Origin: a virus | IMG/VR virus record: IMGVR_UViG_3300030061_003170 | Reading direction: 5' to 3' (one strand) | DNA: 64,000 nucleotides | Part shown: positions 1-64,000 of the stretch, piece by piece | Layout of the letters: the number at the start of each line of letters is the position of its first letter | Numbering within the stretch: the stretch's first letter is position 1 | Translations under genes and position numbers: made by a program | Notes under the pieces: generated by a model | Database searches by the model: none | Seen by the model: only the letters and a program-made list of their open reading frames with translations | Told to the model about the DNA's origin: nothing

Positions 1-2333
1 TTAGAAGAGAAAGTTATTACGCTTCCTGTAGGATAAGTATTTCTATAGAAATTTGAAATCTGTGTATTGTAAACTGGAGCAGCAGAAGTATGATACCTAA
101 CACCAGATAAATACTTGTTGCCTGAGAGGCCCAAGGATGAGATTCTAGGGTTGGTAAATGTGATTGCGCTACCAGAAGCCTCCCCATCATTTATCCACTC
201 TAAGAAGTTGGTTGTCTTCGTGCTAGCGCCTATTACGTGTTTGACTTGAGCATAGTTCCAACCATTTCTCTGGTCTCTGGTGTCAATTACAACTTTTGAG
301 GTTCTGTGCTTAAAGATTGTAAATGTTTTATTGTTTGCATCTGTGGCCGGATCAGCAACTGAAAGATTGATAAAACCGGAACCATTTGCGTTCAATGCCA
401 ATCCGGTACCAGAACCAGCACTACCAGTTCCTAAATCAACTGCTAGATTAATTGAATGAACCGAAGCACCATTAACAAACAATTGCAGAGAGCCAGTTTC
501 TGCGTTACCAAAAGCATCTGCTGGGTGGTTCTCATAAGAGCCTTCCATATCTTGGGCAACGTTGTAATTAACCGTCCCGGTAATCTCTTGGTTCTTCTGA
601 TAAACACCAAGTCTAAGGTTTGCACCTGATGAAGCAATTGTAACCTGGTCGTTCACATCCAGTTCAGTAAAGCCGGCAGTATTTGCTTGTTGTGTATATC
701 CTGTTGGGTCATTTGTCGTGTCGAAAGAAATCTTCATGGCGTGACCAGCAGGAACATTGTAATCAAGTTGACTTACATCTGGTGCTGCATTTGGTACTAG
801 AACAGAGAACAACTCATTAAAGCGATCTATTGGTGTGCCAATAGGGGTCTCAGTTGTGAAGTCGATAAATAACCCATCATTATAGTTCCCATCTTCAGCG
901 GCACCAATAGTTCCACCAGATCCACCAGCCCCAAAATTAGTCCAATCTCCACCAGAGTTTTTGAATTGTAGAGTGCCAGAGTTGTCTCTAAATCCATAAC
1001 CACTAGTGGTGTCAGTATCTCCAAAAGAAACATAACCACCAGCCTGCACTCGCAAGTTGTTTTTGGCAGATAAATACTTTCCAGATACTTCAAGATCATC
1101 TGTTGTTGAGTTAAATCCTAACTTAACATCTTGTGAGTCTCCAAAGTTTATCTCTCGATCATCTCCGATAAATACATCACCCCATCTAAGGTTTGGTGTT
1201 CCAAGTGAAAAGTTATCAGTTGGAATAGCAGTTGCATTAGCATTATTTGCGGCGATTGATTTAGGAACAACGTTTCCAAAAATAACAAGGCCCCTTTGTT
1301 GGTTGAAATTGTTTTTATAAACTGTTCCTTGGAAATCACCAAGAACAGCAATTTCTTGAACTTTATCAGAACCACTAACGGCACCGTTAGAAGCGGACAA
1401 TGGAGCAACTGATTTAATGGCAAATCTAAAAAATGACTGTTTATTAGTTGCATTGTCTTTTCTTTTAAATTCAAATGACCCAACTTCTTCACCAGCCACT
1501 GCATCATTGGTTGGCACCTTGAAACTAATTTCACCAGCGTTAATCTGCATAGAACTTGTTCCAGCACTAAAAGTACCTGCTAGGTTATTTGATAAGATTA
1601 TTTGTGGTCTCTGTACATTGGAGGCGTTTCTGTTCTCCATTGTAATAATTGGAAGGAAAGACCCAGGCTCCACAGAGTTCATCTTTAGGGCACCCATTTG
1701 AATTTCCATACCATCGGCGGGACCTGATCCAGTGATTGTTACCGCACCAGTTACACGAAGGTTTCCTTTAAATTGACCACCTTTAATATCAAAGGTTTCG
1801 CCCGAACTTCCAATAGATCTCAAAGGAGCAAAGATTTTAATTGGTGATGCCCCAAAGAGGCCGCCCTTAAGAGCAACCGGTGCTTCGAAGACAGCAGTAC
1901 CAGAAACAGTCAATGCAGGATCTACGGCTCTATTAAACGTAGCGGCATCTGGGATAGGAGAGTCGGTAGCAACAGAGGCTGTAGCGCTATATTCTGTGCT
2001 TCCTTGTTTGTAAATTATATCTGAATTGTTGGATGATGTTACTCTTATTTGTCCTGTGAATATGTGAGTATCATTAGTAGTGTTTCCAATTTGAGTTGAT
2101 CCTGTCTGAGATAAGATGATAGTTTCATTAACATTGAGCGTGTCAATATTAAGAGTACCACTTAAATCCATATCTCCTTTGACAAGAAGACTACCAGTCA
2201 AGACTACCGAAGAGCCATCATATACAAAGCGCTGACTACCAGAAAGATTACTAGCAGAGTCCGATGTCTGGACTGCATGTGTGCCACCTCTACCTAGCGC
2301 ACCTGAAACATATGCCCAACCGAACTCTGCCAT
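1..2333 (-). CDS. Tail fibre / large virion structural protein, partial (runs off the left edge; absent from the ORF track)
   Basis: ATG at 2333 overlaps the upstream TAA (TAATG). Manual translation MAEFGWAYVSGALGRGGTHAVQTSDSASNLSGSQRFVYDGSSVVLTGSLLVKG...GTIGAAEDGNYNDGLFIDFTTETPIGTPIDRFNELF... stays open to the window edge. G/S/T/N-rich, beta-type fibre composition. Confidence 0.8.
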   Translation of the reverse strand, partial: MAEFGWAYVSGALGRGGTHAVQTSDSASNLSGSQRFVYDGSSVVLTGSLLVKGDMDLSGTLNIDTLNVNETIILSQTGSTQIGNTTNDTHIFTGQIRVTSSNNSDIIYKQGSTEYSATASVATDSPIPDAATFNRAVDPALTVSGTAVFEAPVALKGGLFGASPIKIFAPLRSIGSSGETFDIKGGQFKGNLRVTGAVTITGSGPADGMEIQMGALKMNSVEPGSFLPIITMENRNASNVQRPQIILSNNLAGTFSAGTSSMQINAGEISFKVPTNDAVAGEEVGSFEFKRKDNATNKQSFFRFAIKSVAPLSASNGAVSGSDKVQEIAVLGDFQGTVYKNNFNQQRGLVIFGNVVPKSIAANNANATAIPTDNFSLGTPNLRWGDVFIGDDREINFGDSQDVKLGFNSTTDDLEVSGKYLSAKNNLRVQAGGYVSFGDTDTTSGYGFRDNSGTLQFKNSGGDWTNFGAGGSGGTIGAAEDGNYNDGLFIDFTTETPIGTPIDRFNELFSVLVPNAAPDVSQLDYNVPAGHAMKISFDTTNDPTGYTQQANTAGFTELDVNDQVTIASSGANLRLGVYQKNQEITGTVNYNVAQDMEGSYENHPADAFGNAETGSLQLFVNGASVHSINLAVDLGTGSAGSGTGLALNANGSGFINLSVADPATDANNKTFTIFKHRTSKVVIDTRDQRNGWNYAQVKHVIGASTKTTNFLEWINDGEASGSAITFTNPRISSLGLSGNKYLSGVRYHTSAAPVYNTQISNFYRNTYPTGSVITFSS

Positions 2334-3454
2334 TATTCATCGACCCCAGACCCTGATAATTCGTACATTCTAGCAGCGGGGATCTCTGTTAGCGATGCCT
2401 GCAGTTGATAATCTATAGCAGAACCAGAAGCAGATAAAAATACTTGCTTGCACTTTACTGGTATTGTTACTTCATCTCCGCTGCTTGGTAACGGCCAGAA
2501 GTGAAGATTTCTATAAACGTTGTTCGTCAAAAAGAAAGGGCCAATCACAGGAAGTAATTCATCTGATCCGCCAAAGTTTGTTAGGTCATTCAGGTCGTCA
2601 GAGTTTCCACTTGAGTCTTTAATGATTGTATTTGCTCCATCAACGACATCATTTTCATTATCGCCAAATTGATACCATAGTTTTAAATTGGCTCCTTGAA
2701 TATTTCGGGGATCTGCTTTGCCACCACTATTATATAGAGAGGTAACGTCACCAGATGATAATTCTGTTCCCCATACTGCTACTTCATCAATACCAACTAC
2801 TTTACCGAAATCAATTCCATTAAATAGAACGAACTTAGTTGAACCTGTGAGTGGATTTCCAGTAGCCCCAGTGGTTGTCGAAATAGCGCTACCATTCCTG
2901 TAAACATTAATGGCGCCACCAGCAGCACCGTCGAAGGAAACTACAAAGTGATTCCAGCCATCTGTGTATTGGTTTGCATCAGAATCTGAGAAACTTTTAT
3001 ATGTTCCGCCGGCTGTATCCACTGATCTGATCTGGAACCTTCCGTTAAGGCCGCTGGGGTTTCTTGGTCTAAATTCAATTGCATTATCTCCGGCTTCGTT
3101 TTGCAAAGCAATGAAGTTTTCATTAGCATTGAAAGTGTCATTACCATCACTGCCGCTAATCCAAAAGGCAAATGATGCCCCACTTCCGTTTGGGATATCA
3201 AAAACATTATCAGCAGTTCTGAAATCCATAGTTCCTTTGGCCGCCAATGCATTATTACTCAAAGAGCCAAAGTGAACACGTAGTTCACCCGTTCCACTGG
3301 TCTTTTTGACCTTAATCTCTTTTGTTACTTGATAAAAAGAAACCTTCACCGACGAACTATCAGGGATTTGAGATCCGGTTATAAATGGAACACCAGAAAC
3401 TCGATAGGATCCAGCATTATGAAGACCGGCTGTATATTTAAAACTTTCACTCAT
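2333..3454 (-). CDS. Virion protein with an inserted LamG/concanavalin-like domain; paralogue of the two adjacent 136 aa proteins
   Basis: LamG motifs SFAFW, WNHFVVSFD, INVYRNG, IDEVAVWGTELS, LWYQFGD. N- and C-termini align with 3464..3874 and 3874..4284. Confidence 0.8.
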   Translation of the reverse strand: MSESFKYTAGLHNAGSYRVSGVPFITGSQIPDSSSVKVSFYQVTKEIKVKKTSGTGELRVHFGSLSNNALAAKGTMDFRTADNVFDIPNGSGASFAFWISGSDGNDTFNANENFIALQNEAGDNAIEFRPRNPSGLNGRFQIRSVDTAGGTYKSFSDSDANQYTDGWNHFVVSFDGAAGGAINVYRNGSAISTTTGATGNPLTGSTKFVLFNGIDFGKVVGIDEVAVWGTELSSGDVTSLYNSGGKADPRNIQGANLKLWYQFGDNENDVVDGANTIIKDSSGNSDDLNDLTNFGGSDELLPVIGPFFLTNNVYRNLHFWPLPSSGDEVTIPVKCKQVFLSASGSAIDYQLQASLTEIPAARMYELSGSGVDE

Positions 3455-3463
3455 TTATCCCCC

Positions 3464-3874
3464 TCACTCATCAATTCCGGAACCAGTCAAAGGATACATT
3501 CTTCCGGTCGGTATTTGTGTTTGAGAAGCAAATACTGAAAATGTAATTGACCCTCCACTAGCATTAGAGAAGAAAATCTCTTTACATTTTAAATCAAGAG
3601 TGAGGCTAGTATTATTTGGAACATCATAGTAGTGTTTGTTACTAACAATCTGCGCACCACTCTGAGAACCTGTAGAGAGGAGATGAACTCTGAGATCTCT
3701 ATTGCTTGTGGTTTCTGAATTTGTTATTACTACCTGTTTTGTAACATGATTAAAACTAAGTTGTTGTTCGGTAACACCAGAATTTGAAAGAGTGTAAGTT
3801 TTTAAATAAGGGTATCCCGATGATACATATGATCCTGCGTTATGCAGGCCAGGTGTATAGTGAAAATTAGACAT
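3464..3874 (-). CDS. Small virion protein, paralogue family (GLHNxGSY...KCKEIF)
   Basis: 136 aa; YTPGLHNAGSYVSSGYPYL...LKCKEIFF...IPTGRMYPLTGSGIDE. Confidence 0.75.
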   Translation of the reverse strand: MSNFHYTPGLHNAGSYVSSGYPYLKTYTLSNSGVTEQQLSFNHVTKQVVITNSETTSNRDLRVHLLSTGSQSGAQIVSNKHYYDVPNNTSLTLDLKCKEIFFSNASGGSITFSVFASQTQIPTGRMYPLTGSGIDE

Positions 3875-4284
3875 TATGAAGCGACTCCTACTACTCCATC
3901 AAGAGTAAACATTCTTTGATCGGGTATTTCTGTTAGTTCTGCGTAAACTTGAGCAGCAGAAGTACCAGAACCTGTCCAGATAAATATCTCTTTGCATTTT
4001 ACATTAAAACTAATTTCTTTCCCGGCATTTACAATAAAATAGTTATCATTATCATTAGCACCATGAGTATATCCATGTTCGCCATCTGCTTTTGGTGCAA
4101 AACCAACCCTAATGGCAGTTGACCCATCAGTGTTTTTTACTAAAATTGATTTAGAAACTTGAGGAAAAATAAATCTTTCACTCGTGGTTGCATTAATACC
4201 AGTGGACCCTGAAAGGTAAGGGCGACCTGCTACTTGATAAGAACCAACATTATGAAGACCTGCTGTGTAGTAAAAATTTGACAT
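3874..4284 (-). CDS. Small virion protein, paralogue family (GLHNxGSY...KCKEIF)
   Basis: 136 aa; YTAGLHNVGSYQVAGRPYL...VKCKEIFI...TEIPDQRMFTL; SD AGGAG upstream. Confidence 0.75.
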   Translation of the reverse strand: MSNFYYTAGLHNVGSYQVAGRPYLSGSTGINATTSERFIFPQVSKSILVKNTDGSTAIRVGFAPKADGEHGYTHGANDNDNYFIVNAGKEISFNVKCKEIFIWTGSGTSAAQVYAELTEIPDQRMFTLDGVVGVAS

Positions 4285-4304
4285 TTTGGACTCCTATAAG
4301 TTAA

Positions 4305-4517
4305 TTAGTTGTTTTGGGCCATTTTTCTCATTCTTTTTTTATGCCTGGCAATGGCCTTTTTCTTTGCTAAACGCTTCTTTTCGGAAGGTTTACGAAAATG
4401 CCTTCTCTCTCTAACCTCGTCAAAAATTCCAGATTTTTTACATTTTCTCTGGAATCTTTTGATAAGTCTATTTGGGTCTTCATTTTTTCTAGGTTTTACT
4501 GTAATGTTCGTTGCCAT
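4305..4517 (-). CDS. rpsU: Phage-encoded 30S ribosomal protein bS21
   Basis: 70 aa, basic; ITVKPRKNEDPNRLIKRFQRKCKKSGIFDEVRERRHFRKPSEKKR matches the bS21 pattern (..LRRFKRK....G...E.R.R.FY.KPS..RK). Confidence 0.92.
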   Translation of the reverse strand: MATNITVKPRKNEDPNRLIKRFQRKCKKSGIFDEVRERRHFRKPSEKKRLAKKKAIARHKKRMRKMAQNN

Positions 4518-4518
4518 T

Positions 4519-4956
4519 TTAATTTCCTGCTAGTTTTTTCCAAAGGCCGTTTGAAGCAAAGGCTCCAATATTAACCCCTGGGTCATTAGGTGCAATTCCG
4601 TCTAGTGCTTTTGATCCATGTGGTGTAGATTGGCGACCGCTGTCTCGATTGGACAGTGGTGTAGTGCCTTCAAAAAGATCAACGCCATTGTACGAGTCTT
4701 TGCCAATAGAGTCAAGAAGAGTCTTTCGCCTCTGCTTTTCTGCTTCTGCACGTTCTTGTAATCTTCGGTTTGCTTGCTCATCAGACTCTAATTGCACTCT
4801 CTGTTTGTTCTCTTGCATTAAAGGTTGTTGATGCTGAGATGTACCTATCATGACTTCACTGATGATAGTTGACAGGGTACCTTCTTCAAAAATAACTTCT
4901 TTAATGCACTCCTTAATTAGAGGTCTTAGCATTTTCTTTAATTCTGTCTTGTTCAT
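4519..4956 (-). CDS. Hypothetical protein, head module
   Basis: 145 aa; N-terminus MNKTELKKMLRPLIKECIKEVIFEE; CTATTTA motif upstream. Confidence 0.7.
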   Translation of the reverse strand: MNKTELKKMLRPLIKECIKEVIFEEGTLSTIISEVMIGTSQHQQPLMQENKQRVQLESDEQANRRLQERAEAEKQRRKTLLDSIGKDSYNGVDLFEGTTPLSNRDSGRQSTPHGSKALDGIAPNDPGVNIGAFASNGLWKKLAGN

Positions 4957-5574
4957 TTAATCCCCTAGAATTCTTCTAAATAGCCCATCGATGTTGTTCT
5001 CTTTTCTCTCTTTAAGGCGAGATGAAACAACCTCAGACATCCCTCTACCAGGATAAACATAGGCATCTGGTGTGGAAGGTTCGGACACAATGTCAAAACA
5101 AATCAATTGAAAGTCAGCCTCTACAACTGTCTTTCCCATACTTTCTCGGACAGATCCAAGTCCACGAGAAGAGATACCAAGTTTAACCCCAGCGTTCACA
5201 AGGTCTTTCAGGATTCTGCCTGATGGGGTGTCAAGGACTTTGATCTTGCCCATAACATCCTTGCCTTCCCACCAAACCTTGGTTATGATGTGAGATACGT
5301 TTTTAAGATTAACAACTGAATCGTCCGGATGGTCAAGTTCACCGCATGCTCTATTGTCAGCAACAATCCTTGCGTAGTTGTCCATCTCTCTCTTAAGAAC
5401 CTCGTAAGGGTAAACACGACCATTTCCGTTCTGCTTATCAGCAGTCTGGATGCGACCAGAAAGAAACATTGTTCCTTCGTTCATGGCTTCTCTCTTCTCG
5501 GCCTCGGTTAAGAGATCAAGACAGACACCATCTTTGCAAAGTTCATAAAATTCTTGTAAAAGTTCTTTTCCCAT
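4957..5574 (-). CDS. Prohead core protease (T4 gp21-like)
   Basis: IQTADKQNGNGRVYP, GELDHP, GISSRGLGS, FDIVSEPSTPDA. Start moved to ATG 5574 (SD GAGGGAAGG) because the GTG at 5610 lies inside a hairpin. Confidence 0.93.
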   Translation of the reverse strand: MGKELLQEFYELCKDGVCLDLLTEAEKREAMNEGTMFLSGRIQTADKQNGNGRVYPYEVLKREMDNYARIVADNRACGELDHPDDSVVNLKNVSHIITKVWWEGKDVMGKIKVLDTPSGRILKDLVNAGVKLGISSRGLGSVRESMGKTVVEADFQLICFDIVSEPSTPDAYVYPGRGMSEVVSSRLKERKENNIDGLFRRILGD

Positions 5575-5584
5575 ACCTTCCCTC

Positions 5585-5616
5585 AAAATAAAAAATAGAG
5601 TGGGCGCCACCCACTC
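5585..5616 (-). terminator. Intrinsic terminator-like hairpin upstream of the prohead protease
   Basis: Minus strand GAGTGGG-TGGCG-CCCACTC followed by TATTTTTTATTTT. Confidence 0.7.
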
Positions 5617-5619
5617 GCG

Positions 5620-5679
5620 TTAGGATCCGCTGCAACAACGGCGGACTGGCTGTAATGTCCAACGCTTAATCACCAACAT
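5620..5679 (-). CDS. Putative 19 aa peptide MLVIKRWTLQPVRRCCSGS
   Basis: ATG at 5679 preceded by AGGGGGTGAAC (SD-like); TAA at 5620-5622; fills the gap between two genes. Confidence 0.5.
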   Translation of the reverse strand: MLVIKRWTLQPVRRCCSGS

Positions 5680-5995
5680 GTTCACCCCCTGGTCTTGGTG
5701 ATACTCTTAGGCCAAAGTCATTGACTAAAACCGAGAGCAAATAAGTAGTACCCGCCCCTAAACAGGCTAGGCAAAAAGCATTCGCTATAGAATACTCGAA
5801 TGTAAATAGTTCCGTAAAGCCGTTAATGCCAAAAAGAAACAAGGAACACCACCAACCCATGCATAACGGGCAGTTCCATAAAGTGTTCCATTTTTTTGTG
5901 TAATCTTTTTTTGGCCTTATGTTCTCAAAAATCTTTCCGTAGACAATAATAAATGTCATTCCATAAGCGGTTAAGATAAAATGTAACGTATCCAA
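5666..5995 (-). CDS. Small membrane protein with CxxC motif (DUF1360-like)
   Basis: Three hydrophobic segments; LWNCPLCMGWW motif; TTG start. Confidence 0.65.
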   Translation of the reverse strand: MDTLHFILTAYGMTFIIVYGKIFENIRPKKDYTKKWNTLWNCPLCMGWWCSLFLFGINGFTELFTFEYSIANAFCLACLGAGTTYLLSVLVNDFGLRVSPRPGGEHVGD

Positions 5996-5996
5996 T

Positions 5997-6545
5997 TTAG
6001 CCTCGCTCTAATCCGTATTGTATCAATCTTCGCAGGTCGAAATCAAAATAAACTTCATCGATGTGTTCTTCGCTTTTACCAAAAAATCTTATCTCTACTG
6101 GGATTTTCTTCCCGGTTTGACACCCTAGTCGTATGCGATGGTTGCCCTCAGAAACTCTAGCAATAACATTATCGCCTTCCCATTTGGCAACAATAAGTAT
6201 GGGGTTTTCTATTCCCTTTTCAAGAACATCGGCTTTGAGTTTTTTCCATTCATCAGAACTTTTTCTACCCCTTCCTTTAATAGAGCCTCTTTCAAAGTCC
6301 CCAAGTTCATGCTCTCCTGCGTTGCCTTTCATTCTTGTAATTGAAATCTCTTTGTCATTACAAATAGCAAAGCCTTTGTATGTCGCAGTCCAATGTTGAT
6401 TGTCTTTCTCTGTGGGATACCCAGGTTCTATTTTTAGTTTACCCATAAACTCTTTAACGGCTGCATCCTCTGATGCTATTACATCTTGACGACTTTCATT
6501 TAAGAATCTTCGCCAATTCTCAAGTATGATGCGTTGTTTACTCAT
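5997..6545 (-). CDS. ParB/sulfiredoxin-like domain protein, possibly head-internal
   Basis: Likely start ATG 6545 (MSKQRIILENWRRFLNES); LKADVLEKGIENPILI...VSEGNHRIRL...IPVEI fits the ParB N-terminal motif. Confidence 0.65.
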   Translation of the reverse strand: MSKQRIILENWRRFLNESRQDVIASEDAAVKEFMGKLKIEPGYPTEKDNQHWTATYKGFAICNDKEISITRMKGNAGEHELGDFERGSIKGRGRKSSDEWKKLKADVLEKGIENPILIVAKWEGDNVIARVSEGNHRIRLGCQTGKKIPVEIRFFGKSEEHIDEVYFDFDLRRLIQYGLERG

Positions 6546-7071
6546 AACTGTATCTTCCGTACAAGTAAGGTGCAAACAAGTTGTTTTGCGTGATTGACCC
6601 CTTCTCAGCCTCGGCAGGAACTTCACCAAGTTCTGTTGACTCTTCTTTATCAGGTTCAAGCAATGCATCGTCTTGCATAGCATCGTAAGCAGTTGTACCG
6701 CTAATGTAAGACTGCTCTGTCTTAAACCACTCAGATAATGATAAGAGGGTGGCCTTTATTGAGTCAAGTTTCTCTGACTCCATTATTGTACCTTCCATTG
6801 ATCCATAAACATTACCGCCTTGGATTGAGTCATACTCAATAACACCTTGTCTCCTAAGAAACTCTAGCATTCTAGATTCCGCACCATAAACAAGATCTGA
6901 CATAATGTCTTTTGGGAAAGCAATTACTTTGTTGTCTTTTTGTTTAATGATAATATCAATGTCTTTATGTTCCATAATCATGAGATCGCCATTAAGAGCA
7001 GACCTAATGTTCATCTCAAATGTTATGTTAAACTCTTTTTCTATCTCTTCAATGTTAATTTTAATTGCCAT
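6538..7071 (-). CDS. Hypothetical protein (acidic)
   Basis: 177 aa ORF overlapping both neighbours in the head operon. Confidence 0.7.
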   Translation of the reverse strand: MAIKINIEEIEKEFNITFEMNIRSALNGDLMIMEHKDIDIIIKQKDNKVIAFPKDIMSDLVYGAESRMLEFLRRQGVIEYDSIQGGNVYGSMEGTIMESEKLDSIKATLLSLSEWFKTEQSYISGTTAYDAMQDDALLEPDKEESTELGEVPAEAEKGSITQNNLFAPYLYGRYSYE

Positions 7072-7876
7072 TTCGTCTTACCTCCGCAATGAGGTCTTGA
7101 ATATAGAAAATCTCTTCAATAATTTGCTGATTTAGAGGCGTTTGTGTGTAGTTGTCCAACTTTGCTCTAACTTTTTGAAAATTTTCGGTTAGAGCAATAT
7201 TAGTGCCCTCTACAATCTCGGCATCTACAGCATTCTTGAGGCGCCCAATCTCTTCATTTAGATAAGACTTCAATCCCAGCCCGTTGTCAGAAAATGATGT
7301 AATATAATTGGTTAATAATTCTTTCTGTTCTTCTCTCAAAGTTCTGTCGTATGTTTCGTTAAACTTGTTAACAAATGTTTTGTATGTCAGATTATCTACA
7401 TGCACCATCTCTTTCTCTTCAATATCTTTACGAGAAAGCAATTCCACCATTCTCTCTTCTAACATAATTCTCTTTTTTGCACTGAGTGATTTGTTTTGAA
7501 AGAATAGTCCAACGGTTGCAATGTCTTTGTAGTTTGGCATAAAGTTAGAATAGACACCGGTACCAAGTTGCTTGTTGATCTTGTTGATCAAACTTGTTTG
7601 AGAATTGAAAACCTGAGTCCTATCAAGAGATTCAAAGTCAACTCTAGATTCCGTCAAGAGTCTTGTGTGATGCCTGTCTTCTAAGTCTTTTGCTTCCAGC
7701 AATTCTCTGTAGACACCTAATTCATTTGATAGAATTGTGCCTCTTGAAAAATACTCTTTAAGAATAGACTTGATTGTTGACTGTCTCTCAGTGTCTTCTC
7801 TGACTACTGATCTGGTCAATTCTTTGATCAAGCATTCGTAAAGAAAAGCGGTATTTCTTTTCTTATTATGTTTCAT
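7061..7876 (-). CDS. Hypothetical protein downstream of the portal
   Basis: 271 aa helical ORF (MKHNKKRNTAFLYECLIKE); CTATTTA motif at 7931-7937 upstream. Confidence 0.75.
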   Translation of the reverse strand: MKHNKKRNTAFLYECLIKELTRSVVREDTERQSTIKSILKEYFSRGTILSNELGVYRELLEAKDLEDRHHTRLLTESRVDFESLDRTQVFNSQTSLINKINKQLGTGVYSNFMPNYKDIATVGLFFQNKSLSAKKRIMLEERMVELLSRKDIEEKEMVHVDNLTYKTFVNKFNETYDRTLREEQKELLTNYITSFSDNGLGLKSYLNEEIGRLKNAVDAEIVEGTNIALTENFQKVRAKLDNYTQTPLNQQIIEEIFYIQDLIAEVRRNGN

Positions 7877-9803
7877 CTTGATTTCCCTTTGTTAAAGATT
7901 CAATTAAATTTTGAAGTTCTGTGCTAGTATTAAATAGTTTTGTCTCTTCCAAAACATCCGCTGATTCTTGAACTACGCCTCGAGCGAGAGAATCTAGTCC
8001 GCCAAAGCCAACCTTTCCAGGAAACGTTTTGCGAGAAGTTCCAACTTCACCACTGGCCTGGTTTCTCATTTGTTTGGACAAGCCACCCTTTCTGTAGGTT
8101 GTTTGGTGTCTCTTGTATGGCCCTCTTTTCTTAGGGCGATCATCTCTTTTAGCAGGAGGTGCGGCCAAGAGTGTATCATCATCGCCACCAGCATCGCCAC
8201 CAGTGTCTCCTCCGGCACCACCCCCAGTATCTCCACCTTCATCTGCCGCTGGTGTATCAGGGGTGTCTCCGCCGCCAAGATCACCTAGGTCAAGATCACC
8301 TCCGGGGTCTCCACCACCAAGATCACCTAAGCCACCACCGGCTTGAGGTTCAGCAGAACCCGCTGCTTCAAGATTCGCTGCAAACTTACGATCATGGAAC
8401 ATCTCTCTTTGCATCCGGATAAACTCGTCTTCTGACAATCCGAGAAGATTCTCGGAAACCCAACGCTTAGAGAAGTATCCTTCAACAGCAGCGCCTGCAA
8501 CATCAAATTTAGTTTTCCAGTTTTCAAGTTCTTGCATTTCAGCAATTTTTGAAGGATTATTAAGAGATAATTTGAAACTAAGAAGATCATCCCCACGGTA
8601 CCCTAGGGTGTAAAGATGAATAATTCCAATCTTTTCAAGTTCTGCAACCACAACACGCTGAAGTCTTTGGATGGTTCTTGCGAACCTGATGTCTTTTTGT
8701 GCCAAGGTTGTCTTGTCCTCAGTTGCACCCTCGCCCATTGACAAATATGACTGAGGAACTTTAAGAGCGGAAAACAATTTGTCTCGCAAGTATTTTACGT
8801 CTTCTATCTGTGCTGCGAATTGCCCACCAGGAAGGTTGACAATATCTGTAGAGGACTGGCCTCCTCTAATTGGTACAAAGTAGTCTTCTTCAATTGAAAG
8901 AGGGTTGTAGCGCAAATCTACACGGCCAGTGGTGGGGTCTACAACTTGGTGTCTTTTCATTTGGGTCATGACTTTCTGCATATACTGCTCAACGTCTTGT
9001 GGGGCAATTCCGCCAACATCAATCTTGAATACGCGACGATCAGTGGCACGAACAATCCTGTACGCCATCATAGCATCTTCAAGCAAAGTCAATTGTCTCC
9101 AAATCCGTCTAGCAGGCTCTAGGACACTTGTTCCGTATGGGGCATGCTTATCATGGCCCAGAACTCTAAAGTGAGCAACCTGCCAGTTTTCAAGGGTCAA
9201 TCCTGCTGTGTTCCATTGGAACTGCACGTAATTTGGGTTTGTCTTATCTTCGCCTTCTAATCTCTCAATTTCTTGAGACGGGAGACCAATGCAATTTGTA
9301 ATACCACGCAGGTCATCAATGTCCAAGTACAAAAAGAGATCTCCATACTTACACATGGTACGCGCCCAACCAAATAGGTTGTGCTCAATATTCAGCGAAT
9401 CTTTGTAAAGAGAATCAAGGACAAACTTTATCTCCTCGTTGGCGCACTTAATATGCATCATTGGGGTAAGAGTTGAGTGGGTTGTCATCTCGTCCGCATA
9501 GATATCGAGTGAAGAGGCGATCTCCGGTGTATATTCCATCTGATCAAAATCAACATAACGCTCTGAGCGGTTACGGTTTGAAATCATATTCACCGTAGTA
9601 ATGTTCATTGGGTTATATTCTGATTTCTTAAACTGCTGACCAGATGCAGATCTAAACCTAGATGCATACATGTCTAGATGTCTTCTTCTAAGTTGTCTTC
9701 CTGATTGTGTTCTTCTCCTTACAAGAGGCCCGGAGAACAACTTAGTTAAGGACTTAAACAAATCATTTTGGTTATTATTTGGGTTTCTATCATTCTTTGC
9801 CAT
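7866..9803 (-). CDS. Portal protein (T4 gp20-like)
   Basis: MEYTPEIASSLDIYADE, PYGTSVLEPARRIWRQLTLLEDAMMAYRIVRA.DRRVFKIDVG, EEDYFVPIRG, IEDVKYLRDKLFSALKVP, DIRFARTIQRLQ. Confidence 0.95.
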   Translation of the reverse strand: MAKNDRNPNNNQNDLFKSLTKLFSGPLVRRRTQSGRQLRRRHLDMYASRFRSASGQQFKKSEYNPMNITTVNMISNRNRSERYVDFDQMEYTPEIASSLDIYADEMTTHSTLTPMMHIKCANEEIKFVLDSLYKDSLNIEHNLFGWARTMCKYGDLFLYLDIDDLRGITNCIGLPSQEIERLEGEDKTNPNYVQFQWNTAGLTLENWQVAHFRVLGHDKHAPYGTSVLEPARRIWRQLTLLEDAMMAYRIVRATDRRVFKIDVGGIAPQDVEQYMQKVMTQMKRHQVVDPTTGRVDLRYNPLSIEEDYFVPIRGGQSSTDIVNLPGGQFAAQIEDVKYLRDKLFSALKVPQSYLSMGEGATEDKTTLAQKDIRFARTIQRLQRVVVAELEKIGIIHLYTLGYRGDDLLSFKLSLNNPSKIAEMQELENWKTKFDVAGAAVEGYFSKRWVSENLLGLSEDEFIRMQREMFHDRKFAANLEAAGSAEPQAGGGLGDLGGGDPGGDLDLGDLGGGDTPDTPAADEGGDTGGGAGGDTGGDAGGDDDTLLAAPPAKRDDRPKKRGPYKRHQTTYRKGGLSKQMRNQASGEVGTSRKTFPGKVGFGGLDSLARGVVQESADVLEETKLFNTSTELQNLIESLTKGNQDET

Positions 9804-9806
9804 TTT

Positions 9807-11390
9807 TTATCCTTTGTAAATCCAGAAAAATTCTTTTGCTTGCTTTATTTCTTCTTCATACCTCTGCTCAAACGATTGAGCATATCCATGTTGTCCTTTA
9901 ATCTGTGTGTTCATTCTTGTTTCTGATTTCATTATTCCACCAAGCATGGCTTTTTTGTATTCGACTTCAACTTGATTAGCCTGTAAGGCTGTATCTCTAA
10001 CCCAACAACCAATTGCTAATGCCATAACTAGATCGTCATGGTAAGAACGCATTGCTTGGGGCTTACCGTTATGCCAAATAAAAGTCTTTAATTCGTGAAA
10101 TAACCTCGTAGAATGTATTGTAATTAGTTTGTTTCTGATGAACTCTTCCAATTTTGCTACAATAAGCGGTCTTGTCTTTGTTGAGGTTGTAAACCCAGGC
10201 ACCGCTCTGTCGTCATAAGCACCCTTGTAGGCTTCAACAAACTCATGAGATCCCTTGATTGAATAATATAAATTTGGATAAGCAAGGTCTTTTAGTTTCT
10301 CCAAAACAGAGATACCAATACCGTTGTTCTCAACAACAAGCAGGCAGTCACCATACTCTTTGCCGGCATCAAACAAGATCTGCGAGTAGAGGTCTAGGGA
10401 CGGCTTGCCCTGATACTCAGCAACAATAGCCATGTTATCAACACGTATCACATGAAAAACGGATGAGTCCTGGCCATCGCCTCGAGCGACATCTGCTACC
10501 AAGAGATAAGATGCTTCCTCAATGTACTTCTCCCAAATCCAAAAGTTTCTATCGTGCCCTGTTCTGTAGATTGGATCTTGTTGGCATTCGAACAACCACT
10601 GCATGTCATCAGGGTGAATTACGGTATCACCAGATGTATTGAAGTTGCACTCTAGTTCCTGTGCAATTTGTCTACGAGACATATTCTTTGTCTCTTTCTC
10701 AAACCACTCTTGGTCTCGATCAGGGTGTACATCCCAAGGTAAATTTATTGGGTGAAAATCATTATCTTCTGCCTCTGCATCAACGTAAGTCTTGTGGAAC
10801 CAATTCCCTACCCCATTTGGGGTTGACAATGCGATACAACGCCCACCAGTTGACAAGGTAGGGTAAAGACCGGTCCATAGATCTTCCAGGCCGTCTACGT
10901 GTGCTGCCTCGTCTATAACGAGCAGTGATAATGCTTCCGAACGACCAGCATCACCAGAGGTGGTTCCTGCTTTAATTTGTGATCCATTACTAAGTTCAAA
11001 TGCTGTCCTGTTATCAACAGAGATTTTTGCAATCTTGATAAAGTCTGGTAGATTGTTTGTAATTGCTTTTACTTTCTTTACAAGGTTTGCCGCTGTCTGA
11101 AACTTAGTTGCAATGACGAGAATGTTCTTGTCTCGATGAAACATCATAAACCAGACAATGTACCCGGCTGAGATTGTCGAGATACCTAACTGTCTGGCTT
11201 TCAGAATGATGTTGAAACGATAATCGTTAAAATCCTTAAGCAGATCCTTCTGGTAGTCGTAAGTCTTAAATGGAATCAGACCGTGCATAGGATGAGAAAT
11301 GCGACAGTAGTTATCAATGAAGTATTGAGGACTCTTGCCGCATCTAATTATCTCTTGAACTTTTTCGTTTTTGGAAAGTTTATAACCCAT
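9807..11390 (-). CDS. terL: Terminase large subunit (T4 gp17-like)
   Basis: Walker A region KARQLGIST, Walker B LLVIDEAAH, STPNG motif, RNase H nuclease motifs ADVARGDGQDSS and HDDLVMALAI. Confidence 0.96.
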   Translation of the reverse strand: MGYKLSKNEKVQEIIRCGKSPQYFIDNYCRISHPMHGLIPFKTYDYQKDLLKDFNDYRFNIILKARQLGISTISAGYIVWFMMFHRDKNILVIATKFQTAANLVKKVKAITNNLPDFIKIAKISVDNRTAFELSNGSQIKAGTTSGDAGRSEALSLLVIDEAAHVDGLEDLWTGLYPTLSTGGRCIALSTPNGVGNWFHKTYVDAEAEDNDFHPINLPWDVHPDRDQEWFEKETKNMSRRQIAQELECNFNTSGDTVIHPDDMQWLFECQQDPIYRTGHDRNFWIWEKYIEEASYLLVADVARGDGQDSSVFHVIRVDNMAIVAEYQGKPSLDLYSQILFDAGKEYGDCLLVVENNGIGISVLEKLKDLAYPNLYYSIKGSHEFVEAYKGAYDDRAVPGFTTSTKTRPLIVAKLEEFIRNKLITIHSTRLFHELKTFIWHNGKPQAMRSYHDDLVMALAIGCWVRDTALQANQVEVEYKKAMLGGIMKSETRMNTQIKGQHGYAQSFEQRYEEEIKQAKEFFWIYKG

Positions 11391-11399
11391 TTAATCCTT

Positions 11400-11879
11400 T
11401 TATAGATTTCCCTGCTGCTTCAGGAGGTTTTGTATTTCTTTAACAAGTGAATCCGAAATGTCTTCTTCTAATTCCTCTAGTTCATCGGGAATAGCGGCGA
11501 GCGCTGCATCAACTGCTTCCGGATCATTACGCAACAAATCAACCGAACCTGGGGTCTCATCAGGGAAAAGAAGTGTGTTTCGGAGAATAAATGCTTTAAA
11601 CATTTTAGATAGGCCTTCATCACCCAGTGCATCAATCTTTTCAAAGTCTGTCGCTATTTGGGCCTTGTCTTTACCACCGCTGTAACGTGCATATAATTCT
11701 GCAAAGGCCTGTTGAGAGCCTATATCAAAACCAAGACCAGGCTGATTGCCCAGAACGTCATCAGCGCTAATGTCTTCGATACCAGCACCAACAGGATCAG
11801 CATGTTCTTCTTCTTTAATTCTCTCATACTCTTCTTTGACGATTTGATCAAGTCTTTCTTTTGTAATCTTAAGTTTCAT
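11400..11879 (-). CDS. Hypothetical acidic protein, possibly head-internal
   Basis: 159 aa; N-terminus MKLKITKERLDQIVKEE. Confidence 0.7.
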   Translation of the reverse strand: MKLKITKERLDQIVKEEYERIKEEEHADPVGAGIEDISADDVLGNQPGLGFDIGSQQAFAELYARYSGGKDKAQIATDFEKIDALGDEGLSKMFKAFILRNTLLFPDETPGSVDLLRNDPEAVDAALAAIPDELEELEEDISDSLVKEIQNLLKQQGNL

Positions 11880-12418
11880 TGTTCTTTACCTCTTGTATCA
11901 TTTGAAGGTCTCTTATCAGAGAATTGTTCTAAAAATTTTCTTGTGACATCTCGCTCAGTGTCTTCAGAAGGCTGAAGGATTGGATCTGCCTTCATCCCTG
12001 AGATTGTGTAGTGTTGGTATGCCTGAACGAAAGTTCGAACGCGAGAGGTGCTTTGTACGAGGATTTGAGGTTCTCCCTTAGCAGACAAGCGAACAGAGTT
12101 TCCTGTAAGTGTTTTGTACTCTCTTTGAAGAAACTTCTTGATCTCATTAAGCATTCTAACGATTTCTTGATCGTACTTAGGATCTTTAACTTCCTGCAAT
12201 CGTACATCACTTTGATAGTTAATGATCATTGAGTTTCCGTAGAACTTAACAGAAAAACCATCGTTAACTCTTTTATCAATAATTGGATGTCCTTGCTCTC
12301 GGTTAAGGCCAACTTTTCTGATTTGACCGTCAAGAGAGTATCTCTCATCGTGTGCGCCGTCATAGGCATTTGCGGCTGCTTGAGCAAGCCCTTGAACAAT
12401 TTCGTATGTTGAACTCAT
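11876..12418 (-). CDS. Hypothetical protein
   Basis: 180 aa ORF with ATGA overlaps at both ends. Confidence 0.7.
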   Translation of the reverse strand: MSSTYEIVQGLAQAAANAYDGAHDERYSLDGQIRKVGLNREQGHPIIDKRVNDGFSVKFYGNSMIINYQSDVRLQEVKDPKYDQEIVRMLNEIKKFLQREYKTLTGNSVRLSAKGEPQILVQSTSRVRTFVQAYQHYTISGMKADPILQPSEDTERDVTRKFLEQFSDKRPSNDTRGKEQ

Positions 12419-12795
12419 TTATTTGGTCTCCATCCCGTTTTCCATCTTTCTTCTCTGCCCTCGACCCATTGTATGTAACATTCTTCGCAACATTCAAATT
12501 TGGTCATGTACACGTCATCATTTGATTTAAACGAATAAGTATTACAAACTGGACAAGAGCGACTAGACTCTTCTTTAACTAGTTTTCTCGGAATAAAAAC
12601 GCCTTCGACCTCAACTTTGTCATAGTCTTCTAACGTCTCTCTCACGTAAGTTTCTTTGAGTCCAGCAACGTACTGTTGTTCTTTTTCGTTATCCCATAGA
12701 GATTTTGGGTTTACAACGGTATCTTTGCCGTATTTTTTTGCAATTGCCTGCTCTACCTTAACAGCATAGTTTGGATCTTTATTGGGCACTCTCAC
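12415..12795 (-). CDS. Hypothetical Cys-rich (Zn-binding) protein
   Basis: CPVC...CCEEC...WVEGREERWKTGWRP. Confidence 0.7.
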   Translation of the reverse strand: MRVPNKDPNYAVKVEQAIAKKYGKDTVVNPKSLWDNEKEQQYVAGLKETYVRETLEDYDKVEVEGVFIPRKLVKEESSRSCPVCNTYSFKSNDDVYMTKFECCEECYIQWVEGREERWKTGWRPNK

Positions 12796-13210
12796 CTCTC
12801 TCTTGCCAATCGTAAGAAATAGTGTCCTCCGTAATTGGGCCGCCCTTTGCCCATGTTCTGCACGAACGTGCGCTATGGCACTTAAAGTGATGCATCCAGC
12901 AATACCCTAGACGGCCATCTTCATCAGATACCTGGCCGGGCATGCAGTCATCCATTCTAGGGCTGATGTCAAACGCAACACAGTTACCACATAAAGACTT
13001 CTTTGCTGCCTTCTCAGTGGTGTTCCAGTACTCAGCGATGTCCTTCCAGTAATCACCCGGCTCATCTACATTAAGAGGGCCGTACTGAATGTGTTCGGCT
13101 TTGATTGAAGCATCACGATTCTTTGTGTTTAACTCCAAATCTTGAGTTGCTTCGGGACATGCAAATCCCATAAGTTGCTTCATTGCTTTGATAATTCTAA
13201 TTTTAATCAT
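12779..13210 (-). CDS. Cys-rich metal-binding protein (HiPIP-like Cys spacing)
   Basis: Likely start ATG 13210 (ATGA overlap); CGNCVAF...GYCWMHHFKCHSARSCRTW. Confidence 0.65.
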   Translation of the reverse strand: MIKIRIIKAMKQLMGFACPEATQDLELNTKNRDASIKAEHIQYGPLNVDEPGDYWKDIAEYWNTTEKAAKKSLCGNCVAFDISPRMDDCMPGQVSDEDGRLGYCWMHHFKCHSARSCRTWAKGGPITEDTISYDWQERGESAQ

Positions 13211-13605
13211 TGTATGTTCTTCGCTGCGTAATAAGTCGCAATCGATGCTCCTGTTCCTAATCCAAAGCCTGCTAGAAACCAACCAATTGTGCGGTATGGG
13301 CTTTGTTGCTTCTGTAGTAGTTCTATTTGCTCGTCTCGTAATCCAATTAAAGTCTCGCTTTTCTTCTTTTCAATCTCAAGTTCTGCCTTTACGTATTCCA
13401 TTTCTAGCGCATGTTCAGCGGCCAGAGTTTTACCTTGGTATTGTAGAGAGATTTCGCACTGATCTTGTAACTTTTCGTTACTGGCAATTAAATTAACAAC
13501 TGCTTCGTCGTTGAATAGTCTACCATCAATAGGGGCAGGATCACCCTTCTTTATAGTATAACTCAAAGGCTCAGCAATTGCAAGTGAAAAAAACAAAAAA
13601 ATCAT
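13207..13605 (-). CDS. Secreted/membrane coiled-coil protein (spanin-like?)
   Basis: Signal-peptide-like N-terminus MIFLFFSLAIA, central coiled coil, C-terminal TM IGWFLAGFGLGTGASIATYYAA. Confidence 0.6.
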   Translation of the reverse strand: MIFLFFSLAIAEPLSYTIKKGDPAPIDGRLFNDEAVVNLIASNEKLQDQCEISLQYQGKTLAAEHALEMEYVKAELEIEKKKSETLIGLRDEQIELLQKQQSPYRTIGWFLAGFGLGTGASIATYYAAKNIQ

Positions 13606-13985
13606 TTATTTTTAATCCCAAATTCTTTGTAGAGTATGTCGTCGATAACTTTCGGGTCATGACTGTTCTCTACCAATAGTTCCTTAACCCTCTCTGCTCT
13701 TCTTTTCTCTAACTCATCACGAGACTCGTGCATCTGCCTGTCAGCAACTGCTATTGCCTTCTTGTATTTCTCTTGTGCTTTTTGCTTAAGATCATCTTCT
13801 TCGGCATCTAGATTTTTTAGAGCCTCGCGTTCTTTCTTGTACAACTCTCTTGTTGACTTAAGTTGCGCTTTGGCTGCTGCTGTTCTTCTGTTTCCAGCAA
13901 GAAATGCAATTAAGATGGATGCACCGATGACCAGCACTTTCCAATTGTGTTTACACCACAGTTTAAATGCTGGCCACCAGGTCAT
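13602..13985 (-). CDS. N-anchored coiled-coil membrane protein (i-spanin-like?)
   Basis: Likely start ATG 13985 (TAATG overlap); TM VLVIGASILIAFLAG followed by a charged coiled coil. Confidence 0.6.
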   Translation of the reverse strand: MTWWPAFKLWCKHNWKVLVIGASILIAFLAGNRRTAAAKAQLKSTRELYKKEREALKNLDAEEDDLKQKAQEKYKKAIAVADRQMHESRDELEKRRAERVKELLVENSHDPKVIDDILYKEFGIKNK

Positions 13986-14263
13986 TATCCGTGTCTCCAA
14001 GTCTTAGCAAGGTCAATGGCAGATTGACCACCGATGTACATCATTGCAATAAGTCCCCAAGTATCCGGGTCAAGGTTTGACCAGATCATAAGAGCGGTTG
14101 CAACACCAAACACAAGAAGTTTTCTTGAGATTAGTTTTTCTTGAACAGCATCCAAAACGCCCAACTCTGGGTCATCAAGGTGCAACTCAGCAGCAACACT
14201 TTCGCAATCGATGTTTTCAACGACAGCCTCTACTCTGTCTATTACTTCTTCTTTTAAATCCAT
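13985..14263 (-). CDS. Putative holin-like membrane protein
   Basis: KLISRKLLVFGVATALMIW and WGLIAMMYIGGQSAID form two TM segments; SD AGGAGG. Confidence 0.55.
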   Translation of the reverse strand: MDLKEEVIDRVEAVVENIDCESVAAELHLDDPELGVLDAVQEKLISRKLLVFGVATALMIWSNLDPDTWGLIAMMYIGGQSAIDLAKTWRHG

Positions 14264-14266
14264 TTT

Positions 14267-14638
14267 TTAGTCCTCCTTAATTGTTAGGCGATCCAGAACG
14301 TCTTGGTCATCCCTAGACAATTTCTTGATATAGTTATAAACGTCCCGTTCTACATCATATTGTGTCTTTTTTTCATTTTCTATATCTTTCCGAATCATCA
14401 TCAATGTTGGTCTCGCAGCGAGATCAAGCGCACGCTTGGCAGTACGCTTGGCCTCTTCTTCTTCTGTTCCTTTTTTTCGTGGTTCCATTGTTCCAGGTCC
14501 CCCAGTTCGTCTTTTCATCCTAGCCGCCCTTCTTTGAGCACGACTTAAAGGCTGTCCGGCGGAACCCCTATACGCCTCTCCCATCGCATCAAGTTCCTCT
14601 AAGATCATCTTTACTAATCTTTCTTCTGTAAGTTTCAT
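14267..14638 (-). CDS. Hypothetical basic protein, possibly head-internal
   Basis: N-terminus MKLTEERLVKMILEEL, Arg/Lys-rich core; SD GGAG; late motif upstream. Confidence 0.7.
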   Translation of the reverse strand: MKLTEERLVKMILEELDAMGEAYRGSAGQPLSRAQRRAARMKRRTGGPGTMEPRKKGTEEEEAKRTAKRALDLAARPTLMMIRKDIENEKKTQYDVERDVYNYIKKLSRDDQDVLDRLTIKED

Positions 14639-14654
14639 TTTTAGTCTCCATAAA

Positions 14655-14688
14655 CAAAAAACCTATCTAGATTTTACTCTAAATAGGC
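14655..14688 (-). terminator. Intrinsic terminator after the Mre11-Rad50 gene, overlapping a late-promoter motif
   Basis: Minus strand GCCTATTTAGA-GTAAAA-TCTAGATAGGT (11 bp stem with G-U pairs) followed by TTTTTGTTT. Confidence 0.7.
14680..14686 (-). promoter_or_regulatory. Putative late promoter motif CTATTTA
   Basis: The same heptamer recurs shortly upstream of structural gene starts (4977, 7931, 23534, 43769, 53259; 17887 on the plus strand). Confidence 0.55.
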
Positions 14689-14695
14689 TTCAAGT

Positions 14696-17600
14696 TTAGA
14701 TTTGGACGTGTGCGTATCCGTCTTTCTTCTGTATGTCAATTGTCATATCAACAACGTCTTTGAGGGTTTCGAGGTGCGAAATCAACAGAACCGTCTTAAA
14801 TTGTGACTTAATCATTTGAAGAAGTCTGATAAAACCGTCCATGTGTTCTGCATCCAATGCCGTTGCCGGTTCGTCAAGGATAAACAATTCCGATTTTGGA
14901 AGATTGGTTATCGAGATTAGACCTAAGCGAATAGCCATCGAAGCAATTGTCTTTTCTGCTCCGGAACCCATCGATAAAGGTCGAGGATCGTATTTTGGAT
15001 GTTTAATGTAGATTTCAAGTTTGCTGCCAACGTTATCAAAGAACACTTCAAAGTCAACAATACTGTTTAGAATCTTTGCAATCTCTGAGTTGATGACTGA
15101 TAGCATTGATCTGATAACCCTGTAAGAAACCCCGTTGGGATGCATTGCTTGAATGAAAAGATCGTATGCAATGTAGTCTCTCTCGTAAGTTTGAATCTCT
15201 GCTAGTTTTGCTTCTGCCTCCTTTATTTGTTGTCGGGTTGCGCCCTCTTCGGATACAAGGCCCATTGTCTTCTTTTCGCATCGAGCGAGGTCACGAGTCT
15301 TGTTTTCAATCATTGCTCTGACAGATCTAACGTCTCTTTTTAGAGAGTCAATGTTGTCAAAGGCCTCTTGATTTTCATAGTAGTGATCTTTCTTCTTTCT
15401 TAATTCTCTAATCTCCGATTTTACAAGTTGCTTTGTTGCATTCCACATTTGAATTTGAGTTGTGATCTTTTGAATCTTGGCTTCAAAGTCTGTCTTTTGT
15501 TCCTCAAAACTTGCAAGTTGATCGCGTTTTTCTGTTATGGTATCAAAATCAAGCGCCTCCATTTCAGACTCTAAGAATACAATCTCGTCCTGTAGTGTTT
15601 TGATTTGCTGTTCAATAACTGGGGCTTCTCCCTTTGCTTTATTAGCATCCTTAACAAACTTGTTATCACAACAGAACCTACAATCTGGATCATACTCATG
15701 GTCATGAAGCATAGCAATCTTTTTGTTTAGATTACGCAACTTTGTTTCTTTTGGCTTGAGATCAAGTGACATTTGTTCATGTTCGTATAGCAACTCTTTG
15801 TGTTTTTGGACCAAGCCATCCAATCTAGATAACTCTTCTGGGTTTAGGTTATTAATGGCAGATCTGAGTTTGTTTTCAAATTCTAATCGGGATACGTTCA
15901 TTAATTTAATTTTACCAACGAGATTAGACTTCTCTCTCTCTTTTTCTTCTAAGTTAGATTCAACCTGAGTTATATCAATCCAACCATCCTCTACAGAACG
16001 CAATTGGTCTCCAATAAGGTCAGATTCTTCTTCCAGTTCTTTTATCCTTGCTTTGAGTTTTTCGCACAAACCAGACTGCTGTTCTATCTCCTCTAAAATT
16101 TCTTCTAGTGCCTCTTGGCCATGGACCAGTTTCTTATTCCAATCAATGGTACTGAGGTGTTTTATGATACCCTTAAGTTCTGCGGAGTCTTTCTTGGCCA
16201 GTTTATGTTTCTCTTCGAACATTTGTAAATCAAGAAATTTTGCGAGAATCTCTTTACGTTTAGTGGACCCTTCGTTAATGAAACCTAAAGAATCAAGTTG
16301 GGAGGACATAGAGGTGATCATGAAATCCTCAAAGGTACCAAAGGCTCTTCTGATGTTCAGGTCTGTCTCGTTACGAGTTGTGCCGTTCTTGCTCTCTGCC
16401 ATTGTTCCAAGTGCATACTTGGTAAAGTCTAGGTCTGTTTTTGCTTCTTTCGTTATGGTGCCTTTACTCTTTTTCTCGTATGCCTCAAGTGAACGAGTGA
16501 TCTTGAACGTATCGTTACCAACTCCAATATCCAGTTGTACCCTGGCCTTCTCTTTGTTCTGATTAATCAAATGCACATTTTTACGCTCGGTCTTTGATGT
16601 CGTATTGAACATGCCAAAAAGAACAGAATCAATAATGCTTGATTTACCAGAATAGTTTTTACCAAAGATACCAACAAGTCCGTTAAGTTTTGTAAAATCA
16701 AGTTCGTTCTTTTCACCATAATTAAACAAGTTGTTCCATTTCATTTTACGAAGTTTCCAGATAATGTTCCTAGATACATCTTCACTAGTTTCAATTTGCT
16801 TATTATAGTTTGAATTAAGTTCAATAATCCTGTCTAACACATCATCAGTAATCTCTTTGTCTGCCAAGAACTCTTTGATATATTTTTCTTGTGTATTTGG
16901 GTCTCGCATGTTGATAATTTTACTGTCTGGGTTATTTCCATCTAGTCCCAGTCCAGAATAGCCTGCCTTGTTGACGAAATTGACCGTATAGGCACTCCAT
17001 TTGGTTCGGGCATAGTCACAGGCCCTACGCAACTTTGCGAGCGGTAGATTGTAATGTGAGACCAATCTGAGCCTTGCGTTTCTTGGCACATCAGTTTTCG
17101 GTAAAGTGCCGTCCTGGTTTACTTCCACAGTGACAAATGGTCGCGGTGACATAAACAGTCGTGGTTCAACTTTAAACTTCTTTTTGCCTCGGATGTCCCA
17201 CAGCAAATAACCTTTAAGCAAAGATTCGCCAAAGTTTTGTTGTACTGTAGATCCGGCATACCAGATGCGACCTTCTTCATCAAGTTTTTGTCGCCTGTGG
17301 ATATCTCCAAGCATAGCATAGTCAAACTCATCAAAGATATTGATTGAGTCCTCGCCGCTTTCTAAAGTAAACCCATCAGAAATTTTGCAACCACGGATTG
17401 CCCCATGATAAAGTGCAATGTTAATTCTAGACTTGCTGCTTGGAGCCTTCCAGTTGTCTCGATCAAAGACCGAAAGAACATTAAGGGTGATCTTTTTTCC
17501 CAACCTTGTTTCTCCTGAGTTTTTCAGTAGATGAAGATTAGGGTGGCCTAGTGCCTCAATGATCGGCGTAATTGCATCCTGTCTATTATCATTCTTAAGA

Positions 17601-17851
17601 TTCCCATCGTGGTTACCGAGAATGACATAGGTTGGTGCAATGTCTGCCAAGTTTTTAAGAAAGTCAGAACACAACTCAAAATACTCTGGGGACAATTGCG
17701 TTTTTGTGTGAGCAATATCTCCCGTATGGATAATGTAGTCAGGTTGTTCTCTTTCAAGAGATTCGTAAATCTGTTTGAAGACTATTTTATATTCTTCTTG
17801 ATACTTTACATTTCTAATATGTGTATCGCTAATGTGAGCAAATCTAGTCAT
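14696..17851 (-). CDS. Fused Mre11/SbcD nuclease - Rad50/SbcC ATPase (gp47-gp46 fusion)
   Basis: Metallophosphoesterase motifs HISDTH, TGDIAH, LGNHD, LYHG, LGDIH; then Walker A GKNYSGKSS, coiled coil with Zn-hook CRFC, signature SMGSGAEK, Walker B FILDEP, H-loop LISH. One uninterrupted 1051 aa ORF. Confidence 0.92.
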   Translation of the reverse strand: MTRFAHISDTHIRNVKYQEEYKIVFKQIYESLEREQPDYIIHTGDIAHTKTQLSPEYFELCSDFLKNLADIAPTYVILGNHDGNLKNDNRQDAITPIIEALGHPNLHLLKNSGETRLGKKITLNVLSVFDRDNWKAPSSKSRINIALYHGAIRGCKISDGFTLESGEDSINIFDEFDYAMLGDIHRRQKLDEEGRIWYAGSTVQQNFGESLLKGYLLWDIRGKKKFKVEPRLFMSPRPFVTVEVNQDGTLPKTDVPRNARLRLVSHYNLPLAKLRRACDYARTKWSAYTVNFVNKAGYSGLGLDGNNPDSKIINMRDPNTQEKYIKEFLADKEITDDVLDRIIELNSNYNKQIETSEDVSRNIIWKLRKMKWNNLFNYGEKNELDFTKLNGLVGIFGKNYSGKSSIIDSVLFGMFNTTSKTERKNVHLINQNKEKARVQLDIGVGNDTFKITRSLEAYEKKSKGTITKEAKTDLDFTKYALGTMAESKNGTTRNETDLNIRRAFGTFEDFMITSMSSQLDSLGFINEGSTKRKEILAKFLDLQMFEEKHKLAKKDSAELKGIIKHLSTIDWNKKLVHGQEALEEILEEIEQQSGLCEKLKARIKELEEESDLIGDQLRSVEDGWIDITQVESNLEEKEREKSNLVGKIKLMNVSRLEFENKLRSAINNLNPEELSRLDGLVQKHKELLYEHEQMSLDLKPKETKLRNLNKKIAMLHDHEYDPDCRFCCDNKFVKDANKAKGEAPVIEQQIKTLQDEIVFLESEMEALDFDTITEKRDQLASFEEQKTDFEAKIQKITTQIQMWNATKQLVKSEIRELRKKKDHYYENQEAFDNIDSLKRDVRSVRAMIENKTRDLARCEKKTMGLVSEEGATRQQIKEAEAKLAEIQTYERDYIAYDLFIQAMHPNGVSYRVIRSMLSVINSEIAKILNSIVDFEVFFDNVGSKLEIYIKHPKYDPRPLSMGSGAEKTIASMAIRLGLISITNLPKSELFILDEPATALDAEHMDGFIRLLQMIKSQFKTVLLISHLETLKDVVDMTIDIQKKDGYAHVQI

Positions 17852-17886
17852 TGTTCCTCCTGCGTATAGATTCGATATCCTCGGGA

Positions 17887-17893
17887 CTATTTA
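17887..17893 (+). promoter_or_regulatory. Putative late promoter motif CTATTTA driving the plus-strand ORF
   Basis: The motif lies 21 nt upstream of ATG 17915, oriented with the only plausible plus-strand gene. Confidence 0.5.
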
Positions 17894-17914
17894 GAAATAC
17901 CGGGGGTCTCATGA

Positions 17915-18082
17915 ATGAACTGGTTGGCTGTTTTTTTAGTCATGATAATTGCAATTTTTTCAACTGATCTTATTAACTCTGTTAGGGATCGGCGACAATT
18001 TGATCTTACGGATGACTACGTGACAGCACCAGTTTTTGGAATTATTTTTCTTGCCGCTTTATTAAGCGGACTCTTCCTCTAA
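17915..18082 (+). CDS. 55 aa two-TM membrane protein (only plus-strand gene; below the ORF-track cutoff)
   Basis: MNWLAVFLVMIIAIFSTDLINSVRDRRQFDLTDDYVTAPVFGIIFLAALLSGLFL*; fills the 17852-18061 gap; GGGGG SD-like element upstream. Confidence 0.65.
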   Translation: MNWLAVFLVMIIAIFSTDLINSVRDRRQFDLTDDYVTAPVFGIIFLAALLSGLFL

Positions 18083-18277
18083 GCCATCTAGAGGTATTTT
18101 TAGTTGTTCTAGTGCCTCTACTGCTGCCATGACATCATCATAGCCTTCTCTTATAAACTCATAGTAGATAGCCTGAACGTCGTCCTTTAGTCCGTAGTTA
18201 TCTGCGTGACGTTCTGCGGCCTCCAGCCAAGTCTCGTCTTCATCGCGATAAAGCGGCATAAAAATATCCTTACTCAT
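18062..18277 (-). CDS. Hypothetical acidic protein
   Basis: 71 aa; ATGA overlap with thioredoxin; SD AGGAG. Confidence 0.65.
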   Translation of the reverse strand: MSKDIFMPLYRDEDETWLEAAERHADNYGLKDDVQAIYYEFIREGYDDVMAAVEALEQLKIPLDGLEEESA

Positions 18278-18594
18278 GAGTTCTCCTTATTTGAATTAAT
18301 GAAACCATTGATCTCATCTGTACCTTTGGCACCAATAAGTTCCGCGACATCTTCACCGTTGACAAACATAAGTAGTCGAGGTACAGATCTAACATTGTAA
18401 TGATTAATTAGTGATCTGTCCATTGAGTCAATGTCCACTTTGTAAAAATAAACGTCTGAGTGTTCAGGTGTTACACTAGCCATTGTCCTACTCAGAACCT
18501 TGCACGGTTGACACCATCCTGCTGAAAACTGTACTATCACGTTCCCTGCGGAAGTTAACTCTTCAAATTTCTCTCTATTGTCTATAACTTGCAT
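18274..18594 (-). CDS. trxA: Thioredoxin
   Basis: FSAGWCQPCK active site, VDID, VRSVP cis-Pro motif. Confidence 0.92.
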   Translation of the reverse strand: MQVIDNREKFEELTSAGNVIVQFSAGWCQPCKVLSRTMASVTPEHSDVYFYKVDIDSMDRSLINHYNVRSVPRLLMFVNGEDVAELIGAKGTDEINGFINSNKENS

Positions 18595-18616
18595 TGTTTT
18601 TTTCCTTTGTTGATAT

Positions 18617-18702
18617 TGGTGGGATTGGGGGGACTTGAACCCCCACGCTCAATGAGCAACAGATTTTAAGTCTGGTGTGTCTACCGATTCCACCACAATC
18701 CC
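18617..18702 (-). tRNA. tRNA-Leu (anticodon UAA)
   Basis: GGGATTGTGGTGGAATCGGTAGACACACCAGACTTAAAATCTGTTGCTCATTGAGCGTGGGGGTTCAAGTCCCCCCAATCCCACCA: acceptor stem, long variable arm, GTTCAA T-loop and encoded CCA. Confidence 0.95.
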
Positions 18703-18710
18703 ATACTTGT

Positions 18711-18738
18711 AATGTAACATGTTTATAATTTTTGTCAA
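18711..18738 (-). promoter_or_regulatory. sigma70-type promoter for tRNA/trx
   Basis: TTGACA-16 nt-TACATT with extended TG, immediately upstream of the tRNA. Confidence 0.6.
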
Positions 18739-19673
18739 ATATTATTTAGCATTTTTTCTAAAAAATACATTTCATTGTCTATCGGTACTGATAGTCGTAG
18801 TTTGTCCTTGAACGTTTCCGGACTCATTGACCCGATGTCTTCATAGTCGCCAATGGGGACTTTATAAATCTCAACATCGTATTGAAGCATCGACATAATA
18901 ATCCACCTTGCTTTCTTCTCTGCATCTGGATCTAAGGCGAGATACACTGGTGTATCATGTGCAGCAATTGCTTGGAACAGCAGCGACTCAGTTCGTAGCG
19001 TTGAGCCAAGAATAGGAACGGCGTTATCACCAGCAACGATTGCATCAAACACGCCCTCAACAAGTATGAGAGGCTCATCCCAATCAACGCTCAACTCATT
19101 AAAGATGATATCTCTACCGCAAGGCGGATTAAGATACCTACGGTTATGCCCAACGTAAGAGCGAGCGATAAAATAGTTAACGTCCCCATCAGCATTAAAC
19201 GATGGTATAATGACTCTCCCGCCATATTTTCCTTTCTCGCAGTATCCGATCTTCCACCTAAGGATCTCATTTTTTTCTATGCCTCGATTGTATAAATAGT
19301 CTAAAGCACGATTAGAACCCAAAGGTAAGTGCCTATTGCATAAAGAAACAAACTCATTTGGGAGGTCGATCACTTGTTGCTCTTCCACATCGTTTATTTC
19401 ATTCATGATTTTGTCAAATTCTGACAAATCCAAACGACCGATCAGTTCAAGATACTGTTGTCGTTGCTTGTAATTGCCAAACTTGCGGACAAGACGATAG
19501 ATGTTCTTGCCACGCTGATCACATACCCAGCACTTGAAAGCGTTCAGTGAAAAGTTGACTGACATCTTTTTCTTGTGATGGCCACAGTATGGACAATGGA
19601 ATAGATATTCATCATTGGATCTTCTGTAAGACCCTAGAACTTCTGTCAAAATTTTAAGTTTGTTGTGTTGCAT
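18735..19673 (-). CDS. DNA primase (Zn finger + TOPRIM)
   Basis: CPYC...CWVC Zn finger, GRVIIPS, LVEGVFD and LALDPDA TOPRIM motifs. Confidence 0.9.
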   Translation of the reverse strand: MQHNKLKILTEVLGSYRRSNDEYLFHCPYCGHHKKKMSVNFSLNAFKCWVCDQRGKNIYRLVRKFGNYKQRQQYLELIGRLDLSEFDKIMNEINDVEEQQVIDLPNEFVSLCNRHLPLGSNRALDYLYNRGIEKNEILRWKIGYCEKGKYGGRVIIPSFNADGDVNYFIARSYVGHNRRYLNPPCGRDIIFNELSVDWDEPLILVEGVFDAIVAGDNAVPILGSTLRTESLLFQAIAAHDTPVYLALDPDAEKKARWIIMSMLQYDVEIYKVPIGDYEDIGSMSPETFKDKLRLSVPIDNEMYFLEKMLNNI

Positions 19674-19690
19674 TTTTGCCTCTCATAAAA

Positions 19691-19719
19691 AACGTATCAT
19701 GGTGGGGCAAGTTTGTCAA
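19691..19719 (-). promoter_or_regulatory. sigma70-type promoter for primase
   Basis: TTGACA-17 nt-TACGTT with extended TG, in the intergenic gap. Confidence 0.6.
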
Positions 19720-19729
19720 GTATTTTTGG

Positions 19730-20233
19730 TTAAATTCCTGAGAGGGCAACAATAACAGAATCAGCCATGTCGTCTGTACCGGGCTTTGGATTTCCGTGCC
19801 TCGTTAGTTCAACGACAAAATCATTAGGGTATTCGTTAGCAACCCATTCAATAATCATCTTCTTCGTGTCGTCTCCACGTTTAATCTTCAGACCAACTTT
19901 CTTTCTGGCTGATGTAGCATTCACAAGTTCGGCTTCCATCTCGAACACAATTGGAATCAAAATAGATATCATTCCATTGAATCGCTGAAGTTTACTCATT
20001 GTCATAGCAGTTGTTCTACCACCAGAGAAAGCCATGAAAGGTGCTTCAATTACAACTTTGTTTATTTTATATTTATTATTTATATTATTTAATATCTCAT
20101 AAAACTCAAGTGCTCTTGTCTCTAAAGACACAGAAGACTTAAATTTCTTAAACTCACACATAAGGAGTTTTTTATCTTGATCAATTATTGAGTAGCCGAT
20201 CTTACTGCTACTTACGTCTAAACCTAATATCAT
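19730..20233 (-). CDS. RuvC-like Holliday junction resolvase
   Basis: MILGLDVS...VVIEAP...DDMADS acidic catalytic residues of the RNase H/RuvC fold. Confidence 0.85.
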   Translation of the reverse strand: MILGLDVSSSKIGYSIIDQDKKLLMCEFKKFKSSVSLETRALEFYEILNNINNKYKINKVVIEAPFMAFSGGRTTAMTMSKLQRFNGMISILIPIVFEMEAELVNATSARKKVGLKIKRGDDTKKMIIEWVANEYPNDFVVELTRHGNPKPGTDDMADSVIVALSGI

Positions 20234-20238
20234 AATAT

Positions 20239-20267
20239 ATTATAACACATTTAACATTAAATGTCAA
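20239..20267 (-). promoter_or_regulatory. Consensus sigma70 promoter; probably a leaderless ruvC-like mRNA
   Basis: TTGACA-17 nt-TATAAT with extended TG; the ATG is only 5 nt after the -10 box and has no SD. Confidence 0.75.
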
Positions 20268-21444
20268 GTTTTAATTTAAACAAAAACTCTCTGTCTTCTG
20301 TTTTTCTCACAGGAGTTGCAAGTTTTGCATAGCCAATCAGATTCTTATCTTCATCATATAAGGCGACCTTGGAGATATATGTCTCCTTTTGAAACGGAGG
20401 GGTAGAGCCTGTAAACGGCGAATGGACAACATTAGCAATCTCCATGTTTGGCTCGGTATACATATAAGAGGAAGTTGCTTTTGTTATAAATCGCCTTGTC
20501 ACATTTGTATCTTTTAAATAAGTTGGGTTGTTTGAGTGGTTGAGTTCATTATATGGTGCTTTTGCTAACATGGTCACTGTCTGAATGTCGTTGGTCCCCT
20601 GAAACTCTATACCAAAGGAAGCAGATAGTGTTGTTAGTTGGACATCTGTTGGTGTTAAGCCATCATTTGCCCCCCGACCAAAGTAAATCCACCGAGGAGT
20701 ACCAGCAGTTGAATTATCAACAAGGTTTGCTATTGAGGTGGAGTCCAATTCTGCGGATGCTGTGAGTAAAATAACTCCTTCGTTGTAAAGTATAGAACCC
20801 ACAACACCACCAGTAGTTGAACCAGAAACTTGAACAAGATCACCATTAAATCGAGAGTCGGATGCTTGAGCAGCCAATGTACCAGACACATACCATTTAA
20901 GATTAACTGAGCCTTTCTTAATTGATGAACCATAAAAAATACTTGGTATTGTAATCATGTTCACAGCATTAATGTTTGAACTTGGAGTTGAATAGTAAGT
21001 TTCAAAATCATAACGTGGAGAAAGGTAGGCATAATGGTTCACTGTGTTCTTGAGTGCCTGTAATCTACGATAGTCTGTGTCTGTTGTGCTATTAACAAAA
21101 TATCTTGTGATAGAAGCAGAGAGATTGTAACTTGATGTTATCTGGTCTCCGCCATAACCATACTGTGTATTCCAGTCTTTCTTGTTTATTGTCTTGAAGG
21201 TATTCTTAAAGCCATCCTTTGTAACAAAAGGGTAGATTGTCTGGTTGGTGGCGCGATTTATATTATATTCATAGAGCGAGATAAACCCCACAGGCACACC
21301 CTTGATATTATCAGAGTATGTGCCGGAGATATTTGTTTCATTATTGATATATACGGAGCCACTTTGGATGTAGAAATCTACGTCCGGGTATGTCTTTAAT
21401 GTATTGACGAAAAGATCGTCTTCTGTAAATTTGTAGTATGACAT
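20257..21444 (-). CDS. Virion (baseplate/tail) structural protein
   Basis: 395 aa, S/T/G-rich; C-terminus YISKVALYDEDKNLIGYAKLATPVRK...KLDI is paralogous to that of 21451..22548. Confidence 0.7.
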   Translation of the reverse strand: MSYYKFTEDDLFVNTLKTYPDVDFYIQSGSVYINNETNISGTYSDNIKGVPVGFISLYEYNINRATNQTIYPFVTKDGFKNTFKTINKKDWNTQYGYGGDQITSSYNLSASITRYFVNSTTDTDYRRLQALKNTVNHYAYLSPRYDFETYYSTPSSNINAVNMITIPSIFYGSSIKKGSVNLKWYVSGTLAAQASDSRFNGDLVQVSGSTTGGVVGSILYNEGVILLTASAELDSTSIANLVDNSTAGTPRWIYFGRGANDGLTPTDVQLTTLSASFGIEFQGTNDIQTVTMLAKAPYNELNHSNNPTYLKDTNVTRRFITKATSSYMYTEPNMEIANVVHSPFTGSTPPFQKETYISKVALYDEDKNLIGYAKLATPVRKTEDREFLFKLKLDI

Positions 21445-21450
21445 AACATT

Positions 21451-22548
21451 TTAGTAGTCCAATCTGGCACGGATAGTAAATTCTGTATCTGGTGACTTCT
21501 TCAAAGGTTCTGATAATTTAGCGGTTGCCATCAACTCATTGTTGTCGTTGTAAAGACCAACAGTGGTGATATATGACACAGGATTATCAGTTGATTGAGA
21601 CTTAACTCGGATCTTTGATCCAGATACATAAGTCGGGTTCGAACTGTAGTTGAATTCATTGTGATTTGCTCGACAGAAGTAAACAGTTGAATTCAATTCA
21701 GTCGTGTTGTTAAATTGGAGATTATAAATTCTGTTTCGAATCGCATCAGCAGATGATGAAATCTCAGATCCGGACACAAATTGAAAGCCTGAAGGCCCAC
21801 TAGTGGATGATAAATTAGTGCTATTAAGTGTATTGTTTAGAATACCGCCGAGAGCGGTGTCGTTAAATACAGATCCTGAGATAACAGCGATACCAGCCTG
21901 ATAGAAAATCAAACCAACTGAGTATCTCTGCGCTAATCCTGTTACATCTGTTCCCTTACTTCCTGTGGCGGAAAGAATACCATATTCTCCAGCAGGAGAG
22001 TTCACTAGATAACTAGGAGATGCCAAAGAAGCACTGTAGTCTGTGATTTTTATTCTGTTGTTAAAAACAGCACCGTTTTGTGCATAGGCATCATCTATAC
22101 CAAGTTCCAACTCAAAGGTTCCTTTTTTAATTTCATCTTTGACCAAAAGCCTAGAGAAATTTAAAAAGAACACGTTGTTTACTTTTCTTCCACCATCAAG
22201 CAAATTACCATCTTCATCAAATCTAAGTATTGAACCAGTGGCATCATAACCCATTAAAACTTGGGCCATTTGATTATAAATGTTCTTTTTCTTAACCGCT
22301 TGTACTGTGGTTGAGTCAAAAAGGTTAGAACCAACAGAACTCAAGCCAATGGTTATATCAAAAATATGATTAGCAGATGAACTCAAATAAGGATAATCAT
22401 AAACAGATTGAAACATGCCATGAGTATAATTTTTAATGTTATTGTCGTCGTAAGTACCGGACACAATAGTTCCAGTTAATGGAATTGCTTCATGAAGCAG
22501 TGTTCTTGTTGAAACTACATCGTTTTCATTTAATGGTTTGTATGTCAT
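21451..22548 (-). CDS. Virion (baseplate/tail) structural protein
   Basis: 365 aa; FNYSSNPTY...YITTVGLYNDNNELMATAKLSEPLKK...RLDY. Confidence 0.7.
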   Translation of the reverse strand: MTYKPLNENDVVSTRTLLHEAIPLTGTIVSGTYDDNNIKNYTHGMFQSVYDYPYLSSSANHIFDITIGLSSVGSNLFDSTTVQAVKKKNIYNQMAQVLMGYDATGSILRFDEDGNLLDGGRKVNNVFFLNFSRLLVKDEIKKGTFELELGIDDAYAQNGAVFNNRIKITDYSASLASPSYLVNSPAGEYGILSATGSKGTDVTGLAQRYSVGLIFYQAGIAVISGSVFNDTALGGILNNTLNSTNLSSTSGPSGFQFVSGSEISSSADAIRNRIYNLQFNNTTELNSTVYFCRANHNEFNYSSNPTYVSGSKIRVKSQSTDNPVSYITTVGLYNDNNELMATAKLSEPLKKSPDTEFTIRARLDY

Positions 22549-22557
22549 TTTCTATCC

Positions 22558-23508
22558 TTATTGAAGTCTAATGTACCGTACTGGTACGTCTAAGAAACCA
22601 CCTGTTTTAACACCGGTAATTCTAACATTTGTGTCGATGAAACGAACATTACTAGTACCAGCACCACCAGGTGTTCTGTTAGCCAAAGTATCAGTTCCGC
22701 CTAGTTCAGTAAATAGGTAAGAACTTGTATTTGTGTCCATTGAAGACTTGATCTTAAATGATACACGGGTACCTCTTGGTCCACTAATTGCCTCAGTTGT
22801 TACATTCCCATCCTCAAGAATCTCAGTTACAAAAGTATCTCCAAGATCTACGGTATAGTATGCAACGTTGTCATCGTCTATATAATCAGGGGTAGCCTCG
22901 GTACCTTCACGATCAGTTAATTTACCTAGTCTATTGTCCATCTGTATGATATAACTGGTCTCTTTCAATTCGTCGTCAAGTTTTCTCTTTGGAGAAATTT
23001 CAGTGGTGTTAAGCCCTTGATCAACTTGAATATAGTTTTCGCTAGCGAGAGTCTCTCCGCGAAGGAAACCTTGGACAATTGCACCATCCGCACTCACGGC
23101 AACACCAGTAGTGGTTGAAGTACTTCCATCATTGTCTTCAGTTTCTGCATTAACCGCGATCAAAAAAGCATTCTTTGTCGAGTGTCGCTTGGTGTTATTG
23201 TTTCTTTCATTAAGAACACAAACAGGCAAAAACAGTAACTCAAGATTATCATAAGTTAAAAGCCTAGTCTTAACGCTAGATGCGTTGTTTGTGAATGCCT
23301 CCAGTATAGGTGTTTGAAGGATTGAAAGATCATAGTAAGAACTACCACTAGGGTGATTCTTGTTGTAAAGAGAGTAGTCAATCTCTTCATCCGCAAGAGC
23401 AAATTTTGTGATCTGGAATGAACCGTCACCCTTTGCTAAAACTTTTCTTCCGTGGTCTGTAAGTACGACATCTAGAATAATGTCGCCGCTGTTGTCTAAA
23501 AAGGCCAT
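22558..23508 (-). CDS. Virion (baseplate/tail) structural protein
   Basis: 316 aa; MAFLDNSGDIILDVVLTDHGRKVLAKG..FQITKFALADEEIDYSLY; late motif and SD upstream. Confidence 0.7.
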   Translation of the reverse strand: MAFLDNSGDIILDVVLTDHGRKVLAKGDGSFQITKFALADEEIDYSLYNKNHPSGSSYYDLSILQTPILEAFTNNASSVKTRLLTYDNLELLFLPVCVLNERNNNTKRHSTKNAFLIAVNAETEDNDGSTSTTTGVAVSADGAIVQGFLRGETLASENYIQVDQGLNTTEISPKRKLDDELKETSYIIQMDNRLGKLTDREGTEATPDYIDDDNVAYYTVDLGDTFVTEILEDGNVTTEAISGPRGTRVSFKIKSSMDTNTSSYLFTELGGTDTLANRTPGGAGTSNVRFIDTNVRITGVKTGGFLDVPVRYIRLQ

Positions 23509-23533
23509 TTAATAACTCCCATTACATCTTTAA

Positions 23534-23540
23534 TAAATAG
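23534..23540 (-). promoter_or_regulatory. Putative late promoter motif CTATTTA
   Basis: Intergenic, 25 nt upstream of ATG 23508. Confidence 0.55.
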
Positions 23541-23547
23541 AATTAAC

Positions 23548-25443
23548 TTAGAATTCTTCTTCTGATTTATTTTTCTTCAATTTAAAATTTACGTTATAAT
23601 CAATTATTTTACCTGTTGTTGTAGATTTAACTCGTATTTTAAACCTCTTTCCCCAAACAGATTCCTGAGCAACTCCCAACTTTAATCGATCAATCGTCCC
23701 CTTATAAGTATCTTTATTGAACAAAACATCCTGTTCTTCCTCAAATAAAGTTTGTTCAATGACCGGGGTTACCTGAAAGAGGCTTTTGAAAGTCTTCGAC
23801 AATTGATACGTCTCTTGCTTTGGAAACTCATATTTATTTACCATAACTTTGGCATTGTCTGCATCGACTAATAGTTCCACTTCAAAAATAGGCGAGGGGT
23901 TTGATACCAAGTCTTTTTCGTTTATCTTACGAAACATGTAGTAGTATTTAGTGTTAGGAGTCACTCGATCAACAAACATTGCATCATCAGTTTTAAAAGG
24001 GGCACCTATCTCTATTAACTTATTGTCCCTAAAATCATCATAAGATGTTGGCGGGATTTTTGTCTTAAAAATTTCATATAGGCCATCTTCTCGGCTTGTG
24101 CTAAATTCAAATAATTGTTTTCCTTCTTGCCTATTAATTGTCATTTCTTGAAGTTGCTTGTCGTCTTCTGATAGAACCGTGATAAACTCTCCCAACATCC
24201 GACCTTTTGTTGGAGACAAATAAATGCTTATTTTATTCTCAGAATTCATTTTTGTAACAAATCGAACATTCGGTGGTAACGATGGCGGTTGGATAACTTT
24301 AATTGTCTGGTTGAACATCTCAAAGGGAACAATAACCACAGTTGGCTTATTAACGACATCTATTAAAGCAGTGTCCTCCACAAAACGAAGGTTGGTGTAT
24401 CGATAACTATTCCCTACTATAATGTAATGTGCGGTGCCCTTATAGGCATAGGTTTCACCATATTTTATCTGTGAGTCCAAAAATGTTGATATATCATCTT
24501 CTGCTGGTATGTAAATTTGCTGTAATTTAGGGTCGATTGAGACACCTAAGTACTTATCTATACTATAACAAAAGTCCTCCTTATAGCACTCATTATTTGC
24601 AACAACATCTTTAAATGTTCTAAAGTTCTTTGATAATTGTCTCACATAAGACAAAAACAGGGTTCTTTTAAACGTTTTAATCATGTTCGAGTCGTCTATT
24701 CTGTTCTCTGAGTATAAATCTGACTCAAAAGATTCGGAGTATACCCAATTTAATAAATTGTATATAGGCACACTTGTGTCGCTGGAAACAACCTGGTTGT
24801 TTTGTATGTTGAAAGATATTTCTGATTTTTCTCCCTCTAGATAGTCATTCAATACTGTCTCGTACAATCCGACTTTTCTCAAGAAGTTAGTGAAGTCATT
24901 TGCTACTCTATTCTTAATTGAAATCTCATTATAGTAAGGTTTGTCATTAACCTCTTGGTGTCCGCCTGGTAATATCATACGTGACAAATCTGCACCTGCT
25001 GGTACATTAAATACTGCTTGAAGTGCTGCCTCTGGAAGATCAACTGAGATTCTATCATACTCTGGTGAGTTAAAATTAAATTTACTAAACACATCATATG
25101 TGGCAATCGTCTTGTTTAGAGAAATCGCTTGTACATCTAAGGCATTTTGAGGAACTTGAAAGGTGGTGTAGTGATCAGTGTAATCAGTGTCGAGGGTCAA
25201 GTTTTGTGATATTAGGTTTTCTATTGAATCACTGGTCTTTGTGGTCAACTTAATAGTTTGCACCTCTGCTATGATCCCATCTTCCTGTTTTATTCTACGG
25301 TTGCCATATTCCATATTAAACAATCGAGAATCTATCACTTTGATTCTAGAGACACCAAAGTCATAGTTGTCAACTACTTTTGCAAAACCAGTGGCAGATT
25401 TCAGGTTTTCCTGTATCGCTTCTGCTATCTTTACTTTTGGCAT
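23548..25443 (-). CDS. Hypothetical protein (tail/baseplate block)
   Basis: 631 aa; FN3-like DRVTPNTKYYYMFR segments. Confidence 0.7.
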   Translation of the reverse strand: MPKVKIAEAIQENLKSATGFAKVVDNYDFGVSRIKVIDSRLFNMEYGNRRIKQEDGIIAEVQTIKLTTKTSDSIENLISQNLTLDTDYTDHYTTFQVPQNALDVQAISLNKTIATYDVFSKFNFNSPEYDRISVDLPEAALQAVFNVPAGADLSRMILPGGHQEVNDKPYYNEISIKNRVANDFTNFLRKVGLYETVLNDYLEGEKSEISFNIQNNQVVSSDTSVPIYNLLNWVYSESFESDLYSENRIDDSNMIKTFKRTLFLSYVRQLSKNFRTFKDVVANNECYKEDFCYSIDKYLGVSIDPKLQQIYIPAEDDISTFLDSQIKYGETYAYKGTAHYIIVGNSYRYTNLRFVEDTALIDVVNKPTVVIVPFEMFNQTIKVIQPPSLPPNVRFVTKMNSENKISIYLSPTKGRMLGEFITVLSEDDKQLQEMTINRQEGKQLFEFSTSREDGLYEIFKTKIPPTSYDDFRDNKLIEIGAPFKTDDAMFVDRVTPNTKYYYMFRKINEKDLVSNPSPIFEVELLVDADNAKVMVNKYEFPKQETYQLSKTFKSLFQVTPVIEQTLFEEEQDVLFNKDTYKGTIDRLKLGVAQESVWGKRFKIRVKSTTTGKIIDYNVNFKLKKNKSEEEF

Positions 25444-28400
25444 TAGTATCCTCCTCCGCCGCTTCTACCGCCACCACTTGATCTTGGTGCTCCAGTGCGT
25501 GGAGAAGTTATCCCTTGAGCGTTTCTAGTATCTCTGGTTGTGCGCCTCTGTCTTCTAGTGGCGGAAGAATCAGTTATCTGGCCTCTGTTTGTAACTCTAG
25601 ATCCAACTCTCTGGTTTGCTATTCGAATAGTTCCGATTGCCTTTGTGGTATCAATATAAGTACCATCTAATCTCTGAGTAACTATGTTTGTGGTAGAATA
25701 TTTTACAACCGGAGATATTACAATAGAAAGATCAGGAATGACTAATGTTGGTGTTTCATTGTACTCAGGCACAGACAAATCCCTGTTTGATACAATAAAT
25801 GTCTGGTTGCGGACCGGAAACATTAAATCAGCCTTTGGTCCAAGATTCATTGGGGCATCCTCATAATATCTCATTCTACATAAAAGAGTCGAGTCATCTG
25901 TCACATCTGATGTCCCTAGCATTTCAAAAATCGGCTGTGTTACGATCTCTACGCCATTTGAATCAGTGGCAAAGCCAGTAATTTTTTCAATCACTTGAAG
26001 AGTTTTGAAAACAATCTCATATGTGTTTAGGGTTATTGTTGAACTCAAAGGATCAATCGGTGACTGTAGGACGTTGTTTTTTACAGCAGCAGATCTTGAA
26101 TTAACCAAAGCCTTCATTTGGGCTGCCATTTTATCTACATCTTCAACAGTAATTCTTTGAGAATTTAACATGTGAGAGATAAGATTATTTGGACTACCAT
26201 AATTGTACGCACTAGATCCCCCTTCCCTTTCATTACTGGCACCAGAATTATTGGAGAATGCGAGATCAATTTGATCCGATGCTTGTTTGGTATTTTGTGT
26301 TCCAGGTGGGGTGTAATTGTCATCAACATTGACAAACTCAGAGTTTTCACCTAAGTAATAAAAACTCTCTATCAGGCTTCTTTGGACCTCTTCCTCATTC
26401 TTACTAGAGGTGTCCAATACTTCAGTCTGTACTGAGGAAACACCAAACTCGTTTAAAAAGTTTTGTTGAAGATTATGGTTGTTTGTAGTTCCAACTTTTG
26501 TGCGATTTGTATGTGTTTGACTGTGAGTAGATCTTATTTTGGATGAGATCTCTTTTGCACCGGCGACAGCAGAATTTACCCTCATGAGATCCACGCTCTG
26601 AATGCTTTTCATTGGGACAGTCTCATCTTTGTATTCTAAAGACAGAGGTGAAAAATAAGATACCTTTGTTGGATCAAGATTGGCCAAGGCAGAGATCATT
26701 TCTGGCGGGAGAGACCTTAGTTCTTCTGCAACAACGTTATTACCTTGGAATTGATTTCTGTAAAAATATCTATCAAGTTCTTCGTTCCCTCTGTCTAAAA
26801 TGTCCTTTGTGGTTAACACGGGTATTCCCTTTGTCGTATACGGTTTTATATAATTGTATGAACGACTATACTTGAAGAAGTTTATATTGTCCTCAAAAGT
26901 TTTCTTAAGGAAAATACGGGCTGGTATAAAACTCTTTTTGGTTGTTTTTGGTGTTTTGTAATTGTATTTGTTTAAAACACCAAAGCGTTCAAACATGAGA
27001 CTACTTAAGTTGTTCAAATCAGTAACAAATTTTTCAGATGTCGTTGGATTATAAGAGGCAACAGAGAAACCTTTAATTTTTTCGTCAATAAGTCTGCTTT
27101 TCTCTGTGTCGTCGAAATCTTTAAAATACTGAAGGGTGTTGTAGTAGGTCTCTATAATACCGGTAACATCGGCAGGAACAGTGACTCCATCTCTTAACTT
27201 TCTCATCTCATAATCGTAAGAATTTTCTCTGGTTAAGGTGTAGTGAATCTCCTTCATGCTACTCAAAGAGGAGCGAAGTTGTAAAATTATGTTATCGATG
27301 TATTCTTGTGATTTATCTTTAATTGTTAATTCGACTGAGTATTTAAAATTACCCTTATTTTTTCTTGTTTTAGAGTCATCGGTAAACTCAAATGCTCTAA
27401 TGTTTCTATTGGTAAACAAATGCCTTTCCTTCAATAGTTCCTGGGACCTTAGAGAATAAGGTGCCAAGTCTATAGAGGCGGCAATTATGTCACTTTTTTT
27501 TGTATTGATTGTGCTTTTCTGGAAGGTTCCCATCTTGCCCTTGACTAATCTAATGTTGGAGTTAAATCTCTTAACAATTAATTGTGAGATTTGAATCTGC
27601 ATCAGAAAGTCGTTGAACATTCTCGCACTCAAATTTGCTATTTTTTTACCTAGTTTTGTTCTCGTAAGCAATAACTGTTTCATATTGACAAAGAACAATC
27701 CATTTAAATCATCATTGTTATTAACAGACAAATGAAGATTGCTGATTACTGGGTTGTTTTTGATTGAGTCTTGCTGTCTATCAGAAAAATTCTTTCCTCT
27801 TCGATCTATTAGTTTTAGGTTTTGAACGGTTCCAACTCGGAGCACGTTATGGGGTTCTGTTGTATGCTTAGAGCCTTCCATATACATTCCGTCATGTTGA
27901 TGAACGGGACCTGTCCAGACCGCATCATCAGGCTTATAGAAGACCGTAGAGGACTTGATAGTATCTCCATCAACAAGAACTTTCTCGGATGCTACTGCTC
28001 CGTGGTAATGAGATAACTCACCAGTCATATCAAGTTGTAAAAAATTACTAAGTCCTTTTGTGTCAATATAACAAACAGCAAAAACAGATAAATTCTCTGA
28101 ATTGATTGGTACTTGAAACTTAATTTTTTTTACATAAGCACCATTTAGTTTGGTAAACTCCTTAATTGATGCGATATGGATCTTTGAGGTTTCATCAAAG
28201 AATGGGCTTTGTTTTATTTTTGACGGCAGTGGTGAAGTACTTCCATTAGTTAAACGCTGAGCCAGAGGTGTTCTTCTTGTCTCAATTAAGGCAACTTTAA
28301 GAAAGTCTGAAAATAAAGAATTGTATCCCCAAATAGTTCTGTCGCCTTCATTGACATCGAATACTTCCAAGTTAACCGAGCATGTAAAAGACTTGGTTGT

Positions 28401-28481
28401 ATTGTCATCCAAAACTATTCTGGAAATATAACAGTTTGGTACATTTTCTAATCCCACTAATTCATTTGACATCAGTCGCAA
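25443..28481 (-). CDS. Hypothetical protein (tail/baseplate block)
   Basis: 1012 aa; WTGPVHQH...GSKH motif; R/G-rich C-terminal tail. Confidence 0.7.
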   Translation of the reverse strand: MRLMSNELVGLENVPNCYISRIVLDDNTTKSFTCSVNLEVFDVNEGDRTIWGYNSLFSDFLKVALIETRRTPLAQRLTNGSTSPLPSKIKQSPFFDETSKIHIASIKEFTKLNGAYVKKIKFQVPINSENLSVFAVCYIDTKGLSNFLQLDMTGELSHYHGAVASEKVLVDGDTIKSSTVFYKPDDAVWTGPVHQHDGMYMEGSKHTTEPHNVLRVGTVQNLKLIDRRGKNFSDRQQDSIKNNPVISNLHLSVNNNDDLNGLFFVNMKQLLLTRTKLGKKIANLSARMFNDFLMQIQISQLIVKRFNSNIRLVKGKMGTFQKSTINTKKSDIIAASIDLAPYSLRSQELLKERHLFTNRNIRAFEFTDDSKTRKNKGNFKYSVELTIKDKSQEYIDNIILQLRSSLSSMKEIHYTLTRENSYDYEMRKLRDGVTVPADVTGIIETYYNTLQYFKDFDDTEKSRLIDEKIKGFSVASYNPTTSEKFVTDLNNLSSLMFERFGVLNKYNYKTPKTTKKSFIPARIFLKKTFEDNINFFKYSRSYNYIKPYTTKGIPVLTTKDILDRGNEELDRYFYRNQFQGNNVVAEELRSLPPEMISALANLDPTKVSYFSPLSLEYKDETVPMKSIQSVDLMRVNSAVAGAKEISSKIRSTHSQTHTNRTKVGTTNNHNLQQNFLNEFGVSSVQTEVLDTSSKNEEEVQRSLIESFYYLGENSEFVNVDDNYTPPGTQNTKQASDQIDLAFSNNSGASNEREGGSSAYNYGSPNNLISHMLNSQRITVEDVDKMAAQMKALVNSRSAAVKNNVLQSPIDPLSSTITLNTYEIVFKTLQVIEKITGFATDSNGVEIVTQPIFEMLGTSDVTDDSTLLCRMRYYEDAPMNLGPKADLMFPVRNQTFIVSNRDLSVPEYNETPTLVIPDLSIVISPVVKYSTTNIVTQRLDGTYIDTTKAIGTIRIANQRVGSRVTNRGQITDSSATRRQRRTTRDTRNAQGITSPRTGAPRSSGGGRSGGGGY

Positions 28482-29437
28482 ACCTCCACATCAGTAACTC
28501 TTGTTCCATAAATGTCAAAATCAATGGCCTCTCTATCTGGACAGTCAAGTTCCGTGTCAATAAATATGTCTTTTGACTTTAAGTTCTCAAGTCCGTCGCA
28601 GATGTCTCTTTCGGGTATCTGATTATCTGTCAAGAAATTAAAATAGTGCTCAACATAATCAGGGGAAGGATCAACTAAAGTTGGTACTGGGTCTATCATT
28701 AGGTCATTAACAATGCTTTTTTGTTCTGGTAAGAACTTAAGTGGCCTAAGAGTCTCATTACCAGAAACATCGTCATACAAAAAAACTTCTACCTCAAGGC
28801 CATCTTTAAATCTAAACCCATTTAGTTCAAGTAATTCAACAAGTATTTGTTCGTCGTCAATTTTTATATATGTATTGTCAGGCTTAATATCGCTAACCGA
28901 TTTATTCAGGCTTGACAAACGACCTCTTACTTTTGGATCATTTGCTGTGTTGCCAAGGCTCATCGTGTACTCTAAGTCACAATTAATTTGCGTAATGTGC
29001 TTTTCGTAGTATGACCCAGTTAATGTAGTGTGTACGCTGCCTGTTATTTTTCCTTGAATAAAAGATGTTTTAAACCTTGGAGGCTCATCTTTTGCCGCAT
29101 CGGAAGTCCCCAAAGGTTCAGTTAAAAAATGGACCCTCTGTTGCGTACTAGGTCTTCTAATTTTTTTAACTGATAAATAGTTTTCTGACTGTGTTATAGT
29201 TCCAGCAGGTGAATCAATGTCTCTTTGTGGTCTTAAGCGCGGTGTTTCTTCGATAATTCTTTTTCTGATGGCAGTATTGTCCTCGGTAAATCCACCAGCG
29301 GCAGCATCATAAAGAATATCATCATCAAAGAATGCATAGTAAGCAGGCTTCAGTCTCCCAAGAGAAAGAAGGTGGCGACCGTATGGAGTTAGTTCAATCG
29401 AAATAACATCTTGCTTTTTGTCAAAAAATGTTGTCAA
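28472..29437 (-). CDS. Virion structural protein
   Basis: 321 aa; N-terminus FFDKKQDVISIELTPYGRHLLSLG...FFDDDILYD resembles that of 22558..23508. Confidence 0.7.
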   Translation of the reverse strand: MTTFFDKKQDVISIELTPYGRHLLSLGRLKPAYYAFFDDDILYDAAAGGFTEDNTAIRKRIIEETPRLRPQRDIDSPAGTITQSENYLSVKKIRRPSTQQRVHFLTEPLGTSDAAKDEPPRFKTSFIQGKITGSVHTTLTGSYYEKHITQINCDLEYTMSLGNTANDPKVRGRLSSLNKSVSDIKPDNTYIKIDDEQILVELLELNGFRFKDGLEVEVFLYDDVSGNETLRPLKFLPEQKSIVNDLMIDPVPTLVDPSPDYVEHYFNFLTDNQIPERDICDGLENLKSKDIFIDTELDCPDREAIDFDIYGTRVTDVEVCD

Positions 29438-32400
29438 AATCCAAATCCTCCGCCGCCGCTGTTAAATCCAGGACCAGAGCCACCACCAGGTCCTGAAATA
29501 TCAGATGGGTCAATCTCTCCAGATGAGCCAGCCTCAGAAAACCCAGGTGTGCTCGCATTTTGCTCCGCAATATTTGTCGCAAGAGACCCAGGGTTGTCTG
29601 CGCTCATCAGCCCGGTAGGATTGGTAATTGCTTTTTGCTTTACGCTGTTTGGAACTTCGGCTGCTATTTCTTGCATTATATTATTATCCACCGGTGGAGG
29701 GAGGTTTCCGAGATTGACTTCCGCATCTATTTTAACTAGTTCTACTAGCGAAAAGAAATCGTAAGGCCAATTGTACGTGACACCCATATCATCACCAAGT
29801 TCACTTGTGCTTGAGTTTTCAACAGAAACAACAGAACTATCCATGGTACCACCTTTCTTGGCAACAACTTTGTCAAAATAATTTGTCCTTGCTCTTTTCT
29901 TTGCCTTGAAAATCATCCACTGAATTTTGCTATCAAGATTTGTTTGTATATTTTTTCTGATTTTGTCGGCTTGGATTACAGCACCACCGCCAAGAAGTTC
30001 TTCAGCAACAAGAGGGTGTCCAATGGTCGCCTCTGCCTCTTCAAAAGACCGTCCAATTTTTGGAGGCAAGTTCTGCCACATGTCAGCAAGATCTTGTTTG
30101 TCAAGAACGTGCTTAAATTCGAAAATGTACATTGCAAATGGATCGATTTCTTCATTTTTTACAAAGTCCATGGACGGTGGGAAAACATACTTTTGCATAT
30201 TGCGCACCATCTCCAAAACAGTGTCCCCAACATTTGGAGGCTCTACAAATGACATTCTTTTTTCGTTTCTTATACGATCAAGTGCTGTTGTGATGTCAAT
30301 CCTAGGGAGACTGAAGAACTTACGAGTTCCATCTTGTTCAATAAAAGGCACTGCCACAACGGCCTCTGATATTTCTTTTGCTTGACCAACTTCTCCTAAT
30401 CGAACTGGTTCCTTTGAAAAACCGCAAAGGTCAGCGAGAGACTTAATATATTTATTTTGAATACCCTGATTAACACCGAGGGCGCCTTTCCACCATGTTG
30501 GTGGGATATCAGAGATTTCTAAGAAAACTCCTCTTGAGGGATCTTCTTCAATTTGACCATATTGATGCCACATTCCTCGAGGTACCGATTCTGAAGCAAA
30601 GGTTGGGCAAGTAAGATTTGGATCTGCTGTAAGATCTGTGTAGGAGTTAAAATTTAGCATTGGAGTTTCAAATTTTGGTTGAATAATCCAACGTGTTTTT
30701 CTTCCGCTTGTGGCTTCGGTGTTAATATCAATAATTTGCTCATCACCTTCTTCTGATGTTATAACACGAGCGGTTCCTTTACCAAACAAATTTACACTTG
30801 AATTCATTTGCATTGCATTATAATTTATATAATATGGATGTTGTATTGCATATTGACTTGGGTAATTCGCATACGCAACCCTTGTTGGGTAATTTGAGGC
30901 AAATGGTAGACCATCACCCCAATTGAAACTGGCTGCGTAATTCTGTGTATCTGCCATTTGCTCACCCTGTATAATATTAGCAGAGGATGAGATTAAAGTG
31001 AACCACGGAGATTTATCATATTGAGTATATGCCCCAGCAGCAATATCCAGGGGTTGTGACCATGGCAATGCTGTTCCTTCAGATCCACTATATCCAGACA
31101 GGTCACGTAATGCATCTTGTGTTCCGTTCCACCAAAACCTTGTATAGTAAGGGTAGAGAGAAGCCGATGCAATTATTTCATCAACAGTATATTTTTTAGT
31201 TTCAGAAGGTCTAAAAATCAGGTCTGCCCAACCCTCCCCGTGATAATATGGTGCAGTATAAGGGAAATTATATCCCCACATAGAATCCGACCCATTAATG
31301 GTAAACTGATTGGTGGTTCCATAACTACCAGTTCCATCACCGCCCCAAGTTGGAGGACTAAAAGCAGATGGTCGAGAATACATTGTAAAGTTCTCTCTAA
31401 CATCAAATCTTGGATAGAGATCCTGGGGCGGAATAACTTTATCTGCTCCAAAACCAGGAAGAAAATCATTTGGTTTGTTTCTTGTCCTTCTCATTTTGAC
31501 TCTCATGGCATAGAAAGAGCCAGACTCTGCGTTTCCAAACGCTGGGTTTTCTGATGGCAAGGATGTGATTGTTGTCATATTCCCATTTTTTAGAAAAAAT
31601 TCTGTAGATTCTGCTAAAAAGTTATTTGCCATTTTTTTGTATAAAAGGTCGCCGTCGCCTGACCATTGGGCAGAAATGTCAGATGCTGCAAGTTCAAATG
31701 GATGAGGACCCATTGTTCTTAAATCACGACCGGCAAGGAATCTTTCTGGTTCTACTATTGCTTCAAAAGGCACTCTAATAAACGCCGAATACAACTGATC
31801 GTGATCAAGAGCATAATCAGAACCAGTGATTAAATAATTGATCCTTTTGTTTGATTCTTTACCTAAATAACTGACCTTTCCTGTATGGATATCATCAGAA
31901 AGAATAATCGGATAATCACAAGCGACTCCTGACTTAATTGTATTAAAAAGTATCCCTGGTGCAAAAAGTGGCTCAATTATTGATTGAACAGCAAAATTAT
32001 CACTAGAATCTTGTTGAGCACCGTTGATATACGTAAGGATCTTATCGCCATAAGAATCATAGAATTGCTGTGACAAATTAACACATCTTTGTGCTGGGTA
32101 GAAACCTTCATACGGAAGAAACTTCTTAACTGCTTTACACCTTAATGCAATTGATATTGGATTAGCAAAATCCTCATGGTCTTTCTTGATCAAATCAAAG
32201 TGTTTTAAGAATTCACTGTTCGACAAGACTTTATAGAAAGTTGAAGAACCACTAGTGGTTGTATTCTGTCCTAAAGCACCGGACAGTTCAAAAATCTCTT
32301 TTAATTCTTCAGTAACACCTTTGGATTGATAAGTTTTAACGTGAGAACTAATCCTAAATTCAGGAACAATTGAGTACCCTTGTCCTTTCAGGCGTATATT

Positions 32401-33858
32401 TTGATTGTAATCCTCATAAGAATCGTAGAAAGGATTCTTCCCTGCCTGCTTACCAGCATCCCAAGCAGCAATCCCTTCAAACAAAGAGCCAGTGCTAATT
32501 GAGGCTTGACTTCCGGTTTCTACGATTTGCATACCAGAGGGGCCAACAACAGAAGTGATTGAGTTAAGAGTGTGTCGTCTAGCGTAATAACAAGAGGAAG
32601 AAAGCGCTTGACCTGGGTCTGTAATGCCGTTGAGAGTGCTGACACTGCCCGGTGAACTTCCAGCGATGTAATTTCCTCTCATAACTTGAGAGTATGAATT
32701 GCAAAGAACACCACTGCCCCCCAAAGAGGCGTTTGGGGTACCTGCCGTTCCTGATTCTGTATCTTGGCCTGTATTGAAGCCACCGAGGGTCTTACCAGAA
32801 CTCCCCCCATCACCGGAACCGGATACACCACCAACATAATAATAAAATGCATGATTGTTACCAGCAGCATAAACGTTATCTTGTAAATTTGGCTCACTTC
32901 TTGTTTCAAAATCAGCGGCGGCATCCAGTGGCCACATTGATTGAAACGGAACCGTAACTCCTTGACCGTTTGAAACATTTGTCTCTGTTCTAGATGTTCT
33001 TACGTCTCTCCAGAAGGTATTAACAAAAAACGTTCGAGACCTTGTCTTGTCTAGAAAAGCATACTCTTGCTTTGGCCATATTTGTTGTTTGTATGACAAA
33101 AATGTAAATCTATCCATTGGTGATGAGTCACTTCCAAGAGCATCTTTAAGATATAATTTTTTAAGATTCTCGTAGTTCTCATCAGTCTCAAAAACCAAAT
33201 CATAGTAACGATTCGGCTCATCATTTGCAAAGAACACCATCTGACTACCGAAAGATGTCTTTAAGCGAACGCTATGCTTGATTTCCTTGTCTTTAGAGGC
33301 ATCATAGACACTTACCCCTCCATACAACTCAAGCGGCTTGTGAGAGGCGTTTACGACCGGTTCTGTGAATACATTAATTGCACCATAACGGTCGGTGATT
33401 TGATTTGTTCTTCCTCCGATGGTTACATCGCGAGAAGTTCCCGGTTCGGTGACGTAGGTGAAAACATTCTCTCTTCTTTGTTTTCTGGAGAGTGGGTTTT
33501 GTCCTGTCCTGATTTGTTTCCACATTGGGTAGCCGTATGGTCCATTTCTTTTAGACATCAAGGCATTGAAAAAAGATGCTGTGTTTGATAGTTCATGAGA
33601 GAAATGATAGTTCTTATAGGCGGCTAGATCGGTCGTTCTAAAACCAGTTGGAGTAATTGATAGATCGGCACCAATAAAATTTTGATTAAAATAAATATAG
33701 TTTTCAGCAGTCTCGCCAAAAAAATCAATGTGAGAAACAGCCTCTCTTCCAAAACTATAAACACTTGGTGAGAATTGTTGAGATGCGCTAACATTGTAAC
33801 CATTGGGTTCATATATGAATGTATTCAGTCCAACAAAGTCTTGATAATACTTAGCCAT
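29434..33858 (-). CDS. Large virion structural protein
   Basis: 1474 aa, G/S/T-rich, in the baseplate block. Confidence 0.7.
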   Translation of the reverse strand: MAKYYQDFVGLNTFIYEPNGYNVSASQQFSPSVYSFGREAVSHIDFFGETAENYIYFNQNFIGADLSITPTGFRTTDLAAYKNYHFSHELSNTASFFNALMSKRNGPYGYPMWKQIRTGQNPLSRKQRRENVFTYVTEPGTSRDVTIGGRTNQITDRYGAINVFTEPVVNASHKPLELYGGVSVYDASKDKEIKHSVRLKTSFGSQMVFFANDEPNRYYDLVFETDENYENLKKLYLKDALGSDSSPMDRFTFLSYKQQIWPKQEYAFLDKTRSRTFFVNTFWRDVRTSRTETNVSNGQGVTVPFQSMWPLDAAADFETRSEPNLQDNVYAAGNNHAFYYYVGGVSGSGDGGSSGKTLGGFNTGQDTESGTAGTPNASLGGSGVLCNSYSQVMRGNYIAGSSPGSVSTLNGITDPGQALSSSCYYARRHTLNSITSVVGPSGMQIVETGSQASISTGSLFEGIAAWDAGKQAGKNPFYDSYEDYNQNIRLKGQGYSIVPEFRISSHVKTYQSKGVTEELKEIFELSGALGQNTTTSGSSTFYKVLSNSEFLKHFDLIKKDHEDFANPISIALRCKAVKKFLPYEGFYPAQRCVNLSQQFYDSYGDKILTYINGAQQDSSDNFAVQSIIEPLFAPGILFNTIKSGVACDYPIILSDDIHTGKVSYLGKESNKRINYLITGSDYALDHDQLYSAFIRVPFEAIVEPERFLAGRDLRTMGPHPFELAASDISAQWSGDGDLLYKKMANNFLAESTEFFLKNGNMTTITSLPSENPAFGNAESGSFYAMRVKMRRTRNKPNDFLPGFGADKVIPPQDLYPRFDVRENFTMYSRPSAFSPPTWGGDGTGSYGTTNQFTINGSDSMWGYNFPYTAPYYHGEGWADLIFRPSETKKYTVDEIIASASLYPYYTRFWWNGTQDALRDLSGYSGSEGTALPWSQPLDIAAGAYTQYDKSPWFTLISSSANIIQGEQMADTQNYAASFNWGDGLPFASNYPTRVAYANYPSQYAIQHPYYINYNAMQMNSSVNLFGKGTARVITSEEGDEQIIDINTEATSGRKTRWIIQPKFETPMLNFNSYTDLTADPNLTCPTFASESVPRGMWHQYGQIEEDPSRGVFLEISDIPPTWWKGALGVNQGIQNKYIKSLADLCGFSKEPVRLGEVGQAKEISEAVVAVPFIEQDGTRKFFSLPRIDITTALDRIRNEKRMSFVEPPNVGDTVLEMVRNMQKYVFPPSMDFVKNEEIDPFAMYIFEFKHVLDKQDLADMWQNLPPKIGRSFEEAEATIGHPLVAEELLGGGAVIQADKIRKNIQTNLDSKIQWMIFKAKKRARTNYFDKVVAKKGGTMDSSVVSVENSSTSELGDDMGVTYNWPYDFFSLVELVKIDAEVNLGNLPPPVDNNIMQEIAAEVPNSVKQKAITNPTGLMSADNPGSLATNIAEQNASTPGFSEAGSSGEIDPSDISGPGGGSGPGFNSGGGGFGF

Positions 33859-36800
33859 TTAATCCTCTCCAAATAATGCTGATGATGATGGGAACACGAT
33901 TGCCTCTGTGAATCCTGCTGATGAACTTAAAATACCATTTCTAGGTGCGTATCCGTGAACCTTTTGACCGTTTCGCCAATTGGATCCGCTAATCGCATTC
34001 ATGACCCAACTATATTGAAAATCAGAAGCAGGAAGTAGTGAAGTAATTAGGGCTGTGTTATGAAACCCTTCTTCAATATCGATATATTTTCCTGGAAAAT
34101 AACCTTGAACTATAACCAAGTTGCTTCCAGCAGTAACTGTTGTCACCCCAGGATTTGTTCCAAACGCTGGTGGAATTGAGGTTACCGTGCCCAAGTTATT
34201 TCCAACCACTAATGGCTCCAAGTCTTCTCCAAGTTGAAAGAATTGAATTAAGTTGTTTGTATAAGTAGTGTTGACATAAGTGCCATCAACATCTAACGAA
34301 TAAATATCATTGAAGTTACCTGCCGTCGATGGACCATTGTGACTGTACAATGCAAGGTTTTGCAAGGTGCCTTTTAGTGAATTTGAATTGCTGCTATCCT
34401 CGCCAATAGTGATGGTGCCCAAGCCAGTGGATGGGCTGGATGGGGACCCTCCTACATTAGAATCTGTCGTTGTGGCCGCTGCTCCATTAATAGTAAGAAC
34501 GTTGGTTGTGTTGTTTCTAAAATAAAACCCAATGAAATACCAAACATTATCAACCAAAGAATCACTTGACGTATGCCTTCTTTTTATCGAACCATTTCCT
34601 TGCTCGCATATGTCAATAACTAATTTTTGACTTGCGTTTCTCAAGATAGTAATTGTTGTCTGGCCGTCTCTGTTACCATCAAGTATCGTTCTTGAGACAG
34701 CAGAACCGGCGACAACGTCAAACCTAACCCAAAAATGAACCGATACAGTGTCGGCAGCAGAAATAACAGTGGGAAATGCGGCAGTGGCAGTTGTGCTGCT
34801 AAAATTTATTGCACGATTCAATCTATAAACGTTTTCTCTCCTAAACAACGTATTTCTATGCTGCTTATGAAAAGATGGTTGCGTAACATATGTTGTACTT
34901 ACAACAGAACCATGTGTGGGGTCAACGCCAAATCTTCCCGAATGCAAGTTCAATAAAGATCTAAGCCCTCTTCTTTTGTTCAATTGATCATTAACTCTAA
35001 TTGAGGGACCAGTAACCATGGTTGCCCTGTCAGTAGGTCTACGCGGGGCAATATCAGCGGATATCTCGCCAGAGCCAGAACCTACAACGCTCAAATTCCG
35101 GAAGTTAATTGAATTATAGACAGACATCTCACCAGTTGCAATGTCAAGATACCCGCGAGTATTAACTTCTGGGCCACCTGGTGCAGAGAATCTGGTCGTG
35201 ATCATGTTCTTGGAACTGTTAATAGTCTCTTCTGGTACCTGAAAGTTTGTAGAAGCGCTAATATATGAGAGCGCCTGTGTTGTCTCTGGGAACACTGATA
35301 TGTGTGTTGGTAATGCGAAACCAGATGACTTAACAAAGTGTCTTTTGTTCTTGCCAAACGAATTAAGAAACTCATAAGAATGAAAATAGTTTCCAACATT
35401 TGCGGAAGCAGTTGTGCTTTGAATGTTTTTAACGTTAACTGGTCTCTTTGCCTTTTCTTCTCGGAAATAGATTGCCCATTTTCTTGTAATGTTTGGATAA
35501 GGCCCTCCATAATCTGGACCAGCAAAACCAACAGCACCATCACGACTAGTAACAGTTTGGTGCTCTCCGATTAGTAATCGCCATGCTTCTGGTCTTGTGT
35601 ACTGATCCTGTAGATTATTGAGTGTTGCTGCGCCACCTTCGGTTTTAAGAGTTGTATCATGTCTGTTAATATCAACATGTCGTGCCTGATTTCCTCCAAC
35701 CCACTGATTTGTGAAAGGGCCTTGCATTGGCACTTCATTTGTTATATCAATGGTATCGGCATGTATGTTTGCAAAAATTGCATCTTTTTTAAATTCTGCG
35801 TGGACTCTCCTGTTGTATCCCGTCTTCATGCTTCCGGATATAATGTTAAAAGGCCAGTAGTGTTCTGTTTTAAGTTTCTGTTCTGGTTCCGCTAAAGGAG
35901 AAAGGGGTGACCCACCTTGAGAATCAGATGACTTACCAACAACGGCATCAGCATTAAACTTGTATAATTGATTAGGATCTAAAACGTCATCACATTTTTG
36001 CCTTTCACGAATACCCTGGCCGCCGCCTAAACCAATGCCAAATACTCTTTTAGGGGCACCAGATGAAAAGGTGCCACCATGAGGACTTGTAACTTCACGA
36101 ACGAAATTACGATTCTTCTGAGGGGAGTAGTTTGTACCTCCATGAATAGAGTTATTGAACCCTATAGAAACAGCATATGGACGTGATAACTTTCTCCTTG
36201 CATAAGTTGAGCCTTGGTAGATTGTCTTATCAGTCTGTGCTAGATTAGAACTAGTTTGATTAGTTTGATTAACCAAAACTTGTCTAATAATCTCTCTGTC
36301 TGGAAGATCTGATCTTTCCTCTCGCTCTTTTTGCCATAAACAATTAACATTGTCTCTGTTTTGGACAAACTGCCCTTGGTTAAACACGTCGCTGGTCAGG
36401 GAAACACTACTATTTGGATTAATAACAAAGTTGTGATTTGACACTACATCTTGAACAAGTGCCGCTGTGTCACCGGGAGTGTCTCCCATTCTCCAATGAG
36501 CAACGACAGAATTATTGTCAGAAAATGCATCAGAAGTTGGATCAAAATAATTTCCGGCATTGTAAAGTTCATTAATTTGACTGGTGGTTAAAGTTCCAGT
36601 AAGGAACGTCATTTCATCAAATTCCATATCAAAATTGGTATTACTATTCAGCAACATTCTATTGACATCACCGATTTGAAACGCTGTTGTGACCGTATTA
36701 GAGGAAACTGTTGCTTCAGCGCCATTGACAAACAATTTAATACTAGAGTTTGGATCAGAAGTAGAGGCGGTATGTGGAATATTACCCGTACCACTAACTT

Positions 36801-39800
36801 GCAGTAGAACATGTACCCAAGTGTCATCGGCTATGGTTTGGCTCCAATTTATCGTATTGCCAACAGCATATGAACTGTTACCTACTTTAAGTCTAAATCT
36901 GTAGTGTGAAGCAGTAGCGTTTTTTATATCCAATCTATGAACAACATTTGTTGAGTCTTGCAACTTAATAATGTCATTATTATCAGTATTCGCATCCGAC
37001 TTAAACCAAAAAGCAAGACAGTATTGATCTGACGTTGTAAAATTTGTCGTTGCAACATCATTGGCATCTTGAGCCATTAAAAGAGATTTTGTGTTCTGGT
37101 AGGCATATGTCTCATAATTTGGTGCATGACCGAACTTCCAATTGTAAGTTAACTCATTTACTCCACGAATTGACCCTTCTGTACTGTCATGTCTATCTAG
37201 CAGGCCAATTCTGTTCTGAATTTTATTCCTCTCCAAGATGTGAGACTCAACAACATTTGAGGCTGCCTCACCAAACCTGACAGATGCAGGGTAAAGTTGG
37301 GATATCATGGCAGAAACGGAAGAATCTATCCACTTATAATAGTTGGTAAATGTTTCAAAATCAATGTCTGCTGTAACTCTATTAAAAAACAACTCACGCA
37401 CTTTATCGAGTCGCTTATAGTTTTGTCTATATCTATCTTCCGGTCTTCCAATTAAGTTGGCGAACTCTTGAATTGTCGAGAATGTTTCTAGCATTTTCTC
37501 AGATACAATTGCATTCATGCTTTTCTCAAGAAGGAAAAAGTTGTCAGATACATCGTCATCTTTTATGAAGTTGATTTCCCTATCACCTTTAATGAATACG
37601 TTCTCGTTTGTGTAAGAAATTTCTGGTAGTTCTTTTTTCAAAGCAAAAACAAATTTGTCTTTTAAGAACCCTGTGTTAGAAGCACCGAAGCCACGACCTC
37701 TACCTCTGTGTTCTCTTCGAATGATTGTGTCCGGCCACCCATATATTGTATTGGTTGAACCAGAGGTGATGTCATCAACTGCAAAATCACCGGAGGCATT
37801 GGATCCAGTTACTGTGTCGAAGTCCCAGTTTAAAATTTTAAGATCTTGACTTGGAATGTGTTTGTTTGCTATGGTGAACATATTAGATGTCTGAAAAGCA
37901 TCACGGTTTCCAAAATTACTGGCATCTTTGTTGTGTGCTTTAATTGCTTCGTTAGGTAGAAAGTCTAGCCATGCTCGGCATCCGCCAACCATAATATCAG
38001 ACTGTTGTTGGACTGAGCCGGTGAAGTTTTCTAAATGTGCGCCTAAATAAATTCTCTTTGGGTTAGATAAAAACGCTGATCCGGACGTAGCATTGATCGA
38101 AACAGTTAGGTTAATTTCATTTATTAATTCATCCAAATTATGGTTTACTGCGTAAAGATCAACTGTGTAGTTTGGTGTGTTATTGGTTACATTACCAGCA
38201 TAAGGATAAGTGTTGGGTTTCACCCTAACAGCGACATTCCAGTGTGTGTTATCGTAGATATTTTCAATAAAAGGAGAAGAGACATTAATTGAGCCATCTC
38301 TACTTTTCATTTGAAACTTGGCACGCTTTGACTCCACTTCATCTCTTACAAGAAAAACCTGGAGAGATGCTGTCTCTGGAGTTACCCATGTGTACTCATG
38401 TACATTATCTGCTGCTTCATGAAACCCAAAAAGAGAAGATGATAAAAAAGTAGTGGGGAAATAGCCATTTTCATGAGCCTCCCTCTTATACGGAACAATC
38501 ATATCAAGTTCCACAGAGAAAGCATTATTCTTTTCATTCGCTGTGGCACGAGACCCCGTTATGAAAGTATTAGAATTAGACACTGATCCTGTTTGATAAA
38601 TTGTTGAAGAAAAATTACCTGTTGAGTTAAAATTGATGTATTTCTTAGACAGCGAAGTGTTTTTTGATTTATCAGTATAATAATGAGTCCCACCGTCTGT
38701 ATAAACATTTAGTTTAACAAGTTCATCATCAACCCCAAAACAACGTATGAGGTTTCTTATTGATCTCTCTGTGCCTTTTGATTTATAGATTGCCTCAAGG
38801 TTATTATATATGTTGGTATAAATTAAGTTTTTAATCTCATCAAGGTTCTTGTTAAACTTATTTGTGTTTTCATCATAAGAAGTCAGATTCTCAAAGACAT
38901 CAGAATCAATAAAAATATCACGAGTCATAAACCCTTTATCTTCAAGTACATTCTTCATGAAAGGAAGTGCTTTATAGTTACCGTCAGAACCTTGCTCAAC
39001 ATATTTCTTGCTTCGCAGATCAGGAAGCGCTGATATCTGAGCGTGGAGGGTGTCAAAATAACTTGCAATGACTTGGTTTATATTTTTAAGATTGCCATTA
39101 TCATCTTCGTTTTTCATCCAATCCGGCATTGAATTAAATAATGACCCGCCGTAAGTTCGGTCATAGTTTGATCCGGATGTCTGCATTTCTGAAACTAATG
39201 AAATAACTTGTGGATGAGACGAATAGATAATTGGATCAGAGATCTCTGTAGTTGGAAAAGCAGAGCCAGTGTCCCTACCTTTGCCGGCATAGCCAGTCCA
39301 AGAGCCATTGGCGATACGACCAGAATAATCTAAAACAACAGCATCTGTTGTATTATTGCCTGTAATACCTTCATTGAATTTAAAATATAACCCCAAGTCT
39401 TTTGTTGCATCATCTGTATTTGCACCACCACCAACATTTTTGAAGTAATTCAAGCCAATCTGTCTGCTGGATCTTTCTGTTTTCCAAAATCTAAACTCAT
39501 CAAGTGAACCAGATAATTTTCCATCTCCTGGAACTTCTGTTCCGGACCCCTGGGATGAAGAAGGTGCGGTTAAAAGTGCGCCAATACGACCTTTTACAAG
39601 TCCTCTAATCTCATTAACTGTAGAGGACCCAAGGTTACTTTGGTTTGTTCTAACACCGTTTTGATACAACGTGGTGGTAACAGCACTAGTCGTGTTCTTT
39701 AGAGTTATCGCATAGTGTTTAAAAGGATCTAGTGTCAAAGATGCAAGAGGTGCCTGGAAGAAGCCGGTTGTTCCGTTTTGCACGGTCAATAGTAAATCAT

Positions 39801-40467
39801 TATTAGAACTAGTAAGTTCTATCGTGACCCTTCCATAGGTAGCAGAACTTGAAATCTCACCGTTCCAAAGGTCTAAAATTACTTCTTTGTCGGAATCTGA
39901 ATCAAATGCTGTTTTCTGTAGGTAGAATTCAAAAGTCGCACCAGCATCAAAATCTAATTTAAATGTTTTTTCTCGATTTTTTGAAGAATCATATTTTGAA
40001 TTTAATTCAAATGCTTTTGATAGAGGATCCGTTGTTGAAAAATCCGATGAAATGTGAACACCACCGTCAATGTCAATGTGTTCTAAAGAAGCATAAGTCT
40101 TACCATAACCCCTAGGGCCTTTTGCCCCCGGAGGACTGGTCAGTCCATGGACTATATATCCTGTGGTTTTGGGGTATTTCTTTTCGTACATCCATCGATC
40201 TAAGTAAGAGGAAGATAAGTGAAACTCAATCTTTTCTTTTTCAGAACCATCATATGGATACTGATTATAGATTCTCTTAATAGACTCGTCATAGTAAACT
40301 TCGGCTAAACCATACTTGACAAAATTTGAGGCACTACTAAAGTCTATTGGCGGAAGAAAGGTCACTCTCTCTTTCGCAACATTATCAGCAAATCTGGTTG
40401 ACTCTACATCAGCGCTGCTGCTTTCATAACTTTTTATTGACTTTGAAAATAAATCTTTAATACTCAT
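33859..40467 (-). CDS. Giant baseplate/tail protein with several LamG-like domains
   Basis: 2202 aa; repeated LamG motifs (TFEFYL..LDEFRFWK..LYFKFNEG; CLAFWFK..FDEMTF..HWRMGD; SVHFWVR..LQNLALY); KSKGTERSIRNLIRCFG, a phage tail P2-I/gp7-like motif. Confidence 0.75.
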   Translation of the reverse strand: MSIKDLFSKSIKSYESSSADVESTRFADNVAKERVTFLPPIDFSSASNFVKYGLAEVYYDESIKRIYNQYPYDGSEKEKIEFHLSSSYLDRWMYEKKYPKTTGYIVHGLTSPPGAKGPRGYGKTYASLEHIDIDGGVHISSDFSTTDPLSKAFELNSKYDSSKNREKTFKLDFDAGATFEFYLQKTAFDSDSDKEVILDLWNGEISSSATYGRVTIELTSSNNDLLLTVQNGTTGFFQAPLASLTLDPFKHYAITLKNTTSAVTTTLYQNGVRTNQSNLGSSTVNEIRGLVKGRIGALLTAPSSSQGSGTEVPGDGKLSGSLDEFRFWKTERSSRQIGLNYFKNVGGGANTDDATKDLGLYFKFNEGITGNNTTDAVVLDYSGRIANGSWTGYAGKGRDTGSAFPTTEISDPIIYSSHPQVISLVSEMQTSGSNYDRTYGGSLFNSMPDWMKNEDDNGNLKNINQVIASYFDTLHAQISALPDLRSKKYVEQGSDGNYKALPFMKNVLEDKGFMTRDIFIDSDVFENLTSYDENTNKFNKNLDEIKNLIYTNIYNNLEAIYKSKGTERSIRNLIRCFGVDDELVKLNVYTDGGTHYYTDKSKNTSLSKKYINFNSTGNFSSTIYQTGSVSNSNTFITGSRATANEKNNAFSVELDMIVPYKREAHENGYFPTTFLSSSLFGFHEAADNVHEYTWVTPETASLQVFLVRDEVESKRAKFQMKSRDGSINVSSPFIENIYDNTHWNVAVRVKPNTYPYAGNVTNNTPNYTVDLYAVNHNLDELINEINLTVSINATSGSAFLSNPKRIYLGAHLENFTGSVQQQSDIMVGGCRAWLDFLPNEAIKAHNKDASNFGNRDAFQTSNMFTIANKHIPSQDLKILNWDFDTVTGSNASGDFAVDDITSGSTNTIYGWPDTIIRREHRGRGRGFGASNTGFLKDKFVFALKKELPEISYTNENVFIKGDREINFIKDDDVSDNFFLLEKSMNAIVSEKMLETFSTIQEFANLIGRPEDRYRQNYKRLDKVRELFFNRVTADIDFETFTNYYKWIDSSVSAMISQLYPASVRFGEAASNVVESHILERNKIQNRIGLLDRHDSTEGSIRGVNELTYNWKFGHAPNYETYAYQNTKSLLMAQDANDVATTNFTTSDQYCLAFWFKSDANTDNNDIIKLQDSTNVVHRLDIKNATASHYRFRLKVGNSSYAVGNTINWSQTIADDTWVHVLLQVSGTGNIPHTASTSDPNSSIKLFVNGAEATVSSNTVTTAFQIGDVNRMLLNSNTNFDMEFDEMTFLTGTLTTSQINELYNAGNYFDPTSDAFSDNNSVVAHWRMGDTPGDTAALVQDVVSNHNFVINPNSSVSLTSDVFNQGQFVQNRDNVNCLWQKEREERSDLPDREIIRQVLVNQTNQTSSNLAQTDKTIYQGSTYARRKLSRPYAVSIGFNNSIHGGTNYSPQKNRNFVREVTSPHGGTFSSGAPKRVFGIGLGGGQGIRERQKCDDVLDPNQLYKFNADAVVGKSSDSQGGSPLSPLAEPEQKLKTEHYWPFNIISGSMKTGYNRRVHAEFKKDAIFANIHADTIDITNEVPMQGPFTNQWVGGNQARHVDINRHDTTLKTEGGAATLNNLQDQYTRPEAWRLLIGEHQTVTSRDGAVGFAGPDYGGPYPNITRKWAIYFREEKAKRPVNVKNIQSTTASANVGNYFHSYEFLNSFGKNKRHFVKSSGFALPTHISVFPETTQALSYISASTNFQVPEETINSSKNMITTRFSAPGGPEVNTRGYLDIATGEMSVYNSINFRNLSVVGSGSGEISADIAPRRPTDRATMVTGPSIRVNDQLNKRRGLRSLLNLHSGRFGVDPTHGSVVSTTYVTQPSFHKQHRNTLFRRENVYRLNRAINFSSTTATAAFPTVISAADTVSVHFWVRFDVVAGSAVSRTILDGNRDGQTTITILRNASQKLVIDICEQGNGSIKRRHTSSDSLVDNVWYFIGFYFRNNTTNVLTINGAAATTTDSNVGGSPSSPSTGLGTITIGEDSSNSNSLKGTLQNLALYSHNGPSTAGNFNDIYSLDVDGTYVNTTYTNNLIQFFQLGEDLEPLVVGNNLGTVTSIPPAFGTNPGVTTVTAGSNLVIVQGYFPGKYIDIEEGFHNTALITSLLPASDFQYSWVMNAISGSNWRNGQKVHGYAPRNGILSSSAGFTEAIVFPSSSALFGED

Positions 40468-41947
40468 TCTTAACTACTCTGAACTTATATCTAAAAGGCT
40501 GCTCTTCGTAAGTGCCAACATCTGGATCGTAAATCGAGATCTTTGCCTCATATATATAATTAGGTTCAAGAATAGAAGTATCTAGATCAAAATAACTACC
40601 CGATACATCATATGATAGTCTAGTATGATTTGTCGAACCAGTACCATAAGGTACAACTACGCGATCATCAACTGTTCTGCAAATTTGATAGGAGGCACTT
40701 GGGAATACTAAAGAATCTGGGATTGTGCTGGCCACATTATAAATATTGGGGCACCATTTCTTATGTCTAGCATAAATTCTAACTCTATGTGTTTGATTAT
40801 GAGCATACTTATTGTTTCTGTTACTCACAGAGAGTACATATCTACCAGTATCAGAGTATTGATAGGACTCAAAAGACTTTGGAGTAATTGTACCGGTTGC
40901 AAATTGATTGGGTGTATCACTGGCTGCTTGGACTGCATTTGCCATTTTAAACCAAACATCATTAAATTCGGTTAATGTAGTAGAACCAGTAAAGGCAAAA
41001 GATGCAGAATATATACCGGTTGAAACATGTCCCCCTGTCACAACATATTGATTTTCAGTCCTGACAAACTCGCGATCATCAACCAGTTTTAGTTCAGGCC
41101 CTGTTGGTACACCGGCAGAACTAGAAAAAATACTAACACCAATTTTCCCAGTTCCAATCGAAGGGATGTTTCTCAGTTTACCACGAATATAATTATACAA
41201 ATAAATTGTATTGAGGTTATCAACACCAGGCGCCAAAGAAGAAGATAGGTAAAATTGCCCTCTATCATCTAACTTAGAACTATCATACCTGGCTTCAAGC
41301 ACAGGCCGACTAAAATAAAACTCAGATGTTCTACCAAAAAACTTCTTTGTAAAGAAAGACTCGGGAGCACTCTCTAGAGAAGAAGACATGCGAACCATAA
41401 ACCCATTGTTGTTTTTTGATCCGGCAACCCACTGGTCAACTAGCGTTGTAACATCAACCTCTAAATCCTCGTCTCCTACCGGGAAGTTTACAGGAAAAAT
41501 TGGAGCAGCATGAGTGGCACCCCCTTGATCAGCCCAACTGGTTGATCCCTTTCTTCTGATCCAGTTTGAGCCAGTTACATCATAGGTACGATCAGAATAG
41601 TTATCCATATCCAATCCGCGACCCTCTTCCCATTCTCCGTTAATTGCAAGAACTTCCATAGTAAAATCTCTTGGCAAAGTAGACGAGTGTCTTGCGTTGA
41701 ACAACTTTAAAAAGTACTTTGTACCAGTTGGATTGTTATCGGCATTTATTTCATTTAAGTCAAATTCAATAAGTATCCTTGCTTTTTCGCTAGAAAGGCC
41801 ACTTGAGTTTGAAACCTGAGCATAGATTGTAAATGCCTCAAGAACATCAGACTGGCCCATATTAGACCCAGTACCGCGAGTGGCGAGTGAACGATCAAAT
41901 GCATTTGTGATTGTATTATCTTTTAGTGCGAAGTATCTTTTAATCAT
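40457..41947 (-). CDS. Virion structural protein (DNRLRE-like beta domain)
   Basis: 496 aa; KDNTI...RILIEFDL...WEEGRG...DVTTLVDQW...NNGFMV...PVLEARYD. Confidence 0.65.
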   Translation of the reverse strand: MIKRYFALKDNTITNAFDRSLATRGTGSNMGQSDVLEAFTIYAQVSNSSGLSSEKARILIEFDLNEINADNNPTGTKYFLKLFNARHSSTLPRDFTMEVLAINGEWEEGRGLDMDNYSDRTYDVTGSNWIRRKGSTSWADQGGATHAAPIFPVNFPVGDEDLEVDVTTLVDQWVAGSKNNNGFMVRMSSSLESAPESFFTKKFFGRTSEFYFSRPVLEARYDSSKLDDRGQFYLSSSLAPGVDNLNTIYLYNYIRGKLRNIPSIGTGKIGVSIFSSSAGVPTGPELKLVDDREFVRTENQYVVTGGHVSTGIYSASFAFTGSTTLTEFNDVWFKMANAVQAASDTPNQFATGTITPKSFESYQYSDTGRYVLSVSNRNNKYAHNQTHRVRIYARHKKWCPNIYNVASTIPDSLVFPSASYQICRTVDDRVVVPYGTGSTNHTRLSYDVSGSYFDLDTSILEPNYIYEAKISIYDPDVGTYEEQPFRYKFRVVKNEY

Positions 41948-43746
41948 CTGATAATTGTTCCTTTAATGTCTCGATCAGGAAACTTAAGTTCCATAATGAC
42001 GTTTTTTGGGGCCTTGATGAAAGATCCATCTCTAGACATCATATCATCAAGATTAATTCTGTTGCTTGAATAAGAAGAGCCGGATCGTGGGAGGATCTTC
42101 AGATGACGAACCTCTGCTACGCCGTCAACCTTACCTAGAACGGAATACAGTCTGTTAACGTATACAGGTTCACCAATGTATAGTTTGTCCTCAAAATACT
42201 CTTGAATTTTACTTATTGATCTACTTAAAACATCTGCATCTGTGAATCGATTATCTATCCTTAATTTAAATTCAATTCCAAAATTCACAATTTTTGCATC
42301 AAAAATGTCAATAACATCATTCATTGATTTATAATGTGTAATCCAGTTTTTAACATTTGTTTTAACTTTTTCATTAACATCTTGAAGTTGGCCGTCTGAG
42401 TTTAGACCAGTTACATAAAGCGCCATTCTTCTATTGGTCGCACTTGGGTCATTAATAATAGATGCTCTTTTGATCTCTCCAAACTTCTTTGGCATATTGT
42501 AAACGGCAGACTCATAATCTTGTCGAGTAACTGCTCTATTTTGCATCGCGTAATAGGCCTTTGCTCTTTCTTTTATTTCTTCATTTGTAACTGTTGAGGC
42601 ATCACCTGATACTGGGTCTTCATTTGTTACCTCTAGAGAAGTAATAACACCCTGAATTAATGTTTGTGTTAAATTTTGCGGATCATCAAATTCAATAATC
42701 CTTCTAACTACCGATTGGATCGTGTTTGAAGCAGCGTTGACAGACTCTGTGGTGTTGACTTTAAACACTATTGTCAACTCTGTGCCTTGTGGGGCAAGTC
42801 CTAATTTAGATGTACCTACTAGTTGCGTTGGATCAAAACTAAGATCTGTCACTTGTCTTTGGCCATGCATACGCAGGAAAACTTTGGACGGATCTATTAA
42901 ACCGTCTGGTTCGTCATTCTCGTCTCCAAAACCAAACTGAATGTATGTTCCTGTGTCGTCCTGCTCCATGACGAATCTTCTAGCGGCAATAAATGGTTTA
43001 AGTATGCTTCTGACACCATCAGATGCGGCATCTTTGTTGGTTGTTTCATTGAACACAACTTCTTGTGCTAAATTTTCAACTTGATAGTATTCATTTCCGT
43101 CTGTGTCAATGACCGAAACTATTTCTGATACATTGTCTCCGCCAACTCGTATTCTACGAAACTTTTTAAAAGTTGCACTTGACAAATCAACTGTCGCTCT
43201 CTGGAAGATTCCGGACGTAATTTGTCCGTAAGCACGGACTGCAAAGAATGTGGTCGCACCAGTTGTGTCATTAAATCTTGCAGCCACAACTTCATTATCA
43301 GCATCATCAAACCGAACATCTTCTGTCAGGACATAATTGCTCCCATTTGCAGATTGAAAGGAAGTACCTCTTTTTACAATTGGTAAATAGGCTGTGTCCG
43401 GCGCTGTGCCGTCACTAACAGCAGGCACAAGCACATACATCGCAATAGTTCCATAGGAACTAGGTGTTCCAGAAAACCTATAACCAAGTGATCTTGCGTG
43501 TTTTCTCACATTCTTTCGTTCAAGAGCCGTATCCAGAAAAGACTCGTTAACACTGTAATCTAGATAGAATGATAAAACATCACCAACATAAGCAACTTGA
43601 TCCATGAGCAGGGAATTAACTGTACCGACAGAAAAGTCTTTATACTGTTCCGGGTAGAATCTTTTTGCGTGATCTATCAAATCTTCCTTAATTGTAGAGA
43701 AGTCTCTAGAGGTATATTTGATAGGAGTGTTTTTTGTTTTTGGCAT
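41944..43746 (-). CDS. Baseplate wedge subunit (T4 gp6 / baseplate J-like)
   Basis: KYTSRDFSTIKEDLI, AYVGDVLSFYLD..NESFLDTA, QNRAVTRQDYE. Confidence 0.88.
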   Translation of the reverse strand: MPKTKNTPIKYTSRDFSTIKEDLIDHAKRFYPEQYKDFSVGTVNSLLMDQVAYVGDVLSFYLDYSVNESFLDTALERKNVRKHARSLGYRFSGTPSSYGTIAMYVLVPAVSDGTAPDTAYLPIVKRGTSFQSANGSNYVLTEDVRFDDADNEVVAARFNDTTGATTFFAVRAYGQITSGIFQRATVDLSSATFKKFRRIRVGGDNVSEIVSVIDTDGNEYYQVENLAQEVVFNETTNKDAASDGVRSILKPFIAARRFVMEQDDTGTYIQFGFGDENDEPDGLIDPSKVFLRMHGQRQVTDLSFDPTQLVGTSKLGLAPQGTELTIVFKVNTTESVNAASNTIQSVVRRIIEFDDPQNLTQTLIQGVITSLEVTNEDPVSGDASTVTNEEIKERAKAYYAMQNRAVTRQDYESAVYNMPKKFGEIKRASIINDPSATNRRMALYVTGLNSDGQLQDVNEKVKTNVKNWITHYKSMNDVIDIFDAKIVNFGIEFKLRIDNRFTDADVLSRSISKIQEYFEDKLYIGEPVYVNRLYSVLGKVDGVAEVRHLKILPRSGSSYSSNRINLDDMMSRDGSFIKAPKNVIMELKFPDRDIKGTIIR

Positions 43747-43768
43747 ATTAAAGGGTACTCCTAAAACT

Positions 43769-43775
43769 TAAATAG
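43769..43775 (-). promoter_or_regulatory. Putative late promoter motif CTATTTA
   Basis: Intergenic, 22 nt upstream of ATG 43746. Confidence 0.55.
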
Positions 43776-43790
43776 TTTTTTGATCAAAAG

Positions 43791-44162
43791 TTATATCACT
43801 TCTGTTGCGACTAATTCAAAGTATTCAACTTCATTCGTACTATCAATTCTATATTGAATTTTAATAACCATGACCATTTCATTCAAAGCCAGAGATATAT
43901 CAAGAATAGAAAGATATGGCAAATATCTCCGGCACTGATTTAAAATTTCCGATTTGGCCTGACTCAGAATACTGGGTGATGCTAAACTAAAAAGATACTT
44001 CTGTATGCCAACGCCAAATTGTGGTTCCCCAACAAATGTTTCTGGTACCGTTAACAGTAAAAATTTTAAGTTTTGATTAATTGCTTCAGTGGTTTGATCA
44101 TCTGTGTAACTGAGAAAACCTTCTGGTCCTATCTCTATTGGAAATTGTATACTAATTGGCAT
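43791..44162 (-). CDS. Baseplate wedge gp25/GPW-like protein
   Basis: INQNLKFLLLTVPE...PQFGVGIQKYLF...YLPYL. Confidence 0.85.
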   Translation of the reverse strand: MPISIQFPIEIGPEGFLSYTDDQTTEAINQNLKFLLLTVPETFVGEPQFGVGIQKYLFSLASPSILSQAKSEILNQCRRYLPYLSILDISLALNEMVMVIKIQYRIDSTNEVEYFELVATEVI

Positions 44163-44164
44163 GA

Positions 44165-47100
44165 TTAACCCTTTTTGTCAAATAACTTTTGAAATGCGTT
44201 TTTGCAATCTTTACCATCCGCATCAAATGGATTTTCTTTAACAATTCTTCTTCTTTGCCACCAAGAAATGCTGCTGTCTAAATTTATATATAATTGAGGA
44301 AGAATATTTTCAAAAAATTTCCTTTTTAAATCTTCGCTGGAAACTCTATTTTCTTCTGGCTCATCATCATCAGAGCGATACACTGAATTAAACAGTTTCC
44401 TACATGTACTCTTTGACTCATTAAATATAAACGACTTCCAGAGATCCGGTGCGATGCCTCCTAAACCTATACCGGAGTCTATTCTTTCACTTGGATCTTT
44501 TCCAATTGATTCAAAGAAATTATAAAAAGAGTAAACACCTATAGAAGAAACATACGTCTTTAAAGGGAAACAGTAATCAACAAGAACCTGGTACTCTTCT
44601 GTTTGCACAAGATTATCTATGTAACACTTTAAGTCTTCTCCCATGTTCTCATCTTCAAAATTGATGTCTTTTATCTTCTTATCAAGAACATCTTGCTCAA
44701 AGACTGCAATTGGAACTGTTCGTGCCGTTAATTGCCAAGGCCTTTGACTAGTTTCAGTTGCTAATTGTATCATGGCCGGCTTGTGAGAGAATGCTCGGTT
44801 TGTCTCTGCATCTAAATCATTTAAGTCATAAGAAAAAGCCGAAGGAGGACAATACATTAGTCGTACCCCAAACTGTACCCCTAAGGAGCCGACTAGAATT
44901 CTGTCATCGCTGATCAACTCTAGGTTGCCAAAATAGTCTGATAGTTTTGAGTTCTCGTCATAAACGGCCCTATCGCTAAGTAATTCCTGTAGTTCTTTGA
45001 TGTTGTAAACTTGTTCCAAGCCGTCTTTGTCGGTGGTTCGAATGTACCTCTCGAGATAAAAAACACCTTTTTCATTTAATTCCTCAAGTTCATCTGGTGT
45101 TAATAAAGCATTGTCAAACACATTTTCTTCTAAAATGTTCCGTGGTACATCAAAAATAGATCCATACCCAATACCAGATTTACCACCGGTCACAGGAGCC
45201 TCAATTTTGCTCTCTCCCGCTCTTAAAGTTGAACCCCTCATCATACCATTCTTAGATAATAAGTACTTGCTTATGTCGTAAACATGAGGTCGAGGGCGCA
45301 TATTAAAATATAACTTCTCAGATAATTGTGTTATTTCCCTTTTCACTATTTCTCTTAAGAATACTTTCGCGGCATCTCGAGCCTTCCATATAGTATTTAT
45401 GCTGTTTGCCAAGCCTAAGCGAAATGGTGATAACGGAATACCTGCTGCTGCTCTCCATAAACCTGCAACATCACCCCAGTCCATCTTCATAGAATCATTT
45501 AAAACTTCTTCCCAATCTTCGCCATAAGCAATAATCGCTGAGCCTCTGGCTATGTCATCGCATGCTTGGAAGAAATCCTGGCCTAGTGAGGCAAACTGTT
45601 CCTTTGCTTGATCTATTTGTTCTTTTGCTTCAACAAGCGCTGGTGTCATCTCAAGCATCCCATCCAAGATCATTCTTTCAACAGATTGCACTGATTGCTC
45701 TAAGAACAATAGCCAATAAGTATAACCTTGTATAACATTGAAAAGATTAAATTGATCCACCATCCCATCTTTCATAGCCTCAATCAAAACATCAGAAAAA
45801 ATATCATCAATGTTTCTATCCGACATTTCAACGCTGCTAAAAACTGGAAGTGTTTTTAGAATAAACTCTGTGGCATATACTCTAACCGTTGAAGTAACAA
45901 CGCCATCCATTAATCCGTGGTTTATAGGACTAAATTGTCTATCAAATGGTATCTCTACCCGACATTCCGGCGGTAATGATAAGCGCTCGTCGAATGGCAG
46001 GTTGTCTTCAATTTCTTTAACTCGATTGGTGATTTGAGCGAGATCTAAGAAATTAGTTGTATTCTCATCACAACTAGAAATCTCAGGGACAAAAGTGCGC
46101 ATCATCCCCATCCAACCATTATAAGTTGCAGGCTCAATGTAAATCTTTGGTCTCCTATAGGAGCCACCGTGAATATCCGGGTCCAAAAAATGCACTCTTG
46201 GATTCTCTGTTGCACTTTTACCAAGTTTTCTATCTTCCTCATCAAAGGTATAACTCCAAGTACCTTCATCATTAGGATTAGCGTCTGGATCCACATATAT
46301 TAGATCTCTAAATTCAATGGCTTGGCTTGCATCATAACCAAATTTATAACCTATAGGGGTCCCTCCATCCGGATCATTTAACATGGCATCCCTAACAAAT
46401 GTAAACATTTCTGAGTTAATCGCTTCGTAAACTTTTCTACTCTCTATACTATTGATTTCTACGGGCCTGTTGAGGCCACGTTTTAGTAAATTTTCAAAAA
46501 CTTTAACATATCCCTTAGTACGACCCGCTACGGGAAACTGTATGCCCTCTAAGAAGGAATCATCATACGCAAAAGGCTTAGAATATTTTATTCTATCCCT
46601 TTCAATAACAGGATCGTTACTAAATGCCTCATCTAAATCTTGACCAGGTCTAAAAGAATAGAAAATTTCCTTGATGTTGATATTAAATTTATTATCTATG
46701 CCGCCTTTTCTGGTTATTGACATTTCCATTTCATAGTCTGGGCCTTCACCATTTGCATCGTTCGTAAAGTTGCCACTAATCTTCACCTCTCCGTCGGTAT
46801 TTAAGAACGAAAACATCGACATCTGTATTTGTTTCCTCATATGAATACCAACTGTTGCAGGAAACATCCCGCTAGCGTTCTCTATATCAGGCATACGAAA
46901 GTCATTTGCGTACCATATAGAGCCATACTCTTTTCTAAATTCCCAGTCTGCTTCTGAGTTAACATAATTTGGAATGAATATCGGCAACCCAACAAACAGT
47001 TCGTGGAGTTTTAATGAATTATCAGCAGTGTCTGTTAGGATACTGGCCAAAACAGAATGATACTCTCCAATTAAATCATCAAAAAATCTTCTTTCAAGCA

Positions 47101-50100
47101 AACTAAAGAAGTCATTAATTAGTCCTTTCTTTTGTTCACGGCTCTCTGGTGTTTCAAGTAATATAGCGCTTTTATTTACAGAACAAGTTGGATCAGCACG
47201 AGACAACAAATCATCGATTGCCTGCTCCATTAATCCCTGTGGTCCCTGTTGCATGATTTTTGCAACATCACCTAGGTCGTCTAGTACTCTTTCGTTCGCC
47301 TTGTCAATCATGTCTCTGGCTGTTTCTTCGTCTAAACCATTTGCAGTTAGCAGCCCCTCTCTATCTCTGTTAAATTGATCCAATTCTTCCTGAGTCAAAC
47401 AAATTGATTCATATATTGGCCCATCAGGCGCCCTGTTTACTTCTTCTAGCAGTTCTTGCAACAGTTCTGGTGGGCAATATGAACCACAATTGACATAAAC
47501 TCTCTCTACGTCTTGAGGAGTACCCATGACTCCACCATATTCTGGACAAAATGTATTTACTGCCTCTGCTATTCTAGCAGATACATGCGGCTCTCCTTGG
47601 CCAGCCATTAATTGCACATTTTCTTTTCGAGACGTGACTGAATTAAGTGTTCTAAAAAGACAATTAATATCTCCCCCGAACCCTCCAAGATTACCAAAAA
47701 CTCCATTCTTAGCCGCTGCCAGATCATCTTCGTCTCCATCTGGGCACCAGGCATCTCTAAGTGCATTATCAAAACCATCCCCTGAAAAGTCACCCTCTGC
47801 CACAAATTGACCGAGAGCATTAAGGCCATCACAAATTCCTTGCTCAATTGTTTGTAGTAATTTAAACATTAAACTAACCAAAACTTTTGTAATTGTTTGT
47901 GAAAATGATGCTATGAATATATTGGCCAGTTTTGTTAGCAGCGCAGTGTCAAAAAAGTTTGGAACTGTTGGGATTTTAGGCATCCTCAGTCCATTTTGTA
48001 AATCCCCACACACATCTAGTGTTAGAGTGCTAAGAAAACTATCAATTGGAGGTTCTGATGGACTCTGTGCGGCACATTTTACGCTGGCTAATAACCTGGG
48101 CAATAACTCACCTACAAGCGGCACCCTATCAAGAGTCTGAAGTAGTACATCAATCTGCAGAGAGTCCATCATATAGTCAATATAAGCAGAAGTAATTGTC
48201 TTTTGAAGAGACCCAAGTGCATTACCATAAGTCCCAGGAGGGGTGTTTTCTTTTGCTTTTGACTCCCTATTGGCAGCATCCGCTAATGTTTTCTTTTCCT
48301 CTTCCGGTAGATCCCTCCAGATTTCCAAATCAGATTTTTTTGCGTTAGGATCAGATGTCTCCTTTGATAATTTTGATATTTGTGCTTCTAAGTCTGTGGT
48401 ACGTGCCAAAAGTTGTTCGTATACCAACTGTTCACCAGCAAGAACTTTGTTCTCAGATTCCAATTGTTTCATAAGGCCTGCGATAGTTCCTTCTTGCCAT
48501 GGATTATATTCTTGAGCATTGACTTCCGCAATTTCTCCTGAGATCTTATTGACTCTTTTTAATTGATCACCAACTCTGTTCAATTGTGCGGCCTGATCTT
48601 TGATTGATTGATCTAATTCTGCTTTAAATTGCACTAATTTTTTGTTATCGTCTTGACCCGCTAACGCTTGCTTAATAAACCCATCTTTGTATTTTTGATA
48701 AGGGTTTGAGTTTGACATTGAGCCAGGATCATATCCTGCTTCCCATGGTAGTGGTAGATTGCCAAAATCTTTTTCATATTGCTGACGGATCTTAATCTGA
48801 TCTTCTGGTGGTAGGTTTTCAATGAAAAAACCAATAACATCAATATCCATGGACTCAAGCGCCACACGAACAATTTTAGACATTGCATTTTGGTAAGAAG
48901 TCCCTGAGAAAAGACAGCGCATTGCTGCCATACCAACACTATTGATGTTACATAAAGTCAACATTTTAATGACGTGATCACTTTGAGAACCTTTGGGTTC
49001 GTCCTTAAGAGACTTAAGTGCTGAACTGTTAGGATTTGTGCTCATTGATCTTAATGTATCTGGTGGGATTAAAGACTTTAAAAAGGAATCTTGGGCGAAA
49101 AATTTATCAAATTGCGCCTGATATACTTGTTGATTAGCAGCATTAATAGCATCTTCATTTTCTAAGAACTTTGGCTTTGACCCGGGCCTAGAACATGACA
49201 CATTGTTGAACTCAAATTCTAATGCTTTCATTAAATTGACTGAATCATTTAAGATAGTGTCTCTCAACTCAATAGCATATTGGTTCGCGTTGTTTACTAT
49301 GCAACTACCAACGTCTTGCTCAAGATTGTCTTTGCTAAGGCGACCGTAAACAACAGATATCTGTGGGTATGTGTATGCTACTAAAAAATCTAACCATGGA
49401 TAGGACTGTGATGCACGCAATGACATGTCTATCTTCTTTAAATTAGCAACATAGTGCATTGTGGTGGGTCGATTGTCACACCAACTTTTGAAATTATCAA
49501 ACCCGTCGGTTAATTTGCTATACCCGCAACCATTAACTTCTACCTTCACCGCCTTAAGTTTGTAAATCTCTCCTTCTAAAAATTCTAGTTTAACTTTCCT
49601 TACAAGGTTGCCTATACCAGAAAAGAAACTATTGACTTCATAACCATTATCTCTTATAATCTGCACAATTTTATCTTTAAATTGATCAATTTTGACCTTT
49701 TCTTCAGATGCATAATAATCAACAGGCTGAATGTCCTCTGCGCTAAGCGCCTCTACGTCTTGAGTATCAGAAAATATTAGATAACCATCTTGGTTTCTCC
49801 AAAACAATGATTGGTATGTACTATAGATACCCAAACTAGTAGACAGCCTAGTCAGTTGAGGAGACAAATCCTCGGATAAAAACTCAACTGAATTATTGGC
49901 ATTAAGTTTACTTACTGTATCGGATCCACCAGGAAGTTGTATTCTAGGCTTGCTTGGCACTTGATCAAAGATAAATGCAGGGACAGTAACTTTTACTTTA
50001 AGATAGTTTCCTATTGGATCAATATCAAAATCTTTTATTACGGCATATAGTTCTAAAGCGTAAGGGTTTGTAATCTCAGGATACTCTCCTGTTGCAAACT

Positions 50101-50701
50101 TGGTGGCATCAAACACTTCAAAGGAGTCGCCCTCTTCAGTTGTTCTATTTTCTCCTGCATAAATTGAGTTGGTTGCCTCTGCTATTATTTGATCAATAGG
50201 TGGGCATGAATTTCTCTGAGACAATGGAATATCTTCCAGGCTTCTCTCGTCAAAAACATCAGTCCCACCAGATTCGATATGCCTCGTATAGGCCAAAGTA
50301 TAGTCACTTTGAAGTTCTAGTAACTCATCCGGGGCCAACCCTTCAAGTTTAAGTCCAGGAAATGAAGCGCAAATTATTGCATCAGCCTCAAGTTTCCCAA
50401 AATGCCGCAACATTAAACGCAATGCCGGCTCGATATATTGTCTCAAAGCCACCTCACGGCCTTGAGGAGGGCTTCTAAAATCAGCAGCAGTAAGATATTC
50501 CCCGTATCTATCAAGACTAACTACACAAGTATATTCACAAGTCCCTTCGTTTAGATATGGACGATTAACCATACCAGTCCAGTCAGGCTCAATATAGTTG
50601 GGGTTTACAATACAGGTTGGGCATATTTTTTTTATCGGTGGTGGTGGTGTAATATCATCACAAACGTCTTTTTGAAATTTTGAGAAATCTTTTTCGGCCA
50701 T
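44165..50701 (-). CDS. Giant hypothetical virion-associated protein
   Basis: 2178 aa, acidic, helical with a central coiled coil and scattered Cys; lies between the spike and gp25 genes. Confidence 0.7.
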   Translation of the reverse strand: MAEKDFSKFQKDVCDDITPPPPIKKICPTCIVNPNYIEPDWTGMVNRPYLNEGTCEYTCVVSLDRYGEYLTAADFRSPPQGREVALRQYIEPALRLMLRHFGKLEADAIICASFPGLKLEGLAPDELLELQSDYTLAYTRHIESGGTDVFDERSLEDIPLSQRNSCPPIDQIIAEATNSIYAGENRTTEEGDSFEVFDATKFATGEYPEITNPYALELYAVIKDFDIDPIGNYLKVKVTVPAFIFDQVPSKPRIQLPGGSDTVSKLNANNSVEFLSEDLSPQLTRLSTSLGIYSTYQSLFWRNQDGYLIFSDTQDVEALSAEDIQPVDYYASEEKVKIDQFKDKIVQIIRDNGYEVNSFFSGIGNLVRKVKLEFLEGEIYKLKAVKVEVNGCGYSKLTDGFDNFKSWCDNRPTTMHYVANLKKIDMSLRASQSYPWLDFLVAYTYPQISVVYGRLSKDNLEQDVGSCIVNNANQYAIELRDTILNDSVNLMKALEFEFNNVSCSRPGSKPKFLENEDAINAANQQVYQAQFDKFFAQDSFLKSLIPPDTLRSMSTNPNSSALKSLKDEPKGSQSDHVIKMLTLCNINSVGMAAMRCLFSGTSYQNAMSKIVRVALESMDIDVIGFFIENLPPEDQIKIRQQYEKDFGNLPLPWEAGYDPGSMSNSNPYQKYKDGFIKQALAGQDDNKKLVQFKAELDQSIKDQAAQLNRVGDQLKRVNKISGEIAEVNAQEYNPWQEGTIAGLMKQLESENKVLAGEQLVYEQLLARTTDLEAQISKLSKETSDPNAKKSDLEIWRDLPEEEKKTLADAANRESKAKENTPPGTYGNALGSLQKTITSAYIDYMMDSLQIDVLLQTLDRVPLVGELLPRLLASVKCAAQSPSEPPIDSFLSTLTLDVCGDLQNGLRMPKIPTVPNFFDTALLTKLANIFIASFSQTITKVLVSLMFKLLQTIEQGICDGLNALGQFVAEGDFSGDGFDNALRDAWCPDGDEDDLAAAKNGVFGNLGGFGGDINCLFRTLNSVTSRKENVQLMAGQGEPHVSARIAEAVNTFCPEYGGVMGTPQDVERVYVNCGSYCPPELLQELLEEVNRAPDGPIYESICLTQEELDQFNRDREGLLTANGLDEETARDMIDKANERVLDDLGDVAKIMQQGPQGLMEQAIDDLLSRADPTCSVNKSAILLETPESREQKKGLINDFFSLLERRFFDDLIGEYHSVLASILTDTADNSLKLHELFVGLPIFIPNYVNSEADWEFRKEYGSIWYANDFRMPDIENASGMFPATVGIHMRKQIQMSMFSFLNTDGEVKISGNFTNDANGEGPDYEMEMSITRKGGIDNKFNINIKEIFYSFRPGQDLDEAFSNDPVIERDRIKYSKPFAYDDSFLEGIQFPVAGRTKGYVKVFENLLKRGLNRPVEINSIESRKVYEAINSEMFTFVRDAMLNDPDGGTPIGYKFGYDASQAIEFRDLIYVDPDANPNDEGTWSYTFDEEDRKLGKSATENPRVHFLDPDIHGGSYRRPKIYIEPATYNGWMGMMRTFVPEISSCDENTTNFLDLAQITNRVKEIEDNLPFDERLSLPPECRVEIPFDRQFSPINHGLMDGVVTSTVRVYATEFILKTLPVFSSVEMSDRNIDDIFSDVLIEAMKDGMVDQFNLFNVIQGYTYWLLFLEQSVQSVERMILDGMLEMTPALVEAKEQIDQAKEQFASLGQDFFQACDDIARGSAIIAYGEDWEEVLNDSMKMDWGDVAGLWRAAAGIPLSPFRLGLANSINTIWKARDAAKVFLREIVKREITQLSEKLYFNMRPRPHVYDISKYLLSKNGMMRGSTLRAGESKIEAPVTGGKSGIGYGSIFDVPRNILEENVFDNALLTPDELEELNEKGVFYLERYIRTTDKDGLEQVYNIKELQELLSDRAVYDENSKLSDYFGNLELISDDRILVGSLGVQFGVRLMYCPPSAFSYDLNDLDAETNRAFSHKPAMIQLATETSQRPWQLTARTVPIAVFEQDVLDKKIKDINFEDENMGEDLKCYIDNLVQTEEYQVLVDYCFPLKTYVSSIGVYSFYNFFESIGKDPSERIDSGIGLGGIAPDLWKSFIFNESKSTCRKLFNSVYRSDDDEPEENRVSSEDLKRKFFENILPQLYINLDSSISWWQRRRIVKENPFDADGKDCKNAFQKLFDKKG

Positions 50702-50702
50702 G

Positions 50703-51737
50703 TTATTTTCCTATGAATACTGTGCTGCTGCAAATGTCGCCGGCGCCCTGTATTAACTCGTCTGTTTCTGCACTAGTTGAAAAAGAAGAAAGTCCGAGCG
50801 ACTCTAATTGTTCAATGTTGGTATTTACATTATCCAATATGTTTGATAACGTATCCTTAAAGAAATTCGGAACACTACCGCCAGTATGCGTAACAGCATT
50901 GACTGCTGGGGCTGTTTGAATAACCCCTACCCCAGCACCCTGATGGTTGTGGACAGCATAAGATATTTCTAATTTTATTAATTTTTGTTCAAGAGTTTGA
51001 ACTTTTGAGTGTATTTTCATTATCTTTTTTACAAGTTTTCTAAGGTACTCTTTAAGGTTTCCACCTAAGACTGCTGCTTGAATATCTTTTTCTGTTGTTC
51101 TTGCCAAAGTAATCTTGGGTTTAATACTTCGAATACCAGTCGCCAATAGGTCAGAGGAATCTTTGGGTGTAAAATTTGCGGACCCAACTAAAATTCTAAC
51201 TTCTTCGCGCCCTATTGCATATGTATGATCTGCTTTGATGCCAATACCGGACTTCATATTAGCAGCAAAACAGGTGTTTGGTGTACCTAAGCCAAAATAA
51301 TGTTCCAGGGATCCCCTCTCGGTAAGATAGATTCTGGCTGCATCAGAGGCAAAGTTTGCTCTCGACTGTATGTCAGAGGTATAAACCCTTGACTCATTAC
51401 CAAGTGATCCTACAACAATATCTATGGCCTCACACTGAGTGCCTCCGGCACCTCCTAGGCCAGAATGAACAGGTCCGTAATTATCTTTTGTAAACAATAT
51501 ACGGCCACCTGTGGGACCATTCTGGTTTTTAGATCTAGAGACGATCTTCTCTAGTCCCATAACTGGTCCGAAACTTGGCAAGTCTTCATTGTCTTTAATG
51601 AGAAAGACCCCAGACTCAAACAATTCTGGTTTTTTCTTTACCAAATTGTCGTTAGACTGTTGAATCATTCTTCTTTTATCATACCCAACTGAATAGGCTG
51701 AGCCTAAGGTTATCATTTTGTTGTTTTCAATACTCAT
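50703..51737 (-). CDS. Baseplate central spike-like protein (gp5 C-terminal / gpV-like)
   Basis: Likely start ATG 51737 (TAATG overlap); beta-rich body with the VHNHQG HxH motif; position next to the lysozyme and gp25 genes. Confidence 0.55.
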   Translation of the reverse strand: MSIENNKMITLGSAYSVGYDKRRMIQQSNDNLVKKKPELFESGVFLIKDNEDLPSFGPVMGLEKIVSRSKNQNGPTGGRILFTKDNYGPVHSGLGGAGGTQCEAIDIVVGSLGNESRVYTSDIQSRANFASDAARIYLTERGSLEHYFGLGTPNTCFAANMKSGIGIKADHTYAIGREEVRILVGSANFTPKDSSDLLATGIRSIKPKITLARTTEKDIQAAVLGGNLKEYLRKLVKKIMKIHSKVQTLEQKLIKLEISYAVHNHQGAGVGVIQTAPAVNAVTHTGGSVPNFFKDTLSNILDNVNTNIEQLESLGLSSFSTSAETDELIQGAGDICSSTVFIGK

Positions 51738-52960
51738 TATATCCCCAGTATCTCCTTCACTTTTGCATTTGATAGAAAAGTGTTTTTCCAACCCCTGAGT
51801 CTTTGTGCAACACCTTCTGGGTTTTTGCTATCTTTTTTTGCAGCAGCGTTATTACCAACCCCTTTATACACACTTTGTCCCTTATTGGCTCCGTATTGAG
51901 ATGGGTAAGATGCCCACTCCTCCGCTATTGCATGTGCTGCCGCGATGGCATCGTCATGCTTGTCAACCATATAGCCGTGCAAGACCGGTCTTTTGCTGCT
52001 CAAGATTAAATAAGCACCCATAGCATCTTGGATTTCTTTGTTAAATACTTGGCTTTGATCAATATTCAGAGCAGCAATTGTTTCTTGAAATGTCTGTGAT
52101 CTTTTGTCAAAGGAGCCTACAAGTTGGTACCTTCCAACTGCAAAAACTCCAACACCCAGATTGCCTGCGCTTCTTTTATTTTGAGATGCTCTAATTTCTG
52201 CTATGGTTTTGGTTGATAACTTACCGGCGCCATTTTTCCATCTACCAAACTCTTGAACAACAGTGTCATTACATTCACCCGTTGCGCCACAATTGTAAGC
52301 ATCGTAGGAATCAGGACCAGTACGTCCAGTCTCATGGGAGGAAATATCATCAAGAAAGCCAGTAAGTGCCGGAACAAAGTCCTTGTATTGCTGTAGGGTA
52401 TAAACAGTCGATACATTGTTGGTAGATTTTCTTGGATTTGTAGATGATTCTCCAATAGTTGAAGGTGCCGAGTTTGAATCGGCAAAAGCACTCATTGCCA
52501 ACTGTCTTCTTTTTCGAAGAATTGTAGCAGAGGTTGTTCTTTTTGTGATTCTTGTAGCAAAAAGAACTGCTTTTTGACCATTTGACTCCTTGATTCTTCT
52601 GCATTCGATCTCATCTCCAAAATTTGGTGCTTCGAAATCGTTGGTTACCTCAAAAACACATTGTGGATGCATATTAATTAATTTACGAGCGATATTTAAG
52701 CACGCAGCATCAAGTGGATCTGGGTAGATTCTATTGAGTGCTCTAGTTGGCCGAATCCTTGCAAGGATATAAGATTGATCATCTAATACAATTCTCGTAC
52801 CATCGCTATCTGAAGGGTTATTATCCGATAACACCGTGGCATTAAATACATCTGGTAAGTTATCAAAAATGGAATCAATGAACGCTTCTTGAAACAAGTC
52901 TGCACGACTACTTAAACGATCAGAAAAACTACGTACCTGTTGGGGTGTGAAAATGCTCAT
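51737..52960 (-). CDS. Baseplate hub protein with a C-terminal lysozyme-fold muramidase
   Basis: FLDDISSHE, YDAYN, AVGRYQ, IQDAMG, IAEEWASYP (lambda-lysozyme/GH104-like); OB-like N-terminus. Confidence 0.75.
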   Translation of the reverse strand: MSIFTPQQVRSFSDRLSSRADLFQEAFIDSIFDNLPDVFNATVLSDNNPSDSDGTRIVLDDQSYILARIRPTRALNRIYPDPLDAACLNIARKLINMHPQCVFEVTNDFEAPNFGDEIECRRIKESNGQKAVLFATRITKRTTSATILRKRRQLAMSAFADSNSAPSTIGESSTNPRKSTNNVSTVYTLQQYKDFVPALTGFLDDISSHETGRTGPDSYDAYNCGATGECNDTVVQEFGRWKNGAGKLSTKTIAEIRASQNKRSAGNLGVGVFAVGRYQLVGSFDKRSQTFQETIAALNIDQSQVFNKEIQDAMGAYLILSSKRPVLHGYMVDKHDDAIAAAHAIAEEWASYPSQYGANKGQSVYKGVGNNAAAKKDSKNPEGVAQRLRGWKNTFLSNAKVKEILGI

Positions 52961-53253
52961 TTATCTTCTTTCTCGGAATTCTGTATTGCATCAAAAATCC
53001 CTGCGAAGTCCTTATCGGTCAATTCGTCAGAAGTGTTTTCACCTTTTTTCATAAGGCCACACAACTTGACCAACTGCTCGTTGGACCTCTGCAGGGTTTC
53101 TACATACTTTGCCAAAACGCCACCAATTTGATTGTGTCGGGCCTCATCAACAGAAAGCCACTTGATGGCATCATCAAGCAACTCTCGTGTGATTTGTCGG
53201 TCTTCTTCAATGTTTTTAATGGCTTCTTTAATATGTTTTTCGCTATTACTCAT
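52957..53253 (-). CDS. Hypothetical helical protein
   Basis: 98 aa; LAKYVETLQRSNEQLVKL; late motif 5 nt upstream. Confidence 0.7.
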   Translation of the reverse strand: MSNSEKHIKEAIKNIEEDRQITRELLDDAIKWLSVDEARHNQIGGVLAKYVETLQRSNEQLVKLCGLMKKGENTSDELTDKDFAGIFDAIQNSEKEDK

Positions 53254-53258
53254 ACATT

Positions 53259-53265
53259 TAAATAG
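53259..53265 (-). promoter_or_regulatory. Putative late promoter motif CTATTTA opening the tail block
   Basis: Sits in the 19 nt gap between the sigma factor stop and the next ATG. Confidence 0.55.
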
Positions 53266-53272
53266 GTTTCAG

Positions 53273-53974
53273 TTAGATTTTACCGTCATCCCAATCTACC
53301 TTAAACTCTCTGTACCTTTCCCTCATTTTGTTGAGTTGAGTTACAATTTGCTTGGTATTCATACCCGTGATTTCTCGTAGGTAAAGATAAATTGCTTTCT
53401 TGTTAAAGATGTCGATTTCCTCAACAGATGACAAAACAATTTTTACGGCTTCATAAACTTTTCGCTCTTGTTCTTTCTCAAAGTCAGAGTCCCAAGTGTC
53501 AATCTCTACCCATAAGTTGTTCCAAAACTCAGTGTTTATGGACTCCCTTATAAATTGATCCCCAGGGTCCACAAAGTTAGTTTGAAGTTCCAACTCTGCT
53601 TCCTCATAAGGCACCTCACGCTGTAAACGCTTAGTGTTCTTTTTTACTTTGTGAATAAACCAATTTTTTGTGATAACTGAAAAGTACGAGAACGCTTTTG
53701 AGCCTCTGTTCGGATCGTACTTGTCTAAAATTGTTGTTAACCATACCTTGCACTCCATTCTAAGTTCGTCAATGTTTGGGAGAGAGGTAAACTTGTACGC
53801 GAATACAATTTTATCAACCATTTCGTTAAAGGCTGGTTGAATCCAATCTCCATATAATACCTCTTTCTCTGCTCGGTCTTCAGAGACACAATACTTAAGA
53901 ATTGCGTTCTCGTGATCCTGCGTAAAATACATTCTCCCCATAGGGTTTTTGCTCCTCGATTTCTTCTTCACCAT
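53273..53974 (-). CDS. Late-transcription sigma factor (T4 gp55-like)
   Basis: YFTQDHENAI...LDKYDPNRGSKAFSYFSVITKNWFI matches the gp55/sigma region 2 pattern (FD......AFAYFT....N.F). Confidence 0.75.
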   Translation of the reverse strand: MVKKKSRSKNPMGRMYFTQDHENAILKYCVSEDRAEKEVLYGDWIQPAFNEMVDKIVFAYKFTSLPNIDELRMECKVWLTTILDKYDPNRGSKAFSYFSVITKNWFIHKVKKNTKRLQREVPYEEAELELQTNFVDPGDQFIRESINTEFWNNLWVEIDTWDSDFEKEQERKVYEAVKIVLSSVEEIDIFNKKAIYLYLREITGMNTKQIVTQLNKMRERYREFKVDWDDGKI

Positions 53975-54287
53975 CAGACTCCTCGGAAAATTCGATCTCT
54001 AAAGCCTCTGTCAACGATGACACGTCCGCGTACTCTTCTTCCAAAATAGTAATAAGAGAACGTGTATGGGCGAAAAGGTGTTGGATGTTTTCGTCCCCAT
54101 AATACGTATCAAGTTGATAGATAGCCTTAAGATGATCACGATAATTAGCAACTAATTCAACTAAATCCCCAATATTTTGAGAAACATAGGTAATTCTTGT
54201 TGATTGCTCTCGTGAAAACCAGATCAAAAACCCATTAAGAATGAGTGAGATTGTTAATGCAAATATAAGCCATAGTTCTAATGTCAT
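53895..54287 (-). CDS. Hypothetical membrane-anchored protein
   Basis: Likely start ATG 54287 (ATGA overlap); N-terminal TM, acidic tail. Confidence 0.65.
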   Translation of the reverse strand: MTLELWLIFALTISLILNGFLIWFSREQSTRITYVSQNIGDLVELVANYRDHLKAIYQLDTYYGDENIQHLFAHTRSLITILEEEYADVSSLTEALEIEFSEESDGEEEIEEQKPYGENVFYAGSRERNS

Positions 54288-54550
54288 GTGTTTGGTTCCC
54301 AATTATTGTTGCGTGCCCTCTTTTTTTCTTGTTCAAGAATCGCTCTATTTTCCTCTATAGCGTTCTTAACTTCGTCCCCTACCTTACCACCTTCCGACTT
54401 GTTTTCTCGACGAATATGAGGCATTTCAGGCACCCTATAGACAGTTTCCTGTCCACAGTGAAGACACTTGTTGTGTTCTTCGCTCATTCCATGATAAAGG
54501 TAGTATCCCTGATCACAAGATGGGCAGTTATAGTGATACTTTGGCATCAC
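54284..54550 (-). CDS. FmdB-family zinc-ribbon protein
   Basis: MPKYHYNCPSC...CLHCG. Confidence 0.8.
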   Translation of the reverse strand: MMPKYHYNCPSCDQGYYLYHGMSEEHNKCLHCGQETVYRVPEMPHIRRENKSEGGKVGDEVKNAIEENRAILEQEKKRARNNNWEPNT

Positions 54551-54756
54551 TCATCTCCTGTAAGGATTGTCGGTGTCGCCTTGGCTTGAGGAACTTTCAC
54601 GGTTGGTGGATTAACGATTACAAGTTCCCCTGCATCATCTACCTGTACCTTGAATCCTCGAAGGACCGGTGTGATGTCCGATTGCTCCATAAGAGATTTT
54701 TGAAGGGCCATCATAATTGCTCCGACGGCTTGGTTTGATAATTTATGATCTTTCAT
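54547..54756 (-). CDS. Hypothetical protein
   Basis: 69 aa; SD AGGAG; overlaps both neighbours. Confidence 0.65.
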   Translation of the reverse strand: MKDHKLSNQAVGAIMMALQKSLMEQSDITPVLRGFKVQVDDAGELVIVNPPTVKVPQAKATPTILTGDE

Positions 54757-55357
54757 TTTTTTGCTCCTTAAAATTTAAAATAAAATCAATATCTTTCCTG
54801 TACATTTTTAAAACCATACGTGAAAGTTCTTTGTTGTTTCTTAGATACTGTGATATTGTGGATTTTGCAACACCAGAGTTTTTGTTATAATGACTAGAAT
54901 TAATAATAGAAAATTCATTCTCTAGAAGTAAATTGGTCTCTTCTATTTTATAGACCTTATCTATTACAATGTTATTGTCTAAGTCTGTCATATAAAACAT
55001 TTGTGGTTCAATATGTGCATCAAAAAAACCATAATCATGCACCTCTTCTATGAAAGAGTAAAATCTTTTTGGCTCACCATGTATCTTAAAAAATTTTTTT
55101 TTCCTAGTCTCTACGCCATCGCCAAGCGCTCTCTTGTTTATCTCAATATATGCACTGCAAAATCTTTCGAAAGGATCCCTAACAACACATATCGTTTTAT
55201 AGTTTTCTAATATTGTTGGGTCATCCAAAAAGTTTGAAACTCTATAGTCAGGGTTTAATCTTCTAATTGTTGTGCTGCTGTTTTTAGGTATAGGCACGAA
55301 ACATATGCCTTTGTCTTCATAAATATAAGAAAGACCCTTGGCATGGTTATAGGCCAT
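54743..55357 (-). CDS. Carbohydrate sulfotransferase (Sulfotransfer_2 family)
   Basis: 5'-PSB FVPIPKNSSTT, 3'-PB VVRDPFERFCSAY, DAHIEPQ. Confidence 0.8.
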   Translation of the reverse strand: MAYNHAKGLSYIYEDKGICFVPIPKNSSTTIRRLNPDYRVSNFLDDPTILENYKTICVVRDPFERFCSAYIEINKRALGDGVETRKKKFFKIHGEPKRFYSFIEEVHDYGFFDAHIEPQMFYMTDLDNNIVIDKVYKIEETNLLLENEFSIINSSHYNKNSGVAKSTISQYLRNNKELSRMVLKMYRKDIDFILNFKEQKNERS

Positions 55358-56204
55358 TTTTTATCTCCTGTACATAGTCAAACAACTGACGTTTGGGTTG
55401 CCAATCTAATTCCTTTATCGACTCTGAGATGTCTGCTAGGGTATTTCTTGCCTCTCCTGGTCTCGCTGGTAGATGTTTCTTTTCGCCACCAAACATGTCT
55501 GCCAGTTCATTTATCGAATAGTTCCTTCCTGTCCCAAGATTATAAACTTTACATTCCCTGTCTTTTTTTGAAATAGCGATTAGGCCGGAACATATGTCAT
55601 AAACGTGTGTAAAGTCCCTTCTTTGCATGCCATCCCCGACTATTGTCAGGGGGCTTTTGTTCTTCATCTGTTCTTCAAAGATTGCCACGACAGGTGTGTA
55701 TTGTCCAATTCTAGGGTTTCTTGGTCCGTAAACATTAAAAAACCTTGCAATCCCACTCTTGATTCCATAAACTTTTGTGTACATTTTAATAGTTTCTTCC
55801 CCCTGCCATTTTGCAAAAGCATATGGGTTAAGATAAACCCCTCCATAAAACGAACTGGATCCTGCATAAACCACCATGCAGTTATTTTTTCTAGCGTATT
55901 CACAAACAACAGCAGTACCATAAGAATTGTTTTCACAAGTATATAAAGGATCATCAAAAGATGGCTGTATTCTTGCTTCTGCTGCGATATGAAAAATTAC
56001 CTCTACACCCTCAAGACCTATTGATGGGGTGGACAAATATTTCTTAAAATCATCAAATATATATTTTGCAGATGGGTTGCAATTTTCTTTTTTGCCATAA
56101 GATAAATCGTCAATGACAATTACTTCATATGATTGCTCTATCAAAAGATCTACCAAATTACTGCCGACAAAACCACAGCCACCTGTTACTATAACTTTCT
56201 TCAT
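55347..56204 (-). CDS. NAD-dependent nucleotide-sugar epimerase/dehydratase
   Basis: VTGGCGFVGS, YAFAK (YxxxK), RFFNVYGP, GDGMQRRDFTHV. Confidence 0.9.
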   Translation of the reverse strand: MKKVIVTGGCGFVGSNLVDLLIEQSYEVIVIDDLSYGKKENCNPSAKYIFDDFKKYLSTPSIGLEGVEVIFHIAAEARIQPSFDDPLYTCENNSYGTAVVCEYARKNNCMVVYAGSSSFYGGVYLNPYAFAKWQGEETIKMYTKVYGIKSGIARFFNVYGPRNPRIGQYTPVVAIFEEQMKNKSPLTIVGDGMQRRDFTHVYDICSGLIAISKKDRECKVYNLGTGRNYSINELADMFGGEKKHLPARPGEARNTLADISESIKELDWQPKRQLFDYVQEIKNGL

Positions 56205-56220
56205 ACAAACCCCAAAACTA

Positions 56221-57198
56221 TTACAAATTATTCTCTTTTTTGATCTTTTCTAGATCTGCAAAATACATTGCCTCCGCTAGTCCTCGCAGTTCGTATTTAG
56301 GTTCCCAGCCCAACTCAAGTTTTGCTTTTGAAGGATCTCCTAGCAGTAATGGAACCTCATGTGGCCTAAATAACTTTGGATCTATTTCAACGTAGTCTTC
56401 AACTGATAAGTCGGCTATTTCAAAGACTTGATGCAGAAACTGTTTTACTGTATATGTTTTTCCCGTTGCCACAACATAATCACCTGGTGTATCTTTCTGT
56501 AGCATTAGCCACATTGCATTTACGTAATCTTCAGCATGACCCCAATCTCTTTTTGCATCTAGGTTTCCTAGGTATAACTTGTCTTGTAATCCTAGTTTTA
56601 TTCTTGCTGCTGCAATTGTTATCTTTCTGGTTACAAATGTTTCTCCTCTTCTAGGAGATTCATGGTTAAACAATATCCCACAAGAAATAAACATACCATA
56701 ACTTTTTCTGTAGTTATTACACAAATTGTGCGCAAATACTTTTGCACAAGCATATGGGCTGGCTGGCATTAGAGCAGTCTTTTCACTCTGTGGGTGTTCT
56801 GGGTTGTCACCAAACATTTCAGAAGATGATGCTTGATAAAATTTTATCGTTGGGTCAGTGTGCCTAATTGCCTCTAATATCCTCAAAGTTCCCATTGCAA
56901 TCGTAGCAACAGTTTCCTCTGGGGTCTCAAAGGAGACTTTCACGTGCGACTGGGCTGCTAGATTATAAAACTCATCAGGCTTATATTGCTGCAGTAATGA
57001 ATAGAGCACCCCGGAGTCATGAAGACTATAATATCTTAATATAAAATTCGGATTACTCATCAGATGATCAATTCTATCAGTACATATCAAAGAAGTTCTT
57101 CTCTTAAGGCCTACAACTCGATACCCCATTCCCAATAACATTTCGGACAAATAAGATCCATCCTGACCAGTAACTCCCGTTATAATTGCTGTCTTCAT
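56221..57198 (-). CDS. gmd: GDP-mannose 4,6-dehydratase
   Basis: ITGVTGQDGSYL, NLAAQSHVKVSF, FYQASSSEMFG, ILFNHESPRRGETFVTRKI, LGNLDAKRDWGHA. Confidence 0.96.
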   Translation of the reverse strand: MKTAIITGVTGQDGSYLSEMLLGMGYRVVGLKRRTSLICTDRIDHLMSNPNFILRYYSLHDSGVLYSLLQQYKPDEFYNLAAQSHVKVSFETPEETVATIAMGTLRILEAIRHTDPTIKFYQASSSEMFGDNPEHPQSEKTALMPASPYACAKVFAHNLCNNYRKSYGMFISCGILFNHESPRRGETFVTRKITIAAARIKLGLQDKLYLGNLDAKRDWGHAEDYVNAMWLMLQKDTPGDYVVATGKTYTVKQFLHQVFEIADLSVEDYVEIDPKLFRPHEVPLLLGDPSKAKLELGWEPKYELRGLAEAMYFADLEKIKKENNL

Positions 57199-58355
57199 AC
57201 ACTCTCCCTAACTATATCAACCACCAGGTTGACCTCTTCCTCTGATAACTTATCATGGTTGGGTATATACAGGCCATTTTTGTCAACAACACTAGAGTTC
57301 TTTAAATTATTTTTCCCATAATTCTTGACATAAAAGGGCTGATTTCCCATAGAACCACAAATCAATGGTCGAACCTCTACATTATTTTTAATTAAATTTT
57401 CAACTATCTGAGTTCTGTTTTCATGAATTATAGGATATGCAAAGTTTGAAATATAATTTGTATCCTCAGAAATTATTGGAGATATATCACTAAACTTCTC
57501 ATTGTATATTTTGAAATTCCTGTTCCTGATTTTTGAGATCTGGTCTAGTTTGTCAATTTGGCCCAGGCCAATATAGGCTTGTAAATCAGTAGATCTTAAA
57601 TTAAACCCAGAATAATAAAAAGTATATAAAGAATCAAATTCGCTAGTGTTCCACTCTGTCAGATGGCGTTCTCGAAACGATTTACTCGAGTCTCTCGTCC
57701 AGCCGTGGCTCCTAATTGCCTTTAGGACTTCATATAACTCTTCATCATCTGTGCTGACAAAACCGCCTTCAATCGTAGAAATATGATGACCAAAGTAAGT
57801 GGAAAAACTAGACATCAGGCCAAAGGTGCCTAATTTCTTATCTCTAAACTTAGAACCCATGCTCTCGCAAGTGTCTTCTAGAAGAATTACGTTATTTTCA
57901 TCACATATATCCTTCAAAGATTGCATGTCGGGGACCAAGCCTAAGACTGAAACCAGTAACAAGACATGGGGTTGATCTTCTCTAATTATTTGCTTTAAAT
58001 GATCTATATCAACAGACAAGTCTTTCATGTTACAATCACAAATAATCGGCTCAAAGCCAAGTTGTATAACTGGTGATAAATCTGTCGCCCAGGAAATCGC
58101 TGGTACTATGATTTTTGCATTCCTAGGTATTCTACCGGCCTCATACAGTGCCCACAACATCAGTAAATTTGCTGAAGATCCTGAGTTACAAAAAACAGTA
58201 TTGTTAACTCCTAACCAATTAGACCACTTATTTTCCAACTGAATTGTTACTGGGCCTTTTGTAAGTCTTGGCGGGACATCGGTTGATAGCCACGCCACTA
58301 ATCTCTCTATATCTTCTTTTGAGATTGTGTCGTCAACTAGTGTAATTTTTTTCAT
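57195..58355 (-). CDS. colD: PLP/PMP-dependent GDP-4-keto-6-deoxymannose 3-dehydratase (ColD/E1-like, DegT fold)
   Basis: NSGSSANLL, EDTCESMG; SFSTYFGHHISTIEGG has His where DegT aminotransferases have the Schiff-base Lys. Confidence 0.8.
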   Translation of the reverse strand: MKKITLVDDTISKEDIERLVAWLSTDVPPRLTKGPVTIQLENKWSNWLGVNNTVFCNSGSSANLLMLWALYEAGRIPRNAKIIVPAISWATDLSPVIQLGFEPIICDCNMKDLSVDIDHLKQIIREDQPHVLLLVSVLGLVPDMQSLKDICDENNVILLEDTCESMGSKFRDKKLGTFGLMSSFSTYFGHHISTIEGGFVSTDDEELYEVLKAIRSHGWTRDSSKSFRERHLTEWNTSEFDSLYTFYYSGFNLRSTDLQAYIGLGQIDKLDQISKIRNRNFKIYNEKFSDISPIISEDTNYISNFAYPIIHENRTQIVENLIKNNVEVRPLICGSMGNQPFYVKNYGKNNLKNSSVVDKNGLYIPNHDKLSEEEVNLVVDIVRESV

Positions 58356-58382
58356 TTAAACTCCAAAAAAAGACTTTTATAT

Positions 58383-58411
58383 ATTATAACCCGTTTTCAC
58401 AAGTTAGTCAA
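58383..58411 (-). promoter_or_regulatory. sigma70-type promoter upstream of the colD-like gene
   Basis: TTGACT-17 nt-TATAAT; SD GGAG before ATG 58355. Confidence 0.65.
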
Positions 58412-59315
58412 GTGTTTTTATGTATGAATTGTAAGTTTTTTTAACCCCCTCGCTAAAACTTGTGAATTCAAAGTCTCCAATGAGTTTTTTTAACTGATCA
58501 TTGCTGCCGTCTTTTCTAAACTGACCGTCTAGCATACCATTGAATCTAAAATCAACCTCTTTGTCTATATTTTTCTCTAATATTCTACACATTTCAGATA
58601 TTGATAAATTTTCATTTGGGGCTACAATAATAGGGATTCTAGTGTTATGTTTTTCTAGCAGCATAGGTATTATTCTGCACAAATCATCAACATACAACTG
58701 TTGCCTTAAAGGTCTCCCAGTTCCCCAGAAGGTCAATGTCTCTCCTGTTTTGCAGACTGCTACTTTATGGATCAAAGAGGCTACAAAATGCGAGGACATT
58801 GTTCCAAAATAATCACCAATACCGTATATGTTGGATGGACTAAAAGTTGAATAATTTAAGCCATATTGCTCTCTATATGAAATTGACTGAACATGTAACG
58901 CTCTTTTCGTATATCCATATGAAAAGTTTGTTTCGGCGGGTGGGCCTAAAAACAAATCAGACTCAGAAAAAGGGTAAGACATACCTTCGTCTGGGAAGGC
59001 ACAGGTGCTAAGTGATGATAAAACTCTTTTCACGCCACATAAATGAGCCGCATGTAAAAGATTGGTGTTTATAACGGTATTTTCATAAAAAAATTCTGCC
59101 TGGTTTTCTTTATTGTCTTTTATTCCACCAACTCTAGCAGCCAAATGCACTATTGCATTAGGCTTGGTCTGTTCTAAATAATTAATTGTGGAATCTATAC
59201 TTAGTAGATTACAATCTTTTGAAGAACAATAGTTCCAATCTGGTCTGAAATGTTTTAAACGTTTGCCAACAAAACCAGAACCTCCAGTTACTAGAACACT
59301 ATTATACTTGCTCAT
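58404..59315 (-). CDS. fcl: GDP-L-fucose/colitose synthase (Fcl/ColC-like epimerase-reductase)
   Basis: LVTGGSGFVG, HLAARVGGI, LSTCAFP, YGYTKR, WGTGRPLRQ. Confidence 0.88.
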   Translation of the reverse strand: MSKYNSVLVTGGSGFVGKRLKHFRPDWNYCSSKDCNLLSIDSTINYLEQTKPNAIVHLAARVGGIKDNKENQAEFFYENTVINTNLLHAAHLCGVKRVLSSLSTCAFPDEGMSYPFSESDLFLGPPAETNFSYGYTKRALHVQSISYREQYGLNYSTFSPSNIYGIGDYFGTMSSHFVASLIHKVAVCKTGETLTFWGTGRPLRQQLYVDDLCRIIPMLLEKHNTRIPIIVAPNENLSISEMCRILEKNIDKEVDFRFNGMLDGQFRKDGSNDQLKKLIGDFEFTSFSEGVKKTYNSYIKTLD

Positions 59316-59893
59316 TTCGCCCTCAAAGGAGAATCTACCATTCTAATTTTTTCGTCTCTAATTGAAGGGCATCGATTACCAGTTCTATGGATCAGATCGT
59401 AAAAAATCATCATAATTGAGACCTCAACAGTATGAAAATACTTACATTTTATTGATAGTTCGTCAATGTTGTCTTGTAAGTTTTCAGAAGTTTCACCGCT
59501 AATTAGAAATGTTCCCATGCCACGATTATCTGCCCAGTGTAGGGCATTAATAACATTGGAAGAATTACCAGAGCAAGATAGGCCTATAACCAAGCAGTCT
59601 TCTGGGTTTTCGATTGTCGCTATGCTTTCCAACCATCTAATGAAAAGTTGCTCAAATCCATGGTCATTTGCATTTGAGGTAATGAACCCCACACTATCAA
59701 ACGAGTACACGGATTTATCTGGTATTAGCCTAGACATATCAGTTGACATATGACATGCCACAAAATGAAGACCACCATTTCCAACCAAGTAAATCTTCTT
59801 GGCTCCATTTACTTTATCAATTAATTTTTGATACTCTTCTGAAGAAGAAGCCTGGTTACACTTTTCTTGTATATTTTCAAAATCTATCAACAT
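59312..59893 (-). CDS. SIS-domain sugar-phosphate isomerase (GmhA-like, divergent)
   Basis: Likely start ATG 59893 (SD GGAGG); IYLVGNGG, NANDHGFEQLF, GLSCSGNSSNVINA. Confidence 0.8.
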   Translation of the reverse strand: MLIDFENIQEKCNQASSSEEYQKLIDKVNGAKKIYLVGNGGLHFVACHMSTDMSRLIPDKSVYSFDSVGFITSNANDHGFEQLFIRWLESIATIENPEDCLVIGLSCSGNSSNVINALHWADNRGMGTFLISGETSENLQDNIDELSIKCKYFHTVEVSIMMIFYDLIHRTGNRCPSIRDEKIRMVDSPLRAK

Positions 59894-61065
59894 TATAAAC
59901 CTCCACATGTTTTGTTAATAATAGATATAAATTGTTCTATTTCATCGTAAGAAATTGCCAAATTTGGTCTCAACCTAACCGATTTTTCACCAGTCTTGTT
60001 GCAAATCAATCCATTTTGATACAATTTGCTTACCAATTCATCCCTTTCCTTTGTGTTTACTAAATCAAACGCCATAATTAGCCCGGACGATCTCAAGTTT
60101 AAAAGTCTCTTTGTCTTGTTTAAGTTATTGATTAAGTATTCACTCTTTTCAGCAACCTTTTCAATGATTTCATATTTTTTGTATGCCCTCATTATATATT
60201 TGCATCTTATCATGTCTACCGCATCACCGTCCCAAGTTACTTGTAACCTAGTGATGTTACTTTTGTCAAATATTTTATTACATTTATCGTTTACCATAAT
60301 GCCAGATAATTGTGTTTTTTTGCCAAAAATTACAATGTCAGGGACTATACCAGTGTGCTCATAAAACCAAAGTTTACCGGTGCTACCGAAACCTACTTGT
60401 ATTTCATCAAACACTAAAGGAACATCGTATTTATCACAAAGGCGCCTCAATCCTGTAAAGAAAATAATGTCTTGATGTATATCTCCTGCGCTACACTGTA
60501 TTGGTTCTACTAAAACACAAGTTACAAAATTTTTATGCAAATAAGACTCAATCTCTCTCAAATCACAATTTAGTTTTGTTGAAAAAGTTTCTGGGAGACC
60601 GTCTAATTTATTACTGGCAGGCCAGAAATGATCAGTCACAAAAGAACCAAAACTGTTTATCCCATGAAAACTATTTCTAAAAGATACTATGTTTGGCTTT
60701 TTATAGCCAGATCGATGTATGCAAGTCTTTATTGCGGCTTCAACTGCCAATGCACCCGTACAAGTATAGTGATAGTTATCGTAAATACCATTACCTGTAA
60801 ACTGTCTAAACTCTTTATCGAAACCTAAAGTTTCATTAGAAACAAACTCGCAATTATTTATCTTAAATGTAGAGGCTGCTAAAATCTCATCCCTGAATTC
60901 TTCAGAAAGAAAAATATCATGGTTATAACCTAGTGGAAGAGATGCATACATTCCAAAAAAATCTAAATATCTTCTCTCCGTATTATTGTCATAAAGATAA
61001 GACCCTTTTGATTTAGAGAAGTTAACGTTAATATTGAATTTACTGTTTCTGGCTAAACTTATCAT
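59893..61065 (-). CDS. Class III PLP aminotransferase (L-lysine 6-transaminase-like)
   Basis: YLDFFGMYASLPLGYNH, GALAVEAAIK, EPIQ, FDEIQVGFG, FGKKTQ. Confidence 0.88.
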   Translation of the reverse strand: MISLARNSKFNINVNFSKSKGSYLYDNNTERRYLDFFGMYASLPLGYNHDIFLSEEFRDEILAASTFKINNCEFVSNETLGFDKEFRQFTGNGIYDNYHYTCTGALAVEAAIKTCIHRSGYKKPNIVSFRNSFHGINSFGSFVTDHFWPASNKLDGLPETFSTKLNCDLREIESYLHKNFVTCVLVEPIQCSAGDIHQDIIFFTGLRRLCDKYDVPLVFDEIQVGFGSTGKLWFYEHTGIVPDIVIFGKKTQLSGIMVNDKCNKIFDKSNITRLQVTWDGDAVDMIRCKYIMRAYKKYEIIEKVAEKSEYLINNLNKTKRLLNLRSSGLIMAFDLVNTKERDELVSKLYQNGLICNKTGEKSVRLRPNLAISYDEIEQFISIINKTCGGL

Positions 61066-62117
61066 ACTCTATCCCCAATAAAATATTCTAATATTAGATT
61101 TTGCAATTCGCTCTTGTTTTGCACTTGATGAACGAATAGATCTCCAAAATCAGATGCCAATATACAAACAATTGTTTTTTCTATATTTTTCTTATCCTTC
61201 GACAAATACTCCATGTATTCATCAATCTCATCTTTTGTTATCAAAAACTCTGGTATATTTTTAAACAGGATTTGATTCATAAATTTATATCTCTCAAAAG
61301 ATAAAAAACCTAGTTTCCAAGAAACATAGTTGGCCAAATCCATCCCTAGAGTCACTGCTTGGCCATGAGGGATGCTGTAGTTGCTAAGAGTCTCAATTGC
61401 ATGACCAAAAGTGTGGCCATAATTAAAGACCCTCCTTAGGTTCGTATCAAACTCATCTATTTCAATTAATTTTTTCTTTATTGACAGACTTTCTCTAACA
61501 TACGGCATCAAAGAAGATCGGTCTGTGAAAAGACTTTCGTATTCTTCTTTGATTTTTAACGCCATAGAGTTGCCATCATAAATGTAGTAATGAAGCATCT
61601 CTCCAATGCCTGATTTAATCTCAGAGTCACTTAGTGTTTTCAGGAACTTTGTGCAGCAAATAATTTCTCTTGGTGGATAAAAAGTCCCGATAGAATTCTT
61701 GACATTTAAAAAGTTAATTGATGTCTTGCTTCCTATGCAACTGTCCGATTGAGATAACAATGTGGTGGGGTAAAAGACCCACTCTATACCTCTATACAAG
61801 ACAGATGAAATAAATCCTGTTATGTCCTGTATAATTCCTCCGCCAACGGCGATTAGTTTATGGTTTTTCTTCACACCCTTGTTAATTAAAAGACCAATTA
61901 AGTCTTGACAAAAAGGCAATGATTTATTGTCCTCTGTGGCTTCTATAATGATGACTTTTTCTGTCTTGAAGCCTGATGTGAGATGCGGGTACAACTCGTT
62001 AACAGTAGAATCAATTAGAACATAAGAGTCATCTGCCCATCGGTTTAAATTTACTTCTGAGTCGTAAAAATTAACTTCGTATTCTCTTCTATATGAGGAA
62101 ATTTTCATATTATACAT
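61062..62117 (-). CDS. AroB/DHQS-superfamily sugar-phosphate cyclase
   Basis: GGGIIQDITGF, PTTLLSQSDSCIGSKT, KNSIGTFYPP, NYGHTFGHAIE, HGQAV, DKK; atypical EMLHY. Confidence 0.88.
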   Translation of the reverse strand: MYNMKISSYRREYEVNFYDSEVNLNRWADDSYVLIDSTVNELYPHLTSGFKTEKVIIIEATEDNKSLPFCQDLIGLLINKGVKKNHKLIAVGGGIIQDITGFISSVLYRGIEWVFYPTTLLSQSDSCIGSKTSINFLNVKNSIGTFYPPREIICCTKFLKTLSDSEIKSGIGEMLHYYIYDGNSMALKIKEEYESLFTDRSSLMPYVRESLSIKKKLIEIDEFDTNLRRVFNYGHTFGHAIETLSNYSIPHGQAVTLGMDLANYVSWKLGFLSFERYKFMNQILFKNIPEFLITKDEIDEYMEYLSKDKKNIEKTIVCILASDFGDLFVHQVQNKSELQNLILEYFIGDRV

Positions 62118-62835
62118 TTGTAAATCCCCCGTCCACTACGATGTTTTGCCCAGAAATATAATTATTTTGATTACTAGCCATAAACATAACCACTTTTGAA
62201 ATATCACTTGGTGTTGCCATCCGGCCAATTGGTATGGTTTTTGCAATTTTAACCATCTCTGTTTCACCCAGAACTTCTCTTGTTAGATCAGTTAATGTAA
62301 AGCCAGGAGACACCGTGTTAACAAGGACATCATATTTTGCCAACTCTGCGGCTGCTGAAAGCGATAGGCCTACAAGGCCAAATTTACTAGAGGAATATGA
62401 TGCTCTATATTCCTTGCTTATTGTACCCCAAATAGATGAAATGTTTACTATTCTTCCATAGTTATGTCTCTTCATTGTATTTGAGATTGTTTTTATTATT
62501 CTGAATGGTGTTGTCAAATTTACTTTAATTATGGCATCCCAGTCTTCTTGTTGTACATCACCAATTGATGCAATCTTATTGATACCTGCATTGTTAATAC
62601 ACACATCAATCTTTTTATTTGAGAGGAAACTAATAAAGTTATCTACTGATTGTGAATCTAAAAAATCAACAGGGTATTTTTCAAAACCATCATTTAGTTG
62701 ATTTAAAGAAAGATCACTGGTGCCTGTTGCTATAATGTTTGCACCAGCGTGAAACATATCCTCGGCAATTTGCCTACCTATTCCTCTGGTGGCCCCTGTT
62801 ACCAAGACTGTCTGATTTTTAAAATCAATTTTCAT
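62110..62835 (-). CDS. SDR-family oxidoreductase
   Basis: TGATRGIG, NNAGI, YSSSK (YxxxK), VSPG, VVDGG. Confidence 0.9.
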   Translation of the reverse strand: MKIDFKNQTVLVTGATRGIGRQIAEDMFHAGANIIATGTSDLSLNQLNDGFEKYPVDFLDSQSVDNFISFLSNKKIDVCINNAGINKIASIGDVQQEDWDAIIKVNLTTPFRIIKTISNTMKRHNYGRIVNISSIWGTISKEYRASYSSSKFGLVGLSLSAAAELAKYDVLVNTVSPGFTLTDLTREVLGETEMVKIAKTIPIGRMATPSDISKVVMFMASNQNNYISGQNIVVDGGFTNV

Positions 62836-63968
62836 TATGAACTGTCTCCATCTGGGTAGACATGAGCAACATCTTCTCTACTAACTGCTAATCTAATCGC
62901 CGGCTTGTTACCTACCGCCTGAATTCTATGTGGGATACCTTTTCCAATAAAAACTATGTCATCTTTTTTAATTTTCTTAATAACACCGTCAATCTCCCAC
63001 TCCCACTCGCCATCAATAATATACCACCATTCATTCCAACTGGGGTGGTAGTGTCGTCGATTACCCTCACCGGGTTGTTGATGAATAATTGTTGCACTGT
63101 TGTTCTCGGTATTTACTACTCGGTGGCTCCAACTCTTGGAGTCATCATTCGCGGCCCGAATAGAATTGATGTTTACAATCTCTTTATTACATTCATGCAA
63201 GTTATTGTACATAACGCCGTCTTTTGCTAGGATAGAGGGGACATCAACCTCAGAATGTTCGGCTCCATAGAATTGTGGCTTGAACGAGTCGTTCTTAGAT
63301 AGATGTCTAGAAACAACTTCTGCCAGTTGGAAATCTTCTTCATTGTCTATATCAATGGTTGAATACCCCTTGAGTTCAAAAAAGCCTTTCTTGCCTAGCC
63401 CACCGTGGTAAGCGGCAGAGTACTCATTCATGTTGGAAACATAATTTTCAGATCTCCAGCCCATTAAAGAACAAGCGTAAGGATGAACTGGTGTTACTTC
63501 TTGCGAAGGAGGGCTTATCTTTGTGGGATCAAAATTAATCGGATCATTATTATAAACACATTCTATTTGCTGACTTGATACGGATATTAGTGTATCAAGT
63601 TTGTTGTCAACAATTTCATTAACAAAACACCTTATCTCCTCAGGGGTGATGAAAGGAGAAGTGGGTAAAATTTGAATTACTATGTCGCATGCTACGTTTT
63701 CTAAAAACTCAAGCATAAATTCATCATTGGTGGCTGCATCAGAAGCCATGTAGGGTGATCTCTTAAAAAATTTTACACCTGATATCTCAGCGATCTCTTT
63801 AAGAATTTCTGATTCTGAGTTTACATAAATGGCATCAAAACAACCAGAATCTTTGGCAGCATCTATAACATACTGTATCAAAGGCTTGTTGTTCAGTAAT
63901 CTTATGTTTTTCTTAGGCACTCTTTTACTACCTAATCTTGCGGGGATCATTGCTACAATATTATTCAT
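62835..63968 (-). CDS. Acylneuraminate-type cytidylyltransferase (NeuA/CMAS-like) fused to a C-terminal cupin
   Basis: IPARLGSKRVPKKNI, PTSPF, DIDNEEDF; cupin motifs HYHPSWNEWWYIIDG...GIPHRI. Confidence 0.85.
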   Translation of the reverse strand: MNNIVAMIPARLGSKRVPKKNIRLLNNKPLIQYVIDAAKDSGCFDAIYVNSESEILKEIAEISGVKFFKRSPYMASDAATNDEFMLEFLENVACDIVIQILPTSPFITPEEIRCFVNEIVDNKLDTLISVSSQQIECVYNNDPINFDPTKISPPSQEVTPVHPYACSLMGWRSENYVSNMNEYSAAYHGGLGKKGFFELKGYSTIDIDNEEDFQLAEVVSRHLSKNDSFKPQFYGAEHSEVDVPSILAKDGVMYNNLHECNKEIVNINSIRAANDDSKSWSHRVVNTENNSATIIHQQPGEGNRRHYHPSWNEWWYIIDGEWEWEIDGVIKKIKKDDIVFIGKGIPHRIQAVGNKPAIRLAVSREDVAHVYPDGDSS

Positions 63969-64000
63969 TTTTCTTCCAAGTTAAAGTTTTTAATCAAATA
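63965..64000 (-). CDS. 3' end of an upstream gene (partial)
   Basis: ...YLIKNFNLEEK* ends in TGA overlapping the ATG of the cytidylyltransferase, so the operon continues beyond the window. Confidence 0.5.
   Translation of the reverse strand, partial: YLIKNFNLEEK

Follow-up and report, generated by a model that had tools for sequence, protein, structure and literature searches.

A phage glycan-island cassette that pairs an AroB-related enzyme with a short-chain dehydrogenase: a candidate route to a CMP-activated amino ulosonic acid

In a large uncultured T4-like phage, we found a cassette of five overlapping genes whose candidate product is a CMP-activated 3-deoxy-2-ulosonic acid with an amino substituent and a backbone of seven or eight carbons, smaller than but akin to Kdo and the sialic acids. 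An AroB-like enzyme and a short-chain dehydrogenase/reductase (SDR) would jointly remove the phosphate by elimination. We put this reading forward tentatively, at a little under an even chance. The cassette is probably one of the donor-sugar modules in a phage glycan island, its product would be a new CMP-activated amino sugar acid, and it does not resemble the aminocyclitol pathways of antibiotics.

The window, i.e. the whole stretch of 64,000 nucleotides that was analysed, belongs to a 107,260-bp virus record of IMG/VR which is ~47% complete according to CheckV, and its phage origin is confirmed by the portal, large terminase and baseplate wedge genes that the window contains. All five genes lie on the minus strand and encode a cytidylyltransferase-cupin fusion (62835-63968), a classical SDR resembling FabG-type ketoreductases (62110-62835; 168.8 bits), an AroB-related NAD/metal enzyme of the TIGR04425 clade with N- and C-terminal DHQ_synthase domains (61062-62117), a class III (omega-type) PLP aminotransferase (59893-61065; Aminotran_3, 212.4 bits) and a divergent GmhA-like SIS sugar-phosphate isomerase (59312-59908). 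From one gene to the next, the overlaps are 1, 8, 4 and 16 nt, and the SIS gene shares 4 nt with the gene that follows it. The open reading frame list and the profile matches agree with the first-pass annotation of this DNA, which had described five co-oriented, overlapping genes with these domains and had made its proposal depend on their co-occurrence elsewhere; all five indeed co-occur in many IMG/VR and metagenome phage contigs. The gene set is common to many phages and bacteria, and the neighbourhood survey that had been suggested identified the cassette as a conserved unit in other phage and bacterial genomes. The glycan island extends past what had been described and comprises 17 genes, those of the cassette included, with five further sugar genes downstream and seven further genes upstream, past the window end, where a search for glycosyltransferases had been advised. 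Six of these seven are glycosyltransferase-like, including a GT29-like (sialyltransferase-like) gene of 277 aa (G000:C1:11731-12564, equal to L001:11731-12564:+; Pfam Glyco_transf_29, 28.7 bits against a gathering score of 23), the 3' end of which lies at 63965-64000 on the minus strand and overlaps the start of the cytidylyltransferase gene by 4 nt. The absence of other shikimate genes, noted earlier for the window, holds across the whole 107,260-bp record, in which, at ~47% completeness, no dehydroquinase I or II, shikimate dehydrogenase, DAHP synthase/KdsA, NeuB or HpcH aldolase was found. No characterised phage counterpart of the cassette was found among GenBank phages or in the literature searched, nor any paper devoted to it.

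The AroB-like enzyme is probably a repurposed relative of dehydroquinate synthase (DHQS). It scores 426.8 bits with TIGR04425, above the family cutoff of 400, and 273.3 bits with the aroB equivalog TIGR01357, below the trusted cutoff of 305. It thus belongs to TIGR04425, a bioinformatic placeholder family that is named 'AroB-related putative sugar phosphate phospholyase (cyclizing)', has the status of hypothetical equivalog, and for which no biochemical paper was found in the literature searched. In a quick tree with few references, the 43 family rows including the phage enzyme form one clade (SH-aLRT 98), apart from the five AroB references and sister to canonical AroB, not to the sedoheptulose-7-P (S7P) cyclases. 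Both results sustain the earlier opinion that this is not a housekeeping AroB. Its identity to true AroB proteins is 29-33%, and the nearest solved structures are bacterial DHQS, all of them true DHQS.

The active site was compared residue by residue. Attention had been drawn to EMLHY and HGQAV as departures from the usual DHQS motifs, and both are present (GEMLH at residue 172, HGQAV at residue 251), but HGQAV is not a family signature, since the residue concerned varies within the family. At R120, D136, K142, N152, E184, K226, R240, N244, H247, H251, H264 and K323 (E. coli numbering), the phage enzyme and the 42 relatives sampled are identical to five canonical AroB proteins, and the sole active-site change in the phage enzyme is K187H (E. 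coli numbering), which corresponds to phage H176 within EMLHY. The metal ligands and the residues binding the phosphate and carboxylate of DAHP are accordingly those of the five AroB references, K187 excepted. Two annotated (not characterised) S7P cyclases carry M, E/A, D, P and A/L at K226, R240, N244, H251 and K323, and two annotated (not characterised) DOIS have G/A at R240, E at N244 and N at K323, the phage enzyme having R and N at the first two of these. A DHQS-type pocket throughout the clade argues for a carboxylate-bearing, DAHP-like substrate, most likely a 3-deoxy-2-ulosonate phosphate and not S7P or G6P.

The SDR, with its glycine motif (GATRGIG), NAG motif and Y147xxxK intact, is the obligate partner of the AroB-like enzyme: in ~150 of 165 related loci its gene lies immediately upstream of the cyclase gene, overlapping or abutting it. 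TIGR04425 loci are glycan loci with SIS and CTP_transf_3 genes as frequent partners, and among the loci examined the clade was never seen in a shikimate context. In the phage loci and those of context type B, the cytidylyltransferase gene stands on one side of the pair and the aminotransferase or SIS genes on the other, and the reading frames overlap. Four variant cassettes (L105, L118, L124 and L127) have a DegT aminotransferase in place of the SDR beside the cyclase, as would suit a keto product open to reduction or to amination. The distant context type C lacks a CTP_transf_3 gene; here the neighbours of the pair are acetolactate-synthase-like TPP enzymes, NeuB or weak HpcH-like genes, NDP-sugar dehydratases and DegT. 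As TPP enzymes of this kind act on 2-keto acids, the context fits a product in which the 2-keto acid is retained.

Residues ~1-220 of the fusion protein match CTP_transf_3 (NeuA/KdsB/PseF type) with 85.6 bits against a Pfam gathering score of 22.6, which makes the CMP activation that had been proposed earlier plausible; we propose that a sugar acid would be activated. The specific equivalogs are not reached (PseF 94.7 against a cutoff of 205.7; KdsB models at most 60 against 155-281), and the nearest solved structures are NeuA enzymes. The C-terminal metal-type cupin domain (residues ~285-365; Cupin_2, 53 bits) is closest in structure to Mn oxalate-decarboxylase-like cupins, and its H306, H308, E313 and H347 are invariant across 18 homologues. 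Among the loci surveyed, the class III aminotransferase was found only together with cupin-fused cytidylyltransferases; its best NCBIfam model is the lysine 6-transaminase family, below cutoff, and its nearest solved structure is the lysine epsilon-aminotransferase of M. tuberculosis (183 bits). Matches of the SIS protein are weak (SIS_2 24.8 bits against a gathering score of 27; GmhA models ~61 bits, all below their cutoffs), the only solved structures that it matches are phosphoheptose isomerases, and its gene is present in 42 of 53 related cassettes. Homologues of the GT29-like gene lie directly upstream of the cytidylyltransferase-cupin gene in 35 of the 53 non-identical phage cassettes, and MptE/Maf-like transferases are linked in many related loci. 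True KdsA is encoded in five sister cassettes (L105, L124, L189, L190 and L236), of which L105 combines SIS, KdsA and two cytidylyltransferases without a phosphatase, while L196 and L197 carry a DAHP-synthase I-beta-like gene beside the aminotransferase (258 bits, versus 95 for KdsA).

The 53 non-identical phage loci with an orthologous cytidylyltransferase-cupin also revealed an exchange of genes. The cyclase is present in 32 of them, 30 of which have the SDR as well and none a HAD protein, and nine cyclase-less loci encode a small protein of 126-134 aa with the HAD motifs DFDGVIH, SAKA, K and YIDDK. In four of these nine (L221, L224, L213 and L199), the HAD protein is encoded exactly between the cytidylyltransferase-cupin and the aminotransferase. 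The best matches of its fold model (pLDDT 84) are weak and mostly HAD phosphatases, including GmhB, KdsC, T4 Pnkp and phage AfhF. At least five changes between the cyclase state and the HAD state can be counted on the cytidylyltransferase-cupin tree, though these are few events, and among related phages. The HAD-type locus L224 encodes a transferase, cytidylyltransferase, aminotransferase and SIS protein that are 56-63% identical to those of the window, as near as those of cyclase-type relatives. We infer that the HAD phosphatase and the cyclase plus SDR fill the same role in the same slot, and such repeated swapping is more in keeping with phosphate removal on the way to a CMP-ulosonic acid than with an aminocyclitol pathway. 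Alternatively, the HAD protein, which is fused to SIS in L182, L220 and L226, could serve the GmhA-like SIS protein as a GmhB-like partner, and the idea of a same role would then be weakened.

The sequences themselves show the gene content, the placement in families, the fingerprint of the active site, the conserved pairing with an SDR and the exchange with a HAD phosphatase; from these we infer a route, including its substrate, order of steps, non-cyclised product, site of amination and acceptor. The route would start from a DAHP-like ulosonate omega-phosphate, supplied by the host or by a phage synthase encoded outside the sequenced ~47% of the genome, with the SIS protein supplying or adjusting the sugar-phosphate precursor. 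The AroB-like enzyme would bind the ulosonate phosphate as dehydroquinate synthase binds DAHP and would remove the phosphate through NAD+-dependent oxidation and beta-elimination, after which the SDR would reduce the ketone left by the elimination to give a deoxy (or deoxy-keto) sugar acid; the two enzymes would take the place of the HAD phosphatase of sister cassettes. An amino group would be added by the class III aminotransferase, which is always accompanied by the cupin, the NeuA-like domain would add CMP, and the GT29-like neighbour, or in relatives a Maf-like transferase, would transfer the finished sugar. Several points speak against this route. The SDR and the aminotransferase cannot share one ketone, so that a carbonyl must be formed in at least one more step, for which the cupin may be responsible. 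From the unchanged pocket, a C7, DAHP-like substrate would be expected, yet several of the sister cassettes carry KdsA, which makes a C8 acid. An acid synthase or aldolase is absent from the record (~47% complete), and the SIS protein has no explained role if host DAHP is the substrate. Finally, in established DHQS chemistry, loss of phosphate from DAHP leaves an enol-pyranose that readily cyclises, and a DAHP-binding homologue is therefore expected to yield a carbocycle unless the hydride goes elsewhere.

One alternative is that the AroB-like enzyme truly cyclises, which we consider unlikely although to be taken seriously, with about half the weight of belief that we give to the ulosonic acid. 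DAHP or an epimer would be converted to 3-dehydroquinate or an analogue, and through SDR and aminotransferase to an (amino)quinate-type carbocycle, on the tertiary C1 hydroxyl of which the NeuA-like domain would form a CMP ester. The complete DHQS catalytic and binding set, the true DHQS among solved structures and the word 'cyclizing' in the name given by the NCBIfam curators suit such a reaction, a ketoreductase or aminotransferase beside the cyclase suits the 3-keto group of dehydroquinate, and quinate-type rings are, by chemical inference, near-isosteric with the pyranose form of 3-deoxy-heptulosonic acid. GT29-like and Maf-like transferases, however, require a ketosidic donor, and we know of no precedent for transfer from a saturated tertiary carbocyclic carbon. 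Moreover, orthologous cassettes that cannot yield a carbocycle have a simple HAD phosphatase in exchange for the pair, and the 2-keto-acid-type TPP enzyme of type C loci does not suit a tertiary hydroxy acid. This alternative amounts to a corrected form of the CMP-carbasugar idea of the first-pass annotation, with DAHP instead of S7P as substrate and a carba-analogue of a 3-deoxy-ulosonic acid as product.

That annotation's own scheme, in which an EEVS-, DOIS- or DDGS-like cyclase turns S7P, heptose-7-P or G6P into a cyclitol that is then aminated and CMP-activated, we regard as very improbable. The order 'isomerise a sugar phosphate, then cyclise' finds some sympathy in the GmhA-like SIS protein, as the substrate of GmhA is S7P, and in the C7N-aminocyclitol-type cluster on Bacillus bombysepticus plasmid pBb, which combines a cupin, a class III aminotransferase, a Gfo/Idh/MocA enzyme and an S7P cyclase. 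The analogy nevertheless is not supported by the residue fingerprint, since the discriminating positions replaced in S7P cyclases and DOIS (K226, R240, N244, H251 and K323) are all of DHQS type throughout the clade, nor by the sister position of that clade to AroB, and the nucleotidyltransferase of the cassette is of NeuA/KdsB type, whereas validamycin-type pathways use one of GlgC/RmlA type. Somewhat less improbable, though still doubtful, is that the SDR and AroB-like pair makes a separate small building block, either an acyl or aglycone substituent or a precursor used before acid assembly, and shares no more than a locus with the cytidylyltransferase. The modules are separable and type C loci have the pair without a CTP_transf_3 gene, but in phage and type B loci it is enclosed by the cytidylyltransferase gene and the aminotransferase or SIS genes, with overlapping frames, and the HAD swap falls at that same position. 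Least credible of all is an ordinary dehydroquinate synthase acting as an auxiliary metabolic gene that boosts host aromatic amino-acid synthesis: the full DHQS active site and the degree of identity to true AroB proteins accord with it, but the profile scores on either side of their cutoffs, the separate clade, the K187H change, the conservation, in phages and bacteria alike, of the overlapping operon that it forms with sugar-activation genes, and the lack of any further shikimate gene in the record (~47% complete) all oppose it.

Set beside known systems, the phage enzyme shares with AroB (EC 4.2.3.4, TIGR01357) the two-domain fold, the NAD- and metal-binding residues, the DAHP phosphate- and carboxylate-binding residues and very likely the NAD+-dependent oxidation and phosphate beta-elimination chemistry, but it differs in clade, in equivalog score, in having, with the rest of the phage branch, His at K187 and in its pairing with an SDR in glycan loci. 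Within TIGR04425, the phage cassette stands out by its cupin fusion, class III aminotransferase and GT29-like transferase. The Kdo pathway (KdsD isomerase, KdsA synthase, KdsC HAD phosphatase, KdsB CMP-transferase) resembles it in the SIS isomerase and the KdsB/NeuA-family CMP-transferase and, if the proposed route holds, in the 3-deoxy-ulosonate phosphate and the removal of its phosphate, and some sister phage cassettes carry a true KdsA or a HAD phosphatase. In the Kdo8N branch in Shewanella, an aminotransferase makes an amino-deoxy acid, to which the phage cassette may be likened. Unlike the Kdo pathway, the phage cassette has the AroB-like enzyme and SDR in the phosphatase slot and a SIS protein that is GmhA-like, not KdsD-like; neither KdsA nor a KdnB-type oxidase was seen in the 107,260-bp record (~47% complete). 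With the CMP-sialic, -pseudaminic and -legionaminic acid pathways (GT29, CstII and Maf transferases), it has in common a NeuA-type cytidylyltransferase beside sialyltransferase-like and Maf-like transferases and the expectation of an acidic amino-deoxy sugar, but the phage module is without a NeuB-type synthase, a UDP- or GDP-hexosamine stage and an acetyltransferase, and its backbone is probably C7 or C8 versus C9. The secondary-metabolism cyclases (EEVS/ValA, DDGS, EVS, DOIS/BtrC) belong to the same superfamily, and a cupin, a class III aminotransferase and oxidoreductases are likewise possible constituents of C7N-aminocyclitol clusters; fingerprint residues, clade and nucleotidyltransferase type differ, and the phage enzyme falls outside these groups. 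By analogy, the proposed chemistry might resemble that of NDP-hexose 4,6-dehydratases with a 4-reductase or 4-aminotransferase, in which a transient NAD+ oxidation is followed by loss of a leaving group two carbons away and by action of an SDR or DegT enzyme on the keto product, except that the phage fold is that of DHQS and not an extended SDR, that phosphate and not water would leave, and that the substrate would not be nucleotide-linked.

The five sugar genes downstream of the cassette form an adjacent second donor module of the same island (54743-59315, minus strand). Its GDP-mannose 4,6-dehydratase (56221-57198) exceeds the cutoff of Gmd TIGR01472 (435 bits against 415), and the other four genes, all likewise on the minus strand, are assigned at family level only, i.e. 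a GDP-fucose-synthase-like protein (58404-59315), a DegT aminotransferase (57195-58355), an extended SDR epimerase/reductase (55347-56204) and a sulfotransferase-like protein (54743-55357).

Between positions 59312 and 63968 of the window, on the minus strand, lie five open reading frames whose Pfam and NCBIfam matches bear out the gene set described in the first-pass annotation: a CTP_transf_3 cytidylyltransferase fused to a cupin (62835-63968), a classical SDR (62110-62835), a two-domain dehydroquinate-synthase-fold protein (61062-62117; AroB-like, hereafter the cyclase), a class III aminotransferase (59893-61065) and a GmhA-like SIS protein with a weak match (59312-59908). Consecutive frames share 1, 8, 4 and 16 nt, and the last of the five runs 4 nt into the gene that follows. 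NeuA comes closest to the cytidylyltransferase domain, and lysine epsilon-aminotransferase to the aminotransferase. For the cupin domain, in which a His-His-Glu-His set is invariant, the nearest proteins are Mn cupins, and GmhA is the sole match of the SIS protein.

The operon forms the centre of a 17-gene island bordered by phage genes: PhoH and a PD-(D/E)XK nuclease at one end, and genes for very large virion proteins at the opposite end. Downstream are GDP-fucose-synthase-like, DegT aminotransferase, GDP-mannose 4,6-dehydratase, epimerase and sulfotransferase-like genes. The glycosyltransferases that the first-pass annotation had suggested looking for past 64 kb were found upstream, beyond the window end, as GT29-like, GT10 (alpha-1,3-fucosyltransferase-like), GT11 (alpha-1,2-fucosyltransferase-like), GT2 and two GT4 genes, together with one gene lacking a family assignment. 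The GT29-like, GT10 and GT11 genes and those for the GDP-mannose dehydratase, the GDP-fucose-synthase-like protein, the DegT aminotransferase and the sulfotransferase-like protein make up an animal-like 'sialyl/fucosyl/sulfo' toolkit in a phage (L001:6053-12564, plus strand, in the sequence past the window end, and 54743-59315 of the window). Phage hallmarks in the window include a portal, a baseplate wedge and a large terminase with 47% identity to that of Flavobacterium phage immuto. The IMG/VR virus contig measures 107,260 bp at approximately 47% completeness (CheckV), and in this partial record no dehydroquinase, shikimate dehydrogenase, DAHP or Kdo8P synthase, NeuB or HpcH aldolase was found. 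Against GenBank phages, a nucleotide search with a 10 kb region gave no match, and protein searches with the cyclase and the cytidylyltransferase-cupin yielded nothing beyond contaminating AroB of host type and a single NeuA fragment from a bacterium.

The cyclase is a member of TIGR04425 ('AroB-related putative sugar phosphate phospholyase (cyclizing)'), as judged from its sequence, and belongs neither to housekeeping AroB nor to the S7P cyclases (EEVS, DDGS and EVS type) or 2-deoxy-scyllo-inosose synthases (DOIS). It scores 426.8 bits against TIGR04425 (cutoff 400) and 273 bits against the aroB equivalog (cutoff 305). Among solved structures, the closest are without exception dehydroquinate synthases from bacteria, and DOIS, EEVS and DDGS come far behind. 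For residue comparisons, the cyclase and 42 phage and bacterial relatives were aligned with five canonical AroB proteins (E. coli, B. finegoldii, S. aureus, S. meliloti and L. interrogans), two S7P cyclases and two DOIS, the latter four being annotated genes from plasmid records. Among the reference material was an apparent C7N-aminocyclitol cluster on Bacillus bombysepticus plasmid pBb (L170:3529-8840, plus strand), which encodes a cupin, an S7P cyclase, a ROK kinase, a class III aminotransferase, an acetyltransferase and a Gfo/Idh/MocA protein. A quick maximum-likelihood tree recovered the family as a single clade (SH-aLRT 98) that is sister to AroB and lies outside it. A canonical AroB acting as an auxiliary metabolic gene was therefore rejected, given the sub-cutoff equivalog score and the position of the clade outside AroB.

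Twelve positions (R120, D136, K142, N152, E184, K226, R240, N244, H247, H251, H264 and K323; E. coli AroB numbering) are identical to AroB in every family member aligned; judging by the A. nidulans structure, these positions bind the metal and the phosphate and carboxylate of DAHP, the dehydroquinate synthase substrate. In the two annotated S7P cyclases, K226, R240, N244, H251 and K323 correspond to M, E/A, D, P and A/L respectively; in the two annotated DOIS, R240 corresponds to G/A, N244 to E and K323 to N. Since the residues replaced in those enzymes stay of the AroB type in the cyclase, an EEVS- or DOIS-type aminocyclitol pathway was rejected, and with it the part of the first-pass annotation that had proposed such a cyclase; its gene set stands as real and shared with other genomes. 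A KdnB-like alcohol oxidase was likewise discarded, no KdnB-like match being present among solved structures at E <= 1e-10. Both motifs remarked on in the first-pass annotation, EMLHY and HGQAV, are present in the cyclase. HGQAV has little diagnostic meaning, as the residue following HG is variable, and EMLHY marks the sole pocket change, K187 to His, which the phage branch shares with some of the bacterial branch. Because the pocket is otherwise identical to that of AroB, the comparison argues for a DAHP-like 3-deoxy-2-ulosonate phosphate as the probable substrate.

Alignment-based scans recovered at least 598 cyclase relatives in species-representative prokaryote genomes, spread over many phyla, and 165 on IMG/VR contigs, whereas single-sequence scans of genome and viral contigs gave no matches. 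An SDR gene lies immediately upstream of the cyclase in about 150 of 165 fetched loci. Neighbour clustering and gene orders together define four context types. In type A (phage), close homologues of all five window genes occur in the same order on many contigs, with cyclases 50-65% identical, so that the co-occurrence on which the first-pass annotation had staked its reading is seen in other genomes; the order is GT29-like, cytidylyltransferase-cupin, SDR, cyclase, class III aminotransferase and SIS, frequently with Maf-like (MptE) transferases. Type B (bacterial) combines an HpcH aldolase, a plain cytidylyltransferase, Gfo/Idh/MocA, SIS, a 2-hydroxyacid dehydrogenase, SDR and cyclase, often with DUF386; culturable carriers include Joostella sp. 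CR20 (L047) and Clostridium thailandense (L073). The more distant type C has an acetolactate-synthase-like TPP enzyme, NeuB or a weak HpcH-like gene, SDR and cyclase, without a cytidylyltransferase, and in a small phage variant a DegT aminotransferase adjoins the cyclase in place of the SDR. The class III aminotransferase is confined to loci whose cytidylyltransferase bears the cupin. The phage-type cassette, with its cupin-fused cytidylyltransferase and class III aminotransferase, was also seen on a 13.9 kb contig of a MAG labelled Thaumarchaeota (L009, with a GT29-like gene in addition) and in a SAR86 single-cell assembly (L042); both contigs may derive from phages that either infect these cells or were binned along with them.

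An alignment scan with the cytidylyltransferase-cupin yielded 53 non-identical phage loci, of which 32 have the cyclase (30 of these with the SDR) and 21 lack it. A protein of 126-134 aa bearing four HAD motifs (DFDGVIH, SAKA, a conserved Lys and YIDDK) occurs in nine of the 21 cyclase-less loci and in none of the 32 others. It has no Pfam or NCBIfam match, and the best Foldseek matches of its model (pLDDT 84) are mostly HAD phosphatases (GmhB, KdsC, T4 Pnkp and phage AfhF), all with E-values above 0.001. Based on its motifs and on the prevalence of HAD phosphatases among these matches, we regard it as a putative HAD phosphatase. AfhF, a phage arabinose-1,5-diphosphate phosphatase, is of similar size. 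In four phage loci (L221:9119-9520, L224:9130-9510, L213:9125-9529 and L199:9127-9513, all on the plus strand) the HAD-motif gene sits exactly between the cytidylyltransferase-cupin and the aminotransferase, in the slot taken by SDR and cyclase in the window. On the cytidylyltransferase-cupin tree the cyclase and HAD states intermingle and change at least five times, and the remaining cassette proteins of the HAD-type locus L224 are 56-63% identical to those of the window, a closeness that cyclase-type relatives share. It therefore seems that the enzymes downstream take up what either module produces, and this fits removal of phosphate from a pathway intermediate by the cyclase module. In three further loci (L182, L220 and L226) the HAD-motif protein is fused to the SIS protein, for instance as a 325 aa fusion of a GmhA-like SIS domain and a small HAD phosphatase domain (L182:15063-16040, plus strand), which suggests that both domains act on the same sugar phosphate.

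As to that intermediate, the aminotransferase of two HAD-type loci (L196, L197) has a DAHP-synthase I-beta-like gene as its neighbour, scoring 258 bits for that family compared to 95 for KdsA. This gene (L196:5963-6823, plus strand; also in L197) places a shikimate-type synthase in a glycan context, inside a CMP-sugar cassette on a phage contig. True KdsA is found in L105, L124, L189, L190 and L236. The L105 cassette (8232-14811, plus strand) runs in the order cytidylyltransferase, DegT, cyclase, SIS, a 233 aa gene without assignment, a second cytidylyltransferase, KdsA and Maf-like; having neither SDR nor phosphatase, it reads as a putative Kdo-type pathway without phosphatase. The synthases in sister cassettes and the dehydroquinate-synthase-type pocket together suggest a seven- or eight-carbon 3-deoxy-2-ulosonate phosphate as the candidate intermediate, and the unchanged pocket would favour seven over eight.

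The leading candidate is a CMP-ulosonic acid pathway with a possibly new use of the dehydroquinate synthase fold. A DAHP-like acid phosphate, made by host or phage, would be bound as in dehydroquinate synthase and oxidised by NAD+, after which phosphate would be lost by beta-elimination. The SDR would reduce the resulting ketone to a deoxy sugar acid, the cupin and aminotransferase together would introduce an amino group, the NeuA-like domain would make the CMP donor and the GT29-like enzyme would transfer it. The first of these steps follows from the pocket; the later ones we infer. Several points sit uneasily with this pathway: it gives the SIS protein no step, the aminotransferase needs a carbonyl, and the HAD protein could be partnered with SIS in the manner of GmhB instead of being an equivalent of the cyclase. 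Its main chemical weakness is that the intermediate formed from DAHP after phosphate elimination cyclises readily, which makes a carbocyclic, dehydroquinate- or quinate-type product a serious rival. We nevertheless hold such a product to be unlikely, as the cyclase module interchanges with a plain phosphatase, the linked transferases need a ketosidic CMP donor and the type C loci have a 2-keto-acid-type TPP partner. Rather improbable, too, is a version in which the phage makes a CMP-linked amino-quinate-type 'carba-ulosonic acid', a carbocyclic mimic of a sialic/Kdo-type acid that is either transferred by an unprecedented mechanism or serves as a dead-end CMP-sugar analogue jamming host surface-glycan synthesis.

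Of known systems, the donor pathways for Kdo or sialic acid would come nearest to the way the module works; the module differs from them by an AroB-like enzyme at the phosphatase position. Our literature search found no paper on the TIGR04425 family and no characterised member, and the SugarBase preprint does not mention heptulosonic acids, octulosonic acids or AroB. If the CMP-ulosonic acid pathway holds, a dehydroquinate-synthase-fold enzyme has been recruited to nucleotide-sugar metabolism, where it takes the place of a phosphatase by eliminating phosphate with deoxygenation; deoxy or amino ulosonic acids would then arise by a new route. Proteins of the TIGR04425 clade are labelled 3-dehydroquinate synthase in databases, by which reconstructions of the shikimate pathway are misled. 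As the phage module lies beside virion genes and is accompanied by sialyl- and fucosyltransferase-like genes, it may serve to place an undescribed acidic sugar on virions or to alter the host surface with it; either would have consequences for host range, evasion of defences and the chemistry of marine glycans.

Three very large minus-strand frames (33859-40467, 2202 aa; 44165-50701, 2178 aa; 29434-33858, 1474 aa) surround the baseplate wedge gene; they probably encode proteins of the tail fibres or virion, which are candidates for receiving the glycan of the island. Elsewhere in the window, a single tRNA-Leu (anticodon TAA; 18617-18702, minus strand) adjoins a primase-like gene, and a 1051 aa SbcC-like nuclease subunit (14696-17851, minus strand) has an N-terminal metallophosphoesterase-like stretch and is possibly an SbcD-SbcC fusion.
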